IMG/VR virus record: IMGVR_UViG_3300006805_000031
Coordinates: 1 to 57,987 of that record
Strand: one strand, 5' to 3'
DNA length: 57,987 nucleotides
From: a virus
Lineage: Duplodnaviria > Caudoviricetes
How positions within the stretch are numbered: position 1 is the stretch's first letter; each line of letters starts with the position of its first letter. Both the position numbers and the translations under genes were made by a program. Shown here piece by piece: positions 1-57,987 of this stretch. The notes under the pieces are model-generated. The model made no database searches, had not been told where the DNA came from, and saw only the letters and a program-made list of their open reading frames with translations.

Positions 1-1167
1 AATGTTGTTCTTCGGCATCTTGTCGTAGTAAAGATGAGGGTATCCAAGCTTTACAAGATCTAGGTTCGTTTGAAAGCCAAACGTATTTGACTCAACAGCA
101 ACAAATGCCTTATTGTATTTCAGACCATACTCGTTGATCAGCAAAGCGAATTTGTCTGGCCTGAGCTTTCCAGAATACTCTGCAACAATCTCCCCGCTAT
201 CAATCTCAACAATCTGGAATGTGGATGAGTCGGCGGCATCACCTCTAGCAACGTCACCAGCCAACAAGTATTTTTTACCTGCATCTGGACTCTTCCAGCA
301 CCAGACGTTGTTCCGTGGACCCTCATAGGATGGTGTCACCTGATCGCCAAGCAACTGTGTCATTGTTTCGTCGGGCAGAAATGTGTCTCCGCTTGACAAA
401 AACTCGCAAAGAAGCTCTTGTGCGACCTTCTTCTTGTTTCCGAGCTGACGAACCTGATCCTCATACCAAAACTGGTCGTGCTCTGGGTGCACTTGCCACG
501 GGAGCTTGATTGTGTTAAAGTTGTTTTCCTTTTTCTCTCCTCTTGTCCAAAGCTCGTAATATTGCCCTCCGACACCGTTTGGTGTCGAAATGATAATGGC
601 CTCACCACCTGTGCTCAGTGTGGGGTAGATTGCCGTCCAAATCGTATCGAAATTACGAATGAAGGCGGCCTCGTCAACGATCAACAATGACAAGGTCTCA
701 GAACGGCCGGCGTCCTCTGTGGTCGGAATAGACTTCACAACAGAGCCATTGCCAAAGCGAAGCTCGTCTTGCACGGGCTCGCTATCCGTAATCTTCAGCC
801 ACTCAGGCAGCCCAAGCATCATCTTCTTGACTTTATTCAAGAAGCTTCGGGCTGTTTCTTTTTTCGTGGCGATGGCCAGGATCACCTGGTCTCGACGGAA
901 CAAAGCTTTCCAAAGGCTATATGCGGCGGTCACCGTCGACAGACCAAGCTGCCTGCTCTTCAGAACAATGTTAAATCTGTGTCGGATGAAATCACGAATG
1001 CAGTCGTTTTGAAACGGGTACGTCTTGAAAAGAATCGTGCCCTTCTCCGTTGTCCGGATCTTGCAGTACGTGTTGATGAAATAAATTGGGTCCTTGGCAC
1101 ACTTAAGGATCTCTTCCTTCTGCGTGCTCCTAAGAACGATCCCTTTGCTTTTGGTCGGCAATGACAT
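1..1167 (-). CDS. terL: Terminase large subunit (T4 gp17-like), 3' end truncated by window edge
   Basis: Not in the ORF track because there is no stop in the window. Hand translation from ATG at 1167 gives MSLPTKSKG...KCAKDPIYFINTYCKI...YPFQ (adenine-binding motif)...VLKSRQLGLST (Walker A variant)...LLIVDEAAFI (Walker B)...IISTPNG (coupling motif)...LPWQVHPE...QELLCEF...AGDVARGDAADSS (nuclease domain)...VESN. The frame is open to position 1. Confidence 0.93.
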   Translation of the reverse strand, partial: MSLPTKSKGIVLRSTQKEEILKCAKDPIYFINTYCKIRTTEKGTILFKTYPFQNDCIRDFIRHRFNIVLKSRQLGLSTVTAAYSLWKALFRRDQVILAIATKKETARSFLNKVKKMMLGLPEWLKITDSEPVQDELRFGNGSVVKSIPTTEDAGRSETLSLLIVDEAAFIRNFDTIWTAIYPTLSTGGEAIIISTPNGVGGQYYELWTRGEKKENNFNTIKLPWQVHPEHDQFWYEDQVRQLGNKKKVAQELLCEFLSSGDTFLPDETMTQLLGDQVTPSYEGPRNNVWCWKSPDAGKKYLLAGDVARGDAADSSTFQIVEIDSGEIVAEYSGKLRPDKFALLINEYGLKYNKAFVAVESNTFGFQTNLDLVKLGYPHLYYDKMPKNNI

Positions 1168-1176
1168 GTTGCCAAC

Positions 1177-1557
1177 TCAGATCTTGAAATAGAAGAATTT
1201 ACGGTAGAGGCATGTACGCTTGACATTCACGTTGCTTGCATTAAGGGCCTGCAAGTCATCTTGTGTGTGCGTCTGCTTGAGAGTTAGCTTCTTGCCAGTG
1301 ATCTCCTTATACTCATCAACAGCCTTTTTCATGGCTGCTTGAACAAAAGCGTCCGCCTCATTACCCGCAGAACGCTTAAGGAGGTCGAGCGGGAGAATGC
1401 GTTGGAAGTTGGCCACAGACGTAAAGGTCACCTTCACAACGTCGCCAGAAATTGTCGCCTTAAGACCAACAACAGAGTCAACAGGACCAGACGTGGCGCC
1501 ACTACGAGTAAAGCTTGAATCGAGGACGGTCCCCAATGCATTAAGATCTGTTTCCAT
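1177..1557 (-). CDS. Hypothetical protein (126 aa) directly upstream of terminase
   Basis: ORF co-oriented with its neighbours and preceded by a GTATTTA late-promoter-like motif; no recognisable motif. Confidence 0.7.
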   Translation of the reverse strand: METDLNALGTVLDSSFTRSGATSGPVDSVVGLKATISGDVVKVTFTSVANFQRILPLDLLKRSAGNEADAFVQAAMKKAVDEYKEITGKKLTLKQTHTQDDLQALNASNVNVKRTCLYRKFFYFKI

Positions 1558-1587
1558 TTGATCTTAAATACGTTGGGGACCGTTTTT

Positions 1588-1770
1588 TCACTCAATGAAA
1601 GTGATGTCTCTAAGCGGGATAGCTTCTGAAGGCTCAACTCCGCTAGAACACTTCATGCATTGCCTCTTATTCTTGATGTCGAATTCGTCATCCGGGTACA
1701 AAAGCCTTTCGCATTTCGGGCAGTAAAGATGGCCTTCGTTTTCCTCCCCAATCAGATTGATTTTGATCAT
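1588..1770 (-). CDS. Small Zn-finger protein (60 aa)
   Basis: CPKC...CMKC pairs; ATGA overlap with the stop of the upstream gene at 1767-1770. Confidence 0.6.
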   Translation of the reverse strand: MIKINLIGEENEGHLYCPKCERLLYPDDEFDIKNKRQCMKCSSGVEPSEAIPLRDITFIE

Positions 1771-4700
1771 TGCTGCTGCATGATGCAGGACTTCCCATCC
1801 TGCCCCTTTCCCACCTCGATAATGCCATCAAACGCCTCTTTGATGTTTGGCACGTGTGTGATAACCAAGATGAACCGAAAGTAGCTCCTAAGGGCTCGTA
1901 GAAGCCGCACACAGGGTTCGATCTGGTTCTCGTCGAGCGTCCCAAACCCCTCATCGATAATCATGAAGTCGGGCTTTGGAAGCGTTGAGATCTGGTGCAG
2001 CACACAACGAATTGCGATCGAGGCAATCGTCTTTTCCATTCCAGAACCAAGCTCCAAAGGCGTGCTGCCGTCGGGATAAATGAGGCGAATCTCCACACCT
2101 CCCTTGTCCTCATCCGTGGATAGCTCAATGTCAAAATCTACGACACCAGCAAGAAGCATTTTTAGATTTGCATTGAGATCAGGCATGAGGGAGCCCAGAA
2201 AGATGTTCTGAACGCCTCTCTTGCTAAGACCGGCCGAGACAAGGGAGTGAATCTTGATCTGCTCTTTTAGGTCGTAGGCTCTTGACAGCTTCTTGCTATT
2301 CTCATCGAGCTTGAGCGCCGAAACGGCATTGTCTCTCTTTAATGCCTCTAGCGAGTCTCGACATACATCCCGGCTGCTCTCCATCTGAAAAAGAGCCCGC
2401 TTGGCGGCGTCGACCCGCTCCCTGACCCTCTTTGCCGAGAAAAGGGCCTCAGCAATCTTTTCAGCCTCCAAGTTTCTTTCGCATGCATCGATGAAACCTC
2501 GCTTCTTGTGGATGGCAATTTCCAATTCAGAAATCTCCGAAAGGACCCCCTTATGTTCACTCTCAATTTTCTTGAGCCGGAGGCGACCTTTAGAAACTTT
2601 GCTCTCAAGCTCCTCCAGCTCAAGAGTCCCGAGAGTGGATAGTTCAGTTTCGTAAGAGGCTACGTTTTCATCTGATTGCTCCAGGGATGCTTGTAGGGCG
2701 GGTAACTTCTTGTTTGCCTCAACGGCATCGTGGATGTAGTGGCAGCTTGGGAACTGGTCGCCACATGGGACAAGCTGCAGCTTCTTCGTTTCCTTTTTGA
2801 GGGCCAAGATTTCCTTGTGAAGCTGAGCATTCTTGGCCCTCTCCTGCGTGAGGCTTGACCGAACTTCTGCGGCGTTTTTCAGTTTGCTTTTAAGCTCTTC
2901 CTCATCAACACCCTTCACGAAAGAAAGGATGCTTTCTTTTTCTTTCACCCAGTCCATCGAGCACTTCTTTGTAAGAGAGGCCTGTAGCTCTTGCATTTGG
3001 CTCTGCAGAGCCAAGAGTTCGCTGGCTAGTTTCTTGACGTTAAATGTCTTGTCTTCCGAGCGAATGCGATCCAGTTCTGCCCGAGCAGAAAGACAGTCGG
3101 CATTCAGCTTCAAAAGTTCAGCTTCAGCAGCTGAAATCTTAAGCTCAAGCTCTTGAAGCTGAGCCTTGTTGGATGCCACAAGCTCCGCCTGAGTTTCAAG
3201 CGGCGAAGAGTTCAGCAGGAACTTTGATTCCGTTTCTAGTGCAGTGAGACGTCGGCGGGCATCGGCGTACATGCGCTCAATAAGATCCAAACCGACCACC
3301 CTTGAAAGAAAATGCTTGCGTGCAGGAGCGTCATGATTTACAAACTTCATGACATTAAACTGCGTAGAGACAGCTGTCATGAGAAAGTCATCGGAACCAC
3401 CTACGACTCGCTGAATGCTCCTGTCTGTTTGGTTGCGTTGTTCCCCCGTGAAGTCTTCATTGTCGGTTACGAACTTGACAGTCGTTAGGGACGTTTCCTG
3501 CAGCTTGTTTTTGACACGCTGCGTCTTTCGAAAGACGTAGTGTCGTTGGCCATTGACAATGAATTGAACCTCTGCAGAACCAGCTGAGGCATTCTTGTTG
3601 ATCATGTGATGCATCTTCTGGCTATCACGATCTGATACGTTGTGGAGGCCATACATCAATGATGCGACCAGCGATGACTTGCCAGTTCGATTTGGGCCCA
3701 TGATCCCAACAATACCTTGCAGGGGATCAAACTTGATGCTATTATCCTCTCCAAACGCAAAAAGGTTTGAGAAGTTCATGCATGACAAAGTCCAGACATT
3801 TCCTCTCTGCAGGTCCTCCTCATGGGCGTTTGCATGGTACAAGGCAGCTGTCAGATCCTCCATTCCGGCCCATGTGCTTTTCGCAAAGCGCTGATCGTTG
3901 TAGAATTTCTGCAATGCATTGAAAATGCTTGCTGCTCCGAACTTAAGTCCCTTTCCGCTGACGGCACCTTGAATACGCTCTTGTAGATTTTTGTCGTCGA
4001 TCTTGGGAACAATCTCAAGAGGCGAGCACTGCCTCACCAAAGCGTCGGAGAGCTTCTGAAAGTCTACGGCGGGGACAGGGACATCCGAGCGGACCCTCAC
4101 TCGACCACCAGAAACCAAATTGGCGGCTGCCTTCATGGTGTTCTTGACGCTGCCCGCCCAATCAATGGTTTGGAATGGGCATGGATTTACGAGCTTAACC
4201 CAAGCGTAATCACGGACGCTTTTATTTGCGGCATCAAGGTCCCAAACAATGAATCCGTGCTCTAGGTCCTCTGCGTAAGTGTTTTGTAGGGCTGAGCCTG
4301 GATATGCAATCCAGGGCATGTTCTTGCCATTTGGGAAGTCTTTGGTTCCGAGAGTTTGGTACTTGTGGATGTCCCCCAGGAAAACAACGTCATAGCCAAG
4401 AGCCGTAAAGTCTCCGACCTTGACATGTCCCTCAATGTTCCATTCCGCCTCAGATACGCTACCTGCGACTGGGCCATGGTAGCACCCCACCAGCATCGCT
4501 TCTTCACCCGCCTCTTGGCGTGGAGAGGAATCCCAGCCACCCTCATCAAAAATGGAGTGCACATAGAATTTGATCGTCTCATCAGACGATGTCGTGTGCG
4601 AATAAAGACCGCTGTGCTTCCAAACCTGAATTCTTGGATGGTTAACCGCAGAGACAATCGGCGAGACAGCGTCTTGGCGGGTCAGGTTTGTGAGTGCCCC

Positions 4701-4946
4701 ATCGTGGTTTCCAAGGATGAGGCGGGTTTCTGCAGCGTCCCCCAATAGCTTCAACCACCAAGACATCAACTCGATGTACTCTGGGGTGATGCCGGTAGTC
4801 TTGGTATGAAAGATGTCGCCGCCGACAAAGATCATATCCACATTGTGACTGCGCACCTTGTCAACGAAATCCTCGAAGACCTTACGAATCTCCTCGTGCC
4901 TGGAGATTCCACGGATATGAATGTCGGAAATGTGAGCGATTCTCAT
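1767..4946 (-). CDS. Mre11/SbcD nuclease - Rad50/SbcC ABC-ATPase fusion (T4 gp47+gp46-like)
   Basis: N-terminal metallophosphoesterase motifs SDIH, GGDIFH, GNHD, YHG, LGDIH, YPGS. Then Walker A GPNRTGKSS, a long coiled coil with central Cys pair PCGDQFPSC, signature LGSGMEK, Walker B/D-loop MIIDEGFGTLD and H-loop VITH. Confidence 0.93.
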   Translation of the reverse strand: MRIAHISDIHIRGISRHEEIRKVFEDFVDKVRSHNVDMIFVGGDIFHTKTTGITPEYIELMSWWLKLLGDAAETRLILGNHDGALTNLTRQDAVSPIVSAVNHPRIQVWKHSGLYSHTTSSDETIKFYVHSIFDEGGWDSSPRQEAGEEAMLVGCYHGPVAGSVSEAEWNIEGHVKVGDFTALGYDVVFLGDIHKYQTLGTKDFPNGKNMPWIAYPGSALQNTYAEDLEHGFIVWDLDAANKSVRDYAWVKLVNPCPFQTIDWAGSVKNTMKAAANLVSGGRVRVRSDVPVPAVDFQKLSDALVRQCSPLEIVPKIDDKNLQERIQGAVSGKGLKFGAASIFNALQKFYNDQRFAKSTWAGMEDLTAALYHANAHEEDLQRGNVWTLSCMNFSNLFAFGEDNSIKFDPLQGIVGIMGPNRTGKSSLVASLMYGLHNVSDRDSQKMHHMINKNASAGSAEVQFIVNGQRHYVFRKTQRVKNKLQETSLTTVKFVTDNEDFTGEQRNQTDRSIQRVVGGSDDFLMTAVSTQFNVMKFVNHDAPARKHFLSRVVGLDLIERMYADARRRLTALETESKFLLNSSPLETQAELVASNKAQLQELELKISAAEAELLKLNADCLSARAELDRIRSEDKTFNVKKLASELLALQSQMQELQASLTKKCSMDWVKEKESILSFVKGVDEEELKSKLKNAAEVRSSLTQERAKNAQLHKEILALKKETKKLQLVPCGDQFPSCHYIHDAVEANKKLPALQASLEQSDENVASYETELSTLGTLELEELESKVSKGRLRLKKIESEHKGVLSEISELEIAIHKKRGFIDACERNLEAEKIAEALFSAKRVRERVDAAKRALFQMESSRDVCRDSLEALKRDNAVSALKLDENSKKLSRAYDLKEQIKIHSLVSAGLSKRGVQNIFLGSLMPDLNANLKMLLAGVVDFDIELSTDEDKGGVEIRLIYPDGSTPLELGSGMEKTIASIAIRCVLHQISTLPKPDFMIIDEGFGTLDENQIEPCVRLLRALRSYFRFILVITHVPNIKEAFDGIIEVGKGQDGKSCIMQQQ

Positions 4947-4958
4947 GCGTGTTATATT

Positions 4959-5951
4959 CTACCTCAAAAGACGTGGCATGGCAAGATCAAAGATGCGTGT
5001 TTTCAGATCGAATTCTTGTTGGCCTGAGCCATAAATCTCTTTCATCGCTTTGTTGCCAAGGGAGGCCGGATCAGTTCCGGCTGGAAACGTCAAAAACCGA
5101 ACTTCAACCCCAAAAGCCTGGAAGGCACTGGCCACTCGGTTTCGCTTACGGTTGGCATCTGGATCAAAGCCAAGGACGACTCTTGGCGTGGGAGCTGAGA
5201 TGATCCTGTGAAATAGAAGGCTGTCCTCGTGCACCGTTGAGCCCAACATGGAAACGGTATTGATCCCTTGGCAGGCAGCCCAGTCAAATGGACCCTCCAC
5301 CAATAAAAGCTCTTTGTTGAAGTCAACATCCAGCTCGTTGAATACAATAAGATTCCGACGGGTGCTGGCGTTCATGTACTTGAAGTTGGAGCCAATCGCA
5401 CTTCTGCCCGTAAAATAGTTTACATTTCCGTCGGGGCCGAAGCTAGGCATGATGACACGGCCATAAAACTCAGGGTCCGAAGAAATCCCAAGGCGGCACC
5501 TCTTGAAGTCCGCCAGAGTCAAGCCACGCCCTTGCAGATAGCTGATACACTTCTGGACAATACTTGACTGGCTATCCAAGAGCCGATCCAGCAACTGAAA
5601 TCCTGCAGGGAGCGCCATTCCGGCAGCTGCCTCCTCAGCAACCTGCTGCAACAGCGCCTTGGGTGGGGTGTAATGGGCTCTGGCAGGCCCGTAGACCGAT
5701 TCGCACTCCTGTAAGGCCTGTCCACCCATACCTGCGGCAATAAAGGCCCTGTGGGGCGCCCCGGAGCGCCAATCGCACACCCAGCAATGATTTGCCCCGT
5801 CGGAAGTCCGAAAGGTCAACTTTTTCTTCTTGTAGTCTTTGCTGTCGCAAAATGGGCAGTAAACAGAAAGGTTTTGGCCGTCCGCAGAAGCCGAGATCTT
5901 ACCGAAATATTTTGCGATCAGCTTGTACTTTTCCGAATCAGTGCCGAGCAT
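4959..5951 (-). CDS. DNA primase (Zn-binding domain + TOPRIM), DnaG/T4 gp61-like
   Basis: CPFC...HCWVC zinc ribbon, YLQGRGL, GRVIMP...FTGR, KYMN, VEGPFD, GFDPD. The ATG at 5951 is preferred over the TTG at 6008 because it avoids overlap with the upstream gene and has a TAGACT -10 element 7 nt upstream. Confidence 0.9.
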   Translation of the reverse strand: MLGTDSEKYKLIAKYFGKISASADGQNLSVYCPFCDSKDYKKKKLTFRTSDGANHCWVCDWRSGAPHRAFIAAGMGGQALQECESVYGPARAHYTPPKALLQQVAEEAAAGMALPAGFQLLDRLLDSQSSIVQKCISYLQGRGLTLADFKRCRLGISSDPEFYGRVIMPSFGPDGNVNYFTGRSAIGSNFKYMNASTRRNLIVFNELDVDFNKELLLVEGPFDWAACQGINTVSMLGSTVHEDSLLFHRIISAPTPRVVLGFDPDANRKRNRVASAFQAFGVEVRFLTFPAGTDPASLGNKAMKEIYGSGQQEFDLKTRIFDLAMPRLLR

Positions 5952-5964
5952 GTGGCTCAGTCTA

Positions 5965-6528
5965 TCACTTCTTCTTCCTGGTTTCAAGCAGCTGTAGAGA
6001 TTTCGCAATTACGAAAGCATCAGCCCTGTCATAGCAGAAGTCTTTAGGAGTGCCAGTCCGCTTCGTTGGGTAAGGCATCCCGGACAAAAACCCAGATTGA
6101 GAATAGAGGATCTCGAACGTTTGAGTTTTTTGGTTTTTGCCGCACTTCTTTGCAGGCAAAAGCTTGATCCCCAACGCTTTTCTGGAGTTGTTTGCTGAGA
6201 TCATTCGGCTGTGGAGGCCATACTTCTCCCTCAAAAAGTTACGGATGAGTACGTTGAACTCAATGAGCGTTACAATTGTATTGATGCTCGACTTACCTGG
6301 GGTGAACATCCGCAGCGGTTCCTCTACCTGGCAAAGCATTGGCACATCCGGAAGTTGCGCCATCAGCTCGGCAAAGCGCAACTTAAAGTGCTCAAGCTTG
6401 TTGAAAGCCCCTTCGATATCTTCTGTCTCAATGTGGTCAAACAGTAAGATGGTGCCGGCGGCATCAAGGGCCACAACTCCCGTGTATTTTGTGGAGATAT
6501 CGAGCCCTAGATAGATTTCACCAGTCAT
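5965..6528 (-). CDS. RuvC-like Holliday junction resolvase
   Basis: YLGLDISTKYTGVV (first catalytic Asp), QVEEP (Glu), DRADAFVIA (C-terminal Asp pair): the RNase H-fold resolvase pattern. Confidence 0.85.
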   Translation of the reverse strand: MTGEIYLGLDISTKYTGVVALDAAGTILLFDHIETEDIEGAFNKLEHFKLRFAELMAQLPDVPMLCQVEEPLRMFTPGKSSINTIVTLIEFNVLIRNFLREKYGLHSRMISANNSRKALGIKLLPAKKCGKNQKTQTFEILYSQSGFLSGMPYPTKRTGTPKDFCYDRADAFVIAKSLQLLETRKKK

Positions 6529-8851
6529 ACGAAAGTTTGATCACCATTTTGTCGCCTGTGTACTTCTTGATTGGTTTTGCCAACCTCGCACGCATGACGA
6601 CATCGTATTCGTCATCATGGATGTTGACTTCCGAAATATACACATACCCACTATGGTCGGCGTCAAGCGTGACGTCTTCTGATTTTGGCGCATTTGCGAA
6701 TGTGGGATTTACTGAGAAGTTAGATTGATCCACATTCAACTCGGCATCGAACTTGGTTGTGTGAATCCTCTTCTCTCCCTTGAACTCTAGTCTGAATTGG
6801 GTCTTCCCAAAGTGGTTAATCGTTGGGTCCAGAACCACAATCTGTCCTTCGTCATACAAAACGAACCCTACATTGGCCCATGGTGCTGGTGAGCCAGTAG
6901 TGTCTGCTCTGTAAAGCCCACCGGTGCCATTGTCACACAACGTAATTTGCGTTCCAGTGGCGCTTCCAGACAAACCAACATCTCGAATCTTAAGCGTGCC
7001 AGGCCGAATCCTTGTGCTGTAGAACAAGGAACTTACGTCAAACAAGGACACTTCATTGGAGGATGCGTCGCCAGTTCTGCGATAAATTGTTGGGGAGTTA
7101 TGGGCTGATTGAGTTGGATTCTCAGGAGTTGGGTAATACATCTCCTGGAGTGGATCCGACCCAACGCTTCCGCTGATTAAATTTCCAAGATAAATCAAGC
7201 TAGGGTCTGGTGCGCCTGACCAATCTCGGAGCACCCCAAATGTAGAGCCGCTTGTGTAGCTGCCAATATCACTGTAGTCGGGGACCCAATTCCCGTCATC
7301 GCATGGTCGAATCAACCCATTTCTTGCGACAACGGACTTTTGACCATACAGAATTGAATTTGCGGTTTCAGGCCCTGAATACCCTTCAATGATGCTGCAC
7401 GAAAGTTCCAGTAGGCGTGGGTCGAGCCCGCCAACGGGATCACGCACGTAGTTTTCCAAATTCGACAAAAACCCGTCGACCGAAAATGACATATCGATGT
7501 TGAACGGAGTGCTCGTCGTATCATCTTGGGTCTGAAAAGGTGTGACAGGGACCCCACCATATGTGCCCACAAACTTACGAAACGGGGCTTCTTCTCGGAA
7601 CTTTGGACCCACCTTGAAAACAAGACCAGCCTCCCCGAGCGAAGTTTCCTTTACCTTATCCCCAATGTAGGTTGAACTGATATAAGATAGAGGTTTGTAC
7701 GCATGAAAAACCTCAAAACCATGCATATCTGCAGATAGCTGCTCTTGCACGCTTGAGGACGCAGGGTAATCCACCCCGATTGTTGAATTCAGAACCTGCA
7801 GGCCTTCACGTTCACCAACATCTCCAGAGAAATACAGAGAGTGTGAGCTTGTCCCAAAATTGGGCCCAATAATTGAGGCGCCAAGAGACAGAACCTGTGG
7901 GGCCTCTTTTGACCCAAGTTGAGGGCGCATTGATGAAAACGGCAATGGGATACTTCCAACAACCTGGTTATCTACAAGGATTGTTCCCGTACCTGCATTT
8001 TGATTTGCGCCCCAACGAAACACAACATCGTGCCAGTCACCCCTTGATAGAGCATTGTCGTCACTCAAAACAGCATAGATGCCGGTTCCTGAGCCAGGCG
8101 TTACTGTTGCTGCTGGAATATCCGCAGACGAAGAAAATTGGGCCAAGATTCGGAACCCAAGCGGCATGCCGTCTTCCCCAATGGAGCTTCCGGACACCAA
8201 AGAAAACTTGTAGGTCGAAGAAAGGTGTGCGATAGTGCCTGCAGGGTATGAGATTGATGACACCCTAGGGTTAATCTGGAATCTCAGAGTTAGAGCATCA
8301 TTTGGGATCAGAGCACCAACTGCAGTTCCGGACACATTTGATGAACTCAAAACAGGATACAGCAATGCGCTTCCCGTCGGGAGACTAGACCCTCGACGAA
8401 AAGACAAGCAGTGGTAGTTCCTCACTGCCCATTGGTATGCGAAATTATTTACAGCATACCACGGACAATATGTCTCCCTAATCACCCTCTTCTTCAGAAA
8501 TGTTTCTGTGAGGTCAGTACCTGGCCGGTATCGGTCAATCTCCACATTGCTTACCGTAGACAGGGGCTCTACGGCCGAAACTGCAGCCAGGTAGTTCTGT
8601 ACATGGCTTGTCAGATTTGTGGTTGTTTGAGGTTTCTGGAGCGCCTGCAGGGCGGCTGAGTATCCGGCTTCTTGGGCTGGAGTTCCCAGGTAAGAACTCC
8701 CCTGCAGGGCTTTGCGGATGCGTGAATTGTTCGCATAGAATGAGAACCCACCAGAGCTGCCAGAAAAGCTGGAGGACACGAATACTGTTTTCGGTGAAAC
8801 AACAATCGTGAAATTCTCCTGATTTTCTGGCTTTAGGCGTTTTAGCGACAT
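6518..8851 (-). CDS. Virion structural protein (777 aa) with LamG-like region and C-terminal tail-collar-like motif
   Basis: GDWHDVVFRW...ILVDNQ LamG-like strands; C-terminus YISEVNIHDDEYDVVMRARLAKPIKK...KLSYDW is paralogous to the next gene. Confidence 0.6.
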   Translation of the reverse strand: MSLKRLKPENQENFTIVVSPKTVFVSSSFSGSSGGFSFYANNSRIRKALQGSSYLGTPAQEAGYSAALQALQKPQTTTNLTSHVQNYLAAVSAVEPLSTVSNVEIDRYRPGTDLTETFLKKRVIRETYCPWYAVNNFAYQWAVRNYHCLSFRRGSSLPTGSALLYPVLSSSNVSGTAVGALIPNDALTLRFQINPRVSSISYPAGTIAHLSSTYKFSLVSGSSIGEDGMPLGFRILAQFSSSADIPAATVTPGSGTGIYAVLSDDNALSRGDWHDVVFRWGANQNAGTGTILVDNQVVGSIPLPFSSMRPQLGSKEAPQVLSLGASIIGPNFGTSSHSLYFSGDVGEREGLQVLNSTIGVDYPASSSVQEQLSADMHGFEVFHAYKPLSYISSTYIGDKVKETSLGEAGLVFKVGPKFREEAPFRKFVGTYGGVPVTPFQTQDDTTSTPFNIDMSFSVDGFLSNLENYVRDPVGGLDPRLLELSCSIIEGYSGPETANSILYGQKSVVARNGLIRPCDDGNWVPDYSDIGSYTSGSTFGVLRDWSGAPDPSLIYLGNLISGSVGSDPLQEMYYPTPENPTQSAHNSPTIYRRTGDASSNEVSLFDVSSLFYSTRIRPGTLKIRDVGLSGSATGTQITLCDNGTGGLYRADTTGSPAPWANVGFVLYDEGQIVVLDPTINHFGKTQFRLEFKGEKRIHTTKFDAELNVDQSNFSVNPTFANAPKSEDVTLDADHSGYVYISEVNIHDDEYDVVMRARLAKPIKKYTGDKMVIKLSYDW

Positions 8852-8855
8852 GGGC

Positions 8856-10118
8856 TCAAAAGTCGATGCGGAGACGAATGGTGAACTCTTTCTCTGGGTT
8901 CTTTTCCACTGGCCGGCTTAGCTTGGCCACCGCAAGCAAGTTGTCGCTTGCGTCATACAAGCCCACAGACGTAATGAATGTGAATGTTTGCTGAGTTAGC
9001 TCTTGTCCTGGATCCACAACAACGATCCTGTCATTTGCGTCTCGGAAAGTTGGATTAGATGAGTAGTTTGCGTCATCTGGGTCCACACGGCAGTACACGA
9101 GCGTCGAGTTGATCGTTGTGACATTCGAAAACGTCAATGCGCTTGTTGAGCCCGAATGGAATCGCACAGACCCAATATGGTCGATGATGTCATCCATAGA
9201 GCCCGAAACCATGAAGTCAGGAATAAAAGACTGCGGAGATGGTGAGCCTGTGGTTCCGCCAGTGGTACCAAGTTGGCCAATGGCCATGTACCCAGGAACC
9301 AACCCAAAGGTCCCGCTAACAACTGTCCCGGCGGCATGGATAACGCCAGAAACATGCTGTGAGCCGCTCATTACCTTAGCGAGATCGAGAACCGCAACTC
9401 CACGATCGTAAAACAGAAGCCCGATCGACTTTGTGGTGTCTGATGCATCTACAATAGACCCAACCTCGCCAGCAACCGTGGTAAATCGATTTGTGCTAGA
9501 GCCAGCATCTGTGTACAATTTGTTACCCGTGCTCAGTGCGGTCCCGCTCACAACCGTGTTGAGGTTGCCCGGAAAGTTTGAGCCACTGGCATCGTTCGCA
9601 AGCTTCAGGAAGCGTGTGCTGAATGTTTCAGGCTTGATTTTATCACGAGCAAAGAGACGCTTGAAACTCAGAAACAGAACGGGGTCCATTTTGTCGCTCA
9701 GGGACGTTGAGTCGAATGGCGCCTGAAATTGTCCATCGGGGTCCCCCAGGAGGGAAGACGCCATCATTCGATACATGTCAATCTTCTCTCGCATCATGAG
9801 AGAGGAAGATAGAAACAATGGCTTGCCCGCAGTGTCCGTGCCGCTCTTTACAGCGTTCACAATTGAGCCTGTGTAGAACAAGCCAACTGTCATGTCCATG
9901 AACGCATTTGCGGAGGACGTCGTAAAATCCTGATCGAAAACAGTCTGATAGATCGAGGATGTCACGCCTGGTCCAGCATCCGTACCAGAAGCGTAATGCT
10001 GGTACTTTTGACGAGAGGCGCTGCTTGAAATGTCGTTAGACAGTACGTCTACGATCTGATTCAAAAACGAGCGGGATGTCTTGATATCCTTGGCTTCTAG
10101 CGGTTTGTAAATGGACAT
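8856..10118 (-). CDS. Virion structural/baseplate protein (420 aa)
   Basis: C-terminus FITSVGLYDASDNLLAVAKLSRPVEK...IRLRIDF; shares RxxIxPxT, GxxxYDxG and NxSxNPTF blocks with the 777-aa neighbour. Confidence 0.65.
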   Translation of the reverse strand: MSIYKPLEAKDIKTSRSFLNQIVDVLSNDISSSASRQKYQHYASGTDAGPGVTSSIYQTVFDQDFTTSSANAFMDMTVGLFYTGSIVNAVKSGTDTAGKPLFLSSSLMMREKIDMYRMMASSLLGDPDGQFQAPFDSTSLSDKMDPVLFLSFKRLFARDKIKPETFSTRFLKLANDASGSNFPGNLNTVVSGTALSTGNKLYTDAGSSTNRFTTVAGEVGSIVDASDTTKSIGLLFYDRGVAVLDLAKVMSGSQHVSGVIHAAGTVVSGTFGLVPGYMAIGQLGTTGGTTGSPSPQSFIPDFMVSGSMDDIIDHIGSVRFHSGSTSALTFSNVTTINSTLVYCRVDPDDANYSSNPTFRDANDRIVVVDPGQELTQQTFTFITSVGLYDASDNLLAVAKLSRPVEKNPEKEFTIRLRIDF

Positions 10119-10121
10119 TTC

Positions 10122-10838
10122 TCAGAGACTCTTGTTGATGTTTACACGGAATTCTCGTACAGATCCGGACTGCTTTCCGAAAACCCGAACATACGAACTG
10201 ATGATGTTTTTGCTGGTCGACGTGCCGTACACATCGAACTGAGCGTCACTAATGGATTTAGCATTGATCGTCATAGACACAACGCTGCCGCCCTGGGCAT
10301 TCTGAATGGAGTTTCGTGGGATAATGTATAGCGCTCTGCGGTTCCCGTCGACAGAATCAGGAGTAGTGTTTGCCACGCTCAAGAAAAGGTCATTAAGCTC
10401 TACAACAAAAACAGAATCCTGTAGCTCAACATCAATCGATGTCTCTCCAGCAATGTTCTGCTCAAGTGTGATGTTTGCGCTGCGCTGGGAGGTCTTCCCG
10501 AGAGTGATAACGCCAGTGGAGCTATCAAAGGTGCTGTCGCCGCTGAGGCGTAGACTTGGTAGCCGCACAAGATTTGGGTTTGAAACCGTGATGAGCTTGT
10601 ACTTCTGAGCATATGCCTGATTGGTGACAGCCTCAAAAACTGGCGTAAGGCGCTCGATCTTCTCCTTTCCAAGGGCACGACCGTACTGCTTAATGAGGCC
10701 GTAGTTGACCTCATCATCAGCGAACGCAACCTTCACAAAGGAAAATGTGCCGTCATTTCGGCTCAAAAGCTGACGACCAAGATCCGTAAGGACAGTGTCA
10801 ACAATTGGAAGATTTGTGGTATTAGGTAGGAATCCCAT
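10122..10838 (-). CDS. Virion structural protein (238 aa), tail-collar-like N-terminus
   Basis: MGFL...IVDTVLTDLGRQLL...VAFADDEVNY; paralogous to the N-terminus of 17955-18827; CTAGTTA motif upstream. Confidence 0.6.
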   Translation of the reverse strand: MGFLPNTTNLPIVDTVLTDLGRQLLSRNDGTFSFVKVAFADDEVNYGLIKQYGRALGKEKIERLTPVFEAVTNQAYAQKYKLITVSNPNLVRLPSLRLSGDSTFDSSTGVITLGKTSQRSANITLEQNIAGETSIDVELQDSVFVVELNDLFLSVANTTPDSVDGNRRALYIIPRNSIQNAQGGSVVSMTINAKSISDAQFDVYGTSTSKNIISSYVRVFGKQSGSVREFRVNINKSL

Positions 10839-10856
10839 GCTTGTCTCTGTTCTTAA

Positions 10857-12539
10857 CTAGCTCAATTTCGAAATAGAGTCCCCATAGTCAGGGAAGAAAT
10901 TGGCAATCTCGGGCTTTTTTGGTTCGACGGGCGGCGTTTCGATGGTAATTTCGCATGTGCTAGATGAGCCCGAATTAGGGTCAAGGATTGAGATATTGTA
11001 GCTCCCAAATTCACTTGTTGTGATGCCCGAAATGACCTTGCCAGAGATATTGACGAATTTGATTGCATCTGGGGCCGTAATAACTTCCATGCTGGCGCCA
11101 GCTGGAACGGTAAACGAATCCCTAAATGACACTTTGTCTTCCCAAAAGATATTGGGGAACTGCTTAGGTGCACCAGCTGGAGAAGCTTGCTTGATATCCA
11201 GGCGGTTTTTGAGTGAGTTAAATCGAACCAAGAACTGCTCTGAGTATCCAGAGGTCATGCCGTGAGCATCCACCGATGCCACTGCGTAGATCACAGTTTC
11301 GCCAATCCTATACTCTTCATCCCAGAAGACGGTATCTCGCCTCTTTGTGACAAGCCTTGCGTCTGGCTGCTCGGCAATGAAATTTCCTGGGTCATCGAAC
11401 GAATACTGACGAACCAGCTGAAATGGCTCATACTCTGTGCGGCGCTTAAAGCACTGAAAGTGCTTGATGTCACGTTGAAGGTTTGGCGGGAATGTCCATA
11501 CGAGCAACGGCATATTTTTCTCGTAATCCCATACAACCGAGAAATCGGCAGGGGAAGGAGGCGGAACAAACTCCTCACACTGAACGTCTTCTGCGTATGA
11601 TGGTCTTGATGAGACCAGCATGGTTGCATCAAAAACTTCGCCAGTCGCCGAGTCAATTGCAGGAACTGTAATTGTTGCAACCACTCTAACGACATACCTT
11701 TGAACGCACCCGTAAAGCACATCGAGGTCGATAATGGACGTCTGATTGACGTCATCAACGAAGATAGTCGATAGCCGCTGCAGACTATCGGATCCCTTCA
11801 CGGATCGATACCTGTCAATTGCGTAGCCTACGATTGCTGCTGATGTTGTACTTGAGCCGGCCTTTTTGAGCTCAATTGGCTCGAAAGAGAAGTTTGGGTT
11901 TTGAAAATCATCCTTCGAGCGAGCGGCCGAGACTCGTTTCCCGGTTGCATCGGCAGGCTCTTTAAGCTCGAAGCTCAGAGAGTGGCTAGGATTAAGCGCT
12001 GCCTTTCTCAATACAGATGCTGCAACCTTGTTTGAGATCTGAACGTCAATAGCGGCGTTTTTCAGCAGCGCCCTTATATCTTCCCTGTTCTCTGTGATGG
12101 ATTGCACGAAGTTGTACCCAGAACTGGCATCGTTAGCGGCCAGTTCCTTTGATACGGAGGCGGAAGGGTTTGCAACAAGTTCTTGCTCATGTAGCTTGTC
12201 AAGAACTGCAGTGTCTGCCAAAGTAATGCTTGTGTACGAATCACCAGCAAAGAACTCCTCCGAAAGGATATCCTTGGCGTGATTTCTCAAGAACCCATTG
12301 GCGATTTTCTGGGTTGGACCAGTGGGGATCTGCCAGGACAGCGAGACGTACCTCGCTAGCCTTTTCAAGGCGCTACTTTGGCTGCGGCCGTCCTTTTGGG
12401 TGAGAATCGGATCGCTGGCGACGGCGACTGCAGTCTCATCCTTATCGTAGAAGTTGTATACGAATTTCGAGGAAATGAAGCGTGTCTCTGGAATATCCAG
12501 TACGAGCACGTTTTGGGACGGCTTTGTGTTTGTGCTCAT
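10857..12539 (-). CDS. Probable structural protein (560 aa) with fibronectin-III-like beta modules
   Basis: PPPSPADF..W..LxW..P...HFQCFKR...YAVASVDAHGMTSGYS is an Fn3-like pattern; lies within the structural block. Confidence 0.55.
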   Translation of the reverse strand: MSTNTKPSQNVLVLDIPETRFISSKFVYNFYDKDETAVAVASDPILTQKDGRSQSSALKRLARYVSLSWQIPTGPTQKIANGFLRNHAKDILSEEFFAGDSYTSITLADTAVLDKLHEQELVANPSASVSKELAANDASSGYNFVQSITENREDIRALLKNAAIDVQISNKVAASVLRKAALNPSHSLSFELKEPADATGKRVSAARSKDDFQNPNFSFEPIELKKAGSSTTSAAIVGYAIDRYRSVKGSDSLQRLSTIFVDDVNQTSIIDLDVLYGCVQRYVVRVVATITVPAIDSATGEVFDATMLVSSRPSYAEDVQCEEFVPPPSPADFSVVWDYEKNMPLLVWTFPPNLQRDIKHFQCFKRRTEYEPFQLVRQYSFDDPGNFIAEQPDARLVTKRRDTVFWDEEYRIGETVIYAVASVDAHGMTSGYSEQFLVRFNSLKNRLDIKQASPAGAPKQFPNIFWEDKVSFRDSFTVPAGASMEVITAPDAIKFVNISGKVISGITTSEFGSYNISILDPNSGSSSTCEITIETPPVEPKKPEIANFFPDYGDSISKLS

Positions 12540-15500
12540 CGTGTTTCCATTTCTACAGCGTAAGAGTCCATATACACAAAGTTCTGATCCGCATTCAAGT
12601 ATAGTCTTCCAGTGCCATCATCATAGACCCCCCGAGACGCCACAAGGCCAGATAGGGTGGCAGCTCCAGTGGGGGTGGCCTTGGTAAGAGGGATATCGAT
12701 TTCGAAAAAATCCGGATCGAGCAATACACAAAACACACGCTCGTAAATGGGCGAGGCAACCTCTTTGAGATAGCCAGTGTTGAAGGCAATCATCTGTGGG
12801 GCGGCAGGAATATTCCTCGCCAGGCTTACAAGCGACGTGATCTTGGATTGCAATCGTGGAATGCCAATTTTCGCAGAAATGCTCTTGCCAGCACTTCCTG
12901 TAGTGGCCGCTGGAGCTTGAAGGGAAATCAGGCTGCTGATTGCCTGCTGTAGGAAGTTTGTGTTTTCGGGCGGCGGGGTGGGGAGCTGGAATTCCTCTTT
13001 GAAGGCGTCGTCGTCGAATGAAAGTCCAGAGATTGCCTTTACGTGCTCTTTCAGGATGCATGATTCGTAATGGTTGCTCAAAATCTCAAACTGCTCTTTC
13101 GCTGAAAGATTTGAGTACCTTTCGGCGACAAATGCAGAGAACCCAACCTCTTTTGCTACTGTGATACCTGAGAAGTCGAGCGTAACAAGCTCTGACATGT
13201 TGGCCTCTCGACTCTTTCGTGAGTCGTAGTTGAGTCTATTTTCGCCAACGAATGTTACGAACCTAGAATACTCGAACATTTTCTTGATTGGCTTGAATAC
13301 GAGCCCTGGCAAAAGCTCATTCTTTCGAGTGAAAGACAGGTTGACAATATCATTGTCACTACCTGCAATCCGCACTTGCTCATCAAGAGCCTCTGCCACA
13401 CCATATGGAATCCCAATTGCAAACACACGAGCATTCATCCTAGCAAAAGGGGACAACTCTGGTTGATTTAGGTACGAATGCACTGCGTTAATGCCATCCA
13501 GCAGTGCATTCTCTTTGTACCCAATAGTGGCTTTTTGGGCTCCGTCAGCTGCAGAGACAATTGATGTCATGCTAGCTTTGGCGTCCACAAGGGTCTTTTG
13601 AAGCAACCGCAATGCACCGGCCTGGAATAGGCTAGAAATCGCCTTTTCGTTTTGAAGCAGACCTCCGAGCTTCGAGATCTGCAAGGCTGTCTTGGTGTCT
13701 TTTAGGAGCCCTGCGTGGGCTTCTGCGGAAGCGGCGATGTTGTCCAGAAACGACTGAATTCGAACGAGGTTGGTGCAGAGTTGGCGTTCCGAATCTTTGG
13801 CTAGTTTTTTTGCCGCCGAAAGACTTGCTGAGCTAGAATTTGCACCAAAGAGGAACCCATTCTTCCCGTTAAGAGCTGCTGTTTGTCGAGAATTAATTGA
13901 CGCATTAGCAACCTGACAAATAAGCCTCAGGTAGGTAACGAGAATGGTTGTCTCTGCGCAACCAGAGTATCTTGTTCGTCCATTGAAATTGAGCGTATTG
14001 TTGAGGTACCTGCAGATTGTCGACACGTGCGCAAGGTTTGCCTTCAGCTGCAAAAAGAAGTCTGTATTTTGATTGAGCTGAACAATGAACTGAGTTCTTG
14101 TTGTGAGGGCTGGGCCAGCTGCATTCTTCCCTGAGCCCAAACCAAGGATGGTCTGTGTTGTATTTGGTGATTTGGTGTCAAAATACTGGTCGACAACTCG
14201 CAAAAAGGAGTCATCGAGAACGGCCTTGCTTGCGTTAACTCCAAAACATCGTGTGAGCAAATAAAAGACCAGCTCACCGAAAAGCTTTTGGTTGTCATCT
14301 GCAGCAGACAGCAGCTTCACAAATGGATCTGCATCACGGCCCGAAATCAGCTCATCGTTTCCGTACAGAAACAACTTTTGCGCCAAAGAGATAGCGCCGT
14401 CCGGAGACGCAAATTCAATCTGATCATTCACGTACTCTGGGATCTGTCCAAGTTCATAGCAGCTAAAGAGATCGGTCAGCAGAGTAGTGATCTGTTTGGA
14501 GTGTTTTTTGCTTTGCTCTCTAATGGGGTCTAGTTTTTCAGGCTGAAATTTTCCTGCAGAGACCACACATGTTTCTGCAACCAGCTGCACACCCGTTCGA
14601 AAAAGTGTTCCATTCTGTTTGCTGGGTACACTATCGACATAAGCAATCCCCTGGCTCGCATCAATGATGGCCGAGGTAATGCCTGGTGAGGCGAATGAAG
14701 TGTATGGGGATGCTACGTCAGCAGCGCCAATGACCTTTTCGTATAGGTCGTAGCCGAACGTATTTGCAGAGAAAAAGTCAAATTTGCTTGTGACAGAGCT
14801 GCGGGCAAGCGCTGCGCTAACTGCGATCTCTCGCTTCAGGAATGCACTTAGCTTTGCGAGCTTTTCATTCTTGGAACCCCCTGCTTCTTGTTCAACAAAC
14901 TTGTTGATTCCGACAATCGAGTTGACAAAAGCTCGATAGGAATTCATGTCCATGTTCAGCGCTTCATACTTCGGGAGATCAAACCCCGCCAAGCTTTGAT
15001 TGAGGTCAATCTGTTTTCCGCTTAGCCCACGCAACGTCTTTTTGGCATCGGCGGCGAGACGAACAAAGATCTCTGTGCCAGTGCCCGATTCCACCTTTGG
15101 GGGTTGCGAAAACTCATCCGAAACTGCAGCACTGTAGTTCTTTGCGATGTATGCAGCGATGTTTGGTTGCCATTCTGAAAACCTAAACGCCCCTTCGGTT
15201 ACTTTTTTCGATGTCTCAATGGATACCCCGAAGTTAACAACATCTTCAAAATTCGAAACCTGACGTGAGCACTCAGTAGCGTATTTTGCTTTATCGGCGG
15301 ATGACTCAAGGCAGCTAGCAAGAAAAGCAATATTGCTTCGATTGCTTTCGTATAGCAGCTTTTGATAAACTCCCACACTAGAGAGGGCCGTACTTGCTTC
15401 TTCTCTGAATGGGGACTCATACGAAAAAACAGATAGTATCTCCGGCTGGAATTTCGAGATCAAATTTCCGGTCTGGGTTTCTGTAATGGGGATTTTGGCT

Positions 15501-15832
15501 GCTTGGTTCTCGGAAATGGTTGTGTCGCCCACTGGAAGAAAACTCAATGGCGATGGCATGAGTTGGTACCCCGGAAGAATTGCAATCGCCTCCATAGACG
15601 GAAGCTTGAAACGTGTTTCACCTGCAGGGGCTGGAGGGAAAAGGTTGGCAATGGGCACCAATGACACAGAATCAGCGCCAAGAGCGGCTGCAGCGGGGGC
15701 TGGCAGTATCGTCACCTTTGATGGCGAAAGAGGCTGCAGGGCTTCTGCAGAGGGCTTTACGGCGCTCGGAACGGCTTGCGTTGTAAGCCCTCCGATGGAT
15801 ACGGAACCCAATCGTGTTTTAAGTCCAGACAT
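12536..15832 (-). CDS. Large hypothetical protein (1098 aa), probable virion component
   Basis: Long ORF tightly coupled to both neighbours; no motif recognised. Confidence 0.55.
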   Translation of the reverse strand: MSGLKTRLGSVSIGGLTTQAVPSAVKPSAEALQPLSPSKVTILPAPAAAALGADSVSLVPIANLFPPAPAGETRFKLPSMEAIAILPGYQLMPSPLSFLPVGDTTISENQAAKIPITETQTGNLISKFQPEILSVFSYESPFREEASTALSSVGVYQKLLYESNRSNIAFLASCLESSADKAKYATECSRQVSNFEDVVNFGVSIETSKKVTEGAFRFSEWQPNIAAYIAKNYSAAVSDEFSQPPKVESGTGTEIFVRLAADAKKTLRGLSGKQIDLNQSLAGFDLPKYEALNMDMNSYRAFVNSIVGINKFVEQEAGGSKNEKLAKLSAFLKREIAVSAALARSSVTSKFDFFSANTFGYDLYEKVIGAADVASPYTSFASPGITSAIIDASQGIAYVDSVPSKQNGTLFRTGVQLVAETCVVSAGKFQPEKLDPIREQSKKHSKQITTLLTDLFSCYELGQIPEYVNDQIEFASPDGAISLAQKLFLYGNDELISGRDADPFVKLLSAADDNQKLFGELVFYLLTRCFGVNASKAVLDDSFLRVVDQYFDTKSPNTTQTILGLGSGKNAAGPALTTRTQFIVQLNQNTDFFLQLKANLAHVSTICRYLNNTLNFNGRTRYSGCAETTILVTYLRLICQVANASINSRQTAALNGKNGFLFGANSSSASLSAAKKLAKDSERQLCTNLVRIQSFLDNIAASAEAHAGLLKDTKTALQISKLGGLLQNEKAISSLFQAGALRLLQKTLVDAKASMTSIVSAADGAQKATIGYKENALLDGINAVHSYLNQPELSPFARMNARVFAIGIPYGVAEALDEQVRIAGSDNDIVNLSFTRKNELLPGLVFKPIKKMFEYSRFVTFVGENRLNYDSRKSREANMSELVTLDFSGITVAKEVGFSAFVAERYSNLSAKEQFEILSNHYESCILKEHVKAISGLSFDDDAFKEEFQLPTPPPENTNFLQQAISSLISLQAPAATTGSAGKSISAKIGIPRLQSKITSLVSLARNIPAAPQMIAFNTGYLKEVASPIYERVFCVLLDPDFFEIDIPLTKATPTGAATLSGLVASRGVYDDGTGRLYLNADQNFVYMDSYAVEMETR

Positions 15833-17955
15833 TATTTCTTCTCGAATCGAATGTTTTCGCCAATCCCCGAGTCTGTGACCGCAGAGATGTAGAAGTCGGA
15901 ATTGCTCGCCTTCTTTTTAACCGTAATTGCGTAGCTGTTTTGACCAGACACTGGAAAAAGCCTACCAACAGAAGTGATGCCATCTTCCGTATTTTCAAGA
16001 ATCTGATAGTGATCTACACCCAGGGCTCCGTCCAAAATGGACAGCTTCAACAAAGCTTGTGTCTTAGAGATTTCCGTTTGCGTTGCGCCAGTGAGTCGGG
16101 CTGACGCTTTCGGGATTGTAACATCAATATCCGTCACAACACCAATTGCGGCTGCGTCAATTTCGGAATAAGATGTCAACCTCTGCCTGGAATTTACAGA
16201 CGCTTTCACTCCACCCTTTAGTGCCAGCGGACTCAAGGAAATGGATGGATTCCATTGGTAATTTCGACCTGTTCCTGTGTCTTTGGATGTCTTTACGTAA
16301 TCACTAAAGAGGGTCTCTGGTGAACGGACACATGAAAAAATCTGATATTTGTACCCCCCTTCGGAGCGCACAGGTGGAGCGCCAACAAGCTCTGAACGGG
16401 TTGCATCATCAAAATTGTCTGCAACAAGACCGAAATCAACAACGGCGCCCGAAAATGTGTCGATCCGAAATACCTTATGCGAGATAACCTTGTTCAGCTT
16501 TTCTCGCTCATTGATCGACTCCTGGATGAATAGTTCATCATACCCATTTGACTTCAAAAGCTGCCTTAGAATTTCGCTCTGGTTCTTCTCTAGCTCCGTG
16601 CTTAGGGAAAATGACACCGTGTCGGAAGACACCTGCAGATTTTCAACCTTAATAGCGCCCACGCCAACCTTCTTTCGTACGCACTTCTCAGTATCAGAGA
16701 AATGTGTTGTGGATAGGCCATTCTGGTGTTGAATCACAAGCTTGTAACTTCGATACAGGCCATCCTTGGAGGATGGGTCTAGAAAAAACCTTCTTGTTAG
16801 CCCGAGAATGTACTCTGAGCCAACGAGCCTAAAGTCACCAGATAGCCTGGCCTGCCCCTCTTGGGCGTAAAGTGTGCAGGATACAGCTGTGCTAGGGATG
16901 TTCTCAACGAAGATATTCGTTCCGTCTACGGCCTCAGCGCAGTAAAGAGATGCCGTGCTATGCGTTTTGTTGGGCCGATCAGCATCGACAACAACAGAAG
17001 AAAAGTCGCTCGAAATGTTGCCAAAGTTATCACACGCCAAAAACCTGTAGATGACATGCGAGCCAAAGTGCGAATCAATCCTCAACCTTGTCTCTTTTCC
17101 GGCTGCCAAAGGAAGATCTCTTGCTAGGGAAAATTCAGATCTGAGAGCCTTATCCATCGACTGCACCTTCCGAAAAACAAGTACACGATTTGCGCTCATG
17201 TCCACTTGCTTCAGGTTTGCGAAGCCATAACCATCCCCACGAAGCGCTTGATAGGATACTTCTGGTGGAGAAATGGAATTCCGGAAAAACTCGGCGAGAT
17301 CCTCTTTAGAGAACTGAACTTGTTGAATCTGCACTGGCACGCCAGATGAATTAAGCACCGCAAATGTGAAGAAGCCGCCTGTTAGTTCAACATCAGAAGG
17401 AAGAACGAACGTGAATTCATCAGTCACATAAGCAACCTCTTGCTCTGCTGGGGCGACTGCAGTAAGCACTAGACCTGCAGGGTTCTGAACTTTCGGGTTG
17501 TTGATTTTCTGCTGCAGAAGATCTGCATAGTCAATGCCGGCGCCAGCACTTTGAGCAACTTCAATTTTCGTATTCAGCTGGGCAAGTGGCGGACGGTGCA
17601 CTGCCGGCGGCCGGGGGGGAATCTTGAGGGGAGACCGTTGGGGCAGCTGAGCTTTTTGAGGTGAGGTGGTCGCTCCAAGATCTTTTGTTGCAAGCACAAG
17701 CTTGGGCGGTGATGGGATGTCTGCCGATGATAGACTTGGCTTACCCAGCGAAATCTTGGCCAAGTAGCTCTCAACATCAGCGATTGTCTTGCCAACATAC
17801 ACGGATGCTTGCAAGGGGAGGTTATTCTGCAACAAGGCGTGATCCGCCGTGTAAGAGAATTTGAATTCGTATCCGCCATCAACACGGCGAACCGAAGATG
17901 GGATGGATGAAACCTTGATGAAGGAGTCTTTGAGTTTTCTTTTGGCAATGAACAT
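15832..17955 (-). CDS. Hypothetical protein (707 aa), probable structural, Fn3-like segments
   Basis: Long ORF with 1-nt start/stop overlaps; YRFLACDNFGNISSDFS and FYISAVTDSG are Fn3-like strands. Confidence 0.55.
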   Translation of the reverse strand: MFIAKRKLKDSFIKVSSIPSSVRRVDGGYEFKFSYTADHALLQNNLPLQASVYVGKTIADVESYLAKISLGKPSLSSADIPSPPKLVLATKDLGATTSPQKAQLPQRSPLKIPPRPPAVHRPPLAQLNTKIEVAQSAGAGIDYADLLQQKINNPKVQNPAGLVLTAVAPAEQEVAYVTDEFTFVLPSDVELTGGFFTFAVLNSSGVPVQIQQVQFSKEDLAEFFRNSISPPEVSYQALRGDGYGFANLKQVDMSANRVLVFRKVQSMDKALRSEFSLARDLPLAAGKETRLRIDSHFGSHVIYRFLACDNFGNISSDFSSVVVDADRPNKTHSTASLYCAEAVDGTNIFVENIPSTAVSCTLYAQEGQARLSGDFRLVGSEYILGLTRRFFLDPSSKDGLYRSYKLVIQHQNGLSTTHFSDTEKCVRKKVGVGAIKVENLQVSSDTVSFSLSTELEKNQSEILRQLLKSNGYDELFIQESINEREKLNKVISHKVFRIDTFSGAVVDFGLVADNFDDATRSELVGAPPVRSEGGYKYQIFSCVRSPETLFSDYVKTSKDTGTGRNYQWNPSISLSPLALKGGVKASVNSRQRLTSYSEIDAAAIGVVTDIDVTIPKASARLTGATQTEISKTQALLKLSILDGALGVDHYQILENTEDGITSVGRLFPVSGQNSYAITVKKKASNSDFYISAVTDSGIGENIRFEKK

Positions 17956-18827
17956 CAGGTCACCAAGAAGTAGAAGACACCAAGGAAAGTCGAAACGTTT
18001 TTGCTGTCTCGCTCTTCGTACCCTGCAACATACACACGTTTGCGACCGTCAATTTCAAGAAACCCCAGGTTGTAAACATCCATTTTTCGAATGGACTTGT
18101 TGTTCTCAAGCTCATACACTTGAACCAAAAGGTCTGACTGCTGTCTGGCCTGCAGTGTGTCTTTGTATCCGAACTCGACACTTTTGGACTTTCCTTCCTG
18201 GCGTGCCTTGCTGACAACTTGCTGCAAAGATTTCGAACCAAGATCTTCAATGCTGTCCGGGTAATTCCCAAGCGGCAAAGATTGCTGGTCTGGTGTCAGC
18301 TTGTTGACTGGCGGCAGATACATAAAGTTCTTCATTCCCCTGAAGCGTTTGTCCTCAAACATCCCTGGGAATGAGTCGATGTTGATTGCGCCAGAAGCGG
18401 TTTCATTTTGGCCCAAAACAAACTTGAGATTTGTTGGTGAGACTTTGAATTGACCATCAGCTGCATCCACTGTCTGCAGAATGGATAGCTTGCCAAATGC
18501 TTGGGTTTGAGTCTCCTGCAACTTATCAAATGCAGTTGTGGCGTCTAGTTCTTCACCGCTCGGGAGAATCTGCATACCTCCAGTGGAGTCAAGCCCATTC
18601 CCGGATGTCAAAAGGTATCCGTTCTCAGAGGCCTCAACAGTAAGTACATCAGCCGGGTTCGAAGCCGCCTCTGTTCCAAAGTTCAATCCCGAACTCTCGT
18701 AATCCACTCCACTATCCGAAAAAGAAACAAAAGAAGGTCGGAATAGTCCTTGGGAGACTTTTCGGCGACCTTCTTTTGTGAGGACAATGTCGATGATTCG
18801 AGATTTGCCGTCCAGAAAACCTGCCAT
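17955..18827 (-). CDS. Virion structural protein (290 aa), tail-collar-like N-terminus
   Basis: MAGFLDGKSRIIDIVLTKEGRRKV...VSFSDSGVDY, paralogous to 10122-10838. Confidence 0.6.
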   Translation of the reverse strand: MAGFLDGKSRIIDIVLTKEGRRKVSQGLFRPSFVSFSDSGVDYESSGLNFGTEAASNPADVLTVEASENGYLLTSGNGLDSTGGMQILPSGEELDATTAFDKLQETQTQAFGKLSILQTVDAADGQFKVSPTNLKFVLGQNETASGAINIDSFPGMFEDKRFRGMKNFMYLPPVNKLTPDQQSLPLGNYPDSIEDLGSKSLQQVVSKARQEGKSKSVEFGYKDTLQARQQSDLLVQVYELENNKSIRKMDVYNLGFLEIDGRKRVYVAGYEERDSKNVSTFLGVFYFLVT

Positions 18828-18857
18828 ATTGAAATATAGGGCAGGCTCTGCAGTCGG

Positions 18858-20426
18858 CTATAGCAAATCAGCAGCCAACGTAGCTAGCTCTGAACGCTCA
18901 CCCTTGAGCAAAGTGATGTGTCCGGCAATCGGATAATCCTTAAACTTCTCAATAGCGTGAGTGAATCCAGAGCTAAGAGCGTCCATACTGGAAACGTCAA
19001 TCTGAGAGAGGTCTCCTGTGAGTACGATTTTCGAACCCTCTCCGGAGCGAGTGATGATTGTCTTCAGCTGGTGTAGGGTAAGATTCTGCGCCTCATCAAC
19101 AATGATGAAGCACTTCGGGAACGAACGGCCACGAATGAACGTAACGGCTTCGACCTCAATCTGCCCCTTGAGCACCATGGTGTTAACGAATGCATTCCTG
19201 GAGAAATCCTCGCTGTCGGGCTGCTGAAGGGGCTTATTTGCTGAACCCTTCTTGTCCTTGTCGCCCTTCTCCTTCTTTTCGCTTGCCAAACCTTTTGAGT
19301 TTGGGGCACACAAGAATTCAAGGTTGTCTCGAATTGGAGCCACCCAGGGCGACATTTTTTGCGCTGCGGTCCCCGGGAGGAAGCCAACGTCTCTGCCCAC
19401 TGGTTCAATTGGGCGAGTGATGATCATTTTGGTGTAGATGTTTGACTCAAGAACCTGTTGCAGGCCAGCCGCAATAGCGATCAAAGTCTTGCCCGTTCCC
19501 GCCGTTCCCGCAAGAGTCACCAAAGAGACATTTGGGTCCAAGAGCAGATCGAGCGCAAACCCCTGCTCCTTGTTTTTCTGCGAAAGACCAAAGACCACGT
19601 TTTGGTTTTTGCGCTCGATGATGATCTTGTAGGTCCCAAGTTCGGGGTCCAACACACGGACCATTGCCGACTGGCTGGCGTGAGTTACAGCATCCTCATA
19701 CTTCACAACGCAGATCTCATTGGGTCTGAGATCGTATTCAGGGTTCTGGAAGAGCGAGTGACAAGCACTCTGGGACTTCTTGACATTGAAGTACAGCTGA
19801 TCAATGATCGCTGGGTCATCGACACTGATCCTGGTCACGCCAGAATACAGGGAGTCATTCTTGACAGTAACGTGCGATGCCTTGTAGTCTTCAGCAGGAA
19901 TGCCCACTGAGTCGCATTTGAGGCGGACGTTAATGTCTTGAGAGATCAGCGTAACATCAGCACTTTCCTCCGTCTGTTGAACAGCTTCGAGTAGCGCCGC
20001 ATCCTTGTCCATCCCTGTTGCAACTAGGCAAAGAACCCGATCCCGAATTTTGGGATTAGATTCCCGATCCCACTGGGCAATCTCCCGCTTCAGGTAGAAA
20101 GCACAGCCAATAATCTTGTTGTCTACCTTTGTGGGGTCGAGTCCTTCAGGAACGTAGGTCTCAAAGTCGCAGGAGACGACCCGAAGCGTCCCTCCCGAGG
20201 GCAAGGTAATACCCTCGGCGAGCGAGCCCTCTTTGCGATACCCGTCAATTTTCCGGGCAATTGCACGAGCATTTTTGCCGACTTCGTCTGGCCGAGACTT
20301 GTGACGATCCAGCTCTTCCAGGCAAACAATCGGGATGTGAACGAGATTACCTCCTGTGCACAATTTGTCGAGGCAGTCATCATCCGAGAGTAGGACATTT
20401 GTGTCCAGCACGTAATTCTTGTTCAT
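18858..20426 (-). CDS. phoH: PIN-PhoH (PhoH2/YlaK-type) ribonuclease-ATPase
   Basis: PIN domain YVLDTNVLL...LEELD...DNKII...ISQDINVRLK; PhoH domain GTAGTGKT, ITRP, GFLPG, FIRGRSF, IVDEAQN, TRSGEGSKIVLTGDLSQID, ERSELA. Confidence 0.92.
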   Translation of the reverse strand: MNKNYVLDTNVLLSDDDCLDKLCTGGNLVHIPIVCLEELDRHKSRPDEVGKNARAIARKIDGYRKEGSLAEGITLPSGGTLRVVSCDFETYVPEGLDPTKVDNKIIGCAFYLKREIAQWDRESNPKIRDRVLCLVATGMDKDAALLEAVQQTEESADVTLISQDINVRLKCDSVGIPAEDYKASHVTVKNDSLYSGVTRISVDDPAIIDQLYFNVKKSQSACHSLFQNPEYDLRPNEICVVKYEDAVTHASQSAMVRVLDPELGTYKIIIERKNQNVVFGLSQKNKEQGFALDLLLDPNVSLVTLAGTAGTGKTLIAIAAGLQQVLESNIYTKMIITRPIEPVGRDVGFLPGTAAQKMSPWVAPIRDNLEFLCAPNSKGLASEKKEKGDKDKKGSANKPLQQPDSEDFSRNAFVNTMVLKGQIEVEAVTFIRGRSFPKCFIIVDEAQNLTLHQLKTIITRSGEGSKIVLTGDLSQIDVSSMDALSSGFTHAIEKFKDYPIAGHITLLKGERSELATLAADLL

Positions 20427-20440
20427 GAATTTGCTCAGGT

Positions 20441-20740
20441 TCAGCTTTTCTTGGCAGGCTTCTTCTTCGGGGTTTCCGTGGGGGTAACCACTTCGGGCTC
20501 AGACTGAGCCTCTCCCTCGGTCTCGGTCTCGGAGGCTACTTCCGGCTCGGGCAGTGGCGCCTCAGTGGGCGGCTCTTCGGGTGGAGCGGGCGGCGACTCA
20601 ACAGGAAACACTTCCTGCTTGGGTGCCAGAGCGGGGCCGGCTTCTAGCTCGGCACGCTTAGAGGTCAATGCGGCTACATCATGCGGCGCATTGGGGTCAA
20701 GCCCAAGTTCCTCTACTTCAAAACGTGTTCGGTTCGACAT
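20441..20740 (-). CDS. Small Pro/Glu-rich, probably disordered protein
   Basis: ATG at 20740 (MSNRTRFE...), a PPAPPEEPP tract and a basic tail. Confidence 0.55.
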   Translation of the reverse strand: MSNRTRFEVEELGLDPNAPHDVAALTSKRAELEAGPALAPKQEVFPVESPPAPPEEPPTEAPLPEPEVASETETEGEAQSEPEVVTPTETPKKKPAKKS

Positions 20741-21023
20741 TGTTCTCTTTCTCTCGTTTCTTTCTCTCTTCTTGTTTGCGGGCTCTTTCGGATTTCTCAA
20801 AGGCTTCGATTTCTTTCTGAACCGCCTTATCCATCTGTTTTTGTCTGGATAGCTTCAGCAAGAGGCGCCGCAACAGCAGCGCCTGCTTCGAAATCTGGGA
20901 AAGGGCCTTGCGAAAATCAATAGAGGTTCGAAGCGTTGGTCTTTTCTGCAGCTTCTTCACGAGAAGGTTACAGATCTTGACCTGGTTTTTTAGCTCCTCA
21001 AATTCCTCTAGGATTTTCGCCAT
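20718..21023 (-). CDS. Small basic helical protein, possibly histone-H1-like Hc1 family
   Basis: 101 aa, very K/R-rich two-helix pattern (…RTSIDFRKALSQISKQALLLRR…) loosely resembling the Hc1 N-terminal 'RxRK..xxLxKxAxxxR' pattern. Family call is weak. Confidence 0.4.
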   Translation of the reverse strand: MAKILEEFEELKNQVKICNLLVKKLQKRPTLRTSIDFRKALSQISKQALLLRRLLLKLSRQKQMDKAVQKEIEAFEKSERARKQEERKKREKENNVEPNTF

Positions 21024-21026
21024 GGC

Positions 21027-21632
21027 TCAGCGTCCGTCTTTCGTCGAGATCAGTGTGTCGGCAATGCCGAATTTAATGCACTCATTTGCATCGAAGTAAT
21101 GGTCGTGACCCTTGCGCATAGCGGCATGAACAGCCGATTGAGTCTGTCCGGTTTCTTGAGCAAGCAGCTTCTCAAGCTGCAGCTGCATCCGCACAAGCTC
21201 CTTGGTCTCGGCTTCGATCTGGAAAACAGTCCCCTGGGCACCAGAGCTGATGGGGTGCATCATCACTCGTGTGTTTTGCCCAACAGAACGGGTTCCCTTT
21301 TTGCCGCTGGCAACAATAAGCACACCTGCAGACATGACCTTTCCGAGGCCGACGGTGTGCACGTCACACGGCAAGTACTTGATGACATCGTACAGCGAAA
21401 GCATCTCGTCAACGGAACCGCCGTACGTAGAAACAATCAGCGTGATTGGGGCAGTGGGATCCTGATTTGCAAGCTCGACAAGAGTCGCAATCACTTGACT
21501 AATAGAGTCTTCCGAGACCGCTCCCGAAAGATAGACAATTCGGTGGCTAAGTTGCATCACGCTGCCGGCGGGAGGGCCATCATGGTCGTGATCGTGGGAC
21601 TTGGACTGGAGTTTTTTAGAGTTGAGAGCCAT
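21027..21632 (-). CDS. clpP: ClpP protease subunit
   Basis: RIVYLSGAV, ITLIVSTYGGSV, LYDVI, VHTVGLGKVMSAG (Ser), RVMMHP (His), HDHYFDANECIKFGIAD (Asp): catalytic triad appears intact. Confidence 0.92.
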   Translation of the reverse strand: MALNSKKLQSKSHDHDHDGPPAGSVMQLSHRIVYLSGAVSEDSISQVIATLVELANQDPTAPITLIVSTYGGSVDEMLSLYDVIKYLPCDVHTVGLGKVMSAGVLIVASGKKGTRSVGQNTRVMMHPISSGAQGTVFQIEAETKELVRMQLQLEKLLAQETGQTQSAVHAAMRKGHDHYFDANECIKFGIADTLISTKDGR

Positions 21633-21640
21633 TTGTTCCT

Positions 21641-21919
21641 TTATTCTAGGTTACCGAGAACCGTGCTGTTGAGGGCTTCTTCAGTGACACCCTTAGCCAC
21701 CGAAAAATTCTTTTTGTCAAGGTATTCTTTTGTCAACTCGGTGACTGCTCGACTGAGCTGAAGGTTGACAAAAGACGTGGCTAAGCACTCCACGACAAAC
21801 ACCACCTCGTCATCAGACAGCTGCATTTTGCTGACAACGCTGTTTGCGATATCTCGACAATACGTGCGGCGCTTGGCCAGCTTCTCTTGCGGTGTTTCGC
21901 CAAAAATACTCGTGCTCAT
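21641..21919 (-). CDS. Hypothetical protein
   Basis: ATG at 21919, immediately after the stop of the upstream gene; no motif. Confidence 0.6.
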   Translation of the reverse strand: MSTSIFGETPQEKLAKRRTYCRDIANSVVSKMQLSDDEVVFVVECLATSFVNLQLSRAVTELTKEYLDKKNFSVAKGVTEEALNSTVLGNLE

Positions 21920-21921
21920 TC

Positions 21922-22398
21922 TTACATCTCCTCTAGAAACGGAACCACTTTGCAAAGATTCGACGACAAAATCACTAGCCGCTTACCTTCAATTTTTGAA
22001 GCCTGTCGGTTCTTGGTCATGATCACGCTTTCTCCCCATCGAGAGTTCTCAATGATCCAAGCTACATGCTCGTATGTTGCGACATCACACTTGTGGCGGT
22101 CAAGTGCCTCTTTGATGCCTGCACCAAGACCGAGCGAGACGTCCTCTTTCGTAACGGCAGACCAGCTATCTGTCATGCCGCCCTTCATGGGCTCAGAAAC
22201 ACCGACCTCCAAAACCTTGTGAACCAAGTCGCAGTTGTCGCATTTCACATACTTTTCAACACAACTGCCACTGTCGTCAATAACGCTAAAGACAGGAAAG
22301 CGATGAAAAAGCTTTGTTTTACGGTCGTCGGTGTCTTCCAGCTGACGAGTCCAAGCAGGCTGGCAAAGACACTCAACGAAATGACGGACTCCCTCCAT
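21922..22398 (-). CDS. Hypothetical protein with putative Zn-binding CxC...CxxC..H
   Basis: VECLC and KCDNCDLVH. Confidence 0.6.
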   Translation of the reverse strand: MEGVRHFVECLCQPAWTRQLEDTDDRKTKLFHRFPVFSVIDDSGSCVEKYVKCDNCDLVHKVLEVGVSEPMKGGMTDSWSAVTKEDVSLGLGAGIKEALDRHKCDVATYEHVAWIIENSRWGESVIMTKNRQASKIEGKRLVILSSNLCKVVPFLEEM

Positions 22399-22413
22399 GT
22401 CAATTCCGCCTTT

Positions 22414-22653
22414 TCAAGAGGCGCTGCTTTTGGTGGCATCTTGTTGAGCCACCTCCTGAGCGAAACTGGTGATACGATTATCCAGGCTTGTGTACATGCG
22501 GTCCGCAGTCTCAAGCAGACACTTTTGGAGTGTCGAGTAAAGTTCGGCCTGCTGCTCAACAGGGAGCGTGGACTCCTTCATCTTGTTCGAAAATTCGGTC
22601 AAAACAAGCTCAGAGAAGTCGAACGGAAAACGAGAGATGTCATTGCGGCTCAT
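22414..22653 (-). CDS. Hypothetical protein (79 aa)
   Basis: First gene of this minus-strand block; TACAAT upstream. Confidence 0.5.
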   Translation of the reverse strand: MSRNDISRFPFDFSELVLTEFSNKMKESTLPVEQQAELYSTLQKCLLETADRMYTSLDNRITSFAQEVAQQDATKSSAS

Positions 22654-22702
22654 AGGTGCAGGAATTATTGTAGTGCAGGCCTGTGGCGCCTACGTAAACA
22701 AT

Positions 22703-24007
22703 ATGAGAACTGGCGCCAAAAAAGCTCTCTTTGAGCAAAAATACGTATCCGATGGACTTCTTCTTGAGGCCATCAAGCCTGAAATCGCCCGGCAGGCTTC
22801 TGCGCTAATTGAGAAACTCAATGAGTTCGAGGATCGAATTCCTGCCGAAAAAAGCCAAAATATTGTCAAGGCAATCAACAAGGCCCAGGCGGATATTCAA
22901 GGGTTCATTGGTTCGTCCTCGATCGCTCGCTGGATCAAAAAGAACCTTTCGCTATCAACAACTCGCAACCCACTCGAAGAAGGGTTGGAGCTTGTGACGC
23001 AGCTGGCGTCTTTCTTCAATCTCATGAAATCCATGAAAGGGCTACTGGAGAAAAAGAGCAAACTTCAAGATGGCCAAAAGACCATCTCGGATCTTCTTGG
23101 TGGGCGAGGTTCGAAAAATTACCAATCGTTCCGGAAGATGCTTGTGCAGGCGCTAAAGCCATCCACCAAACAAATTTCCTCAGGCGGTGTTGCAGGCGGC
23201 ATTTCGAAGCTGCTGCACTACGCAACAGGCGGCAACGATTCATTCTTTGGGGTTGCTATCTCATCCATGGTTGATGAAGTTTGCGACAAATACAGCGTTG
23301 AAGACGTTGCAACTCTTGGTGAATCAAAAGTCGATGTGAATCTTCAGTATTACAAGGGTCTCGCTAAAGTCAGCGACTTCTTTGGGAAGACAGCAGCTGC
23401 GCCAGATCCACAAGCGGCCGTGGACAAACTTGCGGCCGCTGGAGAAGCGCAAGCTCAGTCTGGTGTGGGCGACGCCAAGGGCACAACTCAAAAAATGGGT
23501 TCTGAAGTGGGTGCAAAGCCCACAAGGGGCCCAAGGTCACAGGTTCGTGACTACGCCTCTAAGCTTCCCACTGCCGAAAAGATCTTTCCGGAAAGCCTGC
23601 AGGAGCTTGCAAACATCAAGAAACAGATTGATGGGAAGTCAGCTGCGGAGTACCTCAAAGATTTCATCTACGCAGATCGGCAAAAGTGGAACGCCTTTTT
23701 GAACAACCAAGTCCAGAAAGCTCTGGCTTCAAAAGCAGCATTGCCAGAACTCAAAAAGGTCATCAAAAGCGCAATGATGGATCGTGTAAAAGCAGAAAAG
23801 TCATTGGCAGCTTTTTTGACGAAAACGTGGAAAGAGGGCAAAGAGGGTAACCCTGCGGCTCGGGCAATTCAGGTGAAAAACGCCGTGGAAGCGACAGCGT
23901 CCAAGAAATTTGCGGCGCTTGTGGTCCCTCCAGGAAAGCCGCAAGCTCCAGTCGCACAAGCCGAAGGTCTTGTCCAGACACTGAAAGCTCTAGGCTTACT
24001 TTCCTAG
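22703..24007 (+). CDS. Ala/Lys-rich hypothetical protein, counter-oriented; possible internal head protein
   Basis: The ATG at 22703 avoids overlap with the divergent gene and follows a CTACGTA motif; long helical low-complexity protein. Confidence 0.6.
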   Translation: MRTGAKKALFEQKYVSDGLLLEAIKPEIARQASALIEKLNEFEDRIPAEKSQNIVKAINKAQADIQGFIGSSSIARWIKKNLSLSTTRNPLEEGLELVTQLASFFNLMKSMKGLLEKKSKLQDGQKTISDLLGGRGSKNYQSFRKMLVQALKPSTKQISSGGVAGGISKLLHYATGGNDSFFGVAISSMVDEVCDKYSVEDVATLGESKVDVNLQYYKGLAKVSDFFGKTAAAPDPQAAVDKLAAAGEAQAQSGVGDAKGTTQKMGSEVGAKPTRGPRSQVRDYASKLPTAEKIFPESLQELANIKKQIDGKSAAEYLKDFIYADRQKWNAFLNNQVQKALASKAALPELKKVIKSAMMDRVKAEKSLAAFLTKTWKEGKEGNPAARAIQVKNAVEATASKKFAALVVPPGKPQAPVAQAEGLVQTLKALGLLS

Positions 24008-25231
24008 GTCCTCAACAATAACACCTGAAAGTGATGTCAGGTGTCGCACCAAGGCCGCACTCATGTCGAATGCGGCTTTGTACGTTGACGCAGGAACAAT
24101 TTCAGCGCCAAACATCACTCGCTCAGCCTCGGAAAGCACCACGGCGCCACTGTTTTTGTAAGCCAGGATCACTTTGAAGGCCCTATCCAAGTTTTGCTGC
24201 AGCATTTTGTTGCGTGAATTTTCCGGAATCAAAATGTCCCAGCGTGATGGACTTAGGCTGAAAATCCTATCACGATAGATCTTTGCCTCTTCTGGAGTTG
24301 CCGATGAAGCTTTTTCTTCCAGCTCGTCGAGTTTAGCTTTTGTGCGGAAGCTACTGCCGTTGACGAATACCACAAGGCCGAACTTGCTAATCTCAACTCG
24401 CTGCAACATAGGAAAGTCTTCGAACTTCAGAGACGGCAAGGTAAGGCCTCCCTGCAAATCAATGACTTGACATCCTGTAATTGTCGACATGTCAAAGAAT
24501 GTGTTTACCGTTGGATTATCCAGCGGGAACTCACACAGAAGAAGTTTCAGTGTGCCACGATAAAAGTTCACCGAAGATGTATTCTTGATATCGTCTCCAA
24601 ATGACCTGGCGCAAACCAAAAATGGTGTGTTGGTTTTTGAGGCCTCTTGGAGCTGAACATCGAGCTGTGAAACGTCCTGAATGTGGCCGTCGTAGCACAA
24701 GATCCTGCAATTGCTTAGATTCACATCGCCAGGACTGTATTGGCGGGGGTGAAAGACGTGCCCAGATGTCTTCGCAATGTAGATTTCGGAAAGGTCGGGG
24801 CGGGCATTTTGAATGCTGACACGGGATAGGCCCTTAGACGCATCCAGGAACTGTTTGGCTACCACCCCCGCATCGGCACCGCACAAATCGATTAGAGAGG
24901 CTTCCAGGGGCCCTCGTGAGGGTCTAATTGCCTGGGTCGTCTTCGTGATGGCGGGCTTTCCCAAAAGTGCATGTCTGGCAAGCTTGAGTGTCGCTCGAAG
25001 GGCGCCTGGGCCTGCTTTCTCGGCATTCATTGCATGCTCAAGGCACGCTGTCACCACCAAAGCCTCTTGATTATTGGTGTTGTTGATGTTGTAGCTACTG
25101 GCCAGAGGGCCGCCAGCAGCCCAACTCCCAGCCTTACCCACAATAGGGCTATTAAGATCTGTCACAGAAATAGCCGCATTGATTGCCTGAATCAGATCTT
25201 GTGGTTCGATAGCTGAGTATTTTGTGGCCAT
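23996..25231 (-). CDS. Degenerate GroEL/Cpn60-like chaperonin (apical domain recognisable, ATP-binding motif lost)
   Basis: NCRILCYDGHIQDVSQL...EASKTNTPFLVCARSFGDD...VNFYRGTLKL...DMSTITGCQVI...YRDRIFSL aligns by eye to GroEL PFILLADKKISNIREM...AKAGKPLLIIAEDVEGE...VNTMRGIVKV...DIATLTGGTVI...LQERVAKL. Confidence 0.72.
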   Translation of the reverse strand: MATKYSAIEPQDLIQAINAAISVTDLNSPIVGKAGSWAAGGPLASSYNINNTNNQEALVVTACLEHAMNAEKAGPGALRATLKLARHALLGKPAITKTTQAIRPSRGPLEASLIDLCGADAGVVAKQFLDASKGLSRVSIQNARPDLSEIYIAKTSGHVFHPRQYSPGDVNLSNCRILCYDGHIQDVSQLDVQLQEASKTNTPFLVCARSFGDDIKNTSSVNFYRGTLKLLLCEFPLDNPTVNTFFDMSTITGCQVIDLQGGLTLPSLKFEDFPMLQRVEISKFGLVVFVNGSSFRTKAKLDELEEKASSATPEEAKIYRDRIFSLSPSRWDILIPENSRNKMLQQNLDRAFKVILAYKNSGAVVLSEAERVMFGAEIVPASTYKAAFDMSAALVRHLTSLSGVIVEDLGK

Positions 25232-25245
25232 CCCAAAATGGTAGC

Positions 25246-25812
25246 TCAATGACCAGCTTTTGTCGTCAGCTCGTAGATTGTCTTGATCAAAACGCCAAAC
25301 AAGCTAAGGATGCCTAGCAAAAGCGACCAAAAGATCTTGCCGCCCCATTCCCGAGCTAGGTTTGCTGATTTGTGATCGTGCCTAGCATTGGTAAGAGCAC
25401 CAGAGTCCGACTCAAGTTCTGCTTTCCATTTCCGGAGATCTTCAAGATCTTCTTCGATCACTTCAAGCTTCCTTGCGATGTTATTGGCTCCTTCTGTCTG
25501 AACCTTCTCAACGTCTTTGATTCGTGAAAACACTCCACGATCAGGTTCATACAAGATATTACTAAGATCTTCCATTTTCTGGAGGACTGTTGAGTGAGAT
25601 TTCTCAATATTGCTGATCTTCTGAAGCAATGAGTCAAATCCCCCATCAAACACAGGTGAACTGAGTTTTTGATGTAGGAATTTCAGCAATGCATTTAGCT
25701 CTTTCTGCTTTTCCCCCTCAGAGTGCTTAGAGGTGATTAGCGCTGAGGGCAGCTTAGGGGCAGCTGCAGAGTCCTGAGCTGAAGGTGGGTTGTTCTTGCG
25801 GTACTTTCTCAT
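25246..25812 (-). CDS. Coiled-coil protein with single C-terminal transmembrane helix (holin-/XhlA-like topology)
   Basis: IFWSLLLGILSLFGVLI hydrophobic stretch; heptad region upstream; CTATTTA motif before the ATG. Confidence 0.55.
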   Translation of the reverse strand: MRKYRKNNPPSAQDSAAAPKLPSALITSKHSEGEKQKELNALLKFLHQKLSSPVFDGGFDSLLQKISNIEKSHSTVLQKMEDLSNILYEPDRGVFSRIKDVEKVQTEGANNIARKLEVIEEDLEDLRKWKAELESDSGALTNARHDHKSANLAREWGGKIFWSLLLGILSLFGVLIKTIYELTTKAGH

Positions 25813-25823
25813 GTTGTTTTGGG

Positions 25824-25830
25824 TAAATAG
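25824..25830 (-). promoter_or_regulatory. Putative late promoter motif CTANNTA (representative copy CTATTTA)
   Basis: The same motif lies 6-15 nt before eight start codons (listed in findings). Confidence 0.55.
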
Positions 25831-25914
25831 AGAAAAGATCAGATCGGTGCATTTTTTGGTTAACAGCCGGCTGAAGGGATCCTACACTAAAAATAAGCAA
25901 TTTCGTATCTCTGT

Positions 25915-25961
25915 TCTCTGCAAGAGAGGTACGAACGAAGTGAGTACCGAACAAGCAGAGA
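25915..25961 (+). repeat. Hairpin H1 (G.A-mismatch / GAA mini-loop)
   Basis: TCTCTGC-AAGAGA-GGTAC-GA-AC-GAA-GT-GA-GTACC-GAACAA-GCAGAGA. Confidence 0.9.
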
Positions 25962-25974
25962 GTATTTCTTCTCT

Positions 25975-26012
25975 ATAAATTGCGAGCGAGCGTCAGCGAG
26001 CAAGCAATTTAT
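25975..26012 (+). repeat. Hairpin H2
   Basis: ATAAATTGC-GA-GC-GA-GC-GTCA-GC-GA-GC-AA-GCAATTTAT. Confidence 0.9.
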
Positions 26013-26040
26013 TTCTCTATCTGATCTAAGCTAGATCAAG

Positions 26041-26113
26041 ATCAAATCCCATTTCTCTACGAGAGAGTTCCGAGCGAAGCGAGGAGCGAACAAGTAGAGA
26101 AATGGGATTTGAT
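26041..26113 (+). repeat. Hairpin H3 (20-bp perfect outer stem)
   Basis: ATCAAATCCCATTTCTCTAC-GAGAGA-GTTCC-GA-GC-GAA-GC-GA-GGAGC-GAACAA-GTAGAGAAATGGGATTTGAT. Confidence 0.95.
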
Positions 26114-26148
26114 TTGTGTCTGAGGGCACTGCAGCAGATCTAGAGCTA

Positions 26149-26193
26149 ATCCCAAATTTGGTCACTCACTTCGTTCGTTCCCAAATTTGGGAT
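26149..26193 (-). repeat. Hairpin H4
   Basis: Minus strand reads ATCCCAAATTTGG-GA-AC-GA-AC-GAA-GT-GA-GT-GA-CCAAATTTGGGAT. Confidence 0.92.
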
Positions 26194-26211
26194 CCATGGG
26201 GCAGCTGGAGC

Positions 26212-26266
26212 TTGATCTAGGTTTGATCTAGGATTGATCTAGGTTTGATCTAGGTTTGATCTAGGA
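26212..26266. repeat. Five tandem 11-bp direct repeats TTGATCTAGG(T/A), iteron-like
   Basis: Units start at 26212, 26223, 26234, 26245 and 26256. Confidence 0.95.
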
Positions 26267-26327
26267 TTCTAATTTGTATTGGGTAAAGTGATCTAGTCTT
26301 AACCTAGCACTATCATGCTCAGTCTTT

Positions 26328-26356
26328 CCCAAGATCTCGCTGCGCTCGATCTTGGG
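26328..26356 (-). repeat. Hairpin H5
   Basis: Minus strand reads CCCAAGATC-GA-GC-GCA-GC-GA-GATCTTGGG. Confidence 0.9.
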
Positions 26357-26413
26357 GACTCAGTGGTGGCTAAATAGATCTAGATATTACTGATCTAGCT
26401 TGATAGATCTGAT

Positions 26414-26441
26414 CCAGGATCTCGCTAGCGCTCGATCCTGG
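26414..26441 (-). repeat. Hairpin H6
   Basis: Minus strand reads CCAGGATC-GA-GC-GCTA-GC-GA-GATCCTGG. Confidence 0.9.
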
Positions 26442-26479
26442 GGCTTCAGAACTTTGTTGATGAGCAGAGCTTGGTGAGC

Positions 26480-26485
26480 TAAAAT
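26480..26485 (+). promoter_or_regulatory. Putative sigma70-type -10 element TAAAAT, leaderless spacing (representative copy)
   Basis: 6 nt upstream of ATG 26492; the same arrangement occurs at six other non-structural genes. Confidence 0.5.
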
Positions 26486-26491
26486 GCCCCT

Positions 26492-28396
26492 ATGTCGAAG
26501 CAGATCGTATTTGTCTCTGATTACTTCTCAGATCAGTTGACTGGAGGTGCAGAGCTTAGTCTTGGAACCCTGATGGATTCAGCGTCTGAGTTTGGCGCTA
26601 AAATCCTTAGGTTGAACTCCAAGGATGTGACTGCTGATCTCATTAACCTGCACAAGAATTCCTATTGGGTATTCGGTAACTACGCTGGGGTACTTCCTGA
26701 GTTGCTTCAGAAAATCTCTGGCGCTATTCGGTATTCAGTAATCGAATTTGACTACAAGTATTGCAAACACCGACTCCCTCAGGCTCATACAGACTCCGTG
26801 TGCGACTGTGAAAATGGATTCCTTGGTAAGTTCATTTCTGGCTTCATGTACGGAGCTGAAACACTTTGGTTTATGTCTCAAGGTCAGCTTGAGCACTATG
26901 CCCAGAAATTTCCGAGCCTTGTCGACCGCCCTATGCGGGTCTTGGGTAGCACTTTTTCTAAGCAGGATCTTGAAAAGATTGTGCTGCTTTCGCATACACC
27001 CAAGAAGGATCATTACCTTGTCCTTCAGTCGGACTCTTGGGTGAAAGGTACCGATAAGTCGGTTGAGTATTGCAAGGAAAACAATCTCCCGTACAAGCTT
27101 GTTGGTGGTGTGAGTTACGATGAAATGCTCAGTGAGCTGGCACAAGCAAAGGGTCTTGTCTATATGCCTCAGGGCTATGACACGTGCCCACGGCTTGTGA
27201 TCGAGGCGAAAATCCTTGGGGCTGAAATTCGCACGAACTCTTTTGTTCAGCACATCAGCGAGCCCTGGTTCTATAACCTCGAATCCATTTTCGAATGGCT
27301 CCTGAAAAGCCCCGCAATGTTTTGGGCGGACACTCTTCGCCGGGCCGAGAAAAAATACACGATCTCTTCGTACTTCACGACCCGCAATTGCGTGCAGCAG
27401 GAATACCCATTCGAGCAATCCATTGAGTCGTGTTTTGCATTTTCGGATGAAATTGTTGTCGTCGATGGCGGCAGCACAGATGGAACGCTAGACCGTCTAG
27501 AAGCCCTCAGGAAGCGTTTTGAGGCGCAGGCTGACAAAGTATTCATTGTGCACTCAAACGACGTTTATACGGGCCGCCAAGTGGATGCATCGATGGCTCT
27601 AGCCGATGGCCAGCAGAAAGCTCTTGCTCGTTCCTTGTGCACTAGTGATTTCTGCTGGCAAATGGATGTCGACGAAATTGTGCACGAAGATGACTGCGCT
27701 AAGATTCTTGAACTCGCCAAGAACTTCCCGAAGGCTCCAATGATTGCTCTGCCAGTCACGGAATACTGGGGTGGATTCAGCAAGATTCGAATGGATATCA
27801 CTCCATGGAAGTGGCGTATGGGCTACAATAGTCCTCGGATCACGCATGGGGTTCCCGCAGATTTGCGGACAGCCACAGGGGCTGTGGGTGGAACGGATGG
27901 CTGCGATCCTATTGATGCGCAGACTGGTGATAGGATTCCCCACATTACGTTCTGGGATCAAAACGCCGCACACGCTAGGGAGCATGCACTTCTTGCAAAT
28001 CCGGAAGCTGTGCATGATTACTCGGATTGGTTCGCCAGAGTAACAGCTGAACTTCCCGGCGTGCATCACCTTAGTTGGCTAGACATCAATCGAAAGATTC
28101 GGTTGTACAGGGATTATTGGTCCAAGCACTGGGATGCACTGTTCGGCTCAGATGAGCCAAGCAATCACTTTTTCCCAGGTAAGAAGTGGACGGACGTCAC
28201 AAATCAGGACATTGAGGAGTTGGCAAAGAAGCTCACCTCACAGACTGGTGGTCATATCTTTCATGCTCCGTGGGCCGGCCAAAGAACTCCATGGATTGAC
28301 GCAAATGCGTACAATTTCAAACAACCACCAGCTTGCCTTAATGTTCAACGGGAAGCTACACATGAAACGCAAAAGGATGTAGAAAATGATTGGTAA
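26492..28396 (+). CDS. Two-domain glycosyltransferase (GT-B/GT4-like + GT-A/GT2-like)
   Basis: N-terminal half: GGAE, KG, DTCPRLVIEAKILG. C-terminal half: SDEIVVVDGGSTDGT, WQMDVDEIV, HHLSW. Confidence 0.85.
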   Translation: MSKQIVFVSDYFSDQLTGGAELSLGTLMDSASEFGAKILRLNSKDVTADLINLHKNSYWVFGNYAGVLPELLQKISGAIRYSVIEFDYKYCKHRLPQAHTDSVCDCENGFLGKFISGFMYGAETLWFMSQGQLEHYAQKFPSLVDRPMRVLGSTFSKQDLEKIVLLSHTPKKDHYLVLQSDSWVKGTDKSVEYCKENNLPYKLVGGVSYDEMLSELAQAKGLVYMPQGYDTCPRLVIEAKILGAEIRTNSFVQHISEPWFYNLESIFEWLLKSPAMFWADTLRRAEKKYTISSYFTTRNCVQQEYPFEQSIESCFAFSDEIVVVDGGSTDGTLDRLEALRKRFEAQADKVFIVHSNDVYTGRQVDASMALADGQQKALARSLCTSDFCWQMDVDEIVHEDDCAKILELAKNFPKAPMIALPVTEYWGGFSKIRMDITPWKWRMGYNSPRITHGVPADLRTATGAVGGTDGCDPIDAQTGDRIPHITFWDQNAAHAREHALLANPEAVHDYSDWFARVTAELPGVHHLSWLDINRKIRLYRDYWSKHWDALFGSDEPSNHFFPGKKWTDVTNQDIEELAKKLTSQTGGHIFHAPWAGQRTPWIDANAYNFKQPPACLNVQREATHETQKDVENDW

Positions 28397-28856
28397 AACA
28401 CCCACAGATAAGAACGGTAACCCTGTTCACATTCCGATCCCCAAAGACCTTGGGAAGCCTGGCGGTCCTCGGTTTATGGACCTCCTGTATTACCACCTAA
28501 ACCTCAAGGTTTCTGGTTTCGCTGGCCAACATGCAACAAAAGAAACGCTTGAGGATATCTACGACACAATTCTGCAGACCATTGGCGAGACCATGAATCG
28601 CACTGGTATCTCACGGAAAACATGTGAGTTCTTGGCGCAACGCATCTACGAATCTATCAAGATTTCATCTAATGTAGTGCAGCTTCCGGCCCCAGAGGAT
28701 TGGGAGCATTCTACAAGAGGTAAGCATGTTTATGACCGAGTCCTTGTGGATCAGCTTCCTCCAGCCGAGCTGCGCCTTGTGGCAGGGCTGTTTTCGGATT
28801 CCGTATTCGCTGAAGAGCTTCGGCAAGGAATTGCCAAATTGAGCGTGCGGGCGTAA
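28386..28856 (+). CDS. Hypothetical protein (156 aa)
   Basis: ORF coupled to both neighbours. Confidence 0.6.
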   Translation: MIGKTPTDKNGNPVHIPIPKDLGKPGGPRFMDLLYYHLNLKVSGFAGQHATKETLEDIYDTILQTIGETMNRTGISRKTCEFLAQRIYESIKISSNVVQLPAPEDWEHSTRGKHVYDRVLVDQLPPAELRLVAGLFSDSVFAEELRQGIAKLSVRA

Positions 28857-28857
28857 C

Positions 28858-29400
28858 ATGAAGGTATTTTACAAATCTTGTGACTTCTCCGGCCTAGACA
28901 CAACAACGCCAGCTGGCGCAAGATTTGTAAAGCTGGTTACCCTTCTTGATATGATGGGATACCAGCCAGTTGATTTCCCGTGCGAAGCTGACATCATCAC
29001 TCATCTGAGCCCAACAAAAGACCTTTGGTCATTTGCGGATAAAATGATCGATGAGTGGCCTGAAGACTGCAGTGAAGAATCGCAGCTCATTCTTGTAGAT
29101 GAGCCAGACTATTCCATTGAAGACATTCAGCTGATCCGATCGCAAAACCCAGAGGCCCAGATTTGCCTGCTAAGCGCCAGCAAGATCCCATCAGGTAAAA
29201 AAAAGAAGAACGAGGTGTTCATGGAGGAGGCTTCCGTAGAGCATGTTGTGAACCTTCTTCGTTACGCCGATTCGTTTTTTTCCCAAACAACTCCCATTGA
29301 GCAATTTATGGGATTTGGAGTTGAGTTTCGGTCGGAGCCTGGTTGCACGCCGTACCGCAAAATTAAACCTAGGGACTTTGCCGTTTCTGTGCTGATTTGA
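28858..29400 (+). CDS. Hypothetical protein (180 aa) in glycosylation cluster
   Basis: ORF coupled to its neighbours; no firm motif. Confidence 0.55.
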   Translation: MKVFYKSCDFSGLDTTTPAGARFVKLVTLLDMMGYQPVDFPCEADIITHLSPTKDLWSFADKMIDEWPEDCSEESQLILVDEPDYSIEDIQLIRSQNPEAQICLLSASKIPSGKKKKNEVFMEEASVEHVVNLLRYADSFFSQTTPIEQFMGFGVEFRSEPGCTPYRKIKPRDFAVSVLI

Positions 29401-29437
29401 CTAGAAGCCACCATAGCTGCATGCTAATATTCCACAA

Positions 29438-30352
29438 ATGGCAAAATTCGGCGTTATCGGTCTTGGGTTTGTAGGATCTTCGTGGGCTACGGTGCTGGCG
29501 GAGCGGTCTAAGAGCAGCTACGATGTCATCGTAATGGACACCGCACTCGGCGTCGCACAACGTCTTGGCCACAAGCTGGGGTGCCACTCACTAAGTGACC
29601 CAATGAGCACTCAAGGTAAGCTCGCCCCGGCCATCAATTTCATTGCTGTCCCCACCCCAATGAACCCCGATGGCAGCTGCAACCTGTCGTATGTGCACAG
29701 CGCCCTAGAGGGCCTATCGGCAGGCAGCATTGCCGTTATCAAATCCACAATGCCCCCAGGAACAACGGCTAGGCTCTCTCAGGAGTTCCCAAGTCTACAG
29801 ATCGTTTTCAGCCCAGAGTTCCTCACAGAAGCGAACGCATTGAAGGATGTTCGAGAACAAAAACGTATCATCCTGGGCGGCCCTCGCCAGGCTGTTAATC
29901 GTGTTCAGGCGCAACTACGTGGCATCTTCCCAGATGCAGCTTTCGTGAAGACCTCTGCCGCAAATGCAGAAATGACAAAGTATGTCACGAACTGCTTTCT
30001 TGCAACGAAAGTTTCGTTTGCAAATGAGATCTTCCAAATCTGCTCAAAGCTAGCTGCCGGCGGCGTCGACATTGACTACGACCGGGTCATTGAGTGCGTT
30101 AAGCTCGATCCTCGTGTCGGCGGATCGCACTGGAGCGTGCCTTCGTTTGAGTGCGATGCTAAGGGTGACCCCCTGTTTGGTTTTTCGCTTTCATGTTTCC
30201 CGAAAGACATCAACGCCCTGATCTCGCTAGCGAAAGCACTTGACGTCAACCCACTTGTTCTTAAAGCCGCTTGGGAAAAGAATGTAGAGGTCCGCCCCTC
30301 CAAAGACTGGGAAGCCTTAGAGGGGCGAGCCGTTACCAAGAAAACTAGCTGA
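29438..30352 (+). CDS. UDP-glucose/GDP-mannose dehydrogenase family protein (short form, no C-terminal UDP-binding domain)
   Basis: GLGFVG, FIAVPTP, IKSTMPPGT, SPEFL, AEMTKYVTNCFLATKVSFANE, DPRVG, SCFPKD. Confidence 0.9.
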   Translation: MAKFGVIGLGFVGSSWATVLAERSKSSYDVIVMDTALGVAQRLGHKLGCHSLSDPMSTQGKLAPAINFIAVPTPMNPDGSCNLSYVHSALEGLSAGSIAVIKSTMPPGTTARLSQEFPSLQIVFSPEFLTEANALKDVREQKRIILGGPRQAVNRVQAQLRGIFPDAAFVKTSAANAEMTKYVTNCFLATKVSFANEIFQICSKLAAGGVDIDYDRVIECVKLDPRVGGSHWSVPSFECDAKGDPLFGFSLSCFPKDINALISLAKALDVNPLVLKAAWEKNVEVRPSKDWEALEGRAVTKKTS

Positions 30353-30704
30353 AGAACTCTTCGGCAAACTCAGCCGCCATTTCGTGAGGTGACTTCAGAA
30401 ATGCCTGAACAGGATCTGTGTCGGCAACCCAGCCGGGGAGCATGCTTGTGATTGTACGCATCTGCTCCCTGGTTTGGCCATAACCAAGCTTCCGAAGTTC
30501 GTCTTTGACAAGCTTCATTTTTGTTTCCGCTGGGAATTTCGCACGAGCATCTGGGCTAGCCGTAATCTTCCCCTTCAGTTCTTTTTCCACTTCTTTTTCG
30601 GAATCACTTGCCCACGCCGGAACAGTTTCCCGCTCCTCGTACGCCTTCGAGAGTTCCTCCCGAATCAGTTTCCGAAGCTCATTGTAGGTGACGTTCTTAG
30701 CCAT
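30345..30704 (-). CDS. Hypothetical protein, counter-oriented (MAKNVTYNELRKLIREEL...)
   Basis: ATG at 30704 with CTATCTA 9 nt upstream. Confidence 0.6.
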   Translation of the reverse strand: MAKNVTYNELRKLIREELSKAYEERETVPAWASDSEKEVEKELKGKITASPDARAKFPAETKMKLVKDELRKLGYGQTREQMRTITSMLPGWVADTDPVQAFLKSPHEMAAEFAEEFFS

Positions 30705-30725
30705 ACTAACAATTAGATAGGCAGC

Positions 30726-31163
30726 ATGAAAAACAGAAATCTCACCCACTCCGATTGTTGGGCAACACCACCTGAATTCTACAACTCCCTTGACAAAGAA
30801 TTTGGTTTCGACTTTGATCCGTGCCCGCTACGTGACCCCGAAACCATCACGCCAGAAACAGATGGCCTCCTCATCGACTGGGGGAACATGAATTTCGTGA
30901 ATCCCCCCTACAAGTTGCCCCTAAAGACGGCATTTGTGAAAAAGGCAATTGAAGAGCAGAAGAAGGGCCGGACTTCGGTTATGCTACTGCCTGTCTCCAC
31001 GAGCACTGTCCTCTTCCACGACTACATCAAACCCAATGCAGAGGAGATTCGATTTGTCAGAGGGCGAATCAAGTTCATTGGAACGAACACATTCGGCGAA
31101 ACTGTAAACAAAAATGCAGGAATGCACGACTCGATGGTCGTTGTGCTCCGAGGACACAAATGA
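30726..31163 (+). CDS. Phage DNA N6-adenine methyltransferase (short Dam family)
   Basis: WATPPEF...FDFDPC...DGLLIDW...FVNPPY...VMLLPVSTST...EIRFVRGRIKF. Confidence 0.88.
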   Translation: MKNRNLTHSDCWATPPEFYNSLDKEFGFDFDPCPLRDPETITPETDGLLIDWGNMNFVNPPYKLPLKTAFVKKAIEEQKKGRTSVMLLPVSTSTVLFHDYIKPNAEEIRFVRGRIKFIGTNTFGETVNKNAGMHDSMVVVLRGHK

Positions 31164-32098
31164 GCCAGAACCTCCCCGTTCTCAAAAACGGAAAACCACA
31201 CGTTTCCTATTCTGAATTCTCCACATGGATGAAGTGTTCCTACCGCCATCTCCTCTCGTACGTCCTCAAGGTCGGCAAACAGCTTCCGTCCTTCGCATTG
31301 ATTTACGGGAACGCTCAGCATGATTACCTGGAGAGCTTTGTTACAAAACGAGACGACTCTGTTGCTCGGGAGATCTGCCGACAGCGGCTCCAAGCCTGGC
31401 GCACTGAAAATGATGCGTGGTTCATGGAGAATGTAGAGAAGGTGCCAGAACTTCAGAAATTCGACATTGAGGCTCTGGTGGAAAAAATCTCTGAGATTGG
31501 TCAGCTATCCATTGAGTTCCTGGATAGGACATTCAAGAACTGGCAGATCCTACGGGCCGAGGATGAACTGTATGAGCCGGCGCACTCCAATGGTGGAAAG
31601 GAGTTCCGCTTTAAGGGCTTTGTTGATCTTGTGATCGTAGCAGATAGCAAGAAAAAGCCCAGCAAAAAGAACCCTGAGCAAAAAAAAGAAGTTTGGCTCT
31701 TGGACTGGAAGACTACATCGAGGCCTTGGGATGCAAAAAAGCTTCGTGATCCAATCGTCACATATCAGCTAGTACTTTACAAGAAGTTCTGGCTGCAAAA
31801 AGTAGTAGATCTCGGTATTGACGCAAAAGAAATTCGCTGCGGATATATCACCATTCTTCGAGAGAGCAAGAAGAAGAACTTCTATACCTTCATTCCCGTG
31901 TCGGTTGGCCCAGTTCCTACAACCAGGGCGCAGAAGCAGATTGGTGACTTTATTGCATCGATGGAGCGTGGTATGGCGATTAAGCGTCGCTCTGAATCCA
32001 ATTGTAAGTTCTGTGAGTTCGCAGAAACGCCCGCTTGTCCGAGTGTACTACAATTGAACGGTGGTCGCCCCAAAGACAAAAGTCCTCCTCATCTCTGA
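31160..32098 (+). CDS. PD-(D/E)XK nuclease, Cas4/AddB-like with Fe-S cysteines
   Basis: VSYSE...C (first Cys), GNAQH, KGFVDL, LDWKT, QLVLY, CKFCEF....C. Confidence 0.85.
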   Translation: MSQNLPVLKNGKPHVSYSEFSTWMKCSYRHLLSYVLKVGKQLPSFALIYGNAQHDYLESFVTKRDDSVAREICRQRLQAWRTENDAWFMENVEKVPELQKFDIEALVEKISEIGQLSIEFLDRTFKNWQILRAEDELYEPAHSNGGKEFRFKGFVDLVIVADSKKKPSKKNPEQKKEVWLLDWKTTSRPWDAKKLRDPIVTYQLVLYKKFWLQKVVDLGIDAKEIRCGYITILRESKKKNFYTFIPVSVGPVPTTRAQKQIGDFIASMERGMAIKRRSESNCKFCEFAETPACPSVLQLNGGRPKDKSPPHL

Positions 32099-33317
32099 TA
32101 ACATGACAGGAGCATCGGGTGTTGGGATTCAGTCTCGATACCTGGCTCAAGGCCTCGCTGCGACTGGAAGCTACAAGATCTTTCAGCTTGGCGCTGCAAT
32201 CAAGCACCAAAACTACGATATCATCAATCTCGGCCCGGACATTTCCGTGAAGCCGATGGATGGTTTCAACAATATTGACCTTTACCGCAAGGCTCTTGCT
32301 GAACTGAAGCCAGATATCACCATCCTGTTTACGGATCCTCGCTTTTTCGAAAGCGTGTTCCTGAATCACGATGAGTTTCACCAGCACGGGCCTGTTGCGT
32401 ACTGGCATCTTTGGGATCAATGTGAGATTCCGCCAGACTTCAATGCGCAGCTGTATAAGTCTGTTGACCTGTTCAATTGCATCAACTACCCAACATACCA
32501 GTTTGTAAAGAGCCTTCATCCGGATTCGACAAACTATATCCCCCACGCCATTCCGGACGGGCTTTATAGACCGCTAGCGCCAGAATTCAAGCTTGAGGTC
32601 CGCCGACATCTTCTTCCGCCTGGACGGGAAGAGGACTTTGTCGTTTTGTTCGTCAACCGCAATGCACACCGAAAACGCCCCGGGGACGTTGTTTGGGCAT
32701 TCAAAATGTTCCTTGATAAGCTGGAGGCCCAACATGGCCACCGCAAAGCTACGCTTGTAATGCATTGTGACCCCCTTGACCACGAAGGTCAGCGCATTGA
32801 TCTTTTGGCGGAGCGCTTTGGTCTACAAAACAACATCGTTTTCCAAGTCTCCACTCCAGACGACGCCGGGATGTGCCAGATCTACAACTCGGCAGATGTT
32901 GTTGTAAACATCTCTTACGCCGAAGGATTTGGTCTTGGCACACTCAATGCGATGTATTGTGGTGTGCCAATCATTTCGAACACCACAGGCGGCCTAACAA
33001 GGCAAGTGATCAACCCATATGACGGAACCGTAAATGGCGTTGCCCTGAAGCCCGTGGTGAAGAACCTTATCGGAAACATCAAGTGTCCTCATATTGTGCA
33101 GGACATGGTTTCTCTCGATGATGTATCTGACGCCTTCTTGGAGATGTACAACAAATCGCCAGCCGAACGAGCTAAAATTGGTGAGGTGGCGATGAAATAC
33201 GCAAAGAGCGAATACGGATTTGGCAAAATGATCTCTGATTGGGATAAATCCATTCAGAAGACCTTGCAGGGCTGGAAGAGTCGTCGCCCAAACTGGACGG
33301 TGGAGGATATTCAATGA
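32061..33317 (+). CDS. Glycosyltransferase family 4
   Basis: SGVG, IPHAI, FVNRNAHRKR, IYNSADVVVNISYAEGFGLGTLNAMYCGVPII. Confidence 0.88.
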   Translation: MVAPKTKVLLISDNMTGASGVGIQSRYLAQGLAATGSYKIFQLGAAIKHQNYDIINLGPDISVKPMDGFNNIDLYRKALAELKPDITILFTDPRFFESVFLNHDEFHQHGPVAYWHLWDQCEIPPDFNAQLYKSVDLFNCINYPTYQFVKSLHPDSTNYIPHAIPDGLYRPLAPEFKLEVRRHLLPPGREEDFVVLFVNRNAHRKRPGDVVWAFKMFLDKLEAQHGHRKATLVMHCDPLDHEGQRIDLLAERFGLQNNIVFQVSTPDDAGMCQIYNSADVVVNISYAEGFGLGTLNAMYCGVPIISNTTGGLTRQVINPYDGTVNGVALKPVVKNLIGNIKCPHIVQDMVSLDDVSDAFLEMYNKSPAERAKIGEVAMKYAKSEYGFGKMISDWDKSIQKTLQGWKSRRPNWTVEDIQ

Positions 33318-34450
33318 AAAATGTTCAGCTCGTCGCACCAGTGCTTACTCGCTCTGGGTATGGCGTTCATGCTCGCCAAATCGCCTCCTATCTCGTGGAG
33401 AAACACAAGGAGGGGAAGATTCAACTGTCTATTCACTCCACGAATTGGGGTATCACGCCATGGATCATTTCAGGGCCAGACTTCCAGAAGTTTACGCCAT
33501 TCCTTGGCCCTCAAAAGAATACAGATGTCAGCATTCAGCTTACCGTCCCAAGCGAGTGGCAAAAGCGCTGTGCAATCAATGTTGGGATGACCGCAGGGAA
33601 CGAGTCAGATCGCTGGTCAGAATCCTGGCTTAAGGCCGCTGATGACATGGATCGGATCATCACACCAAGCGCACACGCATCAATGCCGCTTCTGATGGCT
33701 AAGCCACACCTCTCGGAAAGAACAAGGCTGGTGCCCGAATCTTTCTCAGGGGCATTTTTGGAGCCAGCCCCAATCGATCTACGGCTTGAGCGGGATTTTA
33801 ATTTCCTGATTGTCGGGCAGATCACTGGAGACATTACGTCTGATCGCAAGAACATCATTCGGACTATTCGCTGGATGGCTAGGCATTTTTCCGCCCGAAA
33901 AGATGTTGGACTTGTCGTAAAGCTTAATAGCGGTCGAGACACCGTCTTCGACAAGAGAGACACAGTGGACACTATTAAGTTGGCGCTTAAGGATATCCCG
34001 AAAGGGTTGCCAATCAAACTTGTGCACGGTCGACTATCCGATCAAGAAATGTCTGGACTTTATCGCCACCCACAAATCAAAGCGCTTGTCACAACAACCC
34101 ACGGAGAGGGTTTCGGTTTGCCCATCCTTGAGGCAGCTGTTTGTGGTCTGCCCGTTATTGCCACAAACTGGAGCGCCCATTGTGAGTTTTTGCGGCTGGG
34201 TAAGTTTGTGGATGTCCCGTACGAACTCAAGCATGTCCCGAAGTCGAAGATCGACAACGTCATTCAGCCCCCGGGCGCTCGATGGGCGGATGTTGACCCC
34301 AGCCAGTTCTTGAAGCGCTGCGAAAAGGTAATTGATAAGTACGAAACCCCAAAGCTTTGGGCAACCGAACTCTCTGAAAAACTGCAAGCGAAGTACTCCT
34401 CAACTGCGATCTTTCAGGCATACGACCAGGCGTTCGAGGGTATTCTATGA
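33314..34450 (+). CDS. Glycosyltransferase family 4
   Basis: SGYGVHAR, DRKN, TTHGEGFGLPILEAAVCGLPVIATNWSAH. Confidence 0.88.
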   Translation: MKNVQLVAPVLTRSGYGVHARQIASYLVEKHKEGKIQLSIHSTNWGITPWIISGPDFQKFTPFLGPQKNTDVSIQLTVPSEWQKRCAINVGMTAGNESDRWSESWLKAADDMDRIITPSAHASMPLLMAKPHLSERTRLVPESFSGAFLEPAPIDLRLERDFNFLIVGQITGDITSDRKNIIRTIRWMARHFSARKDVGLVVKLNSGRDTVFDKRDTVDTIKLALKDIPKGLPIKLVHGRLSDQEMSGLYRHPQIKALVTTTHGEGFGLPILEAAVCGLPVIATNWSAHCEFLRLGKFVDVPYELKHVPKSKIDNVIQPPGARWADVDPSQFLKRCEKVIDKYETPKLWATELSEKLQAKYSSTAIFQAYDQAFEGIL

Positions 34451-34770
34451 TTACACTGTTCGTCCTCGGCTTTCTCCTTTTGGTGTCAATTGCAGCTAAT
34501 GTATTTTGCGTCATTGCCTTGTTGAGATTCACCAAAAAGATTACTAGCATAGAGCTTGCAGTTGAAAATGCTCTAGTGGAGTTCGATCGCTCCTACAACT
34601 TCATTTGGAAGCTCCTGCAGACCCCTCTCGTGACGGATGATCCTGTGGTCAGATCCGTCCACCGCCAAATGAAAAATGTACTTGCGTCTATCCACGGTGT
34701 TGCTGAGAAGCTGGCCATTGAGTTTGACGCACTCGAAAGTGAAAAGGACGGCAACAATGGCCAGCAGTGA
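34447..34770 (+). CDS. Small membrane protein
   Basis: N-terminal hydrophobic helix (MITLFVLGFLLLVSIAANVFCVIALL) followed by a coiled coil. Confidence 0.6.
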   Translation: MITLFVLGFLLLVSIAANVFCVIALLRFTKKITSIELAVENALVEFDRSYNFIWKLLQTPLVTDDPVVRSVHRQMKNVLASIHGVAEKLAIEFDALESEKDGNNGQQ

Positions 34771-35503
34771 CCCGACATACCAAAAAAGAATCCTGAAGCG
34801 CAAAAAGGGCAAGACAGACCCTTCAAAGATGTACTTCAATGCCGATACGCAAGATGCGATTGTGGCATACGCAAAGACAACAACGAATGATACTCGGGAG
34901 CGGCGGACCCTTTACGCCACTCGAATCATGCCAGCATTCAAGACTCTTGTAGACAATCTTGTCAATGTACATAAGTTCAACCCAATTGGGGAAACTGCTG
35001 ACGAGATGAAAAGCGACTGCGTGCATTTTCTTTATGAGACAATCCACAAGTTCGATCCCACAAAGGGGACGGCCGCTTTTTCGTACTTCAATGTTGTGGC
35101 CAAAAACTGGCTGATCATTCGAACCAAGCAAAGGCTCCAAAGGGCCAGAAAAACGGTTTCGCTAAGCTCACCCGATCTCATGAACCCAGCGGACCTACAG
35201 ACGCTTGAGGAAGCTTCCGTGGATGAGGATGTGCCCCGTCAGCAAGAGGGCGTAATTACCAGTGGTGTTGTTCAACTGCTTCGGGGTTTTCTCGCCACAT
35301 TCACAGACGCACAAGAGGTTGCTGCTGTGAACGCAATGATCCAACTCTTTGAGACATCTGAGAATCTTGAGCTCATCAACAAGAGCGCTACCTTTCTTTA
35401 TGTCCGTGAAATCTCAGGCTGCTCACAAAAGCAGCTAAGCGGCATCCTCCAGAAGATTCGAAAGACATACAAGCAAAAAAGAGCAGAGATTCTAGAGCTA
35501 TGA
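34757..35503 (+). CDS. RNA polymerase sigma factor, T4 gp55-like (late transcription)
   Basis: YFN...DEMKSDCVHFLYETIHKFDPTKGTAAFSYFNVVAKNWL matches the sigma region-2 pattern of gp55-type proteins (DEM..D....FD....N.F.YF...N); ATG at 34757. Confidence 0.75.
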   Translation: MASSDPTYQKRILKRKKGKTDPSKMYFNADTQDAIVAYAKTTTNDTRERRTLYATRIMPAFKTLVDNLVNVHKFNPIGETADEMKSDCVHFLYETIHKFDPTKGTAAFSYFNVVAKNWLIIRTKQRLQRARKTVSLSSPDLMNPADLQTLEEASVDEDVPRQQEGVITSGVVQLLRGFLATFTDAQEVAAVNAMIQLFETSENLELINKSATFLYVREISGCSQKQLSGILQKIRKTYKQKRAEILEL

Positions 35504-35904
35504 CAACACTGATTAACAAAACAGAGGACTATCTCGATATCGAAGACAAGATCCTGTCCTTCCATAGACTTGTGGATTCTATGGCAACGGTCAAAGACCA
35601 AAAGAAAACCCTTTGGAAGGACATCTATTCGAATGCCGTTCGAGACAGAAAACTTGCTTTCATGATGTACCAAAGCATCACCGAGAACCTAGATGACCCA
35701 GCTGGGCACTCTATTCACGGCCCAACAATTGCGAAATACATCGAGCGCCTAACAAAATCAAACGACCAAGTGATGCGTCTATGTGAGATCGTCTCCAGCG
35801 CCCTTGAGGCGAATGAGGAGACTCCAGAGAACATTAACGCAGATGACTTCTACAACATGTTGGATCGAGATCGGGATCGAGACCGTCGACGAGAGTCAAA
35901 ATGA
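35500..35904 (+). CDS. Hypothetical helical protein (134 aa)
   Basis: ATGA overlaps at both ends. Confidence 0.6.
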   Translation: MTTLINKTEDYLDIEDKILSFHRLVDSMATVKDQKKTLWKDIYSNAVRDRKLAFMMYQSITENLDDPAGHSIHGPTIAKYIERLTKSNDQVMRLCEIVSSALEANEETPENINADDFYNMLDRDRDRDRRRESK

Positions 35905-37253
35905 GCAACTTGAGTTCACCTGGCAGCTCTATTGCGGAGAATAGAGTTGGGCAGGATTTTGCGCAGCACATTGCACAGAAATCCACTCAGATCAATTCTG
36001 GCGGGGGTTCCCCATACGAAAGGTATGTGGTTCTTGAGGTCATTTCCGACCCGGTTGCCCAGGTGGACTCTCTTCAGGAACTGTCTGAGAAGTACGGCAT
36101 CAACATCGATCTCGTAAAGTCTTGCCCTTTCGATTCCGTGATTGCCCAACCAACTAGTGTGGCTGGATATGGTTTTGAGAAGCCGATGCTCCTCTATCCA
36201 TTCCATCAGCCACACTTGCGGCTTCCGATCAAGCCAGGGGAGCAGATCTGGGTATTTTTCGAGCGCTCCTCTAATGTTGACTTTGGGTATTGGGTGGGGC
36301 GCATCACTGAACCTCGTCACGCCGATGACCTTTCACATACGCACGCTGACCGAAAGCACCATGAGTCCTCAAAGGCGATTCGTGCTGGTGATGTTGACCG
36401 CAAGCAGCTCACCTCTCCCACTTTTTCCTCTGGCACCGAATCAAGAGAAGGTTCTATCAACCGTTCCACATCCAGCTTGAACTCTCAATATGGGAAGATT
36501 TCGTATGAAGAACTGATTCGCTCAAATCCGCTCGTTAAGCGCCGAGTGTTTGCCAGGATGAGGAAGCGCCCCGGGGACTTTTTGTTGGGTGGCAGTGAGG
36601 GCTCTTTTGTGTTGGTGGGCTCAGACCGAAGCAAACTCGGCGAGGTCACTTCTGGAAAATTCACAGAGCGGCCAAGTAAAGATCGACCAAATGGCTCAAT
36701 TGTGGAGCTTGTCGCTGGATTTGGGACAAATTCAAACGCTTCAAATGCGCCAGCGCAAATCACCAACTCCATGGGTGAGCCGGAACTGGATAAGAGGCAG
36801 GGTAAAGAGCGTGCCGGAGAGGGCCTGCCAGACTACGAGAACGATGTTTCTAGGCTTCTTTTGAGTGAGGACGCCGAACTAGACACTCGCTTCTCGATCA
36901 GCCCTCCTGGGGTCTCTCCTGTGGATTCCGGCGGCTCCATTGTTTTGAAAACCGACCACGCCAGGATCATCGCCAGAAAGACACTCACGCTCATGGTGAA
37001 GCTGTCAGCTGACACACCAGACGAGGATGCATCCTACATTGTTCTCGATGGCAATGATATTACGTTCATCCCTTCGAGAACTGGATATGTCAAACTTGGA
37101 GGAACTGAAGCAAATAAAGCGATCCTTGTGTCCCCAGTGGCTATTGCGGCGGCGGGCGTCGTGACCTCCCCGCCGCTTGTTGATACTCTTGGGGCATCTA
37201 TGGGCGCCGGCGGCGTAAATGGTGAATTCAGCAAGAAAGTTTTGATTGTTTGA
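35901..37253 (+). CDS. Baseplate hub/spike protein (gp5/gpV-like OB fold + C-terminal beta strands)
   Basis: LYPF..HLRLPIKPGEQIWVFF...GYW OB-fold pattern; C-terminal short beta repeats; sits upstream of the gp25-like gene. Confidence 0.6.
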   Translation: MSNLSSPGSSIAENRVGQDFAQHIAQKSTQINSGGGSPYERYVVLEVISDPVAQVDSLQELSEKYGINIDLVKSCPFDSVIAQPTSVAGYGFEKPMLLYPFHQPHLRLPIKPGEQIWVFFERSSNVDFGYWVGRITEPRHADDLSHTHADRKHHESSKAIRAGDVDRKQLTSPTFSSGTESREGSINRSTSSLNSQYGKISYEELIRSNPLVKRRVFARMRKRPGDFLLGGSEGSFVLVGSDRSKLGEVTSGKFTERPSKDRPNGSIVELVAGFGTNSNASNAPAQITNSMGEPELDKRQGKERAGEGLPDYENDVSRLLLSEDAELDTRFSISPPGVSPVDSGGSIVLKTDHARIIARKTLTLMVKLSADTPDEDASYIVLDGNDITFIPSRTGYVKLGGTEANKAILVSPVAIAAAGVVTSPPLVDTLGASMGAGGVNGEFSKKVLIV

Positions 37254-37256
37254 GCC

Positions 37257-38174
37257 ATGGCGCTGTCGTCTCCTATTCATGGTCCAGCTGGAACCGGCCT
37301 TCTTGATTCATCGGGTAAAATCACAGATGAGCAGATGAAGCGATATGCAGAGGGAATCATCCAGCTTACAGAGGCTGGATATAGAGCCTCGAAGCTTTCA
37401 AGTGTGTTGGGAGTGCCGTTGCCTGGGGCTCCTTTTTTCGAGGCCGGACAAGCGCTAAGTGACGCCGAGAAGGAGCGAATTCTGGATCCCACTGGGAGGT
37501 TCCAAAGCGTTCTTCTTCGTCCTGTGCTGCAAGCAATCACGGATTCATGCAATGTTCAAGGACAGCTTCTGTTGTTCCCGGCATTTGATCCGCTCTCTGT
37601 TGCACCCAGTCTAAGTCTTCAAGATATCCCATCTTTCACGCTGGAGCTAACGCTTGCTTTGTCACTGCCAGCCCCAGCGTTGGCGATCAAGCTCGAAGAG
37701 CTTTCGAAAAAATATGGTATTGACTTACCAGACCTTCTTGAATTCGGAAAGGGGATCGTGACGCTGGCAATTCCTCCGCCTCTTCCGCAGCTGCCTTTGC
37801 CGTCTATTCCATCTGTTCCCACAATAGAGTTATCGTTTTCAGTTGTTCCGGAACTATTTCTTGAGATCCCAAAAATCCTATTGCAGATTCTCAGTCTTGA
37901 CTCTATCACGGGTCTTGTCTCTGGACTTCTGCCAGTTCCGTCGCCGCCATCAATCGGGAAGGCTATCCTTGACCTGCTTAGCCTCCCTGTGCTGAATCTG
38001 TTTTTGTCACTTGGGCTTGGCGGAAACCCATGTGCATTTCAAACGGCATATATCACTTTCTTGTTGGAATATGTGGTGGGCCTAAGCGCATCCACAGCTG
38101 TTGCGATTTGTATTGGCTCTGGCCCCATATCTCGGGCGGTCGTGGAGACGTTGGTGACTGGCGCCGCTAGTTAA
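37257..38174 (+). CDS. Leu/Pro-rich hydrophobic hypothetical protein
   Basis: PPPLPQLPLPSIP tract and hydrophobic C-terminus; between the spike and gp25-like genes. Confidence 0.55.
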   Translation: MALSSPIHGPAGTGLLDSSGKITDEQMKRYAEGIIQLTEAGYRASKLSSVLGVPLPGAPFFEAGQALSDAEKERILDPTGRFQSVLLRPVLQAITDSCNVQGQLLLFPAFDPLSVAPSLSLQDIPSFTLELTLALSLPAPALAIKLEELSKKYGIDLPDLLEFGKGIVTLAIPPPLPQLPLPSIPSVPTIELSFSVVPELFLEIPKILLQILSLDSITGLVSGLLPVPSPPSIGKAILDLLSLPVLNLFLSLGLGGNPCAFQTAYITFLLEYVVGLSASTAVAICIGSGPISRAVVETLVTGAAS

Positions 38175-38180
38175 TGCGGC

Positions 38181-38660
38181 ATGACGTCAAGCAATTTTAG
38201 CTTCAAAAGCTCCGGAAAAAAGACGGCAGACATCCTTCAGAAAAGGAAAGAATCTGCCGTCAACCTTCCATTTGTCGGCGTGAAAATGCCATTGGCTCTT
38301 GGTAACGAGTCTTTTCTTGCCATGAACCGAACATCCAAGGATCAGATCTCCGACAACCTAAAGAACCTCTTGATGACTAACCACGGAGAGAGGCTTGGTA
38401 GCTTCAACTATGGTTGCAATCTACGAGAACTTCTCGCAGAAAGCAACTTGTCGGATGAAGAATTTCAACGGGCAGCCGCTGCCAGGATCGCTGAAGGTGT
38501 CAGCCAGTGGATGAGCTTTGTTCAGCTGGAGGCTTTTTCGTGGAGCGCCTCAAAGCAGCACGGACCATATGTCCTAAAGCGGCTACTGCTGTCTTATAGT
38601 GCTCCGGATCTTGGCATTAGAGAAGAGATGGTTGAAGTGTATTTCGAGGTGGTCTCATGA
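38181..38660 (+). CDS. Baseplate wedge protein gp25/GPW-like
   Basis: QISDNLKNLLMTNHGERLGSFNYGCNLRELL...I...W. Confidence 0.88.
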   Translation: MTSSNFSFKSSGKKTADILQKRKESAVNLPFVGVKMPLALGNESFLAMNRTSKDQISDNLKNLLMTNHGERLGSFNYGCNLRELLAESNLSDEEFQRAAAARIAEGVSQWMSFVQLEAFSWSASKQHGPYVLKRLLLSYSAPDLGIREEMVEVYFEVVS

Positions 38661-40489
38661 CAACAAAAAACAAAAAAAACAGCCTGAGGCTGCGCAGCTA
38701 CCTCAACAAAGATTTCAATTCGTTCCGCCAAGACCTTGAGGCGTATGCCCGAGAGTATTTTGGAGATCAGAACCTTGACTTTTCTGAAAACTCGTTTGGC
38801 GGCATGCTTGTTGAGCTTCCCGCATACATTGGCGACAACCTGTCATTCTATTTGGATCATCAGTTCTCCGAGTTGGACCCAGAGAGGGCTGTAGAGACCA
38901 CAAACATTGAGCGCCACTTGCGTCGTTCTGGCGTAAAGATTGTTGGCTCAGCGCCTTCAATTGCCAGTATCACATTTTACGCAAAGATTCCAGCTGCGCT
39001 GTATTCAGGTGTCTATTACCCAGATTTGACCCTTTTGCCAATTATTGGACAGGGCACCAAGGTAGAGGCCCGCAATGGCACCACCTTTGAGCTTACAGAA
39101 GATGTGGATTTCACGCTTCTTGACAACTTTGGCGCACCAAAATGCAACTACACCATCTTTGAGCGAGATGGCCAAAATAACCCTCTTACGTTTCTTGTTC
39201 GCAAAGAAGGTGTTTGCATCTCAGGAAACACGTTCACGGACACATTCAGCATTGGCACCTTTGAGCCTTTCCGTCGCATCATCCTGAGTTCCCCCAATGT
39301 GACGGCAATTGAATCCGTTTACGACTCCGATGGCAACGTCTATTACGAAGTTGGAAGCTTGACGCAAAACACAGTCTTCAAAAGCGCAACAAACACTCAA
39401 TACGATTCTGATATCTGTCCGGCAACCCTCAAGATCGTTAATGCGCCATATCGTTTTGTCTCAGACACGTCGCTCGAAGGAAGGTATACGACTCTTATCT
39501 TTGGCGGTTCAAGTGATACGCAATCAGAGGCAGGCTTGCCAGATCCTTCTGATTTTGCAATTCCGCTCTACGGTAAAAAAACCTTCAGCCGAACAAGGCT
39601 AGATCCTCAAAAACTAACAAGTGCTTCGACACTTGGCATCTCCAATGAGAATTGCGTTCTCACTGTGAGGTATCGAGCTGGAGGTGGTTTGTCGCACAAT
39701 GTTGAGCCGAATGCTATCGATACCATCAGTCTACTGAATCTAAGGTTTGCTGGCGCTGTCGATGTCCTCAAGGGAGCTGCTGTTCGTGTTTCCATGGACG
39801 TCAACAACCTATCACGATCTGAGGGCGGCGAGGATGCCCCAACCATTGACGAGCTTCGCTCAGTGGTTCTGCAGGCCCGAAATGGCCAAGAGCGCATTGT
39901 CTCGAAAGCAGACCTGATTGCTCGGGTGTACTCCCTGCCAGCATCTTTTGGGCGAGTGTATCGAGCAGCCGCAAGGAGTAATCCCAACAGCCCTCTATCT
40001 GTGCAGGTCCACATTGTGTCCCGTGACGCAACTGGAAAGCTTGTCACAAGCTCAGACACGCTCAAAAACAACCTTGCCAAGTACCTTTCAGCATATAGGC
40101 TGAGCAACGATGGCATCGATATTGTTGACGGCCAAATCGTCGATATTGGGATTGAGTTCGATATCGTATCTGATCCATCCATGAACAAAAAGCTTGTTCT
40201 GCAGGAGTGTGTCGTCAAGCTCAAGGAGTTTTTCGACCAAAAAAACTTCCAAATCGATCAGCCGATTGTCGTTGATGAAGTAAGAGACCAACTCCGCACA
40301 GTAACCGGAGTCATCTCTGTGCCACGAATTGAGTTTGCCAATAATGTCAACACGAAGCTTGGCCTTCAGTATTCTCAAACGTATCACGACCCAAAGACAA
40401 ACACAATCAGGGGAATGTATATGCCACCTCCCGGCGGCATTTTTCAAGTCAGATACCTAGACAACGATATTGCCGGAAGGGCCATCTGA
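38657..40489 (+). CDS. Baseplate wedge protein, T4 gp6 / P2 gpJ-like
   Basis: YLNKDFNSFR...DFSENSFGGMLVE...AYIGDNLSFYLD; VRYRAGGG...N; GGEDAPTIDELR...QERIVSKAD. Confidence 0.88.
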   Translation: MTTKNKKNSLRLRSYLNKDFNSFRQDLEAYAREYFGDQNLDFSENSFGGMLVELPAYIGDNLSFYLDHQFSELDPERAVETTNIERHLRRSGVKIVGSAPSIASITFYAKIPAALYSGVYYPDLTLLPIIGQGTKVEARNGTTFELTEDVDFTLLDNFGAPKCNYTIFERDGQNNPLTFLVRKEGVCISGNTFTDTFSIGTFEPFRRIILSSPNVTAIESVYDSDGNVYYEVGSLTQNTVFKSATNTQYDSDICPATLKIVNAPYRFVSDTSLEGRYTTLIFGGSSDTQSEAGLPDPSDFAIPLYGKKTFSRTRLDPQKLTSASTLGISNENCVLTVRYRAGGGLSHNVEPNAIDTISLLNLRFAGAVDVLKGAAVRVSMDVNNLSRSEGGEDAPTIDELRSVVLQARNGQERIVSKADLIARVYSLPASFGRVYRAAARSNPNSPLSVQVHIVSRDATGKLVTSSDTLKNNLAKYLSAYRLSNDGIDIVDGQIVDIGIEFDIVSDPSMNKKLVLQECVVKLKEFFDQKNFQIDQPIVVDEVRDQLRTVTGVISVPRIEFANNVNTKLGLQYSQTYHDPKTNTIRGMYMPPPGGIFQVRYLDNDIAGRAI

Positions 40490-40490
40490 A

Positions 40491-41975
40491 ATGTTTCGAA
40501 AACTACCAATCCTGAAAGACACATACGTCACCAACAAGTACATTGATGGGGTGCCGCAAACAGGATCAAATGTTGGTTTGGCGGGCACCCTGGATCTGTA
40601 CAAGCTCTATGGCCAAAATGGGCTTACGGGCTCCGCTGGCATTGAGCTGACTCGGATTCTCCTGGGCCCAGACTACTCTGCCATTTTTCAGCACATTGAT
40701 GATGGAGATATTGACGTCAACTCACCAAATTTCAAATGCTTTTTGAGTTTGCAAGATGTGTATGGGGGACAAACAACTCCTCGTAATTTCACAATCGTCG
40801 CCGCACCTCTTTCTCATTCTTGGGACGAGGGGACTGGGCTAGACACCATCTACTACAGCCATTCCGATGCATCAAATTACCTGACGGCGTCAACAGATGA
40901 AAGCGGCACGCCCGTACCTTGGTTTGGGGAGGGCGCTTCCGTCAGAGGTGCCGCTGGTGCACCGGGCATCGACGTTATTACTTCCGCCGCTTTTGGCAAC
41001 ACAGAGTGCAAACAGACTTTTCGGATTGGTGATGAGGATCTAAAAATCGACATCACAAAGCTTGTCAGCGGAACATACACAGGTAATTTGCCTGATCATG
41101 GAATTGCACTATATCTCTCTTCTAGCCATGAGACAGATGACCATTCGTATTTTGTAAAGCGTTTTGGGAGTGCTCAGTCGCTCGACCCGCAAAAACGCCC
41201 AACAATCAACATGCATTACGACACATCGGATGTTGTTGATTCCCAGTTCTACTTCGGTACCCCATTCTCACTTCAGCTGAAAAACTACCGTCAAGGAGCC
41301 CCTGTCAACCTTGTAGGGGCTTCAGGCAGCTACCTTACGGGATCTGCTTGCCTGTCTCTTGAGCTGTCTGCTCGACTTTCCTCTGGTGCGTTCTCCACAA
41401 GCTTTTCTGGGTCGCAATTTACGACTGGGGGGTACATGGCCTCCGGAACCGTCTTGCTCACCAACACCAACCTTCTGGGCGAAGCGAATGCCAGTGGATC
41501 GATCACGTTTGACTACTCCTGGAAAGAGGCCAACTCCACGCTTGTGTTTTCTTCGGGCACTCTAGATGTTCAATCTCAAGCTGCCAGCAATGCAACATTC
41601 CCTCGCAGAATTTCTGTGAATATTGCAAACATCACAAAAGAATACCAATGGGGGAACGTCATCAGGCCTTTGGTGTTCTTGCAGGACATGCAGAAGCCAT
41701 ATGTTCGGTCTTTGAGGGTGCCTTTGGTCTCAAAAACCCTTAACGTTGAGACTCATTTTAGTGTCCGAAATGCCCACAACAACGAAGTTGTGATTCCGTT
41801 TGATACGGAGTTTAACTCGACTAGGCTTTCTTGCGACGGTGAGTTCCTATATTTTGACCTCTGGGTAGATTCTCTCCCCCCGGTGCAGTCATATGTGATT
41901 GATATCATGGTGATTGACGGGGGCCGTCAGCAGGTCTTCCGGAATGCATCAGCGAAGTTCAGGGTTGTCACATGA
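40491..41975 (+). CDS. Virion structural protein (~494 aa)
   Basis: KDTYVTN...SNVG, TRILL, SWDEGTG, DLKIDITKLV...HGIAL beta-jelly-roll pattern; in the baseplate operon. Confidence 0.6.
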   Translation: MFRKLPILKDTYVTNKYIDGVPQTGSNVGLAGTLDLYKLYGQNGLTGSAGIELTRILLGPDYSAIFQHIDDGDIDVNSPNFKCFLSLQDVYGGQTTPRNFTIVAAPLSHSWDEGTGLDTIYYSHSDASNYLTASTDESGTPVPWFGEGASVRGAAGAPGIDVITSAAFGNTECKQTFRIGDEDLKIDITKLVSGTYTGNLPDHGIALYLSSSHETDDHSYFVKRFGSAQSLDPQKRPTINMHYDTSDVVDSQFYFGTPFSLQLKNYRQGAPVNLVGASGSYLTGSACLSLELSARLSSGAFSTSFSGSQFTTGGYMASGTVLLTNTNLLGEANASGSITFDYSWKEANSTLVFSSGTLDVQSQAASNATFPRRISVNIANITKEYQWGNVIRPLVFLQDMQKPYVRSLRVPLVSKTLNVETHFSVRNAHNNEVVIPFDTEFNSTRLSCDGEFLYFDLWVDSLPPVQSYVIDIMVIDGGRQQVFRNASAKFRVVT

Positions 41976-44900
41976 GAAAAAGCTCTTTTTTGCCAAGTCA
42001 GATCAACTCTGACGACATCATTCGTCTCAAACTTGAAGGTGGGAAGATTGTGTCCACTTCAGGCGCAGAGTTGGCGGCGAGCACAGATGACAACGATGCC
42101 ATTAGTTTTCGCTATAGCCCAGAAAGCACTGGGCTGAAAAGCACACAACAGCTTGATATCGATTGGTCGAAATTCGAGAACCACACGTTCTTCAATTCAG
42201 CTGCAGCCAAGACAAGCGTTGCCTTCGATAAGATCATAAACAAGTTCCCATTTGATGGGACTGAACAAGAAGTAAATGCATTTCTTGATGCACTAACTGG
42301 CTTCGAGAAGCACGTGCTTGATTCTTTTCCGACATCCACTGGTGCTTTGCTTTTTGATGGCACAAATTTCGTCTCGGTTCGTGATTTCACAGGAGGCGAT
42401 CATGATGCTATCTTCTCAAAGGATTCTGGTGCACCGGCCCTAAATCCAACAGGGTCGTTTGCCCTTGAGTTCCATATCAATGTGCCAGCATCCGCAAACA
42501 CAACGCAGATCATTGCACAAAAGTCAAAAGCGTCAGACTCACTTACGTGTTTTTTGTCGGCTAGTTCTTCGCCATCCATTGCGACTATTGGCCTTGAGTA
42601 CGTTGCAGGCGGAAAAACAGGAAGAGTCTATGGTCAAATCCCTAAGGGGTCTGACGAACATGTTGGGCTTATTCGTAATGCGTCTGGGGTTCTAGGCTTT
42701 TACCACAGCGGACAAATTGTCACAGGTTCGCTCGTCGAATCAGGCCTTGACACATCAGGGGCGCCCCTCTTGATTGGCTCGGGGACCACCTTTTCGGTCA
42801 ATGGCGTGGCATCTACGCCAACCGCCACACTCTCTGGTGTCGTAGATGAATTTCGCCTTTGGCATGAACCTCGGACAGCAGAGCAGCTGAGCCTGACAGC
42901 AGAGAGGGGCGTCTATGGCACCCCCGCCCTTGCCCTTAATTTCAGATTCAATGAGCCGTCTGACTATTTCGTTTCGCAAGACTCGGTGGCCCCAAACTCG
43001 CTCCTGTTGGATTATTCAGGTAAAGGTCATCACTCAAATGTAAGCAACTTTGCTTTTTCGCAGCGTGTAAGTGGGACACTTGCAAACGAATCAAGCAGGT
43101 CAAACCCTGTTTTGTTTCCTGCGTTCAGCGGAGTATCTTCATTGAATGCGTCACTGCTTGGAGCTGCAACGCTGTTTGATGAAGTAAACCCAAACCTTAT
43201 CACAAAGCTTGTTCCCCCGCACATGTTGGCCCTGGGTAAGCTACAAGATGGGCAGTCTGGCGAGTTCGGAGCAATCACAGATCCTTTCACTGGAGAGGGC
43301 CCACGCAAGTCGAGGCTTGGAAGTACACAAATTTTGCTTAGCATTTTGTTCTTCTGGGCCAAATACTTTGATGAAATCAAGCTTTTTACGGACGCATTTT
43401 CGGCTGTTCGCAATACAGAGTTGGGGGCGGATGCGCCTACACCATCTGTTTTTCTTGTTGATGCGCTCAATGATCTTGGCTTCAACATCAACGACTTTTT
43501 TGCGGACGCAAATCTATCTCAATATGTGGACGGTCTTGGGGTGCTTGATGACGGCTCCGTAGCTGAAAAGTCGCTGCAAAGTATCAAGACCGAGCTTTTG
43601 CGAAGACTCCTTTTCAATATTGATGACATCATCTCAAGCAAGGGGACGATCCATTCCATTAAGGCGTATTTCAGAAGCATCGGAATTGACCCCGACACCT
43701 CGTTTCGGGTTCGTGAGTATGGTGGCGCCACAGAAAAGAGCCTCGATGGCCGCCGGTCCACTCACGTTAAAGAGATCAAGGAATTGCAGCTGTTGGGCGG
43801 ACAAGTCACATCACAATTTTTGAGCGAGTCTCGCACTCAGCCCGGTGCGCCGCTAATTGCTGGAAGCTTTGTTCCATTTGGGAGTGGCTTCATTTCGAAC
43901 AACGTGAATGATGGGTTGTCTCTGAGTGGCTCTTGGACTGTCGAAGCGAATGTAAGGTTTGCAAGTGGCTCTTCGCAAAACAGCGTCGCCAGGCTTTACA
44001 GCACAGGTAGCAATGGCAGAATCCTACTCGCAAATCTTGTATCGTCTGGTTCGCAGCTACACTTGTTTGTGAGTCCACAATCCGGCTCCATCATTCAGCA
44101 AACTCTCGACGTGAACATTAACGATGGCCAGCTTTGGAATTTGTCGTTCGGGCGCCGAAGAGACGACCTTACGCTTTCAGACTACGCTGCAGTATCTAGT
44201 TCGTTTTTCGTTCGAGCAGCGCAGTATAGCGAGGGCGATCTGACAGTACAGAAGGAAGCCTTCCAGATCTACAGTCGCACCCCCTCTGCAGACTTCTTCT
44301 CGAACAAGTCTAGCGCCAATAATGCGAGCGGTTGTTTCCTGCAGGTCGGAACGGACACGGCCGTTATTTCGAACACAATGGGCCTAGGAACGCCCGCTGC
44401 GCTGCCGATGGCAAAGTACGTGTCGACAACCGGAAGTCTCGCCAGAGTGGCCGTCTGGGGCCGGGAATTGAGTGCCGAGGAGTGGTCAGAACACTCTAAA
44501 AACATCTTCTCTTATGGAAGCTCAAACCCGCTCACCGGATTTGTCAATGGCGACCAAAGCGGGAGCTTCCAAAACTTGAAATTTGAGTTGACGTCAGATC
44601 AAGATGAAGTGGCCGCCGACGGCGGAGGAAATGTAAGCCTGTATCGATTTCCGCAGGCTGTCACCACGGGGACTGGCTTCGCCCCGTCAACAACAGTGTT
44701 CTCCAGCCATATCGTGCACGATTCGCTTTTGGAGCACTCCTATGACGAATCTGTGGACGAAAATAAGGTTCGTGTGCGCAGCTATGAAGATGCCGAAAAC
44801 CTTGCATCAGCAAAGTTTGTAGCTGCGTCGCTCGCTCCAGTTTATAGCATCCCTAAATCAGAGTCGCCAGTAGATGACTCTAGATTGTCAATCGATATTA

Positions 44901-45301
44901 GCATTTCGGATGGCGTAGATAAAGACATCTTCAAGATGTTTGGGGGGCTAACTAGCCTGGATGACTCGCTTGGCCACAGGATCTCCTCACAAGAAGAGAG
45001 CTATCCGGCCCTTGACCAACTTCGAAAAATCCACGCATCAAGGTTTGTGAGCGATCTTGATTTGCAGGCTTTTTTCTACTTCTACCGGTGGCTTGACGGA
45101 AACATTGGCCACTTTGTTGACCAGTTGATCCCTGCAAAGACTCGATACCTTGGGATGAGGTATGTCATTCGAAGCCATGCGCTTGAGAGGTTCAGGATGA
45201 AATACTATGATGAAGAGGCGTTCTTGCCCGCAGAACGACGTCAGAACCTTGATGGCTCCATTCTCCTGGAAAGCGTTGCTGGTATTGTGAGGCGCTACTA
45301 A
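41972..45301 (+). CDS. Large baseplate protein with LamG domains and gp7/gpI-like KGT motif
   Basis: FALEFHI...LSGVVDEFRLW (LamG); IISSKGTIHSIKAYFRSIG (gpI/gp7-like motif); second LamG-like block WTVEA...DGQLWNLSFGR. Confidence 0.7.
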   Translation: MRKSSFLPSQINSDDIIRLKLEGGKIVSTSGAELAASTDDNDAISFRYSPESTGLKSTQQLDIDWSKFENHTFFNSAAAKTSVAFDKIINKFPFDGTEQEVNAFLDALTGFEKHVLDSFPTSTGALLFDGTNFVSVRDFTGGDHDAIFSKDSGAPALNPTGSFALEFHINVPASANTTQIIAQKSKASDSLTCFLSASSSPSIATIGLEYVAGGKTGRVYGQIPKGSDEHVGLIRNASGVLGFYHSGQIVTGSLVESGLDTSGAPLLIGSGTTFSVNGVASTPTATLSGVVDEFRLWHEPRTAEQLSLTAERGVYGTPALALNFRFNEPSDYFVSQDSVAPNSLLLDYSGKGHHSNVSNFAFSQRVSGTLANESSRSNPVLFPAFSGVSSLNASLLGAATLFDEVNPNLITKLVPPHMLALGKLQDGQSGEFGAITDPFTGEGPRKSRLGSTQILLSILFFWAKYFDEIKLFTDAFSAVRNTELGADAPTPSVFLVDALNDLGFNINDFFADANLSQYVDGLGVLDDGSVAEKSLQSIKTELLRRLLFNIDDIISSKGTIHSIKAYFRSIGIDPDTSFRVREYGGATEKSLDGRRSTHVKEIKELQLLGGQVTSQFLSESRTQPGAPLIAGSFVPFGSGFISNNVNDGLSLSGSWTVEANVRFASGSSQNSVARLYSTGSNGRILLANLVSSGSQLHLFVSPQSGSIIQQTLDVNINDGQLWNLSFGRRRDDLTLSDYAAVSSSFFVRAAQYSEGDLTVQKEAFQIYSRTPSADFFSNKSSANNASGCFLQVGTDTAVISNTMGLGTPAALPMAKYVSTTGSLARVAVWGRELSAEEWSEHSKNIFSYGSSNPLTGFVNGDQSGSFQNLKFELTSDQDEVAADGGGNVSLYRFPQAVTTGTGFAPSTTVFSSHIVHDSLLEHSYDESVDENKVRVRSYEDAENLASAKFVAASLAPVYSIPKSESPVDDSRLSIDISISDGVDKDIFKMFGGLTSLDDSLGHRISSQEESYPALDQLRKIHASRFVSDLDLQAFFYFYRWLDGNIGHFVDQLIPAKTRYLGMRYVIRSHALERFRMKYYDEEAFLPAERRQNLDGSILLESVAGIVRRY

Positions 45302-45876
45302 TGAAACCATTTTACGACACAGTGGCCGTTAGGTCTCCTGCTGTGCAAGGTCGCCAAGATCTAAGCGCATACAACTCCCGCCGCCAAGGTGTTGAGATCA
45401 CAGATGACAAATATCTCTCGGAAGGTATCGGGAAAACAACACAAGGGTATTTCCCAAACTCCCAAGAGTCCCCGCCGCTAAATCTGGGCCAGGATTCTCA
45501 TTGGGCGATTGACACTATTGGCTTTTCGGAAGATATGCCGGCGACACCACAACAAGAATACTATCAGGCAATCCACGAATCGTCCGTTCAGGGAGGCATT
45601 CAAAGTGCCGATCTTGTGAACTCCAGCCAGCTGCCAACAATCGACCCTGTTCGGTTCTCTGAATTCTTGCAACCGGGCTTTGCCTTTTCAGAGGAGGGGA
45701 CCGGAACTGCACCAGTTTGTGGTCCATTCCATGAACAAACCACAGGACATGGTGAACTAATGACAAGCGACATGGACACAGACTACATTTCAGCTAGAAA
45801 AACACTTCGCCCCTCAGATGACAATGCAGTACCTTTTGGTTTTTTTGTTTTTGGCTCAAATGGAGTGCCGTATTGA
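45301..45876 (+). CDS. Hypothetical protein (191 aa)
   Basis: 1-nt overlap with the upstream stop; in the tail operon. Confidence 0.55.
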   Translation: MKPFYDTVAVRSPAVQGRQDLSAYNSRRQGVEITDDKYLSEGIGKTTQGYFPNSQESPPLNLGQDSHWAIDTIGFSEDMPATPQQEYYQAIHESSVQGGIQSADLVNSSQLPTIDPVRFSEFLQPGFAFSEEGTGTAPVCGPFHEQTTGHGELMTSDMDTDYISARKTLRPSDDNAVPFGFFVFGSNGVPY

Positions 45877-45877
45877 T

Positions 45878-47809
45878 ATGAGAATAAGCCTTATTTACAC
45901 CGGTCTACAGTTCATCCGCCAGCGCTTGAGTCGAATCCCTGTTGCGTTTGTTTTTGCTGCATTTGCCTGGACTCTTGATCTGGAAGGCGACAAACTTTTG
46001 GCTGCAAGCATTCCAGGAACTGAAAGCGCTGGCACATCAGAGACTCATCCGCTCACCAGCACGGCAGCAAACGCTTTTTCCAATGGCGCACCCATTGGGA
46101 CACATGAGACATTTGATAACACATCGGATGAAGCATATACGTTCGGAACAGCTGTGTTGTCAGATATCGTTTCAGCTGATGCATTCACTCTCTTTCTTGT
46201 AGTGCGGCTGAATGCATATGGAACCACAAGCGGCTCTAATTTCTACGAAACTCCAGCCATTCTGCAGACTAACGGTGGTCAATATTGGGGCCTAGGGACC
46301 ACCGAGACGGGTATCCGAGCCGGCATTTTCGATGGAGGCTTTAAGAATCTTGACGTAGATGTTCCGCTCGACACCCCTGTCATTATCACGGTTCGGCTCA
46401 GGTCGGGTGTTTTTTCAATCCGAAAAAACATTGATGATTGGCAAAGTGTACCTGCGGGAAATATCACATCCCTGGGCAACTTTCTGTCAAATTACACTGC
46501 GGCTGGCCGAGCCGATGTGGATTATGCGAGGCTGTCTATTTCGAAACAGGCTTTTTCGGATTCACAAGTGGATTCTTTGCTGGAGAATATTGCCCCCATT
46601 TATGGAATCACACTTGTTCCACCCGAAACAGTATTTGGGTTTTTGGAAACAGGACAGTCACTTTCCATTGGGGCGAGAACGGGTAATATTGAACTACCAG
46701 CTGTAACGAATGGCGCCATCACAAATCACCAGATGATCGGCAATCTATATGGAGTGGCTGTAAACCCAAGCTCCTCATGGATCCTATCAGCCCTGCAAAA
46801 CCCTATGCGTGAAATAGGAGCCACAAACAATCTTGGGTGGCCCCTAAATGCCTGGGATGAATCACCAGCACCAGCCTTTGGGGTTCGCTTGAATAGCAAT
46901 ATTGCACCACAAATCAAGGGTTTCCACTCTCAGGTCGGTCAAGATGGGGCTGACATTTCTGTTATTGAGAAGGGCGGGTCCGGAAATGCTTATCAGGCAG
47001 GGCTTGATGAGGCCACCAGAGCAAAGCAGCTGTACCTAGCGCAGTCAAAGACACTAAAATACTCTGCAATTTTGTTTACGCACGGGGAGTCCGACTACTC
47101 AAGCGCAACATATACAACATCAGTAGCTCAACTCATCACAGACTACAATGTGGATCTCAAGGCCATTACGGGCCAAATCGACAACATCCCGATGATTGCA
47201 ACACAGCCATCTGCTGGTTGGCCAACATATGGTGTCGGGTCACAAATGCAACATCAGGCTATGTTGGATCTTGCGCTGACAGATGCTCGATTTGTTCTGG
47301 CTGGACCCAAATATCAATTCCAATACCACACAGCTGATTTTCACCTAGCCCCAGCTGGCACCCGAGATATGGCGTATCTCTACGCAGATGTGTACACGTT
47401 ACTGCGTCAGAATGGCACCTTCCTGCCGCTTTACCCCACGGGGCAGTCCACTTCCACCGTATCTGGCAAAACAGTCGTTAAAGTCGATTTTGGCCTACCC
47501 AGTGGGTCTTTGGTGTTTGACACAGTGACTGTCTCTGAGCCCCACCAAGCCAGTAACACAGCGTGGGCAAATGGGAAGGGGTTCGAGGTCGAAGTGGCTT
47601 CTTCCCCAGTGACCATCGAGTCGGTCTCTATTGGGATTGATGGCGTGTCGGTGTCGATCTACCTTGACTCTTTGATTGATCCGCTAGATCCGATCATTGT
47701 GTCTTATGCATACACCATCGACGCAGACAACTCAAAGCGCCGAGGAAATCTAAAGACCACCACGGGTCATTGGTGTGTACACTTCAACGACCCATTCAAA
47801 TTGCTGTGA
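45878..47809 (+). CDS. Tail-associated protein: LamG-like + SGNH sialate-O-acetylesterase-like (SASA) domain
   Basis: TGQSLSIG (block I Ser), GQDGA, FTHGESD (block III), DFHL (Asp-His); N-terminal FTLFLVV LamG-like strands. ATG at 45878 follows the upstream stop. Confidence 0.75.
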   Translation: MRISLIYTGLQFIRQRLSRIPVAFVFAAFAWTLDLEGDKLLAASIPGTESAGTSETHPLTSTAANAFSNGAPIGTHETFDNTSDEAYTFGTAVLSDIVSADAFTLFLVVRLNAYGTTSGSNFYETPAILQTNGGQYWGLGTTETGIRAGIFDGGFKNLDVDVPLDTPVIITVRLRSGVFSIRKNIDDWQSVPAGNITSLGNFLSNYTAAGRADVDYARLSISKQAFSDSQVDSLLENIAPIYGITLVPPETVFGFLETGQSLSIGARTGNIELPAVTNGAITNHQMIGNLYGVAVNPSSSWILSALQNPMREIGATNNLGWPLNAWDESPAPAFGVRLNSNIAPQIKGFHSQVGQDGADISVIEKGGSGNAYQAGLDEATRAKQLYLAQSKTLKYSAILFTHGESDYSSATYTTSVAQLITDYNVDLKAITGQIDNIPMIATQPSAGWPTYGVGSQMQHQAMLDLALTDARFVLAGPKYQFQYHTADFHLAPAGTRDMAYLYADVYTLLRQNGTFLPLYPTGQSTSTVSGKTVVKVDFGLPSGSLVFDTVTVSEPHQASNTAWANGKGFEVEVASSPVTIESVSIGIDGVSVSIYLDSLIDPLDPIIVSYAYTIDADNSKRRGNLKTTTGHWCVHFNDPFKLL

Positions 47810-47846
47810 GTGTTGACCGTCGTTGACTAAGCTCTAATTAACGGAG

Positions 47847-50800
47847 ATGATTAGACGCACCAGGGACATTCTCCCACGGCTAGAGCTAAGAAAACAGGAT
47901 CGCCGAGCTGGCAGCTACCCAAATGTGGCTCGTAACGGCTCGGCCGATTCTGGTCGTGCGCCTATCACATATGTGGATCAGCCCGTCATTTTCAATGACG
48001 GCGTGCAAGTCAGCATGCCAACAACGCTGCAGTCAGGCACAATCCACCTGCCTGATGACTTGGCTACAGACATTTTTGTTTCTTCACATGTCGACAAAAA
48101 CGCCATTGAGAACTTTGTTGCCCAAGTATCGCACCATAGCGAATACCTGCCATACAAAGAAGTGGCTATCCACGAAGATCAGATTCTGGACTCAGACTTC
48201 TCTCTTGGCAGCAAGCGAATTCCCGGCTTCTCTGAAAAACTAAGGGATAAGTCTGTTTACCGCTTCGAGCTTCCCATTTCAAGCTCAACAGTTATCCCTG
48301 GCAACTCTGGGTCTGCGCTTTACTACAACTTCACAGACAAGAAGTTTGATGTAAAAAGCACATATGATCAAACCGTTGATAGCGGTGCTGCGGTTGCGGA
48401 TTTGTCATTTTTTGGACCATGGGCGTCCACAACATATGCCGGAGATAGATTTTTGGCTTTTGACCCTATGGGTCTACCAAACATCCCTGGAAAGTCAAGC
48501 TATCTTCTTGGGCTTGAAGATAAATTGACGGATGGCTCTGGCGATAGCGTCTTTGAGGAATACACAGGCGTACCCGCAGGATTTGGCGAATATCGAAGGT
48601 TCAATGCTGAGTCTATCTACGGCCAACTTTATCGTAATCCAATCAAGGGCGAATACCAAAGACTATCACTCGCCCAGCCAAATGGAGACTTTTTGGCAAA
48701 GCTTGGTTACACCGACACCTACCAAATTCGACGTGCTGTAGGCACCGTAGACTTCTCAGGTAGTTTTGTAAAGACCTCAGGTGCCCCAACTGCACACCAG
48801 CAACTAGCAGCAAAAAGCTTTCTTGGGCTTGACCAATTTTTGATTGAAAAGATCATTGTTGAATTCCCAATTGAGGCGGGCCCCAGCTGGAACAACGATA
48901 GGTTCTCGGTGACCGCAAGTTGTCTGTCTGATGCATCAGCCTACCCACCAAGCTCTTACAGTAACCAGCTGATTCCGGCTGGAAATGTGGTTGCGATGGG
49001 TGGCCCAGCCGTGACTTTTGCTGTGCTCATGGATGTTCCAGGCTTTGGTCGAGAGATTATTGGCTCCGCCTCTTTCGCCCCATTGGCGGAGAAGACCAAA
49101 AGCCTAAAATACATGCCCCATTTCTATTATGGCGCTGCAGTTGATTTGGGCGTCCCGCCTGCGCCTTTAACATTCCCTCTTCCAGTGCAGGCAAATGCAG
49201 ACATCCTTTTTGAGGAGGGGTTGTCAGATCCAACCAGGACATCAGGCGATGTCGTTAATTTTAGCTTCTACCCGACACCAAACGAAAGTGGATTTTTCTC
49301 CGGCACTGTCAGGCTTGAAATTGAACCCGGAATCCTTAGGGGGCACACAAGTATTCACACACACCTCACGGCCTCCACGGTCAGTGGATATCCTGTGGAT
49401 TTTGATCGTCGAATCAACGGAGATCATATCATCGGCTTCTTTGACGCTGGGAGAACAACATACAATAGCAACAGTCCACACGACTTGATCGGGAGCACCC
49501 CCGGCTTGCCGGTGTCCGATAGCTATAAGTCCGATCTGGCATTGTGTACTGGCACAATCGGCGGATTGATGTCGCTGCAGGTGCAAAGGAATTTTGACCC
49601 GGTGCCTTATATTCTCGATATTGCAAACAATCTAACGTTTGCGATCTTCAAGAATGCTCCTTGTCCGGATGATGTTTTGAGTGAATACAACACAATGCTT
49701 GGCACCACCACATTCAAGGCGCTTGTGTCTGATGCGAAATCGCACGACATCAAAATCGCAAAAGGGGCCATGCGGATCTCCATTTACGGCTCTGACGTGT
49801 CTGGAGGACGAGAGCGGCACAACTCACTCAACCAGAGTCTGACAAGTAACGAAATTCATGAAGTTATTGGCGGCGAAACTATCATTGATAGATTCGAGAC
49901 CTCTTATCCGTATCAGCTGAAAGACGGGTACACGTCCCGTCATGTAACTGGCGTGTTTGAGGTTCAGCCCTTCACTGTTGGCCCAGACAATATTCGTCGC
50001 CGGCAAGAATATACCACCAATGTCTTCTTCGAAGATGCTGGCCAGTGCTTTGATAAAACATACACCGATCAGGACGTTGAAGGTCATCCAGAGCTTGGAA
50101 ATTATCGATGGTCTGAATCCGGGTACAGCTTAAGCACTGGGATGGCTGCAAATGTTGATGACCGACGTGGTGTCGGAAAGTATGTTTCTGATTTCCTGCC
50201 ACAGGACAAAGTTTATTGGGACTCTTTGCGACCTAATCTCGGAGAGCAGTCAGAGTACTACAAAGCTGGCATGATTGGGCTTTACTACCCAATTCATATG
50301 AATCTTCACTCGGCAACAATTCGAAGATTCCCATTCGAGAATGACGCCAGCGACAATAGAACATATGACAACTCGTATGTTTATGGCGGAACAACCCTAG
50401 GAGGCAGAATCGTCAACATTGACAAGGATGGCATTTCTGGCTCATTCACAAGAACTTTGACTGATGATGGGTGGCTACTGGATCCTTACCGGTCTTCATA
50501 CGACACTGAAGGCAATCCCTTGGCTTACGAGCGCTCATTCGTTGATGCAATTTACAAACACGGGGATGCATTCAACCCCAAGACGGCCACAACCTCAAAT
50601 CTGTCGCCATCTGACTCTGTAAAGCTGCTTTGGGGGTTTGGAGATGCGGTGTTGATTGACAAAGACAATGTCTCTAATCCGAATTTCCCGGCACCAAAAA
50701 TCTATTACAAGAGTACCGGCATCGGCCCTCGTTCACCGGGCGTTGGCTATGGCGTTGCGGTTCGTGGCTGGAAGTATGGCCTCTATTCTGGGTTCCCTAC

Positions 50801-51089
50801 ATCTGGAAAAACAGTTTTGTCTTCTCGGCATCACGGTTTCATTCGTGATGTCTTTGAGCAACCATACGAAACAAAGTGGTACGACAAAACAACCGGGCGG
50901 CCACTTGAAGCTGCAATCCAATGTCGGTTCTATGATCAACTGGGGAATCTTACGTCGGCTGAGAAAACCTGGTCATCGAACCTGAGCTACGAGTGCACGT
51001 GTTCTGTTCCGTATGACGATGGAAAAGTCAGAAATCGTGAAGAAAACATTGATATCACTCAGCTGAATATCTTCTCTATTTTGGTGTAA
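47847..51089 (+). CDS. Large virion structural protein (1080 aa)
   Basis: Long ORF in the tail region with CTAATTA upstream; no family recognised. Confidence 0.55.
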
Positions 51090-51090
51090 C

Positions 51091-53319
51091 ATGAGCGACA
51101 AAGACGGCGGAAGGAAGCTTAGAAAGTCTGGCGCTGGCGTTGTCATCAACGTAGTGGAGACAAAAGACGTTGAGGTTGGAACCCCCACTCAACCGAAAGA
51201 TCTGACGGTTTGGGGCGATCTAATTGTCAAGGGTTCTCTTTCGGCAACAGGGATCACTGGTGCGCCTGGTGGCATCACTGGTGGTATTACTGGTCCGAGA
51301 GGAGCAACTGGAGCAGCCGGGCCTCAAGGCGCCACTGGACCTCAAGGCGCCACTGGACCTGCAGGTTCCGGAGGTGGAGGAACAACTGGTCCTACTGGCC
51401 CAAGAGGCGCAACAGGGGCACAAGGCACAACAGGACTTCAGGGTCCAGCTGGGCCCACTGGATCTCCTGGACCCGCCGGACCAGCTGGAGCTACAGGCGC
51501 TGGTGTAACCGGACCAGCTGGCCCAACGGGCATTCAAGGGCCGACTGGCATTCAAGGGCCGACTGGCGCTCGGGGAGCAACTGGAACACAAGGCCCAACT
51601 GGGCCGCAAGGCATCACAGGATCTACTGGACCAGCCGGAGTGGGCTCCACTGGACCTCAAGGTGCCACGGGAGTACAAGGCGTCACAGGAGCAGTTGGCC
51701 CCACAGGTCCACAAGGAGTTACAGGCTCTGGCGTCACAGGTGCACAAGGTCCAACTGGGGCAGCCGGACCAACCGGTGCTCGGGGGGCAACTGGAGCGGG
51801 TGTCACTGGCCCACAAGGCGCAACTGGAACACAAGGCCCAACTGGCCCAAGAGGCGCAACAGGGGCACAAGGCGCAACAGGTGTTCAGGGCCCCACGGGC
51901 TCACAGGGTGCCGCTGGCCCAACCGGGGTAGCTGGGGCAACTGGACCTCAAGGCGCCACAGGTTCTGGTGTAACGGGCCCACAAGGGCCAACCGGCACTG
52001 TTGGCCCAGCTGGTCCTACAGGCGCCAGAGGTGCCACAGGGACAGGTGTTACAGGCGCCCAGGGCCCAACTGGGGCAGCCGGTGCAACTGGGCCCCAAGG
52101 AGTAACTGGAGTGGGCGTTACAGGCCCGCAAGGAGCTACAGGGTTGCAAGGCGCCACTGGCCCCCAAGGCGCAACGGGACCTGCAGGTTCTGGAGGGGGA
52201 TCCAGTACACCAAATTATTCTATTGAGGAGGAAAGGTATTTGCTGCAGGCTCCTGCAGCAGTCACTGTTGGAACTTACCAGCGAGTTGGAGTCAAGACGA
52301 TTCATGCTGGCATGTGGCCTCTTTCTCAAAGCTCTTATTTGCTGAAAGCGGATCTATCTGTCATTGTCGAATCCCCAACAAGTGACATTAGCTATTTTGA
52401 ATTTCGCAGTATTGAGGATTCTGCTTTGGTTGCAACAATGTCGGACTCCTCATCGGCAAATAGGAATGTCCCACACGAGCTTATTAAGCAATTGTCACTA
52501 GGCGCCACCTATGGGACTCTCAGAACTGACGCTAAGCGAACATATGAGCTTTACGCAAAAAACAACACTTCGCCCAACGCAAGCCTCATCTCTTCGGGGC
52601 TGGTAAGGTTTTCTTACTACCAACCCACAGACCCAAGCCTGCTTCCTCTTTCCTCATTTTTTCTGGGCGAGGATTATAGTGCCTTGACAGGAGCTTGGGC
52701 CGGCCGCCCTTCTGCGGGCAATTCTGGTTTACTGTCTTTCTCCTATTATGCTGGCGGAGGAGTTCCCGCAACAGACACCACGGTTTCTGGGAAAATTGTG
52801 CCCCGCCCTGGTTCAATTGCTGCAGCTCAGGGTTTCTACACCAGCGCACTTTCGGACTTCATGTCCGCAACCGCAGGAACCATTGTCTTGGCTCAGAAAA
52901 TCAATTCTGCCCCCCTCGATGCTGGCGACGACACAGATGGAGGAATTGCATATGAGACTTCTGGCTACCTTAAGATCACGGCAAGGACAACCGGGCCAAC
53001 AATTCGCACAGATCTTGATGCTGCAACATCGGCCACAGATAACGTTGGAACTGCTTGGCACATCTACACATTGAGATGGGATGCTTCCGCAAACAAATTC
53101 CAGGTAAGGATAAACCGGGGTGCCTGGCAAGACATATCTAAAACAAATCCATGGGTGACGACTGGAGCCATTTATTTTGGCCTAAATCCCATTAACGCAA
53201 ATTACTTAGACATCACCATGGGCGGCGTTGTCTCCTCTCTTCTGGCTCTCTCAGACTCAAATATCTCAATTATTGAGTCGTACCTAGCCACTTACGTTGG
53301 CGGAATCACATTGGCTTGA
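51091..53319 (+). CDS. Collagen-like fibre protein with C-terminal LamG-like domain
   Basis: About 100 Gly-X-Y triplets (GPT/GAT/GPQ) at ~51250-52200; C-terminal [10 protein letters not shown]...QVRING LamG-like strands. Confidence 0.85.
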
Positions 53320-53320
53320 T

Positions 53321-54301
53321 ATGGCATATTCATACGATATTGGTGGAACATCACCAGCCACTGGTGCAGTGGCAATGTTTAGGTTTAAAGCGACCTTAAA
53401 AGCTGCTGGGTGGACAGTCACAAAATCAAGTGACGGCACAACCTACAATTCCAGTGGCGATCAGATCACCTCTGGGGCAGCCGGCGCCAATGGCATGGCC
53501 AACAACAATGCATGGTTTGTCATCAAATCCCCATCTGTTTCGTTCCCACGCTCCATTTGTGTACAACGAGGCACAACAAATTTGCTTTGGAGGGTCAAGT
53601 ATTCGGGGACAGCTGGGTATGTTGGTGGCTCGCCCGCAGCGGCCGTAACTCCATCTTCAACAGATGATCAGATTCTGTTTGGGGCGGGAACCGACGCCGC
53701 CCCAACATTCACGCAGCTGCTTTCCGCAGACAACACATACAAGATCAATGTGGTGGCTGGCGGCGCCGCAGAATACTACTCATTTATGTTCTTCACAAAC
53801 ATCAATGGTTCAAGCACGATCACATCCTACTTTTTTCTGGACCCAATGCTCCCAGGAACTTACCCAGTTGCTGACGTTGATCCGTGCGTTATTGACCTTG
53901 GCTACAATAACGCCTCAAACCTAAATACAAACCTTACAGCAGTTGCAACATGCCCAAGGGGTTGGTTAAGAAAAGGTTTGGCCGGAGAAGGCTTTGTTCG
54001 AATCCCGTGCTTGTTTTTGTTTGGTAATTCCGCCGTTGTCTATCCAGGAGGCGCTGGTCAGAACTCGTTCACTACAAATGACGAAACGATCCCTGTCTCA
54101 TATGCCCGACCCGCCGGACAGCCAGCACCTGCAGGATGGAAGGGGGTCGGGACACTAATTTACCTAAATGGGGTGTTTCGAGCCAGCGGCGACACCCTTT
54201 CCGCAAACTCGACAAAAGATAGATTGATTTTGTCTGCGTCGCCAACATCCACAGCTGTGTACATTTCCATTCCGTGGAACGGAACCGATCTTTTGGTGTA
54301 A
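53321..54301 (+). CDS. Putative tail-fibre-associated structural protein
   Basis: ATG 2 nt after the upstream stop; LKAAGWTV motif; Gly/Ala/Thr-rich beta protein. Confidence 0.6.
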   Translation: MAYSYDIGGTSPATGAVAMFRFKATLKAAGWTVTKSSDGTTYNSSGDQITSGAAGANGMANNNAWFVIKSPSVSFPRSICVQRGTTNLLWRVKYSGTAGYVGGSPAAAVTPSSTDDQILFGAGTDAAPTFTQLLSADNTYKINVVAGGAAEYYSFMFFTNINGSSTITSYFFLDPMLPGTYPVADVDPCVIDLGYNNASNLNTNLTAVATCPRGWLRKGLAGEGFVRIPCLFLFGNSAVVYPGGAGQNSFTTNDETIPVSYARPAGQPAPAGWKGVGTLIYLNGVFRASGDTLSANSTKDRLILSASPTSTAVYISIPWNGTDLLV

Positions 54302-54302
54302 C

Positions 54303-54611
54303 GTGGCCACATACACATCCACCATTCTCCCCGCCACAGTTGCATCAGTCTCCGCCAGAACCCCTTTTTACGCAACAAGGCTCCCGGCAAGATTAGCGAG
54401 AAGGATCGAATATGTGGCATGCAGAGCATCATCGCCTTGGTTGAGCTACCGTTCCACTCGAACAATTTACGTGTTTCGTGGCCAAACCGAAAATAACGCA
54501 TATGTCCTGTGGTCTAACTTCACAGGAAGTGCTTTAGACGCAATGCCAAAAACGGCAACAAAAAACATTGTCTCGATTGGGTCTTGGGAGATCGCTGATG
54601 GCAACATATAG
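54303..54611 (+). CDS. Small hypothetical protein (paralog A)
   Basis: GTG start 2 nt after the upstream stop; MATYTSTILPA...YVFRGQ. Confidence 0.55.
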   Translation: MATYTSTILPATVASVSARTPFYATRLPARLARRIEYVACRASSPWLSYRSTRTIYVFRGQTENNAYVLWSNFTGSALDAMPKTATKNIVSIGSWEIADGNI

Positions 54612-54819
54612 TGCTACTATTCTGCTTTTCCCCGCCGACGCCACCGGCCACCTCCCATTCGTGTACACTTTTAGGGCAAGAGATTCTGCGGCCCCACGGG
54701 GCCTCGGGTATATCACCTGGACATCAAGGTACCTTTTGGGCTATGATACAGCCCCAACCCCATATCCATTCGGCGGCCCACTAGAGGATCTAAAAATCAT
54801 CTCGGTAGCAGCTGCCTAA
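54598..54819 (+). CDS. Small hypothetical protein (paralog B)
   Basis: ATG at 54598; MATYSATILLFPA...YTFRAR. Confidence 0.55.
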   Translation: MATYSATILLFPADATGHLPFVYTFRARDSAAPRGLGYITWTSRYLLGYDTAPTPYPFGGPLEDLKIISVAAA

Positions 54820-54839
54820 CCCTGCAAGAAAGTCGTTAC

Positions 54840-55226
54840 ATGCCACGAGAAAACACTGATTGGGTCGCTATTGCTCGTAGCCTAGGCCACAACAAGCTTA
54901 TTTCAAAACAGCTTGCCTTCGCCTTCTCGGAGACCAAAGGGTGGCATCTGTTAAGAGACCCTAAATTCTTGAACTTTTTCCAGAACGCTCTAGAGCTGGA
55001 GGATGACACGTGTGGTTCTGGCTGCTGCAGCTCACGGAGGGTTGTTGGGCCCAACGGGTGGGTTGAGTTCTACCTTGACCTTGGCGGCAAAGACGGCTCA
55101 TGGCATATTTCACACGGGCATCTTTATGGAGTTCAAGCCGGCTTCCAAAACTACCCAGAGTGGCTTGCTTGCTACCGCCGCCGATGCAAACTCATTCAAG
55201 CTGGTCGAATCCCAAAAAAGGCATAA
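54840..55226 (+). CDS. Hypothetical protein (128 aa)
   Basis: ORF with CGSGCC; no family recognised. Confidence 0.45.
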   Translation: MPRENTDWVAIARSLGHNKLISKQLAFAFSETKGWHLLRDPKFLNFFQNALELEDDTCGSGCCSSRRVVGPNGWVEFYLDLGGKDGSWHISHGHLYGVQAGFQNYPEWLACYRRRCKLIQAGRIPKKA

Positions 55227-55842
55227 CAGACTCATTCATCCATCGCTTGTAGCCGGAAGGTGTCGAGTGAACCCCATCAGGCTGCGGCAATGACAAATTC
55301 CTGCTGTCAAAATAGCTGCACCGATGAGCGATGGCCGCATTCTGAATCAACCCAGGGACAGAGCTTTCCTTCTTTCGGATGAGCGGCGGCCCAACCCAGA
55401 GACAGTGATTGGTGCGCTCTTTCACTGCGTCCAACAGTGCATCAATTGAAGACTCGCTTGTCTTTTGCTCGTAATCATTGGAGCCAAGCACCAGAATGAT
55501 CGAACCGAATTTACCTTGGGGGATCCCTTTCGCCCAATAAGAGATTCTTGACCCAACTTTACATCTTTGGGAGATCTCAATGCCTTCTTTTTTTGCCAGC
55601 TGGTAAATGGAAGTTCCCATGCCGCATGCTTGAGAGTCACCAATAACAAGTACGTTTTTTAGCACTGGGGCGGGTTCGTCGGCTATTGGCCTGAACGGCT
55701 CCGTGACATACACAACAGAAATGTCTTGATTTGTGTCTGCTGTCTTCACCTCACTGCCTTTAGTTGCTGGTGATTGCGCATTTGTGCACGAGCAGAGCGC
55801 AACCACAAGAAGCATATAGAGTAGCCTCGAAATAAAAGACAT
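55192..55842 (-). CDS. SGNH/GDSL hydrolase, predicted lipoprotein
   Basis: Signal peptide ending ALCSC; IGDSQ, KVGS, LGSND, PDGVH. Confidence 0.82.
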   Translation of the reverse strand: MSFISRLLYMLLVVALCSCTNAQSPATKGSEVKTADTNQDISVVYVTEPFRPIADEPAPVLKNVLVIGDSQACGMGTSIYQLAKKEGIEISQRCKVGSRISYWAKGIPQGKFGSIILVLGSNDYEQKTSESSIDALLDAVKERTNHCLWVGPPLIRKKESSVPGLIQNAAIAHRCSYFDSRNLSLPQPDGVHSTPSGYKRWMNESVMPFLGFDQLE

Positions 55843-55882
55843 GTCTTTAGCCTAGTGCATTTCGCTATCTAAGCGAAAGCCT

Positions 55883-56137
55883 ATGACTGCAAGAAGAGTA
55901 TTTCAGCCTCAGGAAGGCCCCACTGGGCCTGCTGGTCCAACAGGGGCGCAGGGGGCAACAGGAGTCGGAACGCCAGGTCCTGCAGGCCCCACTGGACCTG
56001 CTGGTGCACCTGGCCCACAAGGTCCCACTGGCCCCGCAGGCCCCTCTCAGCTGATCAACTATTTCAGTATTGACGGCGGCGGCGTAAGCTTGGCTGCGAC
56101 CGGCATATTTAAGGTGGATTTTGGGGCCACATCTTAA
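55883..56137 (+). CDS. Small collagen-like protein (84 aa)
   Basis: About 14 Gly-X-Y triplets; C-terminal IDGG..VDFG; CTATCTA upstream. Confidence 0.65.
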
Positions 56138-57987
56138 ATGTCATACGGAATTTTTCAGTTTAGAAGAGGTACAGCGTCTGAATGGTCTGGCGCAAATCCA
56201 ATTCTTCTTTCTGGCGAACTAGGTCTAGAAACAGACACTTCTCTTTTTAAGATTGGTGATGGGGTAACACCCTGGAATTCACTTGCGTATGGTGGGGTAA
56301 GAGGAGTTACTGGCGCCCAAGGTGTTCAGGGGCCAACAGGGGCACAAGGCCCTGCAGGCGCAACTGGATCTCAAGGTGTAACAGGCCCTGCAGGGCCGCA
56401 AGGCTCGACCGGCGCCCAAGGGCCGCAAGGCACTCAAGGTCCAACAGGGCCACAGGGGGCTACTGGCTCTGTTGGCTCCACAGGGGCAATCGGGCTTCAG
56501 GGTTCAACTGGCGTGCAAGGAGCCACAGGTGCACAAGGCGCCCAAGGTGTAACAGGCCCACAAGGAGCCGCTGGGGTGACCGGATCCACTGGGCCAACAG
56601 GTCCTAGGGGTGCAACTGGCGCAACCGGGCCACAAGGTTCAATTGGACCAACAGGCCCACAAGGAAGCACTGGGTCGCAGGGGGCCACAGGCATTCCGGG
56701 CGCAACCGGATCTGATGGTGTAACGGGCCCTGCAGGTCCAACTGGTTTGGTTGGTGCAACCGGGGCACAAGGAGCAACCGGGTCAATCGGCGCAACTGGT
56801 CAACAAGGCGCACAAGGCGCAACTGGCCCTACTGGCCCACGAGGAACGACTGGAGTAGCGGGAGCAACGGGTCCACAAGGTTCTCAAGGCGCCACCGGCC
56901 CTACTGGCCCACGAGGCTCGACCGGGGCACAAGGAGCAACGGGCCCACAAGGCTCAACTGGTGTCCAAGGCTCAACCGGCCCAATTGGGCCCCAAGGAAC
57001 CACTGGGGCTGTAGGACCACAAGGCCAAACCGGAGCACAAGGTGTTACAGGGGTCATTGGCCCAACTGGCTCTCAAGGGCCACAGGGTGCGACCGGCATC
57101 AATGGCGTTACTGGCGTTCAGGGCCCTCAAGGTTCAACGGGAACGCAAGGGGCTACTGGCGCTCCGGGCCCGCAGGGCCCAACAGGCTCAATTGGTACAA
57201 CCGGAATTCAAGGTCACACTGGCTCAATCGGCCCCACAGGACCGCAAGGCGCTCAAGGAACCACAGGACCGCAAGGTAACACGGGCTCAGCTGGGGTTCA
57301 AGGCCCCACAGGCCCCCAGGGAGCTACAGGTACCCAAGGAGCCACCGGCACACAAGGCCCTGCAGGGGCTACAGGCACAACAGGACCTGCCGGCGCACAA
57401 GGTGCAACTGGAATCCAAGGAGTAACAGGAGTCGACGGCCCAACAGGTGCCCGAGGAGCCACAGGTGTTCAGGGGTCCACTGGCGCCCAAGGCCCCACTG
57501 GTGCGCTTGGCCCACAAGGTGTCACCGGCTTTACAGGCTCAATTGGCCCCCAAGGCGCCACTGGAGTAATTGGAGCCACAGGTGCCCGAGGAGCGACAGG
57601 CATTCAAGGTGCTACTGGAACTCAAGGGCCGACCGGGTCAATTGGTCCAACCGGCACTCAGGGTGTCACTGGCTTGCAAGGTCCAACTGGGCCAATTGGC
57701 TCTACAGGGCCACAAGGCCCTCAAGGAGTCACTGGCCCCACTGGAGCCCAAGGGCTGCAAGGAGTGACTGGACCACAGGGTGTAACTGGGGCCACTGGCC
57801 TACAAGGCCCAACTGGCTCGATTGGGGCTACTGGTGCTGCTGGGCCAATTGGCCCAACAGGTAGTCAAGGCCCCGCTGGCATTGATGGAGTTACGGGCGC
57901 AACTGGCCCCGTCGGCCCACAAGGTGTCACCGGCCCTCAGGGCCCAACTGGCTCTCAAGGACTTCAGGGCGCTACTGGCCCAACAGG
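56138..57987 (+). CDS. Long collagen-like tail fibre with Mtd_N/hyaluronidase-type N-terminal anchor, truncated by window edge
   Basis: Not in the ORF track because there is no stop. ATG at 56138: [52 protein letters not shown], then Gly-X-Y in the same register at 56294 and at the window end. Confidence 0.9.

What the first reader, a model, noticed from the sequence alone, without database searches (positions are those of the whole stretch)
25915..26441. Six strand-polarised G.A-mismatch hairpins arranged 3(+)/3(-) at the transcription strand switch: candidate ssDNA signal array / bidirectional origin
Seen: six hairpins with mostly unrelated stems but one shared cap, stem-GA-RC-G(N1-2)A-GY-GA-stem. 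H1 (25915-25961) and H3 (26041-26113) also share the internal loop RAGAGA/GAACAA while their stems differ and remain paired. H2 and H4 carry two stacked GA-type mismatch steps. The AC/GT versus GC/GC swaps in the cap are compensatory. H1-H3 present the purine-rich motif on the + strand and H4-H6 on the - strand, so each group lies on the template strand for movement away from the centre, matching the direction of the flanking genes. Established: d(GCGAAGC)-type GNA mini-hairpins and tandem sheared G.A pairs are unusually stable in ssDNA. GAGCGCAGCGAG (H5) also occurs in the ColE1/pBR322 primosome-assembly (ssi/pas) region, and phage N4 virion RNA polymerase reads template-strand hairpins with 3-nt loops. 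Inference: structure rather than sequence is selected, and the array is a bidirectional priming/helicase-loading site (or a set of hairpin promoters). I do not recognise this multi-hairpin architecture as a described myovirus origin.
Basis: partly seen in the sequence, partly recalled or inferred. Interest (0 to 1): 0.9.

Follow-up and report, generated by a model that had tools for sequence, protein, structure and literature searches.

The report
Strand-polarised DNA mini-hairpin array
Six small DNA hairpins with an unusually stable tip, three on each strand, flank a block of short repeats between two diverging gene groups of a giant phage, and most likely mark where copying (less likely packaging) of the phage DNA starts.

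Summary
The cap GA-RC-G(N1-2)A-GY-GA occurs 6 times in the 57,987-bp window. All six lie in 25933-26433, three on + and then three on - (about 1 expected). All six sit on Watson-Crick stems. H1 and H3 differ at 9 of 47 positions, and 8 of these form 4 compensatory pairs.

The array shares a 679-bp divergent intergenic region with five 11-bp iterons and 22 GATC sites. The contig is a T4-like jumbo-phage fragment that encodes a phage Dam methylase and a primase.

My best reading (0.35) is an iteron-type replication origin with strand-specific single-strand initiation hairpins, closest in layout to IncQ oriV. A Dam-controlled pac site, hairpin promoters and structured RNAs remain possible. Both tests are weak here.

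The same GA-clamped cap occurs in strand-polarised clusters in more than 100 unrelated viral and metagenome contigs. Its R/Y positions covary, and its loops follow the DNA G-N-N-A rule, not the RNA GNRA rule. One of these clusters has the same +/- layout inside a replication module.

This scan has noted GCGAAGC-type hairpin arrays on other DNA before. I found no paper describing them.

The parts
25913..25963 (+). H1: hairpin with GA-clamped cap GAACGAAGTGA (25933-25943) on the + strand. Core is 25915-25961. The two flanking G.T wobbles (25913/25963, 25914/25962) become G-C in other populations.
   Evidence: (I10)
25975..26012 (+). H2: 9-bp stem, two stacked purine-mismatch steps, cap GAGCGTCAGCGA (25988-25999), loop GTCA.
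26041..26113 (+). H3: 20-bp perfect outer stem, internal loop GAGAGA/GAACAA, inner stem with a T.G wobble, cap GAGCGAAGCGA (26072-26082). A paralogue of H1.
   Evidence: I1, D3; z -8.3
26149..26193 (-). H4: 13-bp stem; on the - strand GA-AC-GA-AC-GAA-GT-GA-GT-GA (cap 26166-26176). The cap region is an inverted copy of that of H1.
   Evidence: (I11, I3)
26212..26265 (.). Five tandem 11-bp iterons TTGATCTAGGT (one helical turn apart), each with a GATC site. They lie between H4 and H5.
   Evidence: (period 11, 4.9 copies, 95% matches)
26328..26356 (-). H5: 9-bp stem, cap GAGCGCAGCGA (26337-26347) on the - strand.
26414..26441 (-). H6: 8-bp stem, cap GAGCGCTAGCGA (26422-26433) on the - strand. A paralogue of H5 with one compensatory pair.
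   Evidence: (D4)
25813..26491 (.). The whole divergent intergenic region. It holds 22 GATC sites (32 per kb against 5.4 per kb in the window, the densest 680-nt stretch of the window) and 10 of the window's 13 GATCTAG boxes. GC is 0.44 against 0.50 for the window.
25246..25812 (-). Left flanking gene (188 aa, no confident family), transcribed leftwards away from the array.
26492..28396 (+). Right flanking gene (634 aa, glycosyltransferase family 2 domain), transcribed rightwards away from the array.
30726..31163 (+). Phage-type Dam (N6-adenine) methyltransferase, which could methylate the GATC cluster.
   Evidence: PF05869, E 6e-24
4959..6008 (-). DnaG/toprim-type DNA primase, a candidate reader of the hairpins.
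   Evidence: phrog_47, E 1.3e-26; weak DNAG_N

Best explanation
The 679-bp region is a cis-acting DNA site, most likely an iteron-type replication origin. In it, six strand-specific single-stranded-DNA hairpins act as single-strand initiation signals.

Proposed sequence of events:
1. A protein binds the five helically phased 11-bp iterons and the scattered GATCTAG boxes. Dam methylation of the 22 GATC sites may gate this step.
2. Negative supercoiling or helicase action opens the duplex.
3. On each side, the strand carrying the purine-rich cap folds into hairpins. Each tip (a C-G(N1-2)A-G mini-hairpin clamped by tandem G.A pairs) resists melting and SSB. The complementary pyrimidine strand does not hold such a fold.
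4. The phage primase, or a primosome loader, uses these persistent hairpins as entry marks.
5. Because H1-H3 are on + and H4-H6 on -, RNA or DNA made on them grows away from the centre on both sides. This starts two diverging leading strands.

Shown: the hairpins, their strand bias, compensatory evolution, DNA-type loop rule, iterons, GATC density, the Dam and primase genes, and the divergent-gene setting.

Inferred: unwinding, SSB resistance in this context, priming, and the identity of the iteron binder.
For: Hairpins and cap:
- The cap is unique to this region and strand-ordered.
- H1/H3 have 4 compensatory pairs and none broken; H5/H6 have 1.
- Population variants in 2-3 runs of different studies turn both G.T wobbles at the foot of H1 into G-C: 25914 T>C and 25963 T>C.
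- The cap strand folds better at 6 of 6 sites.
- Four of six caps are exact GCGNAGC/GCGNNAGC DNA mini-hairpins. The review PMC13037366 (passages) places such hairpins at the G4/St-1/alpha3 primase origins, RSF1010 ssiA and the N4 early promoter.

Cross-contig rules for the cap:
- Tetraloops are GNRA-like in only 47 of 141 caps, which fits the DNA rule and not the RNA rule.
- The R and Y positions of the cap covary. The table is 134/7/11/26 after removing pattern-forced caps; Fisher p = 2e-16.

Origin-like setting:
- Five 11-bp iterons.
- GATC density six times the window mean, with a phage Dam gene.
- A primase gene.
- A T4-type phage (T4-type TerL, a weak gp55-like sigma, baseplate wedge).
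- The T4 review PMC3016281 (passages) says oriE has evenly spaced 12-nt iterons, and that oriE, oriF and oriG lie where transcription switches strand.
- In RSF1010 oriV, iteron binding and unwinding expose two hairpin priming signals on complementary strands (PMC8567376, passages).

An unrelated contig with the same layout: L078 has caps on + followed by caps on -, within an imperfect palindrome, between SbcCD-like and DNA-helicase genes. There are 3 strict (+) caps, a fourth containing an N, and 3 (-) caps. L115 has a cluster 2.3 kb from a primase/helicase gene.
Against: - No GC- or AT-skew inflection at 26 kb.
- No equivalent region or stemmed cap in five distant relatives.
- No long AT-rich unwinding element. 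The richest 40-nt stretch is 72.5% A+T.
- No recognisable initiator gene next to the iterons.
- In other contigs, cap clusters lie more often beside terminase genes (10 of 46) than beside replication genes (2 identified). Their polarity relative to genes is random: 14 against 13.
- Outside this window most caps lack long stems. Stems of 5 bp or more occur at 31 of 181 caps against 20 +/- 4 for permuted partners.
- T4, N4 and G4 carry 1, 0 and 0 strict caps. No proven origin or promoter therefore uses this exact cap.
- Nothing here measures replication.
Confidence: 0.35

Rival explanations
1. A packaging initiation (pac) site of the P1 kind. Terminase subunits bind the clustered GATC-containing repeats. 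Phage Dam methylation gates cutting, and the hairpins help to bend or mark the site.
For: - P1 pac is a 161-bp site with seven TGATCA/G hexamers (4 + 3) carrying Dam sites, and methylation controls cleavage (PMC10028697, passage).
- Here there are 22 GATC sites, nine TGATC and three GATCA, five phased iterons and a phage Dam gene.
- In other contigs 10 of 46 intergenic cap clusters lie within about 3 kb of a large-terminase gene, mostly just upstream of the small/large terminase pair.
- On contigs of 10 kb or more, 15 of 84 pattern matches lie within 500 nt of a contig end, against 3.1 expected.
Against: - The large terminase gene of this phage is 25 kb away.
- No known pac or cos site uses hairpins.
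- P1 pac lies inside pacA, not in an intergenic region.
- The contig-end excess can come from assemblies breaking at repeats.
- The terminase-adjacent contigs are partly related to each other (seven share phrog_38), so they are not independent cases.
Confidence: 0.2
2. Template-strand hairpin promoters, either N4-like or ssDNA promoters read by the host RNA polymerase. Each extruded hairpin would recruit an RNA polymerase that transcribes outward into the flanking operon.
For: - The geometry fits. In N4 the three GCG(A/G)AGC hairpins lie on the template strand, 24-60 nt upstream of gp1, gp2 and gp15.
- Here the H6 cap ends 59 nt before the + gene, and the H1 cap lies 121 nt before the - gene, each on the template strand.
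- N4 hairpins need a C:G closing pair and a G..A loop for extrusion, and their template-strand hairpin resists SSB (PMC4496689, passages).
Against: - Three of six loops break the N4 rule of a 3-nt loop with a central purine: GCA, GCTA and GTCA.
- There is no conserved flank on the 5' side of the hairpins. Only H5 and H6 share one (D4).
- No single-subunit RNA polymerase was detected in the 20 window ORFs scanned against Pfam or in the 30 scanned against PHROGs. The window is only about 16% of the genome.
- The phage has a gp55-like late sigma, which points to use of the host polymerase.
- Three tandem promoters per side would be unusual.
- Across contigs the geometry is promoter-like in 14 clusters and not in 13.
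Confidence: 0.15
3. Two convergent small structured RNAs: H1-H3 read rightwards and H6-H4 read leftwards. Their hairpins would work as RNA, for example in protein binding or stability.
For: - A sigma-70-like site at 25860-25888 (+) lies just upstream of H1.
- H1-H3 are followed by T-rich tracts.
- Tandem G.A pairs are also stable in RNA (general knowledge).
- OTKONC RNA genes lie about 0.5 kb from cap arrays in L052 and L113.
Against: - No Rfam family reaches its threshold here. The best match is 25.3 bits against a gathering score of 100.
- The loops are GAA, GCA, GCUA and GUCA, none of them GNRA. Across contigs only 47 of 141 tetraloops are GNRA-like.
- None of H1-H6 was called terminator-like; the only such site found lies at 26485-26502.
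- H4-H6 have no T-run on their strand.
Confidence: 0.08
4. A locally expanded copy set of a selfish or mobile hairpin repeat (MITE, PATE or REP-like) with no role for the phage.
For: - H1/H3 and H5/H6 are duplicates, and the H4 cap region is an inverted copy of that of H1.
- Some contigs carry several separate arrays, for example one 58-kb contig with at least four.
- Earlier notes of this scan (e1-5251103, e1-5510733) describe mobile hairpin repeats with GNA loops.
Against: - There is no copy anywhere else in the 58-kb window.
- I looked for no target-site duplications or transposase.
- Compensatory changes, and population variants that strengthen a stem, point to selection on the fold in place.
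- Across the parts that the contigs cover, the region shows fewer differences than the flanking genes: 5 SNPs and 1 indel in 679 nt, against 20 SNPs and 1 indel in about 1,020 nt.
Confidence: 0.07

Closest known systems
oriV of IncQ plasmids (RSF1010/R1162): iterons plus ssiA and ssiB
   Same: - An initiator binds iterons.
- Unwinding exposes hairpin priming signals that lie on complementary strands in inverted orientation. A dedicated primase starts leading strands on them (PMC8567376, passages).
- The ssiA hairpin is capped by a C-GAA-G mini-hairpin (PMC13037366).
   Different: - One 40-nt signal per strand there, three hairpins per strand here.
- The iterons are 11 bp, and they sit inside the minus-strand hairpin group.
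- The primase here is DnaG/toprim-like, not RepB'.
- There is no sequence similarity.
- I could not fetch RSF1010, so no direct comparison was made.
Early promoters P1-P3 of coliphage N4 (virion RNA polymerase)
   Same: - A G+C-rich heptamer GCG(A/G)AGC flanked by inverted repeats, on the template strand upstream of genes.
- A G..A loop closed by C:G drives extrusion, and the hairpin resists SSB (PMC4496689).
   Different: - N4 stems abut the loop directly, with no G.A clamp. N4 has 0 strict caps in 70 kb.
- The N4 loop is always 3 nt with a central purine.
- N4 has a conserved -17 to +1 flank.
- N4 needs a giant virion RNA polymerase, which was not detected here.
Primase-dependent complementary-strand origins of G4, St-1 and alpha3
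   Same: A GCGNNAGC mini-hairpin at the site where host primase starts the primer on SSB-coated single strands. In G4, GCGAAAGC at 3977 lies inside the annotated primer 3970-3997 (PMC13037366).
   Different: - Those are single-stranded phages with one origin on one strand.
- There is no G.A clamp (0 strict caps).
- There are no iterons and no two-strand arrangement.
ColE1-type ssiA/ssiB (PriA-dependent primosome assembly sites)
   Same: - Strand-specific hairpin signals on each strand near an origin load the primosome (PMC3167613, passages).
- ColE1 carries its only strict cap, GAGCGTAGCGA, at 1332 in non-coding DNA upstream of rop.
   Different: - A single cap there, not an array.
- The local fold is not better than shuffles (z +0.2).
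- I could not confirm from a held paper that the cap lies inside the mapped site, nor its distance from the origin.
- That system depends on host PriA.
T4 oriE
   Same: A T4-type phage with a cluster of evenly spaced short direct repeats (12 nt in T4, 11 nt here), at a place where transcription switches strand (PMC3016281, passages).
   Different: - No role of the T4 iterons has been shown (same review).
- T4 has only one strict cap in 169 kb, at 102890. I did not check how that lies relative to oriE.
- No hairpin array is described there.
P1 pac
   Same: Clustered short GATC-containing repeats, together with a phage Dam that gates the site (PMC10028697).
   Different: - Seven hexamers inside a gene.
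- No hairpins.
- A different terminase family.

Membership tests
DNA mini-hairpin (Hirao): GCGNAGC / GCGNNAGC | Sequence G-C-G-N(1-2)-A-G-C: two G-C pairs closing a G..A loop | tested here: met
   H2, H3, H5 and H6 match exactly. H1 and H4 carry A-C-GAA-G-T, with the outer pair changed on both sides. The definition is from PMC13037366.
DNA mini-hairpin (Hirao): GCGNAGC / GCGNNAGC | Extraordinary thermal and nuclease stability of the single strand | not testable with these tools
   The nearest-neighbour DNA fold favours the cap strand by only 0.4-1.7 kcal/mol. That model has no term for sheared G.A loops.
N4-type hairpin promoter | 5-7-bp stem directly closing a 3-nt loop with a central purine | tested here: not met
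   A 2-bp stem, then a tandem G.A step. The loops are GAA (three times), GCA, GCTA and GTCA. N4's own three sites are shown.
N4-type hairpin promoter | Conserved -17 to +1 flank with a fixed start site | tested here: not met
   The 5' flanks of the six hairpins share no motif. Only H5 and H6 share one.
N4-type hairpin promoter | A cognate single-subunit (virion) RNA polymerase | tested here: inconclusive
   None was detected in the 20 window ORFs scanned against Pfam or the 30 scanned against PHROGs. The contig is about 16% of the genome.
Iteron-type replication origin | Tandem, helically phased direct repeats | tested here: met
   Five 11-bp repeats at 26212-26265, 95% matches.
Iteron-type replication origin | An adjacent initiator gene and an A+T-rich unwinding element | tested here: not met
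   The flanking 188-aa and 417-aa proteins have no family. The richest 40-nt stretch is 72.5% A+T.
Iteron-type replication origin | Replication starts here (skew switch, marker frequency, autonomous replication) | tested here: inconclusive
   No skew inflection, on a 16% fragment. Only contigs could be laid, not raw reads.
IncQ-type ssi pair | Hairpin priming signals on complementary strands in inverted orientation beside iterons | tested here: met
   Three on + and three on -, around and beside the iterons.
IncQ-type ssi pair | A RepB'-type primase and primer synthesis on the signal | not testable with these tools
   The primase here is toprim/DnaG-like. There is no assay.
P1-type pac site | Clusters of GATC-bearing short repeats plus a phage Dam | tested here: met
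   22 GATC sites and five iterons. Dam PF05869.
P1-type pac site | Terminase cuts here (defined DNA ends) | not testable with these tools
   Contigs cannot show molecule ends.
Intrinsic terminator | G+C-rich stem followed directly by a T-run, downstream of a gene | tested here: not met
   None of H1-H6 was called by the scan. Both flanking genes point away from the array.
REP/MITE-like dispersed repeat | Copies scattered over the genome | tested here: not met
   0 caps outside 25933-26433 in 58 kb. The rest of the genome is unseen.
Any Rfam family | Score at or above the gathering threshold | tested here: not met
   The best match is 25.3 bits against 100.

The most novel reading that the evidence does not exclude
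The array is one instance of a widespread, undescribed class of cis-elements: strand-polarised arrays of 'GA-clamped' C-G(N1-2)A-G DNA mini-hairpins (GAGCGNAGCGA / GAACGNAGTGA). Very different phages would use them as SSB-resistant single-strand landmarks where DNA synthesis, or DNA-end processing, begins. The carriers include jumbo and T4-like myoviruses, siphovirus-like contigs next to their terminase genes, a 202-kb contig with inverted terminal repeats, giant-virus contigs and 2-kb circles, as well as some cellular replicons. On this reading the element is defined by DNA physics, not by a shared protein.
Probability: 0.3. Interest if true: 0.85.

Novelty: new variant of a known kind. Interest (0 to 1): 0.62.

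Why it matters
Origins of replication are unknown for almost all jumbo and T4-like environmental phages. Even the role of the T4 oriE iterons is unsettled (PMC3016281). A sequence-defined, strand-specific hairpin signal beside iterons would give a directly testable origin model, with defined oligonucleotides, a candidate primase and a candidate Dam switch.

More broadly, the GA-clamped cap recurs in more than 100 unrelated contigs, with covariation and a DNA-type loop rule. This suggests that single-stranded-DNA structure is a common and overlooked layer of signalling in double-stranded DNA phages. If so, the cap would be a cheap computational marker for origins, genome ends or packaging sites in metagenomic phage genomes.

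Tried and rejected
**Close relatives for covariation**
- blastn of 25300-27000 against 50,697 phage records found no match.
- Protein-guided scans with the 417-aa and 188-aa neighbours found nothing in viral contigs. A scan with an alignment of the 417-aa protein found nothing in metagenome contigs.
- The iteron dimer has no exact match in viral contigs.
- The glycosyltransferase neighbour has 14 relatives, but their upstream DNA is a tail-fibre gene plus a terminator, or another glycosyltransferase gene, not this region.
- Homologues of the 417-aa protein in 3 of 5 related fragments sit in uninterrupted same-strand gene rows without GATC-dense gaps.
- A 100%-identical 411-aa protein is on record on a 92,567-bp contig.

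**Sequencing runs**
- No RNA holder is listed. Three wastewater runs are labelled RNA-Seq only by a guess.
- All four runs I laid are contigs, so they give no transcript ends, no molecule ends and no usable depth profile.
- Parts of the region lack cover in X5, X12 and X19, and contigs break at the iterons. I draw nothing from this.

**Enrichment control**
- The reversed pattern is invalid, because the reversed motif overlaps the motif itself when shifted by one base. It returned many of the same loci.
- The genome-contig scan also hit its limit. Many of its hits are in G+C-rich actinobacterial DNA, where chance and coding repeats are likely, and I did not analyse them further.

**Literature**
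- Searches for the heptamer and for four 11-nt caps gave no relevant paper. Of the 112 papers holding a cap, the 25 listed are primer or vector hits, judged by title and start of abstract. None of them describes phage hairpin arrays.
- PMC346372 is not held.
- Supplementary files were not consulted.

**Readings rejected**
- Terminators.
- A known Rfam RNA.
- A library adaptor artefact: 20 listed runs from 11 studies hold at least part of the 6-kb stretch 23000-29000, and contigs of the four runs laid cover parts of the region itself.
- Chi-like sites. The polarity at the inverted terminal repeats of L079/L081 is the wrong way round for protection from RecBCD. This last point is my own reasoning and was not tested.

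**Not done**
- I did not fold the 188-aa or 417-aa proteins.
- I built no covariance model.
Full report
**What the DNA is.** The window is a whole IMG/VR viral contig of 57,987 bp, rated about 16% complete, so it is a piece of a genome of a few hundred kb. It encodes:
- a T4-type large terminase, ClpP, a phage Dam methylase (30726-31163) and a PD-(D/E)XK nuclease;
- an SbcCD-like fusion protein and glycosyltransferases;
- a toprim-type primase at 4959-6008, PhoH, baseplate wedge and tail-fibre proteins;
- a weak gp55-like late sigma factor.

The nearest cultured phages share only 41-43% identity in the terminase: Microcystis phage Mel-JY01 and Flavobacterium phage immuto. The finding lies in the 679-bp gap 25813-26491. 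To its left is a leftward 188-aa gene. To its right is a long rightward block that starts with a 634-aa glycosyltransferase gene.

**The observation.** It is correct.
- The cap GA-RC-G(N1-2)A-GY-GA occurs six times in the window, all between 25933 and 26433, three on + followed by three on -.
- Dinucleotide shuffles give 0.52 and 0.45 matches for the two loop lengths.
- Each cap sits on a Watson-Crick stem of 5 to 20 bp. In H2 and H4 the stem is reached through a second G.A/R-Y step.
- The only strict caps in five related jumbo-phage fragments (6 in 599 kb) have 0-1 flanking pairs, so they are chance matches.
- DNA folding reproduces the proposed anatomy, with z-scores from -2.2 to -8.3.

**Selection on the fold.**
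- H1 and H3 are paralogues. Over the 47 nt of H1 they differ at nine positions. Eight of these are four double changes that keep a pair, including the A-T to G-C swap inside the cap. No pair is lost.
- H5 and H6 show one more double change.
- In contigs from other wastewater, seawater and estuary runs, two substitutions (25914 T>C and 25963 T>C, seen in two and three runs) convert the two G.T wobbles at the foot of H1 into G-C. This lengthens the stem from 7 to 9 pairs.
- Across what those contigs cover, the region shows fewer differences than the flanking genes.
- One 5-nt tandem duplication falls in the 3' internal loop of H1 in one run.

**DNA or RNA, and which strand.**
- The purine-cap strand folds better than its complement at all six sites.
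- H3 has a T.G wobble that would be an A-C mismatch on the other strand.
- Four caps are exact GCGNAGC/GCGNNAGC. These are the 'mini-hairpin DNA' of Hirao and colleagues, stable through two G-C pairs and a sheared G.A pair (PMC13037366, passages).
- The loops here (GAA three times, GCA, GCTA, GTCA) obey the DNA rule, G...A with any middle base. They do not obey the RNA GNRA rule.
- The same holds in a wider sample. Of 141 four-base loops in caps from other contigs, only 47 have a purine at the third position.
- I therefore read the hairpins as single-stranded-DNA structures. This is an inference from loop rules, not a measurement.

**The company they keep.**
- Five perfect-phase 11-bp repeats (TTGATCTAGGT, 26212-26265) lie between H4 and H5.
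- Ten of the window's 13 GATCTAG boxes are in the region.
- The region holds 22 GATC sites, six times the window's density and the maximum of any 680-nt stretch.
- Together with the phage Dam gene, this matches two known kinds of site: Dam-gated origins and the P1 pac site.

**Comparison with known systems.**
- *IncQ oriV is the nearest in architecture.* RepC binds iterons, RepA unwinds, and two hairpin signals on complementary strands (ssiA and ssiB) are primed by RepB' (PMC8567376). ssiA carries a C-GAA-G mini-hairpin.
- *T4.* Its oriE has evenly spaced 12-nt repeats of unproven role. Its oriE, oriF and oriG sit at transcription strand switches (PMC3016281).
- *N4.* The early promoters are template-strand hairpins. 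I located them in the N4 record on the minus strand, 24-60 nt before gp1, gp2 and gp15. The geometry of H1 and H6 relative to their genes is similar.
- *Why this is not a member of the N4 family.* The array has a G.A clamp, three loops that break the N4 loop rule, no conserved flank, and no detected polymerase.
- *The exact cap is rare in the model systems.* N4 and G4 contain no strict cap and T4 contains one. ColE1 contains exactly one, at 1332 in non-coding DNA upstream of rop.

**The cap elsewhere (new in this stage).**
None of them is related to this phage.
- In 73 of the 113 viral loci there are three or more caps within 700 bp, and 66 of those 73 clusters are on a single strand.
- 46 clusters are intergenic by a simple ORF call.
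- The R and Y positions of the cap covary across these contigs. A-C goes with G-T in 26 of 37 cases; Fisher p = 2e-16 after removing pattern-forced caps. Copies within an array are not independent.
- Contexts differ:
  - Ten of the 46 clusters lie within about 3 kb of a large terminase gene, mostly just upstream of the terminase operon.
  - Two lie by helicase or primase genes.
  - On contigs of 10 kb or more, 15 of 84 matches lie within 500 nt of a contig end, against 3.1 expected. This could reflect real genome ends or assembly breaks.
  - Polarity relative to the next gene is 14 against 13.
- L078 repeats the architecture of the window. It has three strict (+) caps plus a fourth containing an N, followed by three (-) caps, within an imperfect palindrome between SbcCD-like and helicase genes.
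- Outside the window most caps are bare or short-stemmed: 31 of 181 have stems of 5 bp or more, against 20 +/- 4 for permuted partners.
- Earlier notes of this scan had flagged GCGAAGC-type arrays on other genomes, with readings from ssDNA promoters to microvirus origins to mobile repeats. I treat these as leads only.

**Weighing.**
- *What all DNA-level readings share.* The cap-bearing strand is the template for synthesis running away from the centre on both sides. Primase and RNA polymerase both move towards the 5' end of their template, so polarity alone cannot separate priming from transcription.
- *For an origin.* The iterons, the strand-switch setting in a T4-type phage, the IncQ parallel, the primase gene and the replication-module twin L078.
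- *Against an origin.* There is no skew inflection, no conservation in distant relatives, no initiator gene and no clear unwinding element. In other phages the association is more often with terminase genes.
- *Odds.* I put the origin reading at 0.35, a Dam-gated pac site at 0.20, hairpin promoters at 0.15, structured RNAs at 0.08 and a functionless local repeat expansion at 0.07. The rest is unassigned.

**Novelty.** Mini-hairpins at origins and hairpin promoters are known. The following appear in none of the papers my searches returned, nor in Rfam:
- a two-strand, three-plus-three array of GA-clamped caps around iterons in a T4-like jumbo phage;
- the wide recurrence of that exact cap in strand-polarised arrays.

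I class the finding as a new variant of a known kind. There is a real chance that it belongs to a general, undescribed class of ssDNA signal.

Noticed in passing
L081:1-1110 and L079:9400-10607 (the two ends of one 201,907-bp viral contig): The ends are inverted terminal repeats of about 870 bp (97-99% identical). They carry 4-5 copies of a ~54-nt unit with a GAGCG(T/C)AGCGA cap. The first ~220 nt of the left end are also an inverted copy of nt ~250-470, a fold-back that could mean a closed hairpin end.
   Followed up: partly
L109:4595-4936, L190:2556-2764 and 10272-10664, L200:2341-2609 (one 58,298-bp contig): At least four separate cap arrays, all on one strand. They are built of units 'TTTAAATA(C) + cap + a 4-bp/GTTA hairpin + G/T run', so in this genome the caps are multi-locus.
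   Followed up: partly
L432:711-1180: Sixteen caps at a 21-22-bp period, alternating GAACGAAGTGA and GAGCGTAGCGA with A+T-rich linkers. The array looks like iterons.
   Followed up: no
L113:3545-3708 and L052:454-623: Rfam OTKONC RNA (RF03053, 154-157 bits, above its threshold) lies about 0.5 kb from long cap arrays, on the same strand, in two related A+T-rich phage contigs.
   Followed up: no
window 26038-26117: In run X12 one 308-nt contig (depth 3.3) carries the inside of H3 in flipped orientation between its 20-nt arms. This could be a real flip at the inverted repeat, or a library or assembly chimera.
   Followed up: no
window 25969-25980, 26013-26020, 26053-26060, 25822-25836(-): TTCTCTA(T/C) occurs 5 times in the region, out of 10 in the window. 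One copy runs into the window's only TATAAAT (25974-25980), at the 5' foot of H2. Another lies 11 nt before the 188-aa gene. These are possible late-promoter-like boxes.
   Followed up: partly
window 23996-25249 (-): The 417-aa neighbour protein has no Pfam or PHROG family. It has a 40% identical relative on a 2.8-kb contig, a weak hit to a chaperonin-family (PF00118) protein, and 25-28% identical homologues in 3 of 5 related jumbo-phage fragments.
   Followed up: partly
window 25814-25827 and 26274-26287: A 14-nt direct repeat (13 of 14 identical) brackets H1-H4 and the iterons. The first copy overlaps the start of the 188-aa gene (D9).
   Followed up: no
window 51200-57400: Collagen-like 9/18/36/72-nt tandem repeats in the fibre genes at the right end of the window.
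   Followed up: no
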